In this document: positions 1 to 42,891 of the stretch, in pieces
Layout: each line of letters begins with the position of its first letter
Position numbering within the stretch: the first letter of the stretch is position 1
Notes under the pieces: model-generated
What the model saw: only the letters and a program-made list of their open reading frames with translations
Told to the model about the DNA's origin: nothing
Database searches by the model: none
Assembly: GCA_046590555.1 (NCBI GenBank)
Contig: JBKJUN010000556.1
Location: 1 to 42,891, forward strand
Length of the DNA: 42,891 nt
From: Bryobacter sp.
GTDB taxonomy: Bacteria > Acidobacteriota > Terriglobia > Bryobacterales > Bryobacteraceae
Direction of reading: 5' to 3'
Position numbers and translations under genes: made by a program

Positions 1-302
1 ACGAGTTTATAGGTGATCTCTTCTTCTTTCTTTGTATCGAAGACGACCACTTCTGAACCAAGTCCAATCCGGTCGAAGGGAATTTTGGTCATATCGGCCA
101 TGGACATGGTTTGAAGACGCATTTTCAAATGCCCGATTCGAGCGTGGACATAGCCCTGACGTTCTTTTGCCGCATGATACTCCGCGTTTTCGCTCAGGTC
201 GCCGAGTTCGCGGGCGCGCAATATCTCCTTCGGAAGTTCGCTGCGCAGTTCGTGCTCAAGCGAAGCGACCTCATCCACCAGTTTTTTCTTTATGTCGATC
301 AT
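1..302 (-). CDS. greA: Transcription elongation factor GreA/GreB family, partial (runs off the window)
   Basis: Not in the ORF track. Manual translation from the ATG at 302 gives MIDIKKKLVDEVASLEHELRSELPKEILRARELGDLSENAEYHAAKERQG..., which contains the Gre signature GDLSENAEY. Confidence 0.93.
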   Translation of the reverse strand, partial: MIDIKKKLVDEVASLEHELRSELPKEILRARELGDLSENAEYHAAKERQGYVHARIGHLKMRLQTMSMADMTKIPFDRIGLGSEVVVFDTKKEEEITYKL

Positions 303-337
303 GTCACCCGATTTCTGCTGTTCCCATTCTAAACCGT

Positions 338-3300
338 CTATTGGACGGCAATGCGAGAGCTTCTGGAAATTACGCCATCCTTCTGGATTGTCAATTCGAC
401 TTCCTGACCGGTTGGGGCATCAGTTGGAATCACTACATTGACCTGGTAAAGGCCTACGATGCCGGGGGCCAATCCGCTAAATAGGAGCTGAGCCGGTCGG
501 CCACCGATTGTAACCAGGGGATTGGTTGTGGTTCGAGCCAGAGGGTTTGATGGGCTGATTTGCCCATTGCCTGGAGTACGGTCTACCGGGCCAAGCCCAT
601 TGACGTATAGCTGAGCGACTTGTCCGCGACGGGCGGGGTTGCTGCCAGAAATGAGCGCAAAAGCTCCGTCCAGGGCAGCGATATAGCGCCGGTTTGATCC
701 AGCCTCGAAATATTCAAAGGCAGCCGGATTTGACGCACGCAGGCGCAAGGTCTGAACGGCGCTCGAAAACTCACCGATCGAAACTTTCATCTCGACGGTG
801 GCGAGGCCCGCGCACTCCCAGGGGATCTGAACGTTGATCTGGCCCTCGCTTACGAATTGCAGTCGACCGGCAGCGCTGACGCGCTGGGATGGATTGTCGA
901 AGCTGACGCTAACACGGGCGAGGGAAAGTGGCAGTTCATTTCCGCTAAAGACTTTGAGGGTTGGGCTGAGAGCGGCACCGTAAATGGTGATGTACTGGCC
1001 GGCTGCGAACCCTTCTGAGGCTTCACCACTTGCGGCGTCTCGAATCCCATTTGTTGAAACTGCCGGACGAGCGATCACTCGGCCGACAAAATCGGCGAAT
1101 ATCGTTCCAGCTTCAAAACGAACGACTTGCTCTCCGATATTTGATCCGGCCTTGATGGTTCCTTCGACTATGCCAAATTCATCGGTTCGCTCATTGGCGA
1201 AGGTGACCTGGGCATTGCCGCTTGTTGTACGGCCCCTGACGGCCACGTTTTGAACGGGTATTCCGAATTGATCTACGACCTTCATCAGGATTGGCTTTTC
1301 GTAGCCCGGGATGGCATCGTAGAACGCGCCGCCCAGTGCATACATATTGAATGCTGCACCTGGACCAACGTAGAAGGTGTATGGAACTCTGACGTCTGTG
1401 GCACCACCGGAAATCAGTATGAAGCCATCGTATTTACCGTTTGCCGGACGAGTTCCCGACATTCGTATGGAGACTTGAGTTTCACGGCCAGCCAGGAGAG
1501 CGAATGTGGCTGGTGTAGCAGCAATTGTTATGCCGGGCGCTGCATTCCTTTGTTCCACCCTTATGCTCAAATTGAGCGAGCCAGAATTGGCCAGATTAGA
1601 AATGGCGAGGCCCTGCGCTGGAGGAAAGCTGGCCGGGCTGACAATTCCAAAGCCGATCGAGCTGGGTTCTACAGCGACGTTGGATTGAAGTGCGCGGTTG
1701 GCGTCAAGTTTTCCGCCACCCATCGCAGTGACAGCCGCCTGGACCTGGCGTCCGTTGTTATCGTAATCCACAAGATTGGTGTTGCCTGTATTCGCAAGTG
1801 CACTCTTTACCTGTGCCGGGCGCAGACCAGGCGATTTCTGTTTGACGAGTGCAGCGGCACCAGCCACCATCGGGGCAGAGAAGCTGGTTCCCTCCGCGAC
1901 AACATAGCCATTGGGGTTGTACATTTCACCGTTCGGATCTGTCCGCTGGGTGGCCATGTACAGGTCTGTTCCGACGGCAACCATGTCTGGCTTGACGGAA
2001 TAATTTCCGATGCCTGGCCCTTGCGAAGAGAATACTGCGATCTCGTCGGCTGCGGCTCCCACTTCGCGGAATGTGGGATTGAGTCGAACGCTTCTTTGTT
2101 GATTTGAAAGAAACGAACGTAGCGAGTTTCCCGCGTTGAAGCCGATCAAAGCTGCCGGGATTGAGGTGTTGTCCAAGCCACTGACTTGAAATACTCCGGC
2201 GCCCTCAAGACCAGTAATGACAACTGCTATGGCACCAGCGCGTTGTGCATTGTTTACTTTTTGGGCAAGCAGACAAGTGCCACGTTCCACCAGGGCGATT
2301 CGGCCTGCCATTGAGTTGTCGGGTAAGGGATCACAGCCGAGGCGGCTGCTGGTGACGGAACTTACATCAGTAACCTGAGCTTCGATAGCGGTCGACAATT
2401 GCGGGCCGTCTCCAAAACGCATGTTTACCGATTGCAACTCGCTCGGGACCCCATTGCCCAGGACTGTGAGGGTGTTGTACCAGATGTGAGAGTTCGTGAT
2501 TGCGCCAACCGTGATTGCGCCGGGGGCCGTCCCAGGGCTCTCGATTGTGTTGAGAGACGGCGCGTTCGCGCCGATCTCCCCACTGTTGCCAGCCGAGATT
2601 GTGACGATCAAGCCGAGGCGGATTGCGTTCTGAACTGCATTTGCGAAAGCGTCGCAGGGCTGATTCTTCTGGGCACCGCAGAAATTGTCGAGGGGGCCGT
2701 AACCAGCTGGAGCGCCAAGATTGAGACTGGCGATGTCCATGCCATCGGCGATGGCATCTTCGAGCGCCTTTACGACGACGCTTGGATAAGTTGTGTCGTT
2801 TACGCCACGGCTGCCAAAGACCTTGTAGTTGCCGAGAAAGGCTCGCGGCGCAACCCCTGAGATACGTCCATTGGGTGAGTCATGCTCTTGCCCGGCCGCA
2901 ACCATGGCTGTAGCCGTGCCGTGACCGATACGATCTCGTGGGGTGTTGTCGTCTGGCCGCGTATTTACGGCATCCGTGCCAAAAGCGAAATTGAGGAGGT
3001 CCACGTAGCTTCGTGCGGCGATGACCTTGTTATTGGTAAAGGTACAATCCCCGCTATCGGCTTTGCACTTCGGATATCCGGCCGGAGTCGAGGCTGAGAA
3101 ATCTTTGAAAGCAGGATGATTCTGGTCGATGCCTGTGTCAAGAATCGCGATTTTGACTCCTGTACCCGCACCCGAAATCCCACCTACCTGATTCCAAGCC
3201 GAACGCACGTTTACCACATCTAGCGCCTTATTGATGTGCCGCTTGAGTGGGAGCATTCGCTGCACCCTGTCCACCTCGGGCATACCTTTGATTTGCTCGA

Positions 3301-3592
3301 TCTGCTCTGCGCTGGCCTGAATGTATAAGGCGTTCAGGAGGACTTGACTAGAGTCGATAATCTGGATTCCAGATGAGGCCATCTGGACGCCTAGCGCAGT
3401 CTGCTTTGCTACCAGGGCTGAGCGTTGAGAATTGGCTTCGTTTCGAAGCAGGTCCTTTCGACTTTGCATCGCTTCGGCGAGCGGAGGGTCTTTCAAGACC
3501 ACAATGTATGTATTCGATCCCCGTTGAGCCAACCCTGTGGCCGCGAGCAAGCTGAAGGCGGCGATCACGGCCGCAAATCTATGGTGCCTCAT
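338..3592 (-). CDS. Secreted S8 subtilisin-like serine protease with propeptide, PA domain, Ig-like domains and a Solibacter-type C-terminal domain (TIGR03437-like)
   Basis: Signal peptide; catalytic triad motifs ILDTGID, GHGTATA and GTSFSAP; PA-domain motif GRIALVERGTC; C-terminal FVSEGQINVQIPWE...FSGLAPGIVGLYQVNVVIP. Confidence 0.92.
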   Translation of the reverse strand: MRHHRFAAVIAAFSLLAATGLAQRGSNTYIVVLKDPPLAEAMQSRKDLLRNEANSQRSALVAKQTALGVQMASSGIQIIDSSQVLLNALYIQASAEQIEQIKGMPEVDRVQRMLPLKRHINKALDVVNVRSAWNQVGGISGAGTGVKIAILDTGIDQNHPAFKDFSASTPAGYPKCKADSGDCTFTNNKVIAARSYVDLLNFAFGTDAVNTRPDDNTPRDRIGHGTATAMVAAGQEHDSPNGRISGVAPRAFLGNYKVFGSRGVNDTTYPSVVVKALEDAIADGMDIASLNLGAPAGYGPLDNFCGAQKNQPCDAFANAVQNAIRLGLIVTISAGNSGEIGANAPSLNTIESPGTAPGAITVGAITNSHIWYNTLTVLGNGVPSELQSVNMRFGDGPQLSTAIEAQVTDVSSVTSSRLGCDPLPDNSMAGRIALVERGTCLLAQKVNNAQRAGAIAVVITGLEGAGVFQVSGLDNTSIPAALIGFNAGNSLRSFLSNQQRSVRLNPTFREVGAAADEIAVFSSQGPGIGNYSVKPDMVAVGTDLYMATQRTDPNGEMYNPNGYVVAEGTSFSAPMVAGAAALVKQKSPGLRPAQVKSALANTGNTNLVDYDNNGRQVQAAVTAMGGGKLDANRALQSNVAVEPSSIGFGIVSPASFPPAQGLAISNLANSGSLNLSIRVEQRNAAPGITIAATPATFALLAGRETQVSIRMSGTRPANGKYDGFILISGGATDVRVPYTFYVGPGAAFNMYALGGAFYDAIPGYEKPILMKVVDQFGIPVQNVAVRGRTTSGNAQVTFANERTDEFGIVEGTIKAGSNIGEQVVRFEAGTIFADFVGRVIARPAVSTNGIRDAASGEASEGFAAGQYITIYGAALSPTLKVFSGNELPLSLARVSVSFDNPSQRVSAAGRLQFVSEGQINVQIPWECAGLATVEMKVSIGEFSSAVQTLRLRASNPAAFEYFEAGSNRRYIAALDGAFALISGSNPARRGQVAQLYVNGLGPVDRTPGNGQISPSNPLARTTTNPLVTIGGRPAQLLFSGLAPGIVGLYQVNVVIPTDAPTGQEVELTIQKDGVISRSSRIAVQ

Positions 3593-3698
3593 GTGTTTAG
3601 CGACGTATTCCCATCAGAAACAGTTTCGCAACTCAGCCACTTGCATCGTTTCTGTTGCAACGACATCTAACCAGTCAAGTAAAGGAGATCAGGTAAAA

Positions 3699-4397
3699 AT
3701 GATTCAGATCAGAAAATCGGAAGAGCGCGGCAAGGCTAACCATGGTTGGCTCGATACGCGTCACAGCTTTAGCTTTGCTGACTATTACGACCCCAATCAC
3801 GTCCAATTTCGCGGATTGCGGGTGATCAATGAGGACTGGGTGGCTGGTGGCAAGGGCTTCGGGATGCACCCCCATCGCGACATGGAGATCCTGACATGGG
3901 TGCGTGCCGGCAAACTTGAGCATGCGGACACGATGGGAAATCGCAGGACGATCGAACCCGGAGAATTGCAGGCGATGAGTGCCGGGAGCGGTTTGTATCA
4001 CAGCGAATACAACCCCTCTCCCGATCAACCTGTCCATCTATTCCAGATCTGGATCATGCCAGAGAAGCGAGGAATCCAGCCGGGATATCAGCAAAAGACA
4101 TTTACTGCCGAAGGGCGCAGGGGGAAGTTCCAGTTGGTTGCGTCTGACGATGGCGATGAAGATTCGTTGCAGATGAATGCCGACGCAAGGTTTCTTGTGG
4201 CGGATCTTGGAACCGGTGATGAAACCACCTATTCCTTGGAAAAGAGTCGTGGAGTTTACGTCCAACTGGCCAACGGATCGATCTCATTAAATGGCGAGAC
4301 GATGAGCGCCGGTGACGGCGCAATGGTCGAAGATGAGGCCGAGATCAAGATTCAAGCAAGTAGTGAAGCGCACCTGTTGCTCTTTGACTTGAAGTAA
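3699..4397 (+). CDS. Pirin family protein (YhhW-like)
   Basis: HGWLDTRHSFSFADYYDP, GFGMHPHRDMEI and MSAGSGLYHSE motifs; AAGGAG ribosome-binding site before the ATG at 3699. Confidence 0.93.
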   Translation: MIQIRKSEERGKANHGWLDTRHSFSFADYYDPNHVQFRGLRVINEDWVAGGKGFGMHPHRDMEILTWVRAGKLEHADTMGNRRTIEPGELQAMSAGSGLYHSEYNPSPDQPVHLFQIWIMPEKRGIQPGYQQKTFTAEGRRGKFQLVASDDGDEDSLQMNADARFLVADLGTGDETTYSLEKSRGVYVQLANGSISLNGETMSAGDGAMVEDEAEIKIQASSEAHLLLFDLK

Positions 4398-4406
4398 GGC
4401 GTTTGG

Positions 4407-5618
4407 TTAGGGTTTGGCGATCTCGACGGTAGCGCCGGCCTTGAGGTTTGCTTCAGGGCCGAGAGCTACCTGGTCGCCTTCTTTGATTCCAGAAAGAACG
4501 ATCGTGCTGGTGACATTGCCAGAGCCGAGTTCCAGCTTGCGCCAGACCAGTACGTTGTTCTCGATCACGTATACGCCGCTTGCCCCTTCGCGATTGCGGA
4601 TCGCTTCTTTCGGAAGCAGTAGGACAGATTCCTGTTTGCGGGTCTGAATGAAGGCATTTACGTTTGTTCCAGGCAGCAGGTCTCCGTCTTGATTTTCAAT
4701 GCGGCATTCAACTTCGCCCACTTGGCGAGTACCGAGGGGAACGATTTGAGTAGGGAGCTTTTCGATTTCACCTTTCCATTTTTTGCCCTCGAGCGCATCC
4801 CACGTAATTCTGAGCGGCATGCCCTTTTTGATCCGGCCCAGTTCCGGTTCGTCGACGAAGACCAGGACTTTCAGTGTGTCAATACGGCCGACATTGGCGA
4901 CCAAGGTTCCTGGACTCACGAACGAGCCTTGTTTAACGTCGAGCTGATAGACGACCCCTTCGATTGGCGATCGAATAATTCCCATCTGGATTCGTCGTCG
5001 CGCCAGATCTGCCGAGGCCGTTGCCTCACGCAGTCGAGCTTTGGCAGAGGCTAGATCTGAGTTGGCAACGAGCGTAGGACGGCGAGCATGAAGCGCAGCC
5101 ATCTGAAGCTGTAGGAGCTCAATCTTGTCCTTCAGTATTCGTGTATCTTCTTTTGTGCCGGCGTTGCGCGCAGCCAACCGCTCTGCAATTTCCAGCTCTT
5201 TTTCTGCCTGAAGCTTTTCCGCCTGGCGTTGCTTGATTCCCTGATCGATATCGACAATTTCACGCTTGCGCCCACCCGATTCAAGCAATTCAATAGTGGC
5301 CTGGGCTTCTTCGATGCGCGCCGTCGCCGAGGAAAGCTCAGCTTCTGCTTCTTTGGTGTCGAGGATTGCGATTGGCGTGCCTTTGGCGATTCGCTGGCCT
5401 TTGGCGACTGGGACGCCAACCACCAGCCCTTCTTTTTCGGCTCGTGCGCTTGCCCATTCACTCGGCTCTACGCGTCCGTTCGTGGTGACTTGATCCTCGA
5501 AGGAGGCGCGAGCCACTTTGAATACCGGAACCTGAGCAGTTACATTGCTGAATCTCCAGGCAAAAAATCCGATGATGGATGCCAGAACAACGACCAGCAG
5601 CAGTCCGAAACGCTTCAT
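4407..5618 (-). CDS. Efflux RND/ABC periplasmic adaptor (HlyD/MacA family membrane fusion protein)
   Basis: N-terminal TM anchor, lipoyl half-motifs (VAKGQRIAKG; IRSPIEGVV), coiled coil and LLPGTNV. The start at 5618 overlaps the upstream stop (ATGA). Confidence 0.88.
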   Translation of the reverse strand: MKRFGLLLVVVLASIIGFFAWRFSNVTAQVPVFKVARASFEDQVTTNGRVEPSEWASARAEKEGLVVGVPVAKGQRIAKGTPIAILDTKEAEAELSSATARIEEAQATIELLESGGRKREIVDIDQGIKQRQAEKLQAEKELEIAERLAARNAGTKEDTRILKDKIELLQLQMAALHARRPTLVANSDLASAKARLREATASADLARRRIQMGIIRSPIEGVVYQLDVKQGSFVSPGTLVANVGRIDTLKVLVFVDEPELGRIKKGMPLRITWDALEGKKWKGEIEKLPTQIVPLGTRQVGEVECRIENQDGDLLPGTNVNAFIQTRKQESVLLLPKEAIRNREGASGVYVIENNVLVWRKLELGSGNVTSTIVLSGIKEGDQVALGPEANLKAGATVEIAKP

Positions 5619-6121
5619 TCCGTAATGTCCTTTGCACAATGATCGAAGAGCAATTGCAATTCGATGTGTTGAATTTTTATTGCCAGTGCACTGTTGGCCG
5701 GATTTGACCCGGTTCTGGCTGCGCTTATGAATTCGACGAAGCGGGTATGGTCCCAGTTTCTTCCAGGATTCCAACCAGCTTCGATAGAAGCTTTTTTCAA
5801 TGGGTCTTCAATAGGGTGGCGTCCGAACTGGCGAAACCAATATTTGGAGTTCCAGTCGTCTGGCTCCATCCGGTGGTAAATGGCGTGCCAATAACTGCCT
5901 TCAGGCGTTGAAAGATCCTGTGAGACGGAATGACTGTCTTTGCCAAATCCTGCGTAGAGCAGAAGGCCTGCTCTGGTTTCCTCCGGGAGCCGGCAGCTTT
6001 TGAATGCGGCCTTCCCCAACGTATGTACTCCCGGAAAACGACCCCCTTCGGCAGCGATTAGCGGCAGTGGGTACTCTCCATTTTGGAGTGACAGGATCAG
6101 GCTGGAAAACTCAGTGAACAT
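5615..6121 (-). CDS. Conserved hypothetical protein
   Basis: SHSVSQD...GSYWHAIYHRMEPDDWNSKYWFR block looks like a conserved motif; translationally coupled to its neighbours. Confidence 0.75.
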   Translation of the reverse strand: MFTEFSSLILSLQNGEYPLPLIAAEGGRFPGVHTLGKAAFKSCRLPEETRAGLLLYAGFGKDSHSVSQDLSTPEGSYWHAIYHRMEPDDWNSKYWFRQFGRHPIEDPLKKASIEAGWNPGRNWDHTRFVEFISAARTGSNPANSALAIKIQHIELQLLFDHCAKDITE

Positions 6122-6338
6122 TGGGTTGGGGCCCGGCGCTCTCGGCGACCATAATTTCAAGATTATTCTTTACGTCGTCATCAATCCATTGTTCACCGCA
6201 ATTTCGGCAAACGAGGGCGGGCACATCCTCGATCTGGAAAAGCTCTTCGTTAACGATGATCTCGTAGGTGATGGAAGCTTCCATGAGTGCTGTTCCGCAA
6301 GAAGTGCAATGAGTAGGGCGCATCAATAGCCTAAACAC
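6111..6338 (-). CDS. YgiT/MqsA-type zinc finger protein (start may be the ATG at 6323)
   Basis: CTSC...IEDVPALVCRNCGEQW two-CxxC pattern. Confidence 0.8.
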   Translation of the reverse strand: MFRLLMRPTHCTSCGTALMEASITYEIIVNEELFQIEDVPALVCRNCGEQWIDDDVKNNLEIMVAESAGPQPNVH

Positions 6339-6356
6339 ATGCTAACTTGAATCGAG

Positions 6357-6698
6357 ATGTTCAGCTTCAAGATCCACCGCCTGAAAGATCACGTTTCCTT
6401 ACAATTTCGCTGGGCTCCCCACACTGCCGGCCCTGCTACAGTCAAGCAGCGCGACTATGAGATCAGTGGTGAGATGGAAGGCCTAAGCGCCTATGCGCTC
6501 TTTAACGAATTGCGTGGCACAGCCAATGAACTTCGAGTTGGCGATTTGCTGGAACTGCCCGATGGCACACTTCGCATTTTCAAATTTGTCGGTTTGGAAG
6601 AGGCCAGTTGGTTTGTTGCTCCTGTCCGCCCAGAACTCCCTGGAAGCCCGGTTAGTGGCGGTGAAACCGAGATGAGCGGACCGAATCTCGGGGTCTAG
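6357..6698 (+). CDS. Hypothetical protein
   Basis: 113-aa ORF with a TGCTAACTT extended -10-like motif just upstream; globular composition. Confidence 0.7.
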   Translation: MFSFKIHRLKDHVSLQFRWAPHTAGPATVKQRDYEISGEMEGLSAYALFNELRGTANELRVGDLLELPDGTLRIFKFVGLEEASWFVAPVRPELPGSPVSGGETEMSGPNLGV

Positions 6699-6748
6699 CT
6701 CGACCAGGTGCCCTGCGGCGGCCCTGAATTTGCGCTACACTTTGAGTC

Positions 6749-7348
6749 ATGGGCAGTTGTTCGGCTCCAAGTGAGCCGATAAATCAATATGCATTGGTTA
6801 CCTACCTCCCCGGTGAGCTAGGTTGCTATTTGGATCAGTTGAGGCGAGACCTTGTTTCTCAATGCAACGCGCGATCTCACGTCTCTCTACTCCCCCCTCG
6901 TTCTCTCGACTCTTCTCCCCTCCAAGCCGAATCCCAAATCCGTTCACTCAGTTTTCTGGCGCGACCGGTAGTGGTCAAAATCGGCAAGGTTTGCGTGTTT
7001 CCTCGGACATCGGTCATCTACTTGGAGCTCAAAGCTGGACAGCCGGAACTGGAAGAACTTCATCGCAAGTTTGCCACTGACGCCCTCGCCTTTGATGAAC
7101 CCTATCCGTTTCACCCCCATATCACTCTGGCTCAAAACTTTGAGATTGGCACAGTTGATGAAAGAGTCCAGCAGGCTCAGTTGCAATGGGATGCCTACTC
7201 TGGCCCTAGGGAGTTTTTGCTCGACCGGGTCGTATTTGTCCAGAATTCATCCGGCAACTGCTGGATCGACCTCAAGACTTTCCATCTTCAGGGTCTGCCA
7301 GCGGCACCAAATCCATCCACTCCAGTGGAACTCAGTCGAACATACTAA
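6749..7348 (+). CDS. 2H phosphoesterase (2'-5' RNA ligase family)
   Basis: Two HxS/T motifs: SHVSL and FHPHITLA. Confidence 0.85.
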   Translation: MGSCSAPSEPINQYALVTYLPGELGCYLDQLRRDLVSQCNARSHVSLLPPRSLDSSPLQAESQIRSLSFLARPVVVKIGKVCVFPRTSVIYLELKAGQPELEELHRKFATDALAFDEPYPFHPHITLAQNFEIGTVDERVQQAQLQWDAYSGPREFLLDRVVFVQNSSGNCWIDLKTFHLQGLPAAPNPSTPVELSRTY

Positions 7349-7805
7349 GCTGGTTTTTGGCAGAAATTATCTGTTTCTTGAGCGGACTTCCCACCACTCC
7401 CAAAACTTCAAATGATTCCAGTGCGGCTCTCGGAATCAGAACCTTCTGAACGCCCACGGCTGGTTCAGGCGGAGATGCAACGATCGAAATTGGGTCTAAA
7501 GCGCTGAGACTGTTGGGCATTGTTGCTTCCACCGAATCCCCGTCCTTGAAACGAAACCTGACCCACAAGCCTTGCTGCCGTGGCCTTACCGCATAGTGGT
7601 TGCGTGGCCATGGAGGCTGGTCTAACCATTCGCGAACAAAACAAATGAGCTTGATTTGATCGAGCGGAAGATTCTGTACTACTCCTTCCCGATTCAGGAA
7701 CTGCACAAAGCCGCCTTCGAAAGGATTTCCCGAGTCGACAAAGCCCGCCAGAGTCTCTCGCTCAAAGCGATAAACCATTGCTTTCTTTGTCGAAACGCTA
7801 GTCAA
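7332..7805 (-). CDS. Conserved hypothetical protein
   Basis: 157-aa ORF with a TTG start, divergent from xerD; RPRQQGLWVRFRFKDGD motif. Confidence 0.7.
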   Translation of the reverse strand: MTSVSTKKAMVYRFERETLAGFVDSGNPFEGGFVQFLNREGVVQNLPLDQIKLICFVREWLDQPPWPRNHYAVRPRQQGLWVRFRFKDGDSVEATMPNSLSALDPISIVASPPEPAVGVQKVLIPRAALESFEVLGVVGSPLKKQIISAKNQLSMFD

Positions 7806-7895
7806 AAGCTAATTTCCTGCCTTCTGGGGAGATTCCAAGCCAAAAATGGTCAAAATTGTTTCAAACACAAATGCCAGTATTGTATCATTGGCTCA

Positions 7896-8807
7896 ATGTT
7901 CGGCCAGGCACCCTTTGCGGCTGCCGTAAGGTCGTATTTGACTTACTGCAGAGTCGAAAAAGGTCTTTCCGCAGCGACCCTTAAGGCTTATGAGAGTGAT
8001 TTTGAGAGTTATTCCCGTTGGCTCCAAGAATCGTGTGAGGACTCGTTTTCGCAAATTGCAGTCCTGCAGCGTTTCCAAAATTACCTTTTGGAGCGAAAAC
8101 TGAGTAGCCGAAGTATTGCGCGAAAGTTTGCCGCCTTGCGTGGTCTGCTGAAGCATTTGGTGGCTGAAGGGCATTTGACCAAAGATCCGACAGAATTTCT
8201 GCGCACGCCGAATCCGCCACGCAAATTGCCGAAGGCGATTCCCGAGGGCCGATTGGCAGAAGTCGCAGAGGCGTTTGATCGGGCAACCCCAAGAGGCCTG
8301 CGCGATTGGGCCATGTTTGAGCTTTGTTATGGATCTGGATTGCGATTGAGCGAACTTGTGAATGTGCAATTATCGGCATATAACGCCCTTTCCATGCGTC
8401 TGAGAGTGACGGGGAAAGGGAACAGACAGCGCTTGCTGCCTGTCGGCAGCGATGCGGCCAAAGCCATCGACCAGTATCTTCTGGAGGGACGCACCAAGTT
8501 GTTGCGTGGGGAAAGTTCACCCTTCCTGTTTGTGAGTTCCCGCGGGCCGAAGCTTGAGAGCCGCTCCTACTGGAAGGTTCTCGCTCAACTTCGCCGCGCG
8601 ATGGGGAGTGACAAGGCCTTGCACCCGCATATGCTTCGCCATTCTTTCGCGACACATTTGCTCGATGGCGGAGCAGATCTCAGAAGTGTCCAAGCCTTAC
8701 TGGGGCACGCAGATATTTCGACGACTCAGATTTACACCCATGTCGAGCAGGAACGCTTGCGTGGGATTGTTGACCAATTTCATCCAAGGGAAGCCAAGAA
8801 ATTATGA
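7896..8807 (+). CDS. xerD: Tyrosine recombinase XerD
   Basis: YCRVEKGLSAATLKAY N-terminus; YGSGLRLSEL, GKGNRQR, HPHMLRHSFATHLLDGGADLRSVQALLGHADISTTQIYTHV. Confidence 0.88.
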   Translation: MFGQAPFAAAVRSYLTYCRVEKGLSAATLKAYESDFESYSRWLQESCEDSFSQIAVLQRFQNYLLERKLSSRSIARKFAALRGLLKHLVAEGHLTKDPTEFLRTPNPPRKLPKAIPEGRLAEVAEAFDRATPRGLRDWAMFELCYGSGLRLSELVNVQLSAYNALSMRLRVTGKGNRQRLLPVGSDAAKAIDQYLLEGRTKLLRGESSPFLFVSSRGPKLESRSYWKVLAQLRRAMGSDKALHPHMLRHSFATHLLDGGADLRSVQALLGHADISTTQIYTHVEQERLRGIVDQFHPREAKKL

Positions 8808-10084
8808 GTGATTACATGTTCATGCTGGAGAGCCACCTCAGCCAGTCGCAGAATTTTGTTATCTCAGAAGTCCAGAGGATGATGGCGAAACTACAAGTCA
8901 ATGTTTTTCTCACTGGTGGAGCATTGCGTGACATGTTGGCCGGTCTTCCTGTTCGCGACCTGAACTTCACGCTGGAAGGTTCGCCTTTCAAGCTGGTTAA
9001 GGCTCTCGAGAAAGAAGCTGGAATTCGTGTAGTGAACTCGGACGATGTGCGCAAGAGTTACGAAATCAGCTTCCCCAATGGGGTGCATGCCGAAATTTCG
9101 ATGGCGCGCATTGAAAAGTTCGCCAAACCCGGAGGAATGCCCAAAGTGATTCCTTCGACCATTCACGAAGACCTCCGCGGAAGGGACTTTACGATCAATT
9201 GTCTGGCGATTTCACTCGCTCAGGGATCGCGCGGATTGTTGCTTGACCCCACCAATGGCCTTTCCGATTTCGCCCTGCGTGAGCTAAGAACGGCCACCAG
9301 CCACACCTTAAGTGACGACCCCTCCAGGGTCTTGAAGCTGGTGACCCTGCAAGCCAGATTGGCCTTTCAACTCGACAATCGGACGCGCACCCAATACCAG
9401 CGGGCCCGGGAAGAAAAACTGGAAGAGTTGATCACGCCAGAGGCCCTGAGAAGAGAGATTGTAAAAATCGGCGAGGAATTCAATCCGCTTCCGATTCTTG
9501 AAACCTTGGAAAAAGAGAAGCTACTGAATCTTTATTTCGCTGGTTTTTCTGGGGCCAAGCTTAATTCTGCCGGCTTCGGGAAGCTGCTCAAGTATCGTGG
9601 AATGATGCCCTTTGGGACACACCTGAAGGAAGATCGGTTCTCGCTCTTCCTCCATACGATCAGCGAGAAATGGACTCCTAAAGACAAACTGAGCTTCATC
9701 AAGAATTGCAAGTTATCCAAGCGCGAAGTTGATGGCTGGAAGAATCTCGATGCGAAATCGAAGACGCTTCAGAACACTCTCAAATCAGCCAAATTGCAGA
9801 AGCCATCGCTTGTCTATGCTGCCTTGATGGATGCCCCGGCCGAGTATATCTTCGTGCTGTTAGGCAAGTCTCCGTTGCGTGTTGTGCAGGACAGGATCAA
9901 AAATTATCTACAGAAGTATTTGCCAACTGCGCTTGAGATTACCGATGAAGATGTTGTGAGTGCGGGGCTCAATCCGGCCGCGCCTAAAGGCGTACAGATG
10001 AAGAAACAATTGATTGCGGCTAAGCTAGATGCGAGGCCACGCAAAGTACCAGTTACTGACCCGGCTTACAGTCCTCAAGCCTGA
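8804..10084 (+). CDS. CCA-adding enzyme / poly(A) polymerase family nucleotidyltransferase
   Basis: FLTGGALRD, EDLRGRDFTIN, LLDPTNG and DDPSR motifs; ATGA overlap with xerD. Confidence 0.85.
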   Translation: MSDYMFMLESHLSQSQNFVISEVQRMMAKLQVNVFLTGGALRDMLAGLPVRDLNFTLEGSPFKLVKALEKEAGIRVVNSDDVRKSYEISFPNGVHAEISMARIEKFAKPGGMPKVIPSTIHEDLRGRDFTINCLAISLAQGSRGLLLDPTNGLSDFALRELRTATSHTLSDDPSRVLKLVTLQARLAFQLDNRTRTQYQRAREEKLEELITPEALRREIVKIGEEFNPLPILETLEKEKLLNLYFAGFSGAKLNSAGFGKLLKYRGMMPFGTHLKEDRFSLFLHTISEKWTPKDKLSFIKNCKLSKREVDGWKNLDAKSKTLQNTLKSAKLQKPSLVYAALMDAPAEYIFVLLGKSPLRVVQDRIKNYLQKYLPTALEITDEDVVSAGLNPAAPKGVQMKKQLIAAKLDARPRKVPVTDPAYSPQA

Positions 10085-10865
10085 GCTTGAAGGTGCTGAC
10101 TTCGCGCCACGCGTTGCCGTTTCGAGTTTCGATGCGAAGCAGCCCCTTCTTGTCGTCTACCCTTACGCGTGAAGTATTCGTTGGAGTTCGCTGACCAGGC
10201 TGAGCCGTTTTGGGAATTCGACCTGAGATCTCCCGTAATTCCCAGCTTGTTCCACCAGATTGTGTTTCGTAGAGCTCGTACTTGCCAGCCTCGCCACTCC
10301 CGCGATTGTCGACTAGAACCCAACCGCGTTTCGCCGTCTGGAAGGCAAAGTCTTCGATCACCCCTACGCGAGTCTCCGCAAAAAGGTCGACTTTACGCCA
10401 GGTTCTGCCTGTGTCTGTTGTCAGCAGCAAAAATGGATCGCGGGGCAAGCCAATCGAAGTTTGCCCAGTAAGCCAGCCAGTTGAAAAATCGATGAACTGC
10501 ATGGATTCGAGTGCGCTGGCTTTGAGCCGGGCGTGAGCTTCGCGCCAAGTGGATCCGCCGTCTTCGCTGATCAGCAAAATGGACTGAAGGGTCGAAGCCG
10601 TGGTGTGAAGGTTGCCAGCCAGCAGAAGAACTGTCCCAACCAATTCCACATTAGAGAACTCAAGGTAGGTTGGGCAGGGGTCGGCTTCACTACAGGTGAG
10701 GCCTAGTGTGGGCATGTCGAGTTCAGCACAGAGATTGGGCAAAAGAATTGGGCCTGCTGCGCTAGAGTAAACAGGCGGCGTCTCGGGGACGGGCACCGCC
10801 GGAAGCTGCGGAGCCGGGGCTTGCGCCATCAACCACAAATAAACGAATAGAGCCACTACCCTCAT
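10053..10865 (-). CDS. Secreted protein with BNR/Asp-box repeats
   Basis: Signal peptide; SEDGGSTW, TTDTGRTW and TQSGGTSW repeats. Confidence 0.8.
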   Translation of the reverse strand: MRVVALFVYLWLMAQAPAPQLPAVPVPETPPVYSSAAGPILLPNLCAELDMPTLGLTCSEADPCPTYLEFSNVELVGTVLLLAGNLHTTASTLQSILLISEDGGSTWREAHARLKASALESMQFIDFSTGWLTGQTSIGLPRDPFLLLTTDTGRTWRKVDLFAETRVGVIEDFAFQTAKRGWVLVDNRGSGEAGKYELYETQSGGTSWELREISGRIPKTAQPGQRTPTNTSRVRVDDKKGLLRIETRNGNAWREVSTFKLRLEDCKPGQ

Positions 10866-10885
10866 ACTAGACTGGAGTCAGTCTT

Positions 10886-11263
10886 ATGTTCTCGTGGTTT
10901 TCAAAGAAGGTGGAAACTCTAAAGCCTTTGCCTTTGTCGCAAAGGGAAAAATCCTATTCAGCGGCGAGTGGATTGGTCTATCAATATATCTTCAAAGGAA
11001 TGATTGGCCGTAAGCATGTCTTTGAGGTCACTGCCGATCGCAAAACTCATTTTGAAGTTGCCGTGGAATTGACTGAAGATGCCTTGGCTCCATGCGCTGC
11101 CCGGATGGGATCGGCTTTGCGGTGGAATGAAGAGTACGCGCTAGCCAAACTGAGTCTCTTTCATGCCTTTGACGATGCAGAAAAGCCAGAGAGTCTGAGC
11201 CAGACTGTGATGCCGCCCAGCCAGGCGCTGCTTGAGCATATGGATTTCTTGAAGATGGCCTAA
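10886..11263 (+). CDS. Hypothetical protein
   Basis: 125-aa ORF with GGAG upstream, 4 nt before the next gene. Confidence 0.7.
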   Translation: MFSWFSKKVETLKPLPLSQREKSYSAASGLVYQYIFKGMIGRKHVFEVTADRKTHFEVAVELTEDALAPCAARMGSALRWNEEYALAKLSLFHAFDDAEKPESLSQTVMPPSQALLEHMDFLKMA

Positions 11264-11267
11264 GACG

Positions 11268-12080
11268 ATGTCAACCCATCCCTCCGCGCGCGAACCCGGC
11301 GCTCCTTACCCACCACCGCTCGACCAGTTTGCTGAGCGAGAATTTTCTTTTCATCCATCCGTCGGCAATCTGGAGACAAATCTTTGGCGTTTAATCGATG
11401 CTAACTGGTCTGAATTTCTCGTTGAGAATCAAGGCGACCAAACGCAGGTTTGGGTGCCGCGCCGTTATCTGGGCGAAGTGTCGGCCTCAGATCGCCCAGT
11501 CATGATTGTTGGCCTGAATCGCTCTCTCGACTACAAAGCAGGGCAGGTCTGGCCGGTGCAGAAGCGTGTGCTCGAAATGCCCCGAGTCCCGGCAGGCGAG
11601 GTGGTTGGTGAATCCGAAGCTGCACCGAAGAGTGCTTCAGCGAGCATGCGTGGGAGTGGGTTTCGCCTTGATTCTTCCGAGAAAAAAGTCGGAAAGTTGA
11701 TTCTTTTTGTTCTCGCCGGTTCTGTTCTTCTGGTAGCTCTAGTGGTCTTCTATTACCGCGGCATGGAATCCGGCGAGATGGTTTCCTACAAGCCTGTCGT
11801 ACAGGAAAGTCTCGGACTTGGGCCCGAAGACGACTTTTTCGCCGTGGCTCGAAAACTTGGCACACCTCAGGCTGACCGCTGGAAGGCGGAAGGCGAGAGC
11901 CTGCAGTATCGGGTTCTTGAGTATCCCGGACGCAATCTGAACGTCATTTTGGCTGGTAGGGAACGCAAGCAGGCGCTCTATGTTGGCGCTATGGATCGAG
12001 AATGGAAAGTTGTCGACAGCGTCAACCAAAAAGGCGGGTCCAACACCTATCGAGTGTTGTCTAAGCTTCCTCGATTCTAG
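11268..12080 (+). CDS. Hypothetical single-pass membrane protein
   Basis: 270-aa ORF with a central TM segment LILFVLAGSVLLVALVVFYY. Confidence 0.72.
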   Translation: MSTHPSAREPGAPYPPPLDQFAEREFSFHPSVGNLETNLWRLIDANWSEFLVENQGDQTQVWVPRRYLGEVSASDRPVMIVGLNRSLDYKAGQVWPVQKRVLEMPRVPAGEVVGESEAAPKSASASMRGSGFRLDSSEKKVGKLILFVLAGSVLLVALVVFYYRGMESGEMVSYKPVVQESLGLGPEDDFFAVARKLGTPQADRWKAEGESLQYRVLEYPGRNLNVILAGRERKQALYVGAMDREWKVVDSVNQKGGSNTYRVLSKLPRF

Positions 12081-12326
12081 GCTTCTTAATGGATGGAATT
12101 GCCAGACAATTCCAGCCTCAGTTTGGCGCTTCCAGATTCAGGCACAAGAATGCATAGTGTTGGGCCTCAAGGAAGAGGCGGGGAAGTGCCGTGCAGGCAT
12201 CCTGAAACTGTTTGAGGTGTCTCGCAGCCCGAAGCGCTAAAAATTGAGTAAAAAGCAGCGGAAGGGCCGTGGTTATTGGCTCAGATTGAATTTGGGGCAA
12301 TTTAGCTGTGATAATCTTTGTTGAAT

Positions 12327-14408
12327 ATGAAATCTGTGGGAAATGTCCTTCTTTGGGTCGCCATCTCATTGCTTGGTGCGGGGTGTTTGGCGGCTGTAGC
12401 CTTCAATCGTGGTGAATCGATCAACTCCATGTGGATTGTTATTGCGGCTGCATGTGTGTATCTGGTTTCGTATCGTTTCTACGGTACTTTCATCGCCACC
12501 AAAATCCTCAACCTGCGCGCAGACAGAGCTACTCCTGCTGAGCGGCTTCGCAATGGACATGATTTCGAGCCTACGAACAAGTGGATCGTTTTCGGGCATC
12601 ATTTTGCTGCCATTGCCGGGCCTGGCCCCCTTGTCGGGCCTACCCTCGCCGCCCAGTTCGGATATCTTCCAGGCACGCTTTGGATCATTCTTGGTGCTGC
12701 ATTAGCCGGGTCTGTCCACGACCTTCTGATCCTAGCCTTTTCGATTCGCCGCGACGGTAAGAGTCTGGGGCAGATGGTGAAAGAAGAGATCAGCAATGTT
12801 GGCGGGATCACTGCGATGATTACCGTTCTTCTGATCATGATCATCTTGATGGCAGTGATTGGGCTTGTCATCGTGAATGCGCTCAAGGGAAGCCCCTGGG
12901 GGACTTTCACGATTGCTGCGACCATGCCGATTGCCATCTTCATGGGTCTCTACCTGCGATTCTTCCGCCCTGGACGCGTTATCGAAATTTCTGCAATCGG
13001 CTTCGTACTTGTCGTGCTGAGTATTTTTGGTGGCAAATGGATTGCTGAATCGGCCACCCTTGCCCCCTACTTCACTTTTGGCGGAACCACCCTGGCTCTC
13101 ATTCTGGTTGGCTACGGCTTTTGTGCGAGCGCACTTCCGGTCTGGCTGTTGCTCGCTCCCCGCGACTACCTGAGCACCTTCGTCAAATTGGGTGTTGCGG
13201 CAATGCTGGCGGTGGGTGTGCTCTTTGTGCGCCCCGAACTCAACCTGCCAGCGATGACGCGCTTTGTTGATGGATCTGGCCCCATTTTCGCGGGCACTGT
13301 CTTTCCTTTCTGTTTCATCACGATTGGCTGTGGTGCCCTGTCGGGCTTTCACTCATTGATTTCTTCTGGCACAACATCCAAGCTTCTAGCTCGTGAAAGC
13401 CATGCGCTTCCAGTTGCCTATGGCGGAATGCTGGTGGAAGGAATGGTTGCCATCATGGCGCTGATTGCCGCCTGTGCGATGGAGCCGGGCGTCTACTTTG
13501 CAATCAACTCGCCCGGTGGTGTAGTTGGTACATTGCCAGAGGCCGCAGTGACGACGATTACCGGATGGGGCTACCCGGTTACCGTGGCCCACATGGAAGA
13601 ACTGGCGCGGAGCGTAGGCGAGAGCAGCCTCTTTGCCCGCACAGGCGGGGCACCGTCGCTGGCGCTTGGCATGGCGCATATCTTCTCTCAGGCTCTTTCG
13701 ATGACGTCCGACGGCGGAAAAGCAATTCTCAGTTTCTGGTATCACTTCGCGATCATGTTTGAAGCGCTCTTCATCCTGACGACAATCGATGCTGGAACTC
13801 GAGTGGGAAGATTCCTTCTGCAAGATCTCGTCGGTCAGGTCTACAAGCCATTCGGTCGCACCAGTTGGATGCCGGGCGTTGTGATCGCCAGCGCGCTCAT
13901 CGTTTCGGGCTGGGGATGGTTTCTCTACCAGGGTGTCCTTGATCCGCTTGGTGGCATCAATTCTCTTTGGCCGCTTTTTGGAATCGCAAACCAACTGCTG
14001 GGCACCATTGCTTTGTGTCTTGCCACAACAGTGCTAATCAAGATGTTCCGAGCGAAATATGTATGGGTCACTGCAATTCCACTCGCCTGGATGCTAAGCG
14101 TTACATTCTCGGCTGGGTGGATCAAAATCTTTGCGACCAACCCCCGGCTTGGCTTTTTAGCCCGGGCTGACCAGTTGGAGGGGCAGATTGCCGTAGGGAA
14201 TCTTACCGCTGCCAAGGTCGTCCAGTTTCAACAATTGATTTTCAATGAACGAATGGATGCTGCAATCTGCGGGCTGTTCCTGATTCTGACCGCAACAATT
14301 GTCCTTGAATCGGCGAGGTCCTGGGTGCGTATCCTTCGTAGTGCTACCGCCACGTCCGTTTCTGAGACCCCCTTCGTCGCTACCAGATTGCAAGTTGGAG
14401 AAATCTAG
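12327..14408 (+). CDS. cstA: Carbon starvation protein A (peptide/pyruvate transporter)
   Basis: FGHHFAAIAGPGPLVGP, CGALSGFHSLISSGTT, RTGGAPSLA and LWPLFGIANQLL motifs; many TM helices. Confidence 0.95.
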   Translation: MKSVGNVLLWVAISLLGAGCLAAVAFNRGESINSMWIVIAAACVYLVSYRFYGTFIATKILNLRADRATPAERLRNGHDFEPTNKWIVFGHHFAAIAGPGPLVGPTLAAQFGYLPGTLWIILGAALAGSVHDLLILAFSIRRDGKSLGQMVKEEISNVGGITAMITVLLIMIILMAVIGLVIVNALKGSPWGTFTIAATMPIAIFMGLYLRFFRPGRVIEISAIGFVLVVLSIFGGKWIAESATLAPYFTFGGTTLALILVGYGFCASALPVWLLLAPRDYLSTFVKLGVAAMLAVGVLFVRPELNLPAMTRFVDGSGPIFAGTVFPFCFITIGCGALSGFHSLISSGTTSKLLARESHALPVAYGGMLVEGMVAIMALIAACAMEPGVYFAINSPGGVVGTLPEAAVTTITGWGYPVTVAHMEELARSVGESSLFARTGGAPSLALGMAHIFSQALSMTSDGGKAILSFWYHFAIMFEALFILTTIDAGTRVGRFLLQDLVGQVYKPFGRTSWMPGVVIASALIVSGWGWFLYQGVLDPLGGINSLWPLFGIANQLLGTIALCLATTVLIKMFRAKYVWVTAIPLAWMLSVTFSAGWIKIFATNPRLGFLARADQLEGQIAVGNLTAAKVVQFQQLIFNERMDAAICGLFLILTATIVLESARSWVRILRSATATSVSETPFVATRLQVGEI

Positions 14409-14452
14409 ACTGAAGTTGCTGTGCCCCTCGCTGCGTGCTTTGACGGTTGTAG

Positions 14453-15130
14453 GGGCTCCCCTCCACAGTTCCTGATTTGCGAGAACAGGCCAAGATCCAA
14501 CAATCCTGGGTGAAAGTCCGGCTCGAAAAGAACCTGCCCGATCTGATGCGCAAGCACGGCCTGGATATGTGGGTTGTATCCAGTTGAGAGTACAACGAAG
14601 ATCAGGTCTTCTATTCGCTGGTCTCCCGAACGATGTTTGCCGCCAGACGCCTTCAGATTCTGCAGCAGGAAGAAGCCCTGATCGTAATTGAACGTGGCGA
14701 CGTCTTATGGGTTGACTACGGCTTGACGGCGATGCGTCTGGCGACGGATACCCAGGATATGGGTTATGTGCTCAAAGAGGGCGAAGCTGGCCCTCCTGCC
14801 GGAATCGTGAATGCCTTGGAGAATTCTAAAAAGATGCAAGGTATCGTCATGAAGCGAATGGCCGTAGGGCGAACAGGAAGCGAAGTGCTGGCCGAACCGC
14901 TCAAGGAAGTGCCTGAGCTAGGCATTAAGGGTAAGGTCTACTCTCACCTTCTTGTGGTGGAGACCATGGGCAGGGCGCTGGGCCACTGATCGGCCTCTGG
15001 GGCCGCCAGAAGGGGTGCCTGGACGTTGAGACGTCAAACTTTTGCCCACTACCTGGTTCTCGATTGAATTGTCGAGCCGAACACCGGTTCTGGAATGGGG
15101 CAATCAGGAGTTGTTGGTGGGGATGAAAAA
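14453..15130 (+). pseudogene. Decayed M24 (Xaa-Pro aminopeptidase-like) metallopeptidase
   Basis: Fragments across three frames: RLEKNLPDLMRKHGLDMWVVSS*EYNED (TGA at 14585), GDVLWVDYG...ATDTQDMGY...YSH, then frameshifted GDHGQGAGPLIGLW, then GVPGR*DVKLLPTTWFSIE...EWG. There is no intact 5' end. Confidence 0.8.
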
Positions 15131-15173
15131 TTCAATGGGTTCTACGCCGACAGAAGAAGTTTCACCTGATTCG

Positions 15174-15470
15174 TTAGGCGCAAGCGGCAATATGGTGGAG
15201 GCTCGAGGTTGGCACCGGCATCGGTTCGAAGTATTCAGGCTCAACCGCGCCCAGGTATTCCCGCACGAAAGCTCTAGCCATGCCGACGCAACCCTGATTC
15301 CGGTACATACGAAAAAACATTTGCTGGGCACCTGAGGCGTCGAGAGTAGGGCAGAGGAGGGCGACGACAGAGGCGCTTGAGCAAACGCAGTCCCGGCATT
15401 CTTTGCCAACCAAACGGCAGTTTTCCGGGTTCACTACATAGCCAAGATTGTCTTCGATTCCGACTAACAT
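15174..15470 (-). CDS. Small Cys-rich hypothetical protein
   Basis: 98 aa with GAGGAG upstream of the ATG; C-x6-CxxCxC cluster; divergent from mreB. Confidence 0.6.
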   Translation of the reverse strand: MLVGIEDNLGYVVNPENCRLVGKECRDCVCSSASVVALLCPTLDASGAQQMFFRMYRNQGCVGMARAFVREYLGAVEPEYFEPMPVPTSSLHHIAACA

Positions 15471-15582
15471 TTCGTTGCTCTCCTCAGGTGAAACTCATTT
15501 GTACCCTGAATCGGATTTTTGGCCTAGACACCATATGGGGAGATTCTTAAACTTCATTGCGGGTATCGGCTCTTTCCTTCTG

Positions 15583-15600
15583 TACCCTCATATGGGGGTA
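15583..15600. promoter_or_regulatory. Palindromic candidate operator TACCCTCATATGGGGGTA
   Basis: 18-bp inverted repeat with one mismatched pair, in the divergent intergenic region before mreB; a related CCATATGGGG lies at 15531-15540. Confidence 0.45.
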
Positions 15601-15746
15601 TTGCAATTTCAAAAATATTTTTCTCCCTCTCCGAAAGTGGTGCAAAAAGGCGATGCTGTTGCTACGCTCAAATTAGGCCCGGTAATTTTCAATGAAACAC
15701 TGGGTCGACCCAAAATCCCTATCATAGACAAGCGTTTTCCGCATTC

Positions 15747-16772
15747 ATGAATATCCGCTCGCTGTTCAGCCTATTTTCGTCCGACCTCGCCATTGACCTT
15801 GGCACGGCGAATACCCTCGTATATGCCAAAGGTAAGGGCATTGTTGTCAATGAACCTTCGATCGTGGCGATCAACAAAAACAACGGCGAAGTAGAAGCCG
15901 TTGGCAAAGAAGCGAAAGAAATGCTTGGCCGCACGCCAGGCAATATCGTCGCGATCCGTCCCATGAAGGACGGCGTCATTGCCGACTTCAAGGTGACCGA
16001 GCGCATGTTGAACTATTTCATCCAGAAGGCTCACGGACGAAAGATGCTGGTTCACCCCCGCATCGTAATCGGTGTCCCTTCGGAGATCACCCAAGTCGAG
16101 AAGCGTGCGGTTATTGATTCTGCTTACCGCGCCAAAGCAAGCGAAGTGCATTTGGTGGAGCAGGCGATGGTGGCGGCAATCGGTGCTGGACTCCCCATTA
16201 CCGAGCCTGGCGGCAACATGGTTGTCGATATCGGTGGTGGCACAACCGATGTTGCTGTCATTTCTCTGGCCGGTATCGTTTATTCCCGCTCGGTGCGTGT
16301 GGCAGGTAACGAACTCGACGAAGCGATCATCCAGTACCTGAAGCGCAAGTACAATCTTCTGGTTGGCGAAAGAACCGCAGAGCAAATCAAAATGAAGATT
16401 GGCTCGGCATCCGAACTCGATAAGCCGATCACGATGGAAATCAAAGGTCGTAACTTGATTGAGGGTGTTCCGCGAACTTTGACCATTGGCGACGAAGAAA
16501 TCCGTGAAGCCCTGGCCGAAGGCATTTCCACGATCATGAATGCAATTCGCGTTGCCCTGGAGCGTACGCCTCCAGAACTCTCTGCCGACATCTCGGATCG
16601 CGGAATTGTACTCACCGGTGGCGGTGGCTTGATCAAGAACCTCGACAAGCGCATCCGTCAGGAAACAGGCTTGCCTGTATCGATTGCTGAAGATCCGCTG
16701 GCTTGCGTCGTACTTGGCATCGGCAAAATGCTCTCCGATTTTAAGTTGCTGCGCCGCATAGCGATTGAGTAG
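15747..16772 (+). CDS. mreB: Rod shape-determining protein MreB
   Basis: [21 protein letters not shown] and GIVLTGGG motifs. Confidence 0.98.
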
Positions 16773-16792
16773 GGGAGCGCCCTCGGGCAAGC

Positions 16793-17944
16793 ATGGATGG
16801 ATTGTTAGGCAGATATCGCAATTTGTCCGTCCTGGTGATTGTCATCATGGCGCAATTGGTGCTGCTCGCCCTTCAGGTTAAAAACAACCAGGATGTGCGT
16901 CTGATTCGCGTCTGGGCGGTTACCGCCATCACCCCCCTCGCACGTGTACTTGAGGGGATTCGTGCAAATACTTTCGGCCTCGCTGGTGAGTACTGGCAGT
17001 TGATTGAGATTCGATCACAGAATCAGACATTGAAAGCCGACGTTGACCGGTTCAAACTAGAGAATCAATTCCTGAAAGAAGAACTGGCCACCGCGAAACG
17101 CGTAGAAGCCATGGCGTCTTTCGTTCAACGCAATCCAAACAAGACGATTGGAGCCCGCATCATTGGAGCTGGAGCGGGCATGAATTCGAAGGTTGTCTTT
17201 ATTGACCGGGGCTCGACCTCAGGTGTGCTGAAGGGCATGCCTGTGATCACTCCAGATGGCATCGTAGGAAAAGTGACGGCCGCTTATCCAACTGGCTCCC
17301 AGGTCATGCTGATTACCGACCCAACTTTCGGTTGCGGAGTGGTTTCAGATAAATCGCGCGTTCATGGAACTGCGCGTGGCCAAGGAAACAACCAACTGCT
17401 GGTGGACTACATCCAGAACGAGCAAGCTGTACAAGTGGGTGAGATCTTTTACACCTCGGGCGATGATCGCATCTTTCCTAAAGGGTTGCCTGTTGGCCCT
17501 GTCCGTGTGTCTAGAGAAGGCAAGCTCTTCAAGGAAATCTATGTGGCACCGGCGGCATTTGAGAAGGGGCTGGAAGAAGTGCTTGTGGTGCTTGAAGGCG
17601 TACACCAACAGATCCTCGAGCTTTCTCAAATCACGAATGTAGGCCCCGAAGCTAAACCAATGGCACCTCCACTTCCCGATTCAGTTGCGCTCCCTTTAGA
17701 TGCAACTCCAAAACAGAATCCGAACCAGAGGTTCTCTACCGAAGCTGATCGATTGGTCGATCGATATAAAGCCATTGGCGAGCAACAGGGGCTAAGCTAC
17801 GGTAACGGGGGAAGAGTGCCTAATTTCAATGCGCCTGTTTCGCCAAGAGTAGTTCCACCCAAGACTGCTCCCACATCTGCGCCTCCCGTGACGCCCAATC
17901 CCGCTGGTTCAGCCGCCCCAGCTGTTGTGCCTCCGAAGCAGTAA
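16793..17944 (+). CDS. mreC: Rod shape-determining protein MreC
   Basis: TM segment, coiled coil, IDRGSTSGV, TSGDDRIFPKGLPVG, Pro-rich tail; follows mreB. Confidence 0.95.
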   Translation: MDGLLGRYRNLSVLVIVIMAQLVLLALQVKNNQDVRLIRVWAVTAITPLARVLEGIRANTFGLAGEYWQLIEIRSQNQTLKADVDRFKLENQFLKEELATAKRVEAMASFVQRNPNKTIGARIIGAGAGMNSKVVFIDRGSTSGVLKGMPVITPDGIVGKVTAAYPTGSQVMLITDPTFGCGVVSDKSRVHGTARGQGNNQLLVDYIQNEQAVQVGEIFYTSGDDRIFPKGLPVGPVRVSREGKLFKEIYVAPAAFEKGLEEVLVVLEGVHQQILELSQITNVGPEAKPMAPPLPDSVALPLDATPKQNPNQRFSTEADRLVDRYKAIGEQQGLSYGNGGRVPNFNAPVSPRVVPPKTAPTSAPPVTPNPAGSAAPAVVPPKQ

Positions 17945-17952
17945 GAAGAACG

Positions 17953-18498
17953 ATGCCATCTCCTGAGTACACAGAAGCAAACTACGTCGAAGGCCGGCGC
18001 CGGAAGAGTTCCTCATCAAGCTTTCGACCGATCGTTTTTTTTCTCGTACCTCTTTTCTCTGTGCTTCTCGATATCTTTCTCCCCAGGTTTATCGAGTCGG
18101 CCAGGACTCTTGAATTCCCGTTGCTCATTACGATTTATTTTTCTCTCATGAAACGCCAGCCGATAGCGGGTGTGGCCATCGGTGCAACCATCGGCCTGAT
18201 GCAGGACTCGCTTTCTCAACAACCGCTCGGTATGTTCGGAATCGTAAAGACGATCGTCGGGTATTTTGCTGCTTCAGTGAGTTTGCGATTCGACGTCAAC
18301 AACCCAGCGCTTCGCTTCATGCTCTGTGCCTTCTTCTTTGTCTTTCACCAGTTCTTTTATTGGGTAATGGTGAGGGCTCTTTTGGGGCAGGTACCGAACA
18401 TAAATGGACTTGATGAACTGGTTCGGGCTTTGCTTAATTCCGCCGTCGCCCTGCCTCTGTTTTTCCTGTTGGATAAACTAAGAGAAGATGGGGGATAG
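17953..18498 (+). CDS. mreD: Rod shape-determining protein MreD
   Basis: Hydrophobic protein with GLMQDSLS...PLG; position in the operon. Confidence 0.92.
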   Translation: MPSPEYTEANYVEGRRRKSSSSSFRPIVFFLVPLFSVLLDIFLPRFIESARTLEFPLLITIYFSLMKRQPIAGVAIGATIGLMQDSLSQQPLGMFGIVKTIVGYFAASVSLRFDVNNPALRFMLCAFFFVFHQFFYWVMVRALLGQVPNINGLDELVRALLNSAVALPLFFLLDKLREDGG

Positions 18499-18570
18499 GC
18501 TTTCAGCCCTCCAAAAATTTTTGTGTTTCAACTATCAGGACGCTCGCGACAGTTAGAATTCCAGGATCGG

Positions 18571-20412
18571 ATGCGATTTCTGCGCGACGAATCGAAGTTT
18601 GCGCAAGGCAAAATTGCATTTCTGCAGTACCTCAGTGTAGGTATCTTCTTATTTATTGTCGGGGGCTATTGGAATCTTCAGATCCGCAACGAAGAGATTT
18701 ATTCCCTGAAGGCGGAGCGCAATCGTATCAAGGCGCTGCCGATTCCTGCACCCCGTGGCAAGATCCTTGATCGCGACAAAAGGGTGATTGTAGACAATCA
18801 TTCGAGCTTCTCTGTTTTACTTTCCCTCGAAACACTTAAAGAAGAACATCTGCGTCCCATTGCCGACGGTCTCGATCTGGACTACGACGAAGTTCTTGCC
18901 TTGCTGAAGAGCCGTCGTTCACGGCCCAAGTATTTGCCAATCACTCTCAAGAAGGAATTGACTCCTGCTGAGATTGCGTTTGTTGAATCACATCGTGACC
19001 CTGAAACCTATCCGGAACTGGAATTGATCCACACCGAACGCAGAGCCTATCCAGCCAACGGCTTTGCCGCTCACCTGATCGGTTACATCGGCGAAGTTTC
19101 CGAGGCTGAGCTCAACATGGCCGACTTCGCCAAGTATCAACAAGGTGACCTGGTTGGCAAGACCGGAATTGAGCGCCAATACAACGATCTCCTTACTGGC
19201 GAAGACGGCCAGCGGCAAGTTCTGGTTGACAACAAGGGGAATGAGCGTCGAGTGCTTGGGCTCAAGAAAGCTGTTCCTGGCAAGTCCATCGAACTGACTC
19301 TCGATCTCGACGTTCAGACCGTTATGGAACTGGCGATGGAGGGCCGGCGTGGTGGCGCAGTCGCACTCGATCCTCGCAATGGTGAAGTACTGGCCATGGT
19401 CTCAAAGCCTGGTTTCGATCTGACAAAGTTATCTTCACGAGAAAGAACCAAGGAGTGGAAAGAAATTTTTTCCAATCCCGAAAAACCACTGCTCAATCGC
19501 GCAATTCAAGCGCAACTCGCACCTGGCTCAACTTTTAAACCAATCGTTGCCCTAGCCGCCCTCGAAAGCGGTGAAATCACAAACGAAACTTCTTTCAGTT
19601 GTGGCGGTGGGCTCAACTTCTTTGGCCGGTATTTCCATTGCCACAATAAAAAAGGGCACGGGGCAACCTCACTAAAGAGGGCACTTGCCCAATCCTGCGA
19701 CGTCTATTTTTATAACGTAGGCAACAAGATCGGCATTGACCAGATATCGAAGTATGCCGAGATCGCAGGCTTTGGCGCAAAGACTGGAATCGACCTTCCA
19801 TCCGAGGCTGAAGGTACCCTGCCATCCAGCAAATGGAAAATTCGCGCATTGAGAGAAAAATGGTATGGCGGCGATACCGTCTCTGTCGCCATTGGTCAAG
19901 GCTACCTGACTGCCACACCAATCCAACTTGCCCACGCCATCGGCGGCATAGTGATTGGCGGTATCTGGCACACTCCTCATTTACTCAAAGGTGACGCACC
20001 TGCCAAGCCTGCCCGCAAGGCAGACCTCGATCTTGAACACGTCCGTCTTGTCACTGACGGCATGTGTGAAGTTGTCAATGGCGCTGGCACTGCCTATGGA
20101 TCCCGCATCCCCGGCATAGAGATGTGTGGCAAGACTGGGACAGCGCAGACTGCTTCCAACGAATACCAGAAAGCAAAGAACATTCGCCTTAAAGACAATG
20201 CCTGGTTTGTAGCTTTTGCACCGCGAGTGAATCCTGAAATCGCAGTAGCTGTGCTCTTTGAAGAAGGCGAACACGGCCCCATGGCCGGCACTATCGCTCG
20301 CGACATCGTCAAGGCCTACTTCGATAAGAAAACCCGTAAAGAGGTTTCTCAAACACAGCCGTCAACTGTAACGGCCAGTTTGCCGGTTCCCCCCACTGGA
20401 GCCGCAAACTGA
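18571..20412 (+). CDS. mrdA: Penicillin-binding protein 2
   Basis: PRGKILDR, PGSTFK (SxxK), SCDVYFY and GKTGTAQ motifs. Confidence 0.96.
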   Translation: MRFLRDESKFAQGKIAFLQYLSVGIFLFIVGGYWNLQIRNEEIYSLKAERNRIKALPIPAPRGKILDRDKRVIVDNHSSFSVLLSLETLKEEHLRPIADGLDLDYDEVLALLKSRRSRPKYLPITLKKELTPAEIAFVESHRDPETYPELELIHTERRAYPANGFAAHLIGYIGEVSEAELNMADFAKYQQGDLVGKTGIERQYNDLLTGEDGQRQVLVDNKGNERRVLGLKKAVPGKSIELTLDLDVQTVMELAMEGRRGGAVALDPRNGEVLAMVSKPGFDLTKLSSRERTKEWKEIFSNPEKPLLNRAIQAQLAPGSTFKPIVALAALESGEITNETSFSCGGGLNFFGRYFHCHNKKGHGATSLKRALAQSCDVYFYNVGNKIGIDQISKYAEIAGFGAKTGIDLPSEAEGTLPSSKWKIRALREKWYGGDTVSVAIGQGYLTATPIQLAHAIGGIVIGGIWHTPHLLKGDAPAKPARKADLDLEHVRLVTDGMCEVVNGAGTAYGSRIPGIEMCGKTGTAQTASNEYQKAKNIRLKDNAWFVAFAPRVNPEIAVAVLFEEGEHGPMAGTIARDIVKAYFDKKTRKEVSQTQPSTVTASLPVPPTGAAN

Positions 20413-21503
20413 TGCTTTCTTTCCGCACACTGAGGGATGTTGATTGGACACTGCTGATCCTCACTCTAATCCTCTGCGGCATTGGTGTTCTGCAAATTTA
20501 TTCCGCCACCCAATCTACCGGCGAAGCAGATCGCTGGTGGAAGCAGGTGATCTATATTTTTGCTGGTCTCATCGTCTTTTATCTGGTGAGTCAGGTTGAC
20601 TATCACACCCTGGTTGGCCAGGCACCCCTGATGTATATCATCTTCGGGGGGATTCTTGTCTTTCTCCTGGTTCTGAGTCGCGTCGTACTTGGCGCGAAAC
20701 GTTGGATCAGTCTCGGGGCTGGCTTCAAGCTGCAACCCAGCGAATTCATGAAGCTGATCCTGATCCTTTTTATTGCTCGATTCATATCGGAGCTCAAAAC
20801 CGACTCCATGCGACTTCGTGATCTTCTAAAGCTTTGCGGCCTTGTCCTTGTCCCGTTCGTTCTTGTTGGATTACAACCAGATTTGGGCACAGCCCTTTGC
20901 TATTTGCCGATTCTCGCTGTGGGTGTCTTGCTTGCAGGCCTTACCAGGCAACAGGCAATGTCCATTTTAATCATTCTGCTCCTCATTGTCCCAGCCGGTT
21001 GGTTCGCCCTGAAGGATTACCAAAAGGCGCGAATCACCAGCTTTATGGACCCAACCTCAGACCCTCAGGGTTCTGGATACCAGGTAATGCAGTCCAAAAT
21101 TGCCGTTGGTTCCGGAGGCATGTGGGGGCTCGGTGTGACCCGCGGAATGCAGATCCAACTTCGCTTCTTACCCTTTGCCCATACGGATTTTATCTTTGCC
21201 GCCTTTGCTGAAGAACATGGCTTCGTCGGCGTGGTCACCGTACTTGGGTTATATTTCCTACTATTGATGCAAATTTTGCAAAACGCACAAACTGCCCCGG
21301 ACCGGGCAGGCACCGCCATCTGTATGGGCGTAGGTGCGTTAATGCTTTTCCACGTTCTGGAGAATGCTGGGATGGTTGCCGGCCTAATGCCAGTGGCGGG
21401 AATTCCCTTGCCATTGATGAGCTACGGCGGCTCGAGTATTCTCTCGTTTTTCCTCATGCTGGGGCTCGTCAACAACGTACGCCTCCGGCGATTCTTGCAG
21501 TAA
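20412..21503 (+). CDS. rodA: Rod shape-determining SEDS protein RodA
   Basis: GAKRWI, QPSEFMK, QPDLGTA, HTDFIF and GIPLPLMSYGGSS motifs. Confidence 0.96.
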   Translation: MLSFRTLRDVDWTLLILTLILCGIGVLQIYSATQSTGEADRWWKQVIYIFAGLIVFYLVSQVDYHTLVGQAPLMYIIFGGILVFLLVLSRVVLGAKRWISLGAGFKLQPSEFMKLILILFIARFISELKTDSMRLRDLLKLCGLVLVPFVLVGLQPDLGTALCYLPILAVGVLLAGLTRQQAMSILIILLLIVPAGWFALKDYQKARITSFMDPTSDPQGSGYQVMQSKIAVGSGGMWGLGVTRGMQIQLRFLPFAHTDFIFAAFAEEHGFVGVVTVLGLYFLLLMQILQNAQTAPDRAGTAICMGVGALMLFHVLENAGMVAGLMPVAGIPLPLMSYGGSSILSFFLMLGLVNNVRLRRFLQ

Positions 21504-21768
21504 GATGACCTGGGCCAAACTATGACCGCCTGGGGCTACAACAATTTGGAACTATTTTGCCGAGACGCTTTTGCCGGACTTCTCCCCGCTCCAAGGATGA
21601 CGCCTTGCGGCTCTGCCGCCGCACGCGATTTCTCCGCGGGCCAGTTTCCGGCCACCAAACGCTTCTTATACGCACTCAGTGCATTTCGCGTCTTGTTTCG
21701 AGTCGAGTTGCTTTCCAGATTTGTATTCCAGGCCGACGGTTCTCCCGGGATCCTTAAGGAGATGCCTG

Positions 21769-24615
21769 ATGGCAAAAGAGTTAGTAATTTCCACTGGGCG
21801 GCACGAAACCCGTGTCGCCATCATGGAAGAAGACCAGCTGGTCGAAATCTATTTCCAGCGCGCTAATGAATATTCGCTCGCCGGATCGATCCACAAGGGC
21901 CGCGTTACCCGCGTGCTCCCTGGAATGCAATCCGCTTTCGTCGACCTTGGTCTCGAACGCGACACATTCCTCTACGTCTCTGACTTCTTTGAAGAGAACG
22001 AAGAGTTTGAAAAGATGCCGGAAGGGCGCGAACGAACAGAACGTATAGGTACAGAACGTATCGGTACAGAACGTATCGGTGCAGAACGTATCGGTGCAGA
22101 ACGTATCGGTACAGAACGTATCGGTACAGAACGTATCGAGCGTCCGGATCGTGACCAGAACCGCGGACGCGGTCGAGATGGCCGGGACGGTGGGCGGGGT
22201 CGTGGTCGTGATCGCCGCGAACCCTTGGTCGTTCAATCTGCCGCAAATGCCTCTGCCCTCAATGCTCCCGTCGCTGATGCTGCTGCGATAGATGCTCCGC
22301 GAGTCGTAGTCGAACGACCAGCTTCTGGCGATGCCGAAGATCAGCGCCGTGGCAACCGCCGGCGTCGTCGCGGTCGTTCCGCTCAAGGAGGCAACTTCCC
22401 TGAATCGAAGTTCGCCGATGCAACCGAAGAAGAGGAAGCAGTTACCGAAGAGCTCGAATCGATCATCGAAGCGCAAGAAAATGTCGATGCGCCTTCGATG
22501 CCTATTCTGCTTCCCGGCGAGACTCTCTCGAAGTACAGAGGTCGGCCTGCAGAAGTTGCCGCGTCCTTTGAGGATGAGGTCGAAGTTGAAGCCGATGAAC
22601 CCGAGCTTGCTTTTGAGGCTATCGTTGAAATCCATGAAGCGCCAGTCACCCCTCTCAAAGCAATCACCCCTGAGTCCATTGCTGAGCGGCTTGAAGACGA
22701 AGTGCTCGAAGAAGTAAAAGAACACCTTGCTGAAATGGCCAAGGAGAACGAAGAGCAGCGAGACTTCGAAGAAGCCGAGCGCTTGGCCTATCAAGACAAA
22801 GAGAACGCCGAGGCAGAAGCTGCCATCGCTGCATCTGCGCAGTTAGACAACCAGAATTTACAGGTTTCTGATGATCAGGACTCCGATGATGACAACGACG
22901 ATGAGGTCGATGATGATGCAGAGGCCTCAGTTTCGCTCGAATCGATTGCGACTGAAGGTGATGAGGCTCAGGTACTAGCCGAGGGCGAATCTCCGGATTC
23001 CGATGCTGATGGTGTTCTCCCCTCACTTGGCTATTCAGCTCACTTGCGCCAGACCGACCAGCGCTTCCTTCAGCAAAGAGCTCCACAAGAAGGCGGCGAA
23101 GGGCAAGAGAGAGGCGGCAGGCGTCGGCGCAGGGGTGGCAGGGGCAGAGACCGCGCGGCTGCACCAGAGGCCGCTGCAGGCGCAATAGAAGCCCCAGTGG
23201 TGACCGAAGGCGAAGCAGCCGTAGTTCCCCCTGTAGAAGCTCAAAGAGACTCCGAACCGCGTCGCGAAGACGGTCGCCGTGACGGACGCAACCGCCGTGA
23301 CCGTGGAGATCGATCTGAGCCACGCGGCGAGCGAACAGCAACCGATCGAAGCGATCGACCAGAGCGCTCTGCAGATCGAAACGACCGTCCAGACCGTGAG
23401 CGCCGTCCGCAGCCCTCAATTACTGAGCTCCTCAAAGAAGGCCAGGAAATCCTGGTCCAGATCGCAAAAGAGCCGCTTGGACAAAAGGGCGCGCGAATCA
23501 CATCGCATATCGCTCTTCCAGGCCGCTACTGCGTCTATATGCCCACCGTCGACCATACGGGCGTTTCCCGCAAGATCGCCTCAGACGAAGAGCGTCTGCG
23601 CTTGAAGCGTATTCTTCAAAGCCGTAAAGAGGGAATCCCTGGCGGATTTATCATCCGCACTGCGGGAGAAGGCCGGACTGAAGAAGAGATCCTCGCCGAC
23701 ATCGAATTTCTCAGCAACCTCTGGGTTGACATTCGCAAGAAGGCAGAAAGCAAGCCGGCTCCGGCTCTGATCTACCACGACCTCGAAATTGTGGAACGTG
23801 TCCTTCGTGATCAGCTGGGCCCCGACTTCAAGTCGATCTGGGTCGACAACGAAGAGATCTACGAGAGCATCCTGCGCTTCCTCGAGCGTTTCCAGCCGAT
23901 GATGGTTTCTCGCGTCAAAATGTACACGCGCCAAGCCTCCATCTTCGATAACTTTGGAATCACGCAGGAACTTGAGAAAGCTCTCCGCCCAAAGGTCTGG
24001 TTGAAATCGGGCGGTTACATCGTAATCAATCAGACGGAAGCACTCGTTGCCATTGATATCAACACAGGCAAGTTTGTTGGTAAGTCCAATCGACTGGAAG
24101 ATACCATCGTCAAAACCAACGTCGAGGCCATCCGCGAGATCGTCCGTCAGGTTCGTTTGCGCGACCTCGGCGGCATTATCGTCATCGACTTCATTGATAT
24201 GGATGAACGCAAGAATCGCATGAGGGTCATGCAGGCCCTTGAGGAGGCAATGCGTGCCGATCGCGCCCCTTACAAGATTCTGCAGTTTAACGACTTTGGC
24301 CTGGTTGCGATCACACGCAAGCGCGTCAAACAGTCGCTTGAGCGCACCCTATGCGCCCCTTGCCCCTATTGCGAAGGCTCAGCATACGTCAAGAGTGTGC
24401 AGACTGTCGTCGGTGAAATCCTCAACGAAGCCAAGAAATTGGCCCGGGCGCTGGAAGACTCGAAAGACGTCCTGCTCCGGGTGAACCCCGAAGTAGCGAA
24501 GGTCTTCAAATCTTCTGACAACCAGTACCTCGAAGAACTCGAAGAAATTGTAGGCCGGCCTGTAATGGTGGTTTCTGATGGCTTGATTCATCAGGAAAAA
24601 TTTGATCTGGCCTAG
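21769..24615 (+). CDS. rne: Ribonuclease E/G family with a large disordered insertion in the S1 domain
   Basis: KGRVTRVLPGMQSAFVD, QIAKEPLGQKGAR, AIDINTG, RLRDLGGIIVIDFIDM and the Zn-link CPYC; AAGGAG ribosome-binding site before the ATG at 21769. Confidence 0.93.
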   Translation: MAKELVISTGRHETRVAIMEEDQLVEIYFQRANEYSLAGSIHKGRVTRVLPGMQSAFVDLGLERDTFLYVSDFFEENEEFEKMPEGRERTERIGTERIGTERIGAERIGAERIGTERIGTERIERPDRDQNRGRGRDGRDGGRGRGRDRREPLVVQSAANASALNAPVADAAAIDAPRVVVERPASGDAEDQRRGNRRRRRGRSAQGGNFPESKFADATEEEEAVTEELESIIEAQENVDAPSMPILLPGETLSKYRGRPAEVAASFEDEVEVEADEPELAFEAIVEIHEAPVTPLKAITPESIAERLEDEVLEEVKEHLAEMAKENEEQRDFEEAERLAYQDKENAEAEAAIAASAQLDNQNLQVSDDQDSDDDNDDEVDDDAEASVSLESIATEGDEAQVLAEGESPDSDADGVLPSLGYSAHLRQTDQRFLQQRAPQEGGEGQERGGRRRRRGGRGRDRAAAPEAAAGAIEAPVVTEGEAAVVPPVEAQRDSEPRREDGRRDGRNRRDRGDRSEPRGERTATDRSDRPERSADRNDRPDRERRPQPSITELLKEGQEILVQIAKEPLGQKGARITSHIALPGRYCVYMPTVDHTGVSRKIASDEERLRLKRILQSRKEGIPGGFIIRTAGEGRTEEEILADIEFLSNLWVDIRKKAESKPAPALIYHDLEIVERVLRDQLGPDFKSIWVDNEEIYESILRFLERFQPMMVSRVKMYTRQASIFDNFGITQELEKALRPKVWLKSGGYIVINQTEALVAIDINTGKFVGKSNRLEDTIVKTNVEAIREIVRQVRLRDLGGIIVIDFIDMDERKNRMRVMQALEEAMRADRAPYKILQFNDFGLVAITRKRVKQSLERTLCAPCPYCEGSAYVKSVQTVVGEILNEAKKLARALEDSKDVLLRVNPEVAKVFKSSDNQYLEELEEIVGRPVMVVSDGLIHQEKFDLA
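22036..22140 (+). repeat. In-frame 15-bp tandem repeat, 7 copies of RCAGAACGTATCGGT, encoding (T/A)ERIG
   Basis: Read directly; seven contiguous units with no spacers. Confidence 0.95.
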
Positions 24616-24635
24616 CGTTTAATTCTCTGCATGCC

Positions 24636-25319
24636 ATGCGATATCAACTTATCCTGGTACTTACTCTGATCTTGAAGACGAAAAGCTCCGCCCAGGAGCT
24701 TTTTGTCTTTTCAGACCTTGCACTCTTCGCTCAGAAGGATCTCTCGAAGATCGACTGCGATTCAGTGCTTGCATCCAAAGAGTACGAGGTTTTGTCTCCG
24801 GCCCTCGAGCGAGGCGATTTCCTGACTCTGTTGATAGTTGTGAAACATCTGGCAGGCCAGGCTTTTGTGCTGGAGACCGGGCAATATCCGCCTGGAGCAC
24901 TTTCTCTTCGCAGCTTCCGGCTCTTCCCAGGCACTGACACTTCACTTGAACTCACCAGAGTTTCAAACTCGCTTCGCGGACGGATTGGCGAAAATCAGCG
25001 CTGCGCTATTTTTATTCTTGATGCCGAGGTGCCAAGAGATATTCCCGAAGGCCGTCTGAAGTTGGAACCGGCCCTCTGGGTTCCCGGCTCCGTCTCGCAA
25101 AATGGCTGGCTGCGTTACCCGATGGAAATAAGAGTTATGCAAAAAGAAGCAGATCCATTCGAAATCCAGGCAACTTGCACCGCATCGAAACTCACACTGG
25201 ATCATCTTCTGATCCGCAACCTCAGCCGCGAAGGGTTGGACTGTCTCAGTTTGCGTGAGAACAGAGCCGATACTCAATTGATACTCGGCCAACGTCGTTT
25301 GAGAGGAAAAAACCAGTAG
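24636..25319 (+). CDS. Hypothetical, probably exported protein
   Basis: 227-aa ORF with a hydrophobic N-terminus, 20 nt after rne. Confidence 0.65.
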   Translation: MRYQLILVLTLILKTKSSAQELFVFSDLALFAQKDLSKIDCDSVLASKEYEVLSPALERGDFLTLLIVVKHLAGQAFVLETGQYPPGALSLRSFRLFPGTDTSLELTRVSNSLRGRIGENQRCAIFILDAEVPRDIPEGRLKLEPALWVPGSVSQNGWLRYPMEIRVMQKEADPFEIQATCTASKLTLDHLLIRNLSREGLDCLSLRENRADTQLILGQRRLRGKNQ

Positions 25320-25355
25320 CAAGTGACTGATTTGCTACACTAAGACAAACAGGCT

Positions 25356-25445
25356 GGAGAGGTGGCCGAGCGGTTTAAGGCGCACGCTTGGAAAGCGTGT
25401 GTACAGGAAACTGTACCGAGGGTTCGAATCCCTCCTTCTCCGCCA
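25356..25445 (+). tRNA. tRNA-Ser (GGA)
   Basis: Acceptor stem GGAGAGG/CTTCTCC, anticodon arm CACGC-TTGGAAA-GCGTG, long variable arm GTACAG-GAAA-CTGTAC, GGTTCGAATCC, encoded CCA. Confidence 0.98.
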
Positions 25446-25455
25446 TTCCCAAATT

Positions 25456-26582
25456 TTAACTGCTGAACTGCAATTCTTTTCTCCCCACAATTTCAATCCC
25501 AAAGCCTTCAAGCCCGACTGCCTTAAGCGGCGAGTTTGTCAGCAACTCAATCCTCTTCAAATTCAGATCTCGTAAAATCTGAGCCCCAATCCCAACCTGA
25601 TGCTGCATCTTCGGTTCTCCCTCGGGACGCTGAAGGTTCCTTGCGTGCACCTGAAGACAGTTCGTTGACCCTTCAGTGCATCGCAATCGTTCTTGATTCC
25701 CATGGTGCAAATAAACAAGCACGCCACGTCCTGCCTCTCCGATCAGCCTCATGGAGGTGTCGAGCAGAGCGCGGCAATCACAGGCTCGGCTCCCAAAGAG
25801 GTCACCAAAAGGACAATGTGAGTGCATCCTTACCAGGACGGGTTCGTCCCCGCTAATATCGCCACATACGAGTGCCGAATGCATCTCCCGGTCAAGCGTG
25901 TTCTCATAGACGATCATCTGCATTGCGCCATGTGCAGTATCGATCAGGCCACTGCTATGCCGGAGAACATGACTCTCGTTTTTCAGCCGGTAGCGAATCA
26001 AGTCGGCCACCGATATCAGTTTTAAATCATGCTGCTTGCAGTACCCGATCAGTTCAGGTACCCGGGCCATAGACCCGTCTACATTCATGATTTCGCATAT
26101 GACGCCCGCCGGCTTTCTTCCCGCGAGTTTTGCCAGATCGACAGCTGCCTCTGTCTGCCCTGCCCGAACAAGAACTCCTCCGCTCTGTGCTCTAAGCGGA
26201 AACACATGACCGGGGCGTGCCAAATCTTCCGGGCGTGTGCGATCCTCGACGCACACCTGAATGGTATGTGATCGATCCGCAGCGCTGATTCCGGTAGTCA
26301 CACCCAGCTTCGCATCGATTGATTCAGTAAACGCTGTCCCAAAGTTTGACGTGTTGATGCGTGACATCAGCGGCAAGTTCAACCGGTCGCAAAGCTCTGG
26401 TGCCATCGCCAGACACACCAGGCCACGGCCATGCACTGCCATGAAGTTGATCAAATCTGGCGTCACGGCGTCTGCCGCAAGAGTGAGGTCACCCTCATTC
26501 TCACGATCTTCGTCGTCCACAATACAACCATTTTCCCGGCACGAAAATCCGCGATTGCGGACTCAATTAAATCGAATGGCAT
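25456..26582 (-). CDS. ribBA: DHBP synthase fused to a GTP cyclohydrolase II-like domain (RibBA/RibBX); frameshifted near codon 21 as sequenced
   Basis: [20 protein letters not shown] lies in one frame; [35 protein letters not shown] and ICEI lie in another. C-terminal domain has RMHSHC..GD.FGS..CDC. Confidence 0.9.
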
Positions 26583-26921
26583 AGTCTTAACCATTGTCGC
26601 TGACAACTCCCCAGGAAGCCCGGAAAATCGACTCGCTGTTGTCTTCCGGCGCGACATCAAGAGGTGTCGAGTTAGAATTCACCATCCGTCATCCGAATTC
26701 CTGCCTGAAGGCCCAATCCAAAGGGTGAAATCAATTCTCAACAAGCAGCAAGAAGCGGTTCACAAGTATTTTTCAACTCTATTTCCTTTCTTATCAATAA
26801 AAAATGGCTTATTTGAAATTTCTTTGAGCCTGATCGTGACTAATCTCTGTGTGGGGTAAGTGCCCTGAAGACATTGAACTAACAGAAAGTTACGAAGCGC
26901 CTGTTTCGTATTCGAGCAGAA

Positions 26922-28328
26922 ATGAACTTGACGCAAATTACCGATGCGATCCAGCCGCATCCAGACTATCGGGCATGGCTCGCCAGCCTTGAGATGTATC
27001 GCGATCTTTATTCAGGAGGCGCACAGATGAAGTCGAAAGCTAGTAGCTACTTGTATCGCCGCCACCGCGAGCCTGCTGAGGTTTACCAGGAGAGAGTAAG
27101 CCGGGCTTTCTATGAAAACTATATGGGGTCGATTATCGACTGGTACGCCTCCACCCTTTTCCGCAGAGAACCGATTCTCACCGTTGAAGATACAAACCGC
27201 CGTAGCAGTAAGTACTACTTCGAGTTCTTTGAAGATTGCGACGGCAACGGCTCAAATATCACGGATTTTCTTCGCAAGCGATTTATCGATGCATTGGTTT
27301 TTGGGAAGTCATTTATCGCTTTGGAGTTTCCAAAGCGGGAGGCCAGCTTTAGTAGCCGGCTCGAGGAAGAAGCATTGGGAGTGGACAAAGGCTATCTAAC
27401 CGCTATCCACCCAACGGATGTCGTCAACTGGGAATACTCGCAAGATGGCAAATTGACTTTGCTCTGTGTGAGACTTCAGGGGCCAAAATCAGCCGGTTCA
27501 TTCGATTTCAATAAAGATGCCTCCCGCTATCTGATCTACACCGAAACCGAGTATTTCATCGTCGAGGAAGATCCATCTGAAGACAAAGCAATTCGCTTGA
27601 TCGAACAGGGTCTGCACTCTTGCTCTTCAGAGATGCGGCTTCCTGTTTTTGACATCACCCTCAGCGATGGACTGTGGCTGATGAACAAAGCCGCACATCT
27701 TCAACTCGAGCATTACAACAAATCCAATTCTTTGTCCTGGTCCCTCGGCATGGCGCTCTATGCCACTCCAGTCGTTTACAGCAAGAAGGATTGGTCGACC
27801 ATTCTTGGGGAATCTTACTATATCCATCTCGACCCCGAAGACAAGTTTGGCTGGACCGAGCCTGAAGGCAACGTCTATCGAATCGCCATGGAAAACCTGG
27901 CTCGGCTGCAGGAAGAAATTTACCGTACTTGCTATCTCATGGGCCAATCGAGAAGTTGGCTCTCCGGGTCTGCCCAGGTTAGTGGCAACAGCAAGCGAGC
28001 GGATTACCAAATTACTCAGGAAGTGCTCCGGGCCTACGGCGACACCGTCAAGGACACTCTGAAACGACTTTTGCAGACACTGATTCGTGTCCGCAAAGAT
28101 GACCTCCGAATTTCCGTTTCTGGTCTCGACGAATTCGAGGTCGGGGAATTCAATGAGGAACTCGATGAAGCGCAAAAGTTGCTGAATCTTGGTATCGACT
28201 CAAAGACTTTCCGCAAGCAGGCCTTCAAAAAGCTGGCTTTTAAGTTTCTTGCGGATATCAATGAAACCACCAAAGCGAAAATTGCCGCTGAAATCGAAGA
28301 ACAGATCGACAAAGGAGATGCGAAATGA
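26922..28328 (+). CDS. Phage portal protein (DUF4055-like)
   Basis: 468 aa; HPDY...YRDLYSGG...YL.R...E..EVYQERVSRAFYENY...LFRREP...EDCDGNGSNITDF...DVVNW pattern; first gene of the head module. Confidence 0.85.
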   Translation: MNLTQITDAIQPHPDYRAWLASLEMYRDLYSGGAQMKSKASSYLYRRHREPAEVYQERVSRAFYENYMGSIIDWYASTLFRREPILTVEDTNRRSSKYYFEFFEDCDGNGSNITDFLRKRFIDALVFGKSFIALEFPKREASFSSRLEEEALGVDKGYLTAIHPTDVVNWEYSQDGKLTLLCVRLQGPKSAGSFDFNKDASRYLIYTETEYFIVEEDPSEDKAIRLIEQGLHSCSSEMRLPVFDITLSDGLWLMNKAAHLQLEHYNKSNSLSWSLGMALYATPVVYSKKDWSTILGESYYIHLDPEDKFGWTEPEGNVYRIAMENLARLQEEIYRTCYLMGQSRSWLSGSAQVSGNSKRADYQITQEVLRAYGDTVKDTLKRLLQTLIRVRKDDLRISVSGLDEFEVGEFNEELDEAQKLLNLGIDSKTFRKQAFKKLAFKFLADINETTKAKIAAEIEEQIDKGDAK

Positions 28329-28897
28329 ATTCAAATCCGGAATCAGAATCGCAAAACACCACTGGGGACCTGAAAAAACTTGTCCATGAGGTGTTTGAGG
28401 AATTTCACAACGTTCAGTCGAAACGAACGGAACCGGCCTATAAAGCTGAACTCGAGGAAGAACGCCGCAAGCGGGAATCCATGGAAAAGCGCCTCAATGA
28501 ATTGGTGGACGAGAACCGTCGTACCAAGGCCAAGGCTGAATCCATGGAGCGCGAATCCTTGATTCGCAATGAACTTCAGCGCTTGGGCGTGGCCAAAGTG
28601 GACCTCGCGTTCAAGGCGGTAAAAGACGACATTCACCGGGATACTGATGGCTCCCTGCATGGTCGCGGCACAGACGGAAATGTGCCGGTGCAGGAATTCT
28701 TGCGAAAGTTCGTGGACGAAAATCCAGAACTTCTCCCGGCACGAAATTTGGGTGGCAGCGGAACGTCTTCGGCCGGCCGCGGTGCCCAAAACTCCCCTGG
28801 TATTGATCTGGATTCGATCAAGCCAGGAATGAGCAAAGAAGATTTGGCCCGAGTGCGCAAAGAAATTGCGCGCGTAGCTGGCCTGATGGTCGATTAA
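28325..28897 (+). CDS. Capsid scaffolding protein
   Basis: Charged coiled-coil N-terminal half, FVDENPELLP followed by a Gly/Ser linker and C-terminal helix; lies between portal and capsid. Confidence 0.8.
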   Translation: MNSNPESESQNTTGDLKKLVHEVFEEFHNVQSKRTEPAYKAELEEERRKRESMEKRLNELVDENRRTKAKAESMERESLIRNELQRLGVAKVDLAFKAVKDDIHRDTDGSLHGRGTDGNVPVQEFLRKFVDENPELLPARNLGGSGTSSAGRGAQNSPGIDLDSIKPGMSKEDLARVRKEIARVAGLMVD

Positions 28898-28918
28898 CAA
28901 AACCAAAAAGGAACATAC

Positions 28919-29827
28919 ATGCCTTCTATTACTTCTGCGAATCTCGCAAACGCGATTGTGAAACTTGTTGCAGCCGATGCGCTGCCTGCCCTGATGGGCA
29001 ACCTCGTGATGGGCAATCTTGTCAATCGCGATTTCGAACCGACTCTGGCCAAGGCTGGGGATACCGTGAACGTACCCGTTCCTCCTTCGCTCGTTGCCAA
29101 CAACATTGCTGACGGCGGTTCGGTCATCACCCAGAACCCCAACCTTGGCAATGCACAGATTGTGCTGAATACACATGCTGAAGCTACCTTTCAGATTCCT
29201 GATGTCACCAAGATTGTTGCCGTCCCGGATCTTCTGAAGCTCTACATGGAACCTGCGATCGTTGCGCTTGCCGAGAAGGTCGAAAGCGATTTGCTAGCTC
29301 TGGCGATTTCGTTCACCTCCAACACTGCTTTGGGTGCTGCGGCCACTCCGCTGACCGAACAGATCGTTGATGACGCTGAAACCGCTCTCTTCAATGCCAG
29401 GGTACCTGCCAGCATGCAAAAGTATCTGGTTGTGGATGCGGCGGGCTACTCTGCTCTTCGTCAGAATCCCCGTTTCAGCGAATATTCCAAAGCTGGTGAA
29501 GCTGGTCTGAAGGCCTTGATTGATGGCAACATCGGTCGCCTGAAGGATTTCTACGTCTTCCGCTCACAGTTTGTCCGCAAGTCTGGAACTCCTCTTACGA
29601 CCTTCAATTTGGCCTTCGCTAAGAATGCTCTCGGCCTGGCCGTTCGTCGTCTCCCGCAGCCTCTGCCGGGCACCGGCGCAATCGCTGAATATGCCGAACT
29701 TGGCAACTTCGGCGTGCGAGTGGTCATGAGCTACCAGCCCGATACTTTGTCGCAGCAGTTCACTGTTGACATCCTTTACGGTGCTGGTGTTCTCCGCAAT
29801 AGCCACGCTGTTCAGGTTCGCAGCTAG
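28919..29827 (+). CDS. Major capsid protein (HK97 fold, P22-coat-like family)
   Basis: 302 aa; LVNRDFE...GDTVNVPVP, LAEKVESDL, ARVP...YLVVD, IGRLKDFYVFRS, FAKNALGL and DILYG pattern; followed by a terminator. Confidence 0.88.
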   Translation: MPSITSANLANAIVKLVAADALPALMGNLVMGNLVNRDFEPTLAKAGDTVNVPVPPSLVANNIADGGSVITQNPNLGNAQIVLNTHAEATFQIPDVTKIVAVPDLLKLYMEPAIVALAEKVESDLLALAISFTSNTALGAAATPLTEQIVDDAETALFNARVPASMQKYLVVDAAGYSALRQNPRFSEYSKAGEAGLKALIDGNIGRLKDFYVFRSQFVRKSGTPLTTFNLAFAKNALGLAVRRLPQPLPGTGAIAEYAELGNFGVRVVMSYQPDTLSQQFTVDILYGAGVLRNSHAVQVRS

Positions 29828-29847
29828 TCTGTTTGAGCTGATAAACG

Positions 29848-29883
29848 AAAGGGTCGGTGCTCTCTTCGAGCACTGGCCCTTTT
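29848..29883 (+). terminator. Intrinsic terminator/attenuator after the capsid gene
   Basis: AAA-GGGTCGGTGCTC-TCTTC-GAGCACTGGCCC-TTTT: 12-bp stem with two G-U pairs and a short U tract. Confidence 0.8.
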
Positions 29884-29916
29884 CAAGTTTTAATTCACGA
29901 AATAGAGCAAAAGATC

Positions 29917-30678
29917 ATGGCCCTACTCAAAGATCAACCCATCAGCTGTTTGGCGGAATGGATGGCCTACGACTCAAAGTTATCCATCCTCTCTGAACAG
30001 GAATCAACATCCATCGAGGCGAAGTCGAGCCTCGCACAAAATGAAATTGAAACGCAGGTCACGAGCTTTTTGCTTCGCCACAGTGGCTTAAGTGAAAACG
30101 CAGCTCGCCAGAGCCTGGACAAAGTGGTCGTCACTGAAGCACTCTCGCGATGGCACAGTATGTTGACGCTAAGTCTTTTCTACATCGACTTGGCCTCACT
30201 GCAAAACAGCACTCTTCATAGAGATCAATCCCAATTTTTCGACCTTAAGGCAAAGGCTGCAATGGACCAACTGTTTGAAACTGGCCTCGGTATCGTCAAC
30301 CTGCCAATACCCAAGGCACCCATACCTTTTATCGTTTCCAACCCTGGGACGGGTGAACCGCGAATCTTGAGAGGCCGCATCCGCTTTCAGGATGTCGATG
30401 GCGCTCTAGGCGCTCCCAGTTCGGAGTTTGTTCTCGACATGTCTTCCGGAGAGTCTATGGAGTTGAGCGTCGAGAATTTGCCATCCCGCGTTGCCGGGTG
30501 GCTCCTCTATCTCGGTGAGTCCTCCGAGCCTCTATACAAATCAATGCCCACTCCGATTAGCGCTGGACTTCCGTTTCTGGTCACTGCTGGTCTGCCTCCG
30601 GTCAACGCCGAAGAGATCACCAAGCCCGCACAGCTTCCAGATCGATTCGTACGCTATTCCACTGAGTTGTGGAGGTAG
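29917..30678 (+). CDS. Putative head-tail adaptor with a C-terminal Ig/FN3-like domain
   Basis: Position after the capsid gene; helical N-terminal half and beta-rich C-terminal half. Confidence 0.55.
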   Translation: MALLKDQPISCLAEWMAYDSKLSILSEQESTSIEAKSSLAQNEIETQVTSFLLRHSGLSENAARQSLDKVVVTEALSRWHSMLTLSLFYIDLASLQNSTLHRDQSQFFDLKAKAAMDQLFETGLGIVNLPIPKAPIPFIVSNPGTGEPRILRGRIRFQDVDGALGAPSSEFVLDMSSGESMELSVENLPSRVAGWLLYLGESSEPLYKSMPTPISAGLPFLVTAGLPPVNAEEITKPAQLPDRFVRYSTELWR

Positions 30679-30683
30679 TTGCA

Positions 30684-31175
30684 ATGAACTTGTCAGGCAA
30701 AGCTGTAATTGCAGCACAGGATATCCTCGCTGGCGAATCAGGCCTCAAGGTAAGCGTCGAAGCAATACAGGAACTTCGTGGGGAGCTTGCTAAAGAAGCC
30801 CGATTCCAGGTGGACACCGATCACTGGAATCAGAAGATGTCGGAGCGCATCCCCGCTAATCGCAACCCGAAGATTTCTGTCTCGCTCGTCAAGCTACACC
30901 GCGGGCAGAAAGAAAAAATGGCTGAGTTTACAGCCCTCGCGACTCTTCAGCTTGAGTTGTCCTCAACTCACGAACGTGCTGATTCGCTTCAGGGCCTCAT
31001 CAGCGACTATGTCGATGCTCTCTGCGATGTGCTCAATCGCAACCAGGGCCTCTGGAGCAAAGGCGTTTATTACGCCGGTGGCTTCGATGTCGACGTTGCG
31101 CCCATATCCAAGGGCGGCCTCAATTTCGTGCAGAGCGCCACGATCTCAATTGAAATTCATCTCTGGCAGGAATAA
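30684..31175 (+). CDS. Putative tail completion/terminator protein
   Basis: 163 aa with a GGAGGT ribosome-binding site; alpha/beta pattern; immediately before the tail tube. Confidence 0.55.
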   Translation: MNLSGKAVIAAQDILAGESGLKVSVEAIQELRGELAKEARFQVDTDHWNQKMSERIPANRNPKISVSLVKLHRGQKEKMAEFTALATLQLELSSTHERADSLQGLISDYVDALCDVLNRNQGLWSKGVYYAGGFDVDVAPISKGGLNFVQSATISIEIHLWQE

Positions 31176-31177
31176 CC

Positions 31178-32347
31178 ATGGCTAACGAATACATCGCATC
31201 TCTATCGAATCGAATCTTCCTCAAGTCGGAAATCGATTCGCCAACTCTCAACAACATGGCCGAGGCCGGAATCGCCCCGGTCACTTCATTTGAACTTTCA
31301 AGCAATCGAAAGCAACTCTACCGCAGAGACAAAACAGGATTTCGTTCTGAATCCCCCGTGATGGGGCCGCAACGGGAATTGATTGAATTCAAGCTTGAGA
31401 GCTATGGAACAGGCTGGGCAGGTGGCAGCTCCAAGCCGGCGATTGCTCCGATTCTTGAGAGTGGTCTCTGCCAAAGTGCAGCACTCACCTCTTCTCTTGC
31501 TGTCCAATCAAGTGCCGGCACTTCGATCACTCTTCAGGCTGACGCTTCGCTTCAAATTGGAATGGGGCTATCGTTCGGATCAGAAATCCGCTTCATTGAA
31601 TCGATTTCTGGCCTTCGCGATTTCACCCTCAACGCCGCGTTCTCGGTCCAGCTTAGTTCAGGGGCTCAACTCGATGGCTGCGCCAACTTGTCACTTGGCG
31701 AGAGCGTCAACCCGATGTCGATCCTTGATTCATGGGCCCCTTCCCAGGCGATCCAGCGCTTCGTAACGGGGGCCGTTACCGATCTGCTCAAGGTCAGCAT
31801 CAACAACGATTTCCTAGAGATATCAGCCAAGGGCTATGCTCGGAACCTCTACGACAATGTCAGCGGCATCGGCGGCTCCGAGTTTCAGTTCCCTGCGACT
31901 CCAATCAATTCTTCAGCTCTCGGAAACTCGCCCATAGCCGGCCACCTCGGGCAAGCCTTCATCGGTGTTCCCGCTGCCCGGCTCTGTACGCTCACTCAAG
32001 CGGAACTTCGCATCGACAACAACATTGAGCCACGCACCGATGAATTTGGTTGCTTCTCTACCAAAGCCTTCGTCCTGGGTCGCCGCAAAGTTTCGTTAGA
32101 CCTCACGATCTTCGAACGCAACGATGAACTGAGCCAGGCACTATACGCAAAGGCAGTCAACAACGAACCGGTTCCGGTCATGCTTCAGATGGGCAATCAG
32201 CCTGGCTCGATGTTTGCGATCTACTTACCGTCAGTTCTATTCCCGGTTCCCGCCTTTAGTGATGCTCAGCCTCGTCTCTTGTGGCAGTTCCGCAATGCGA
32301 TCGCCATGGGTCTTCAGAACGATGAAGTCTTCATCGCCTTGAGATAA
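31178..32347 (+). CDS. Putative major tail tube protein (non-contractile) with an inserted domain
   Basis: 389 aa, beta-rich; ELRIDNNIEPR...GRRKVSLDLTIF...GNQPGSMFAIYLPSV resembles siphovirus tube proteins; precedes the frameshifting chaperone gene. Confidence 0.7.
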   Translation: MANEYIASLSNRIFLKSEIDSPTLNNMAEAGIAPVTSFELSSNRKQLYRRDKTGFRSESPVMGPQRELIEFKLESYGTGWAGGSSKPAIAPILESGLCQSAALTSSLAVQSSAGTSITLQADASLQIGMGLSFGSEIRFIESISGLRDFTLNAAFSVQLSSGAQLDGCANLSLGESVNPMSILDSWAPSQAIQRFVTGAVTDLLKVSINNDFLEISAKGYARNLYDNVSGIGGSEFQFPATPINSSALGNSPIAGHLGQAFIGVPAARLCTLTQAELRIDNNIEPRTDEFGCFSTKAFVLGRRKVSLDLTIFERNDELSQALYAKAVNNEPVPVMLQMGNQPGSMFAIYLPSVLFPVPAFSDAQPRLLWQFRNAIAMGLQNDEVFIALR

Positions 32348-32350
32348 ATC

Positions 32351-32728
32351 ATGGACCTCAAATACGAGCGGGAGTTCGACTCTGCTTCAACGCCGGGCTT
32401 CCGCTTCATTGTAAAAAGATTGTCTTTGTCTCATCGCATTCTATTTTTGGCTGACAACCATGAGCTGATGCAACGTGTAAAGTTCTACAGTGCCGCATCC
32501 AGTCCTGACACTGCAGCGCGATTTTCGCTCGCAGATCTCGAACTTGAACTCAGCCGTCGTCTTCTCGAAAAGTGCCTCATGGCGATCAGCACTGGTGTCG
32601 ACTTCAAGCCAGCTGGCTCTGATGAAATCGCTTGGCTTCTGCGAATGGCCCCGACAGAGCTTTGCGTTGAAGTGCTCACCAGAGTCAGCGATGAAATATC
32701 GCTTTCCGGGCAGCGACGAAAAAACTAG
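32351..32728 (+). CDS. Tail assembly chaperone (gpG equivalent)
   Basis: 125 aa between tube and tape measure; ends ...RRKN* on the slippery heptamer A AAA AAC. Confidence 0.8.
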   Translation: MDLKYEREFDSASTPGFRFIVKRLSLSHRILFLADNHELMQRVKFYSAASSPDTAARFSLADLELELSRRLLEKCLMAISTGVDFKPAGSDEIAWLLRMAPTELCVEVLTRVSDEISLSGQRRKN

Positions 32729-32776
32729 CAGCCGCCTTCCAATACCTCTCCTCCGCGTCCCGGTGGGAGTGCGGCT
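32719..32776 (+). other. Programmed -1 ribosomal frameshift signal
   Basis: X XXY YYZ heptamer A AAA AAC (32719-32725), 5-nt spacer, then a stem of GCCGC-CTTCC (32731-32740) pairing with GGGAG-T-GCGGC (32765-32775). Confidence 0.8.
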
Positions 32777-33030
32777 CATGCAGGGATCGCGGACTTGAAA
32801 CCGCCAGAGCATGCGGCTTCTTAAATTGCCAGTCATCGGAAACGCCAGTTTGGGCAGGTAAAAGTGAAGTCTTCTTTCAGTGTCCCGAAAGCGTCCTCGA
32901 CGGCGATGCTGCTTACTGGATCACACTCGAACGCTGGTGCCGCCTAATGGAGCCCAGCCGCTTTCTCTACTTTCCCGCCGTCGATTGCGACGCCATCAAT
33001 GCCATACAGGCAATAGAAAAGGAATCATGA
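32719..33030 (+). CDS. -1 frameshift extension of the tail assembly chaperone (gpGT equivalent, fusion about 226 aa)
   Basis: The -1 frame is open from 32695 to the TGA at 33028-33030 with no start codon until 32947, and reads LAAAFQYLSSASRWECGSCRDRGLETARACGF...CPES...AIEKES*. It ends 1 nt before the next ATG. Confidence 0.85.
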   Translation, partial: KKLAAAFQYLSSASRWECGSCRDRGLETARACGFLNCQSSETPVWAGKSEVFFQCPESVLDGDAAYWITLERWCRLMEPSRFLYFPAVDCDAINAIQAIEKES

Positions 33031-33031
33031 C

Positions 33032-33637
33032 ATGAACCAGGAATCGAACAAGGATCGCGCTGGAGCCAACCCGGCTACCGTCGGCGATGTGCTCTCTAAT
33101 ATGTTCCAGCAACTCAACACAAGCAACTCGAGCATCGTGGGGCAGATTCGCGATATTGGCGCGGCCACCACATCGAATCTTGATCGCATCGGCCAGTCTT
33201 TGACGCCTTCTGCTTCAGCCGTTACCTCAAGCTCGACTGGAAAAGATTTGTTGAATGCCATCAATCCGATCAGCAACTCAAAGGGAACAAACATTCTTAC
33301 GAGTCTTTTCCTTGGCCCGCTATGGAAGGGCCTTTTCAGCCTCTTTGGCGGCGGGGGCGGGGAACAGGAAGCCGTTCCTCTCACCAGGTTCAACTTTCCT
33401 GAGCAGGCAAGAACTGACCTTGCTGCCTCGCTACGCTCAGATGGCCAGTCCACTGGCGTTAGAACGAACGCCTTTGGCTTGACTCAAGCTGCACCAGTTT
33501 CGCAGCCCTTAATACAGATTTCCATCCAGGCCTTGGACGCCCGTTCCATCCTTGATCGCAGCGATGACATTGCTGCTGCCTTGAAGCAGGCCATGCTTTC
33601 AAACCACGAAATAAACGACAACCTGAACGAGATTTAG
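33032..33637 (+). CDS. Very short tape measure protein
   Basis: Directly follows the G/GT pair; Ala/Ser/Gly-rich helical sequence, amphipathic LFLGPLWKGLFSLFGGG and C-terminal IQISIQALDARSILDRSDDIAAALKQAM. Confidence 0.72.
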   Translation: MNQESNKDRAGANPATVGDVLSNMFQQLNTSNSSIVGQIRDIGAATTSNLDRIGQSLTPSASAVTSSSTGKDLLNAINPISNSKGTNILTSLFLGPLWKGLFSLFGGGGGEQEAVPLTRFNFPEQARTDLAASLRSDGQSTGVRTNAFGLTQAAPVSQPLIQISIQALDARSILDRSDDIAAALKQAMLSNHEINDNLNEI

Positions 33638-33639
33638 CC

Positions 33640-33990
33640 ATGGACTTCCCGATCCTGATATCCGGCGAGCAAGTGCAGTCGAGTACGATTCGATCCGAGC
33701 CGACACAGCACATTGAACACTTTTTTGAAGGCGATTCCCGCCAAGCCCAACTTCGCACCAACGCCGATCGAAAGACTTGGCAGCTCAGCTACCAGAATCT
33801 GATCGGCGAAGAAGCCATGCGTCTGCGCGCCTTTTTTGAAGGGCTCGCAGTAGAAGAGGAATTCTCATTCACCGACCCTTGGACAAGCACGGCCTATCCA
33901 AATTGCCGAATCGCAAATCCCCGGCTGCAAATGGCATGTGACAAGGATGGCCGCTTCTCGGCACAACTGGAGATTGAAAATGCCCGCTAA
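33640..33990 (+). CDS. Distal tail protein 1 (DUF2460/gpM-like)
   Basis: 116 aa; WQLSYQNL...E...LRAFF...FSFTDPW pattern; follows the tape measure. Confidence 0.68.
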   Translation: MDFPILISGEQVQSSTIRSEPTQHIEHFFEGDSRQAQLRTNADRKTWQLSYQNLIGEEAMRLRAFFEGLAVEEEFSFTDPWTSTAYPNCRIANPRLQMACDKDGRFSAQLEIENAR

Positions 33991-34774
33991 CCAAATTCAA
34001 TTCCCTGCGCTCGACAGCGGGATGCTGGCTCATCTGCCAGTAGAACTCTCAATTGAAAAAATGACCCGCGCCACTCGCTTCCCGGACGGCAGTCTCCTCT
34101 TTGCGGCGAACGAAGCCAGAACGCGATACATCTGGGTGCTCCGCTATGAAAATTTGAACCCGCAGGAGTGGCAACGCATGCTCAACTTCATTGCCGCCAC
34201 TCAACGTGGAGCCGCATCTTTCACCTTTTACGACCCGGTTGGAAACCTCCTCGCGCATTCAGGCAATTTAGAAGATTCCATTTGGCTGGCTCCACCCGGT
34301 CTCACTGTCGCTCCGATCTTGGATACCAACCAATCCAATGCATTTATCCTGACTAATCCAACCGCTCAGCCACTGGCTCTTTCTCAATCCGTCTCCTTGG
34401 TTGGCCCTTACACCACATGCTTCAGCATTCGAACTAAATGGGTAGGTGGAGCAAACTTTTCACTCGGCCTCTCGGATGCAGTTCAAAGCGTATCGGTGTC
34501 CCGCACCGCTGGTGCCTGGGCGCGTCACCACGTGCGTCTTAGCTCTCCTGGCACACCTGAAACGCGCATGGCCAGCATCATCGTTCCACCAACGACACAA
34601 ATCATTGTCGCTGCACCACAGCTTGAAATTGCGGCTAATCCAGGTGCGCCGCTTGAGACCGGATCTCAAAGCGGAGTCTTCCCGAATTCCTGGCTTATCC
34701 AAAAGAGTTTCGATACCCAATCCGTTGCGCCAGGTGCGCATTCCATCACCCTAAGAATTGAGAGCTTCCGATAG
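33980..34774 (+). CDS. Distal tail protein 2 (DUF2460-like) with an inserted beta-sandwich/CBM-like domain
   Basis: WVLRYENL...E...MLNFI...FTFYDPV followed by GNLLAHSGNLEDSIW...APQLE; GGAG before the ATG at 33980. Confidence 0.65.
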   Translation: MPANQIQFPALDSGMLAHLPVELSIEKMTRATRFPDGSLLFAANEARTRYIWVLRYENLNPQEWQRMLNFIAATQRGAASFTFYDPVGNLLAHSGNLEDSIWLAPPGLTVAPILDTNQSNAFILTNPTAQPLALSQSVSLVGPYTTCFSIRTKWVGGANFSLGLSDAVQSVSVSRTAGAWARHHVRLSSPGTPETRMASIIVPPTTQIIVAAPQLEIAANPGAPLETGSQSGVFPNSWLIQKSFDTQSVAPGAHSITLRIESFR

Positions 34775-34776
34775 CC

Positions 34777-37700
34777 ATGAGCCTCTTTGAATTGAAAGAA
34801 CAATCTGTCGTACCTGCCACCGCGCTTCTATGTGAAGTCACCCTGGCCGATGACACCAAGCGTTACTGGGCCTCGGCTCGATGCCAGGATGGAGCAAACA
34901 ATTATCAAGCACGCATTCAACCCGATCAGCTCAATCCCTGGAAGCTCACAAGTGATGTCTCAAGTGAAAATTCGGGCCAGGTCTCTGTTGTGTTTGCAGA
35001 CGATGATGGTGCAATCGCTCAGCTTTTCCAGACTGGCAAATTGATCGGCGCCAGAGTACGCTTTGCTGCCGCAGTGCTGAACGATTCCACCGTTGAAAGC
35101 AAGACCGTACTCCTTACGGGTCTTCTCGATACCGTCAGTGAATTGGATGGAAAATCAGCCCGTCTCAACGTTCTCAGCAGGCTAAGTTCGATTCGTGCCA
35201 ATTTCCCCCCGATGCGTATCCAGCGTCAATGTTCATGGGCATTCCCTTCGAACTCAGAGGAGCGCGATCTCGCCCTCAGCTCTGGCGAAGATGGCCGCTA
35301 CGCTCCGGTTTTCCGTTGTGGTTATTCGCCGGACAAAGCAGGTGGAGTTGGCAATCTTGATGGCACCCTTCTATTCACCTCCTGCGACTACACACGCAAG
35401 AGTTGCGAACAGCGCGGCATGTTCTCTAAGGACAGCACGAACCGAACTACTCAACGTTTCAGTGGCATCGAATTTGTTCCTCCATCGATTCTCGTGCGTG
35501 GCCACGGCGAGTCGTCAGGTCGCGTCTCCAATCTGGTCAGCCTTGACACTCGCTTTAACGATGTCGTACCCGCTGTCTACGGAACCGGATGGCTGCAGGC
35601 ACCTGTTGTCTTCTCACGTAACGATGGAAACCTGACCCGCTGCGAAGTCCTGCTCGGCCTCGGTGAGGTTGACAGTGTCATCAAAGTTGTCGCTGATGGA
35701 TTCGAAATTCCCGAAGGCATTACTGGGCAGAACATGACCGGCACCGGCTGGTTCAACCTCGTCAGCAAGGGCAATCGCACGGGTGCGCTCAATCTCGGCT
35801 TGACAGATGCAGCTGCAAACCCTGTTGGTGATCCGTATGCCAGCATGGCCTACCTCAACCTGGTTTTGCCGAACCGAATCAATGACGGTAAGAAGAGCCC
35901 AAAAGTCGAGGTACTGATCAAGGGGATCAAAGTCCCAGTTCTCGATTCTGCAGGCGCCTTGGTCTCTTCCGATTGGTCTTCTAATCCCGCCTGGATTCTA
36001 TGTGACATCCTCCGCCGAACAGGCTGGAAGCTGGATGAACTCGATCTCGCCACTTTCGTTTCAGCTGCGCAATTCTGCGATGAACTCATCGAAGCCCGCG
36101 ACGCCAACGGCACCCTACGGCAAGTCCGTCGCTTTGAAACCAGCCTCGTTTTAAAGCGTCGTTACAGTGTTGGAGAGCTACTACGCTCGCTCCGCATCGG
36201 TTCGCTTCTCTTTCTATACTTCCAGCCTGATGGCAAACTTGCCATTCGTCCAGAAACTACGATTGCTCAACAACAGCCAACCAAGCCAGCCGGCAGCAAT
36301 GCCGCCTCTGTGCTCAACAGCGGCTGGCCCACATACGAATTCGGCGATGGTATGAACCAGACCACGGGTATCCTCTTGAAGTCCAATATGGAGCCTGACT
36401 TCCGCATCTACTCAAAGCCAAGTCAGGATTCCCCGAATCGCGTCAGTTTTGAAATTCAGGATTCCCTTAACGAGTTCCAGCAAGACAGCATCTCCATCGC
36501 CGACACCGATGACATACGTCTCCGTCGACAGGAGATCACCCAGGCCTTGCCCGCCGTTGGCGTGTCCAACTTCCCGCAGGCTCAACGCATCTGTCAAACC
36601 TGGCTCAACAAGTCAATCGCCGGCAACGTCTATCTGGAGTTCCGCACCTCTGTGCGCGGCTTCCATATCAGACCGGGTGATCTCATTGCTCTCAGTTACC
36701 AGCGCTACGGCTTTGACCGTACGATCTTCCGCGTGCTCGAATTCCAGTTCTCGCCTCGCCTCGATGTGATGAAGGTCATCTGCCAACTGCATCAGGATCA
36801 CTGGTATTCCGACAACGCACAAATCCGCTATGACCGTTCCCGTATCTTTGCCTGGCGCACCGGCGCTGCTCGAGCAGTATGCGGCACCTTGATTGACGGT
36901 TTTGATGCGTCCGAACAATTGGCCATCGACTCCGATGGTGTCCAGAAGTGCGCTCTCAGGATCCCCTTTCGCAAACCACAGCCTGAACTTGGAGCCTCTG
37001 GTGGCGTCCCTCTGGTCAGCTTCGCCTACACGGTGCAATCCACCGGCGGTACTCTGCCCCAGGGCTCGTATTTCTATGGGCTCACTACTATCGATTCCAG
37101 TGGCGTCGAAAGCGGTCTCTCAAGCCTGATCCCGGTTCGAATCGGCGGCCTCACTTCTACAAACCGCGTAACCCTAAGTGGAATTAGTGTGGCCTCATCT
37201 GCGGTCAGCCTGAACCTGTATCGCGGCGCTTCACCGCATCGCCTTCTTCGCATTGCAACCGGGCTAACCGTGGCGGACACAGTCTCCGATACGGGCGCGA
37301 CGCCCGAGGCTCAGATCCCGCCTGACTCCAACTACAGCAGACTCAGGTCGTGGTTCCGGCAGACTTTCTTGGTCGATCAGACTCCGACCTCCTGGACTAC
37401 AACTTCCATTACTCGCACTGCGCTCAATCTGGTCGTTGATCGATGGATCGGCAAGAAAGTCGTGATTCGCGCGGGAAAAGGTATGGGTCAGGAACGTGTT
37501 ATCACCGCCAACACGGCTGAGTCGATCATGATCGAAAGGCCATGGGATGTTGTCCCCAATGCCACCTCCAAGTTCGCAATTGTGGAAACAACCTGGGCCT
37601 TAGCCGCAGAATCTGACACCGACATCATCACCGTAATGTTGCCGCTATTCACCGCATCAACCTTTGAGATAAGTCTTCGTTCAGTAGGCAAAGACAATCT

Positions 37701-38676
37701 CGAACTCGACCAGTTGGAATCTCCCTCACTTCAATGGCAGGTCGGAGTCGGCTCGACTTCCGGCTCAGACAGCGGCGTCCCCGCGACCCCGGCTTTCGGC
37801 TTCGCGTTGATTGAAGAAGGGACAGTCTCAATCGGCGGCATCGGCTTCAGTGTCCTCGAAAATCTCAGCTCAGTCTACGTTGGACAACTCGGCATCCTCT
37901 TCTGGGATGAGCTTACGGCCCCCACCCCGGCCAGCCTCGGTGCCGCCATCGCACCTTCAACTACAACCGTTACTCTCGACGGCCTCACAGCGAGTCTTGC
38001 TGAAGGCGATCTCTTTCAAATCGAAGAAGAAATCTTCGAAATCACAGGCGATCCCGCTAGCGGCAACATCTATCCGGTCATACGAGGCCGTTACCAAACC
38101 ACTGCAGTTGCACACGATGCTGCCAAGCCAACCTTCGTGCTCACAAGGCGTGACATGACGATTCCCTTCGTTCCCGGCTACTTCAGCTCAACGGCAGCAG
38201 TAGGCTTCCGCTACAACTTCAGGCTCCCAAACGTCCGCATCTCGGGTGCTGACTTCACCCTCTACAACCGAGTCGGGGCAAGCGCCCGAGCTGAAGAAAG
38301 CTACACCGGCGTAAGCAGCTTCGGCGTTCGCACTCTGTCTGGTGGTCAGATCACCATGAACGTCCAGGGCTATCTCGCCATTGAGGCTTCCGCCGGCAAC
38401 AGCTACATCGTAGACCGCACAACGGTTGTCCGCGATGTCTCGGCCTACGTCCAGGAAGCACCAGTCGGCGACGACATCGAGATCCTGGTTCGATTCAACG
38501 GTAACCCATACTGTGACCTGACAATCCCAGCCGGCAGCAACGTCGCGACAACCGTAAGCAAGTTCAACACTCAAGCCTTGCCACAAGGCGCCAAGATCTC
38601 CTTCGACATCTTGAACGTCCCCTCAGCAGCGCTTGGAACCCCTGGGCGAGACCTCACGGTCCTGCTCCAGATCTGA
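34777..38676 (+). CDS. Fused baseplate hub / central tail tip protein (gpL-like plus gpJ-like)
   Basis: 1299 aa; N-terminal four-Cys motif (C152, C181, C203, C210); VPAVYGT, WSSNPAWILCDIL, AAQFCDELI and HIRPGDLIAL motifs of gpJ-like proteins; beta-rich C-terminal domains. Confidence 0.85.
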   Translation: MSLFELKEQSVVPATALLCEVTLADDTKRYWASARCQDGANNYQARIQPDQLNPWKLTSDVSSENSGQVSVVFADDDGAIAQLFQTGKLIGARVRFAAAVLNDSTVESKTVLLTGLLDTVSELDGKSARLNVLSRLSSIRANFPPMRIQRQCSWAFPSNSEERDLALSSGEDGRYAPVFRCGYSPDKAGGVGNLDGTLLFTSCDYTRKSCEQRGMFSKDSTNRTTQRFSGIEFVPPSILVRGHGESSGRVSNLVSLDTRFNDVVPAVYGTGWLQAPVVFSRNDGNLTRCEVLLGLGEVDSVIKVVADGFEIPEGITGQNMTGTGWFNLVSKGNRTGALNLGLTDAAANPVGDPYASMAYLNLVLPNRINDGKKSPKVEVLIKGIKVPVLDSAGALVSSDWSSNPAWILCDILRRTGWKLDELDLATFVSAAQFCDELIEARDANGTLRQVRRFETSLVLKRRYSVGELLRSLRIGSLLFLYFQPDGKLAIRPETTIAQQQPTKPAGSNAASVLNSGWPTYEFGDGMNQTTGILLKSNMEPDFRIYSKPSQDSPNRVSFEIQDSLNEFQQDSISIADTDDIRLRRQEITQALPAVGVSNFPQAQRICQTWLNKSIAGNVYLEFRTSVRGFHIRPGDLIALSYQRYGFDRTIFRVLEFQFSPRLDVMKVICQLHQDHWYSDNAQIRYDRSRIFAWRTGAARAVCGTLIDGFDASEQLAIDSDGVQKCALRIPFRKPQPELGASGGVPLVSFAYTVQSTGGTLPQGSYFYGLTTIDSSGVESGLSSLIPVRIGGLTSTNRVTLSGISVASSAVSLNLYRGASPHRLLRIATGLTVADTVSDTGATPEAQIPPDSNYSRLRSWFRQTFLVDQTPTSWTTTSITRTALNLVVDRWIGKKVVIRAGKGMGQERVITANTAESIMIERPWDVVPNATSKFAIVETTWALAAESDTDIITVMLPLFTASTFEISLRSVGKDNLELDQLESPSLQWQVGVGSTSGSDSGVPATPAFGFALIEEGTVSIGGIGFSVLENLSSVYVGQLGILFWDELTAPTPASLGAAIAPSTTTVTLDGLTASLAEGDLFQIEEEIFEITGDPASGNIYPVIRGRYQTTAVAHDAAKPTFVLTRRDMTIPFVPGYFSSTAAVGFRYNFRLPNVRISGADFTLYNRVGASARAEESYTGVSSFGVRTLSGGQITMNVQGYLAIEASAGNSYIVDRTTVVRDVSAYVQEAPVGDDIEILVRFNGNPYCDLTIPAGSNVATTVSKFNTQALPQGAKISFDILNVPSAALGTPGRDLTVLLQI

Positions 38677-38706
38677 CCTCAGCGCATCTGCCCGATACTA
38701 GGAAGC

Positions 38707-39867
38707 GTGATCTCTGTTCAGAATGTATCCAAGCGATACATCACGCAGCCTGGCTTCTGGCGAGGCCGTAGCCCGCACGAAGCCGAGGCCCAGAATGAAT
38801 TCTGGGCCTTGCGAAACGTATCTTTCGATGTCCCGCGCGGCGAGGTCTTTGGCCTCGTCGGCCCCAACGGCGCCGGCAAGTCAACCCTCCTGCAAATCCT
38901 CTCTGGCATCCTCCAACCCACCGAAGGCCGCGTCCTTACCCAGGGTCGCATCAGCGCCCTCCTCGAACTCGGTGCCGGCTTCAACCTCGAATTCACAGGC
39001 AGAGAAAACGTCCGCCTCAACGCCGAACTCCTCGGTCTCTCCCGCAAAGAAATCGACGCCGCTATCCCGGAGGTCGAAGCCTTCGCCGAACTCGACCGCT
39101 TCTTCGATCGCCCTGTTCGCGAATACTCAACCGGCATGTACGTCCGCCTCGCTTTCTCGGCCGCGATTCACCAACATCCAGAAACTCTCGTAGTCGATGA
39201 AGCCCTCGCCGTAGGAGACGCCCGCTTCGCCAACAAGTGCATCCGCCGTCTTGAAGAACTCAAAGCGCAAGGCACCACCATTCTCTTCGTCTCTCACGAT
39301 CTCGGAATCGTCAAGCGCCTCTGCAATCGTGCCGCCCTCCTCTGGCAAGGCCAACTCGTAACCCTAGGCACCCCACGCGAGATCTCCGACGAATACACCC
39401 GCCGAGTGCAACTTGACCTCACTCCACTGATAGCCACCAGCACCACCAACAACAATCGAACCCAAATCCTCTCGGCTCACCTCCACCACCCCGCAGGCCC
39501 GCCCCGCACTCAATTCGAGATCAACGACCAGATCACGCTCAGCGCTGAAGTGAAAGTCCAACACCCCAACACACAGTTTCAGTTCGGCCTTCTCATCCGC
39601 AACCGTCAAGGCATCGACATTGCCGGCACCAACTCGCAAATCGAAAACTGCCCCATCACCGCCGACGGCCCCGCAACCGTTCATATCTCCTTCACCTTCA
39701 CCTGCCACTTCACCAGAGGCGACTACACCGTAACGCTTGCCACTCAAGATCCAGACGGCACCCGTCAGGACTGGCGCGACGACTTCCTCGAATTCCGCGT
39801 CGAAGACCGTCGTGACTTCGCCGGATCTACGTGGCTAAATGGTAACTTTGAATGGATAATCCGATGA
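38707..39867 (+). CDS. wzt: Polysaccharide ABC exporter ATP-binding subunit with C-terminal Wzt_C domain
   Basis: FWALRNVSF, GPNGAGKST, ALLELGAGF, YSTGMYVRLAF and VDEALAVGD motifs. Confidence 0.9.
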   Translation: MISVQNVSKRYITQPGFWRGRSPHEAEAQNEFWALRNVSFDVPRGEVFGLVGPNGAGKSTLLQILSGILQPTEGRVLTQGRISALLELGAGFNLEFTGRENVRLNAELLGLSRKEIDAAIPEVEAFAELDRFFDRPVREYSTGMYVRLAFSAAIHQHPETLVVDEALAVGDARFANKCIRRLEELKAQGTTILFVSHDLGIVKRLCNRAALLWQGQLVTLGTPREISDEYTRRVQLDLTPLIATSTTNNNRTQILSAHLHHPAGPPRTQFEINDQITLSAEVKVQHPNTQFQFGLLIRNRQGIDIAGTNSQIENCPITADGPATVHISFTFTCHFTRGDYTVTLATQDPDGTRQDWRDDFLEFRVEDRRDFAGSTWLNGNFEWIIR

Positions 39868-41045
39868 GTTCTCCTTCTCTCATACAAACGATCCAGCAGA
39901 CCCTGCGAAATCTCGACATCGACGCCTGGCTCTTCTTCGATCACCACCACCGCGACCCTATCGCCTACCAGGTCCTCAATCTCGAACTCAACCAGATGGC
40001 CACCCGTCGCTGGTACTATCTGATCCCCAAAGAAGGCGAACCCCAGCTTCTCGTCCACCGCATCGAATCAAAAATACTCGATTCCCTCCCCGGCCAGAAG
40101 CACGTCTACTCCGGCTGGCGGACGCATCACGAAGGTCTCGCCACACTCCTCTTCGGTCTCAAGCGCATCGCCATGCAATACTCGCCTGGTTGCGCGATCT
40201 TCTACGTCTCGATGGTTGACGCTGGCACGATCGAACTCATTCGCTCCTTCGGCCCCGAGATCGTCTCATCAGCCGACCTCGTCCAGATCTTCAACGCCAC
40301 CCTCACACAGGCCCATATCGATTCCCACCTCGCCGCCGGCGTCAAGATGGACGCCCTCCGCAAGGCCGCCTTCACTGAAGTTTCCTCAGCGCTGGCCGGC
40401 AATCGAACCCTAACCGAATACCAACTCCAGTGCTGGGTTCGCGCAGGCATGGAGCGAGAAGGCCTCTTCACCGACCACGGCCCGATCGTAGCCGTCAACG
40501 CCCACGCCGCAGACCCGCACTACGAACCAAGCGAGGCCTCCGCACTCCCTATCCGTCCCAACGATTTCCTTCTCCTCGACATGTGGGCCAAGCTCACCAC
40601 CCCCGGTGCCGTCTATTACGACATCACCTGGACTGGCTTCTGTGGCACCGCTGTCCCCACCGAGATGGACAACGTCTTCAGCATCGTCGCCGCCGCACGA
40701 GACGCTGCCTTCAACAGGGCAAAGACGGCCAGAGAGCAATCCATCACGCTCCACGGCTTTGAAGTCGACGACGCCGCACGCGAAGTCATCACGGCCGCAG
40801 GCTACGGCGACTACTTCATCCACCGCACAGGACACTCCATCACGCAAGACATCCACGGCACCGGCGCCAACATGGACAACCTCGAAACCCACGATGTCCG
40901 CCAGGTCATGCCCAACACGATCTTCTCGGTAGAGCCCGGAATCTACCTCGAACACTTCGGTCTGCGCTCAGAATTCGACGTCCTCGCAAAGGCCTCCACC
41001 GCAATCGTCACTGGCGAAATCCAGCAATCTCTGATAAGGCTATAA
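39864..41045 (+). CDS. M24 family aminopeptidase P-like metallopeptidase
   Basis: PHY, LLDMW, YYDITW, FIHRTGHS and FSVEPGIY..FGLRSE metal ligands; ATGA overlap with wzt. Confidence 0.9.
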   Translation: MSSPSLIQTIQQTLRNLDIDAWLFFDHHHRDPIAYQVLNLELNQMATRRWYYLIPKEGEPQLLVHRIESKILDSLPGQKHVYSGWRTHHEGLATLLFGLKRIAMQYSPGCAIFYVSMVDAGTIELIRSFGPEIVSSADLVQIFNATLTQAHIDSHLAAGVKMDALRKAAFTEVSSALAGNRTLTEYQLQCWVRAGMEREGLFTDHGPIVAVNAHAADPHYEPSEASALPIRPNDFLLLDMWAKLTTPGAVYYDITWTGFCGTAVPTEMDNVFSIVAAARDAAFNRAKTAREQSITLHGFEVDDAAREVITAAGYGDYFIHRTGHSITQDIHGTGANMDNLETHDVRQVMPNTIFSVEPGIYLEHFGLRSEFDVLAKASTAIVTGEIQQSLIRL

Positions 41046-41047
41046 AT

Positions 41048-41473
41048 ATGAAAACGATCCTGCTCACCTTGATAGCAGCCCTCGGTCTCTTCGCTGAAGA
41101 CGGCCTCCCCAAAGACGGCAAGAAGTATCACGTCATCTTCGAGATGTCCGCCGGCGAACAACCCCGCCTCGAAGGTATCATCCGCAACATCGACAACCTC
41201 AAGATCGCCCTCGGCGCTGAGAACGTCACAGTGGAACTCGTCCTCCACGGCGGCGCAATCCTCTCCTTCGCCAAAGACAAGACAACCTTGGCCTCAGAGT
41301 GGGATCGCCTCGCTAAATCCGGCGTCACCCTCCTCGCCTGCAACAACTCTTTGAAGATGCGCAACATCCCCAAAGATACGCTGCTCCCCAACATCAAGGT
41401 CGTCGATTCAGCAGTAGCCGAACTCGTCCGCAAGCAGCACGACGGCTGGCAGTACATCCGCAACGCGAACTAA
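41048..41473 (+). CDS. Exported DsrE family protein
   Basis: Signal peptide; VELVLHGGAI, LLACNNSL and AVAELVRKQHDGWQYI motifs. Confidence 0.85.
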   Translation: MKTILLTLIAALGLFAEDGLPKDGKKYHVIFEMSAGEQPRLEGIIRNIDNLKIALGAENVTVELVLHGGAILSFAKDKTTLASEWDRLAKSGVTLLACNNSLKMRNIPKDTLLPNIKVVDSAVAELVRKQHDGWQYIRNAN

Positions 41474-42694
41474 CTAAATCCCCACCAGCATCGCCAAGAG
41501 AAGCGCCGCCATCTGCGGCGCTTTATACGCTTCTTCGCCCTCTTCAAACCACTCATCAATTGAGTGCGCATTAGGGCTCTTCCCACCCCCGCCAATCGTC
41601 ACTGCAGGAATCCCCATGCTCATCGGTATGTTGGAATCCGTACTCCCGCTCCCCGTAGCAAACATCGGAATCCCCAACATCTTAGCCGCTGCCATCGCCT
41701 TCTGAACGATCGGCGAATCATCACTCGGTGCTGCCGCCGGACGTAACCCCATCGTCTTGATCTCAAGCTCCAGCGGAGCCTTGCTATCCGGCCAACGCTT
41801 CTTCTCCGCCTCAAGCCCAAACAACAAAGCCGCCTTCAACCGCTCATCCAGCACTGCCAATTCCTGAGGAGACTCACTCCGAAGATCCAGCTCCATGCTT
41901 ACCTCAATGGGCACTGAGTTCACACTCGTCCCGCCCGTCACCGTGCCGACATTAAACGTAGTCCGGGGATTCTGCGGCACTTCAATATCGGCGATCCGCG
42001 CAATCGCCCGGCCCATCGCATGAGCCGGATTCGGCATCCCAAACGCACCGTAGCTATGGCCACCGCGACCCTTATAAGTCACCTTGTAGCGATTACTCCC
42101 CACCCCACGCGAAGTCACCTTGAATCCCGTCCCATCCACCGAGATGAAAGCATCCACCTGCCCTTTCAACTCCTTGGTAAAAAGATGACGCACCCCGCGC
42201 AAATCCCCCTGCCCCTCCTCGCCGACAGTCGCGATAAACAACACCGTCCCCTTCGTCTTCACCTGCGCCTCGCGATAAGACTTAGCCACGGCCAGTACAA
42301 CAGCCAACCCACGACAATCATCCCCAATCCCCAACCCATGCAGCCGCTTACCTTCCGGGCGAACCTTCACGTCCATCCCGGCAGGAAACACGGTATCGAG
42401 ATGCGCACTTATGACTATGAGAGGCTTCGGCGCACTAGCCCCCGGCAGCCGGCTGATCACATTCCCCTCGCTATCGGTGCGAATGTCCACCATCCCCAAA
42501 GCCGCCAGCCGCTTGGCATATTCCTTGCCCCGCTCGGCCTCACCAAAAGGAGGTGCCGCAATCTCGCAGATTGAAACCTGCTGCGACATGGTCCAGGCAT
42601 TATTCACCCGGATCGCCTCCACCGCTGCATTCACCCGTGCATCCTGGCCAAAGGCCACAAGCCCACTCACCACCATCAGCAACAGCATCTTCAT
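41474..42694 (-). CDS. Exported M20/M25/M40 family peptidase
   Basis: SAHLDTVF, GIGDDCRG, VGEEGQGDL, GGHS, STDSN and HSIDE motifs; signal peptide from the ATG at 42694. Confidence 0.9.
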   Translation of the reverse strand: MKMLLLMVVSGLVAFGQDARVNAAVEAIRVNNAWTMSQQVSICEIAAPPFGEAERGKEYAKRLAALGMVDIRTDSEGNVISRLPGASAPKPLIVISAHLDTVFPAGMDVKVRPEGKRLHGLGIGDDCRGLAVVLAVAKSYREAQVKTKGTVLFIATVGEEGQGDLRGVRHLFTKELKGQVDAFISVDGTGFKVTSRGVGSNRYKVTYKGRGGHSYGAFGMPNPAHAMGRAIARIADIEVPQNPRTTFNVGTVTGGTSVNSVPIEVSMELDLRSESPQELAVLDERLKAALLFGLEAEKKRWPDSKAPLELEIKTMGLRPAAAPSDDSPIVQKAMAAAKMLGIPMFATGSGSTDSNIPMSMGIPAVTIGGGGKSPNAHSIDEWFEEGEEAYKAPQMAALLLAMLVGI

Positions 42695-42724
42695 ATGGAA
42701 ACTAGCATAAGCTAAGCTACAGAC

Positions 42725-42891
42725 ATGGCCACTCCAGTTCTCACATCGCCCGAAGAATATCTGAAGACAACCTACAACGATCTCGACCGCGAATTTGTTC
42801 ACGGTGAGATTCTGGAGCGCTTGAAGCCCACCATCCTCCACGGCAGAATCCAGGCACTCTTGGGCTATCTATTTGAATTGCTTCGTCGTCA
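42725..42891 (+). CDS. Uma2 (DUF820) family endonuclease-like protein, partial
   Basis: Not in the ORF track. Manual translation MATPVLTSPEEYLKTTYNDLDREFVHGEILERLKPTILHGRIQ fits the EEYL...E.V.G.I.E....H..IQ N-terminal pattern. Confidence 0.8.
   Translation, partial: MATPVLTSPEEYLKTTYNDLDREFVHGEILERLKPTILHGRIQALLGYLFELLRR

Follow-up and report, generated by a model that had tools for sequence, protein, structure and literature searches.

Genes and signals of the head-tail operon

The analysed window is a stretch of 42,891 nucleotides from Bryobacter sp. (Acidobacteriota), of which positions 26922-38676 hold an 11.8-kb head-tail operon of 11 co-directional, stop-free open reading frames (ORFs) on the forward strand, recognised by ORF inspection; five have Pfam or PHROG families. 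The first gene (26922..28328) encodes a portal protein of 468 aa (phrog_145, E 7e-45) and has neither terS nor terL ahead of it. The AlphaFold model of this protein resembles phage portals in a fold search, with 8ts6 as top match (E 1e-17). Next come genes for a head scaffolding protein of 190 aa (28325..28897; phrog_206, E 3e-6) and for a P22-coat-like major capsid protein of 302 aa (28919..29827; PF11651, E 4e-18; phrog_283, E 4e-42). The latter has a profile match to the capsid protein of PDB 8zdh (E 3e-7); its own structure prediction was poor (pLDDT 46.7) and was therefore left out of the fold search.

The head genes are followed by a likely head-tail adaptor (29917..30678, counted from the ATG at 29917; the longest ORF starts at 29857), whose look-alikes in the ESM Atlas are phage proteins, with DUF4054 and a head-tail connector as leads that both score below 0.9, and by a likely tail completion or terminator protein (30684..31175). 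The tail tube protein of 389 aa (31178..32347) belongs to phrog_290 and matches PF18906 with an E-value of 6e-6, just under the cut-off. The tail assembly chaperone G (125 aa; 32351..32728) has its stop on a slippery site, beyond which a Cys-rich GT chaperone is predicted as a -1 frame extension (32713..33030) from the open frame. A short tape-measure-like protein of 201 aa (33032..33637) is recognised by its length and by a C-terminus that is conserved in relatives, length being similar across 18 aligned loci. It is followed by distal-tail-like protein 1 (116 aa; 33640..33990), whose profile cross-matches distal-tail-like protein 2 (33983..34774). The last gene (34777..38676) encodes a hub/tip protein of 1299 aa (PF13550, E 4e-11; phrog_31, E 1e-18), in which Cys152, Cys181, Cys203, Cys210 and Cys434 are invariant in 49 of 49 loci; it is likely a fusion of an Fe-S hub and a central tail protein. 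The adaptor, completion protein, chaperone G, tape measure and both distal-tail-like proteins gave no Pfam or PHROG match, and genes of this kind are named from their position and conserved order in relatives, for the adaptor also from the ESM Atlas. Pfam and PHROG profiles detected no toxin or sheath gene in the operon, nor a prohead protease or NlpC/P60 gene.

Intergenic gaps range from -8 to +21 nt, the sole exception being 89 nt downstream of the capsid gene. This spacer holds a hairpin with a U-rich tail (29843..29889, forward strand; fold z -5.7, with 0 of 200 shuffles as stable), which is likely an intrinsic terminator or attenuator, even though a simple consensus terminator scan did not report it. 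The slippery heptamer A AAA AAC at 32719-32725 is conserved in relatives, with a -1 frame that stays open over at least 80 codons in 83 of 86 of their loci; no stable structure was detected downstream of the site (z 0.37 and -0.12). A sigma-70 scan returned no excess of promoters (4 found, 6.5 expected). The host gene wzt starts 30 bp past the hub stop. Thus, what a sequence-only reading of this DNA had described as intact genes, translational coupling, a post-capsid terminator, a frameshift signal, the wzt boundary and the lack of protease and NlpC/P60 genes is borne out.

The operon has a GC content of 53.4%, compared to 53.1% upstream and 55.4% in the genome. No att-like repeat flanks it, and no integrase, repressor, replication or lysis module lies in or beside it, which agrees with the same reading on integrase and att. 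Among 104 ORFs upstream of the operon at 30 loci, 57 could be assigned to Pfam, none of them a phage gene. A tRNA-Ser lies at 25356-25445, ~1.5 kb upstream with ribBA in between, and an XerC/D-type recombinase gene at 7656-8807, 18 kb upstream; the earlier reading was silent on both, as it was on the missing terminase. As a prophage integrase and att site, this pair was rejected because of the distance, the housekeeping genes in between and the lack of a repeat. An active or cryptic prophage was likewise rejected, since integrase, att, repressor, replication and lysis functions are lacking and the distribution is order-wide.

Inheritance and selection in Bryobacterales

The capsid gene is found in 187 of 251 Bryobacterales genomes, 168 of which have a single match, while a 401-genome sample of the phylum gave only weak, partial capsid matches outside the family. 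Gene order is conserved among relatives. Of 31 well-supported RpoB splits, 29 reappear in the operon tree of 49 genomes and one conflicts with it, compared to at most three shared splits in shuffled controls. Furthermore, dN/dS of the operon amounts to 0.048-0.090 in eight Bryobacter pairs and to 0.063-0.227 in nine of ten other pairs. Phage relatives share at most 32% identity. An estimated ~1200 IMG/VR stretches match this capsid; the best 80 contigs are all pieces of the same operon of at most 18.7 kb, and TerL is present in 44 of the 46 IMG/VR loci with sufficient upstream DNA. Since the 80 stretches examined are pieces of a host locus, soil virome catalogues likely count this locus as a virus.

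The locus is a domesticated, intact and vertically inherited virus head-tail gene set of Bryobacterales. Its endogenised state is apparent from the housekeeping flanks, the lack of integrase and att, and the location of a tail gene and a terminase cassette at separate loci. The sequence-only reading had proposed a domesticated gene transfer agent (GTA)-like cluster and had named single-copy presence, conserved order, dN/dS far below 1, a congruent capsid tree and the lack of close relatives in complete phages as supporting signs. All of these were found, with near single-copy presence and with congruence in the operon tree, and the inheritance and selection stand. However, the cluster is not complete: it lacks both terminase genes as well as one gene that follows the capsid gene and one that ends the tail block in most relatives.

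Split-terminase cassettes and loss of the cognate terminase

In most relatives the operon opens with terS-terL-portal, whereas the Bryobacter copy starts at the portal gene. The terS-terL pair was not found elsewhere in Bryobacter genomes either, with cognate TerL in 0 of 19. Gene X, which most relatives carry in the operon behind the capsid gene, was not found in Bryobacter, and the terminal tail gene, also in the operon of most relatives, resides at a second locus (G000:C655). The portal remains under purifying selection after the loss of terL, and a search of G000 with three portal families, each of which detected its positive control, returned no other portal; a Mu-portal search lacked a positive control and is not counted toward this result. 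Four separate lineages of the operon tree, Bryobacter and three others, are without terL at the operon, and each carries another terminase elsewhere. In the three lineages besides Bryobacter, terL disappeared from the operon independently; G500 is excluded from this list, as its contig breaks off within the portal gene.

The split terminases consist of a small gene, an ATPase and a nuclease (matches to PF03237, phrog_7579 and PF17289). Such orphan split terminases are present in 19 of 19 Bryobacter genomes. Database entries named Bryobacter aggregatus include both a capsid and a split-ATPase protein. One cassette with a 74-aa small gene (G000:C952) forms a third locus and has an orthologue at one site in 16 of the 19, being not found in the other three; its dN/dS is 0.011-0.061 in six pairs and 0.09-0.12 in one. 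In G013, a single contig carries the operon, tail-gene locus and terminase cassette at distances above 1 Mb from each other, so the three loci could not be packaged together. The ATPase retains its Walker A and B residues (G52-K53-S54-T55 and D141-E142, invariant in 44 sequences), and the nuclease an RNase H-type acidic triad (D89 and D176 invariant, D15 nearly so, in 31 sequences). No HTH is seen in the 74-aa protein, and neither its gene nor the NAxxHGL family obtained a function from PHROGs, Pfam or the ESM Atlas; one cassette copy (L220) has an HTH-type small subunit.

Split terminases occur in 11 of 11 capsid-positive genomes that lack TerL and in 49 of 176 with TerL, although few independent events underlie this association, since a single genus accounts for eight of the 11 and another of them is truncated by the end of its contig. 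Over the order, the cassettes are patchy (68 of 251 genomes, with as many as 10 copies dispersed over a single genome), and in the class sample they are confined to the operon-bearing family, with none in 169 genomes of 12 other families. Replacement alone does not account for the cassettes, because the 49 genomes hold cognate TerL and split cassettes together, and in six of the 68 split-positive genomes neither capsid nor TerL was seen. Dispersed copies are shared by close relatives, with dN/dS of 0.08-0.37. No tRNA was detected in 49 cassette loci, and a tyrosine recombinase in one of 48, within flanks of only ~1.5 kb.

The split ATPase is very remote from cognate TerL (profile E ~0.01-0.05). 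Some cassette copies finish in the same C-terminal arm as cognate TerL. A tail motif, defined after both sequence sets had been seen, is present in 61 of 67 cognate TerLs and 14 of 14 fixed nucleases as opposed to 17 of 3207 background ORFs; of the 34 remaining split nucleases, only 10 carry it. Arg-bearing C-terminal arms are common among terminases (PMC5727402). The portal, including its clip, is as constrained in Bryobacter as in TerL-positive genera, and the clip displays no Bryobacter-specific shift, with nine of 141 conserved sites changed, the same as in tube and hub.

The proposed particle, its alternatives and known systems

The operon is probably the head-tail core of a small, tailed, host-owned, GTA-like particle that would package host DNA and deliver it, the motor of which in Bryobacter would come from a separate split-terminase cassette. 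The best reading of the sequences is thus a particle set that is spread over three loci and has had its packaging motor replaced. Scaffold and capsid would assemble a prohead on the portal, where the cassette ATPase and nuclease would dock through a C-terminal arm resembling that of the lost TerL. The docked motor would then cut chromosomal DNA and fill the head with little sequence specificity, as presumed from the 74-aa protein without HTH. The head would receive a non-contractile tail, short and about as long as that of RcGTA. A minority of cells would lyse by genes other than those recognised here, as the analysis turned up neither a lysis nor a regulator gene. Recipient cells would recombine the delivered DNA. 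That terL was lost several times, always with a different terminase present elsewhere, amounts to a natural experiment and points to DNA packaging as the function kept by selection. If particles are confirmed, motor swaps on one capsid would make the determinants of GTA packaging specificity testable.

More tentatively, and with considerable doubt, the capsid-portal platform of the GTA may take interchangeable motors. Mobile, mostly split, terminase-only cassettes would have spread as GTA parasites that mimic the docking arm of the native TerL, and would have taken over at least three times, with the native terminase deleted, such that the motor of the domesticated particle would be a domesticated parasite.

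A particle that packages DNA could also serve killing, decoy or defence, for which PBSX is the model. Distribution, congruence and dN/dS demonstrate only that the host retains a particle, and a kept terminase speaks for DNA filling rather than for recombination in recipients. Nevertheless, a non-transfer role seems unlikely for a particle whose tail is non-contractile, whose tape measure is short in the manner of RcGTA, whose tip protein spans 1299 aa and whose operon has no toxin or sheath gene.

Quite unlikely is a reading of the orphan cassettes as selfish, satellite-like elements that hijack the host particle for their own neighbourhood, in which case lineages without terL would package cassette-biased DNA. 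The patchy, multi-copy dispersal, the restriction, within the samples, to the order that bears the operon, the TerL-like arm of some copies and the HTH-type subunit of L220 would all suit such elements, but the lack of tRNAs and near lack of recombinases around the cassettes, the purifying selection on dispersed copies common to close relatives and the single fixed site in Bryobacter do not. PICI and SaPI satellites redirect packaging, and the cassettes resemble them as stand-alone terminase genes that could act on the capsid of another element. The cassettes differ from these in holding a large terminase, usually split, with no integrase or replication gene nearby, and in that a locus owned by the host would provide the capsid.

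That the Bryobacter particle is a DNA-free tailed shell for adhesion, protein delivery or decoy, with the split terminases unrelated to it, is very unlikely: the missing terS-terL and gene X and the great distance between split ATPase and cognate TerL would fit, whereas the portal and clip constrained as in TerL-positive genera and the coincidence of four independent losses with another terminase would not. Finally, a remnant of a prophage, either decaying or acquired recently, as the phage-derived genes, the IMG/VR listing as viral and the nearby tRNA-Ser might suggest, is extremely improbable given the order-wide presence, tree congruence, dN/dS of at most 0.23, intact frames, lack of integrase and att, and best 80 IMG/VR contigs that are pieces of the same operon.

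Among phage proteins, the split ATPase is nearest to the TerLs of Thermus phage Riverbug and of the Meiothermus phages MMP17 and MMP7 (44-49% identity). In Riverbug and MMP17, TerL is encoded by a single gene of 415-417 aa beside the portal gene and lacks the shared C-terminal motif.

Literature searches returned no description of this system and no described GTA in Acidobacteriota, and 'Acidobacter' has 0 occurrences in PMC11841831 and PMC9662315. The definition of GTA viriforms comprises caudoviricete-derived proteins, encapsidation of mostly random host DNA, full endogenisation, often at several loci, own genes that are not fully packageable because the head is too small, vertical inheritance, delivery to other cells and experimental support (PMC9662315). 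Here, the portal, scaffold, capsid, tube and tip families are caudoviricete-derived at the level of the genes; full endogenisation at several loci is seen in sequence, where the definition wants experimental support too; and co-diversification with RpoB attests vertical inheritance.

RcGTA is similar in having a head-tail cluster of structural genes only, the accessory genes lying at other loci, in its short tape measure (~216 aa versus 201 aa here) and megatron (1304 aa versus the 1299-aa tip protein; PMC7296036), in a small terminase without DNA-binding domain, comparable to the HTH-less 74-aa protein (PMC11841831), and in vertical inheritance (PMC9662315). Unlike RcGTA, the present system has a P22-coat-like capsid with a scaffold, an operon that encodes neither a prohead protease nor a peptidoglycan peptidase, a hub that seems to form one protein with the tip, and in Bryobacter a terminase outside the cluster that is split into two genes. 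The gene set of Rhodogtaviriformidae is not matched, as the hub/tip protein scores only 21.6 bits against the GTA_megatron profile (cut-off 800) and the operon has no protease or NlpC/P60 match. Confirmed particles would make this a GTA lineage with an origin of its own, in an order that abounds in soil and fresh water. BaGTA, VSH-1, Dd1 and VTA are likewise independently domesticated tailed-phage morphogenesis modules, often multi-locus (PMC11841831, PMC9662315); they belong to other host phyla.

The head-tail operon and its inheritance

The source genome (6.35 Mb, 93% complete), of which the window is contig C625, has Bryobacter MAGs as its nearest named relatives. It carries a head-tail operon at 26922-38676 on the forward strand, and the 11 intact co-directional ORFs claimed in the sequence-only reading are borne out. 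Pfam or PHROG matches back the portal, scaffold, P22-coat-like capsid, tube and hub/tip genes, and the predicted portal structure (model pLDDT 76.6) matches phage portals, while the remaining gene names are assigned from position. The tight gene spacing noted from the sequence is confirmed, a hairpin (z -5.7) lies at the proposed post-capsid terminator, and the proposed frameshift signal is present as an A AAA AAC slippery site, with the -1 frame open in 83/86 relatives. The surroundings are housekeeping genes as described, with mreBCD-pbp-rodA-rne-tRNA-Ser-ribBA on one flank and wzt-peptidase on the other, wzt starting 30 bp past the last operon gene, and a search for att-like repeats found none. 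Elsewhere in the window, a XerC/D-type tyrosine recombinase gene (7656-8807) adjoins a poly(A) polymerase-family gene in a housekeeping context, and the RNase E/G gene (21679-24615) encodes an acidic insertion of some length, with short GTERI/GAERI units repeated in tandem close to the N-terminus. A short inverted repeat (26884-26915) just 5' of the portal start, possibly an operator or RNA hairpin, is kept in most of 13 Bryobacter loci and was noted together with an AT-rich conserved motif ~130 bp upstream.

The capsid gene is found in 46/61 relatives, including 19/19 within the genus, and in 187/251 genomes of the order (160/176, 24/72 and 2/2 by family); in line with the proposed single-copy check, 168 of the 187 give one match only. 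Two genomes, G027 (C153, C43) and G498 (C156, C71), each have two full-length copies with 73-77% identity to the query, for which duplication, transfer and bin contamination are alternatives. Genus g24 (e.g. G041, G047) has the gene in 0/11 complete-looking genomes, a lineage-level loss. Across a phylum sample of 401 genomes, strong matches occur in only three, all from this family, and partial matches (23-30%) in six more. Gene order is kept across relatives; in seven loci of family f2 (L231-L235, L238, L239), 2-3.5 kb of additional genes lie between the tape measure and Dit-like genes, namely one conserved 200-aa ORF (7 loci) and variable ORFs resembling carbohydrate-binding fibre/spike proteins.

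The tree congruence that had been anticipated is also observed. The concatenated operon tree and the RpoB tree share 34/46 splits in the 49 genomes having the operon and near-full RpoB (of 68 searched, 9 without and 8 with only a partial RpoB match and 2 without the operon were omitted). Of the RpoB splits with support of at least 0.95, 29/31 are present in the operon tree, with one conflict; shuffled labels give no more than 3 shared splits. Upstream flanks vary from genus to genus; fixation of the site therefore extends to Bryobacter and not to the whole order. Most genomes compared are MAGs. The operon also occurs in three records titled 'Bordetella' or 'Arcobacter' (L135, L162, L168), which are probably mislabelled; RpoB of L162 and L168 likewise groups with Bryobacteraceae.

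Probable displacement of the terminase in Bryobacter

The window operon lacks a terminase gene, an absence on which the sequence-only reading was silent. In 54/80 genome loci, a short TerS-like gene and a gene for a ~433-aa TerL stand, in that order, immediately 5' of the portal. The arrangement recurs in 44/46 IMG/VR loci whose upstream DNA is long enough to tell, and the two that differ are of Bryobacter type. This cognate TerL is encoded in 187/251 genomes of the order and in 0/19 Bryobacter genomes, and a profile search of the source genome found none. A small post-capsid gene present in 69 other loci is also absent from Bryobacter, and a tail gene of ~1000 aa (PF23845/PF23844), located behind the hub in 43 other loci, has been relocated in this genus, with a single copy in 18/19 genomes. 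Despite terL loss, the Bryobacter portal is still constrained (dN/dS 0.03-0.07, clip conserved), and no compensatory shift was found in it.

Outside any prophage, the source genome contains orphan terminases encoded as an ATPase gene next to a nuclease gene; three Pfam families, each with a working positive control, detected no second portal. Such split cassettes occur in 19/19 Bryobacter genomes, and one orthologue (contig C952) is common to 16/19, with 72-98% identity and intact catalytic motifs. This fixed cassette is preceded by a 74-aa gene and an NAxxHGL-family gene in 16/16 and adjoins the same sulfatase in 12 of 16 genomes. Family libraries gave no name for the 74-aa protein, which we infer to be a TerS without DNA-binding domain from its location, from a pattern of two helices and from a single relative whose N-terminal part is HTH-like; GTA small terminases of this kind are described in the accessible text of PMC11841831. 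The NAxxHGL family, likewise unnamed by family libraries, has 44 matches in the source genome (e.g. L321:3124-3768, reverse strand), with members directly 5' of the relocated tail gene in 5/18 loci, and may have a regulatory or TerS-like role tied to the particle system. The split family, some members of which are fused genes, is found in 68/251 genomes of the order and in 0/169 from 12 other families (class sample).

Split terminases are present in 11/11 capsid-positive genomes without cognate TerL (eight Bryobacter, one truncated by a contig edge) compared to 49/176 with it. Six split-positive genomes show neither capsid nor TerL, which may reflect assembly gaps or independence. On the operon tree, disappearance of terS-terL from the operon maps to four lineages: Bryobacter, whose sister L182 has cognate TerL and no split copy; a clade formed by G642, G701 and G724, each of which has 6-10 cassette matches; G531, with 2; and G491, G496 and G629, where terL is absent at the operon. 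In G496 (L350:1426-2748) and G491 (L351:1429-2748), a divergent full-length TerL stands alone far from the terL-less operon, with the same C-terminal arm as cognate TerL.

This arm is of the W...GE[RQ]xxRL type. The motif, drawn from cognate TerLs, matches 61/67 of these, 14/14 fixed nucleases and 10/34 other split nucleases, against 17/3207 background ORFs, and is absent from two related phage TerLs; the fixed cassette ends in RLPGF, as do three cognate TerLs. The accessible text of PMC5727402 implicates the TerL C-terminal arm in portal binding and treats an Arg-bearing arm as a general terminase feature, so the likeness is supporting evidence for portal docking rather than proof.

A candidate gene transfer agent

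Judged from sequence, the Bryobacterales-wide locus probably encodes a GTA-like DNA-transfer particle. The scaffold would build a prohead, which would be filled with host DNA before a short, non-contractile tail is added. The full statement, that in Bryobacter the particle genes are spread over three loci and a replacement split terminase serves as the motor, is somewhat less likely, though still favoured. Counting against these readings, no lysis or regulator gene was found, and cassettes stand alongside cognate TerL in 49 genomes. The GTA definition (PMC9662315, accessible text) lists six features, of which three are present in the sequence and the other three are experimental in kind.

That the particle holds DNA for a job other than transfer is improbable. 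Selfish cassettes that skew packaging are a rather improbable explanation: dispersed copies are under purifying selection, with dN/dS of 0.08-0.37 in eight pairs; for the fixed cassette the values are 0.011-0.061 (six pairs) and 0.09-0.12 (one pair). Two dispersed cassettes of the source genome (C769:1-7000 and C908) lie amid PIN-domain and HigA-like toxin-antitoxin genes, as read from translations. A DNA-free particle, for which the missing operon terminase speaks and against which the still-constrained portal and the other terminases speak, has little probability. A prophage remnant is very improbable: the predicted low dN/dS was obtained for the 11 genes (NG86; 0.048-0.090 in 8 Bryobacter pairs, and 0.063-0.227 in 9/10 other pairs, the tenth saturated; pairs have genomes in common and are not independent), no phage integrase, repressor, replication or lysis family, in keeping with their reported absence, is among the 57 Pfam-matched of 104 upstream ORFs (30 loci), capsid and portal are no more than 32% identical to their matches in cultured phages, and the best 80 IMG/VR contigs, each of at most 18.7 kb, are all pieces of the operon.

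A literature search, thin on subscription journals, turned up no paper describing the locus, a GTA from the Acidobacteriota or a GTA with a displaced terminase. Acidobacterial prophages were counted in PMC5900883, whose supplements may list the locus among them. The tape measure has 201 aa compared to ~216 aa in RcGTA, whose tail measures 49 nm (PMC7296036, accessible text). The predicted Bryobacterales particle would resemble RcGTA in its working but is not placed in the RcGTA family.
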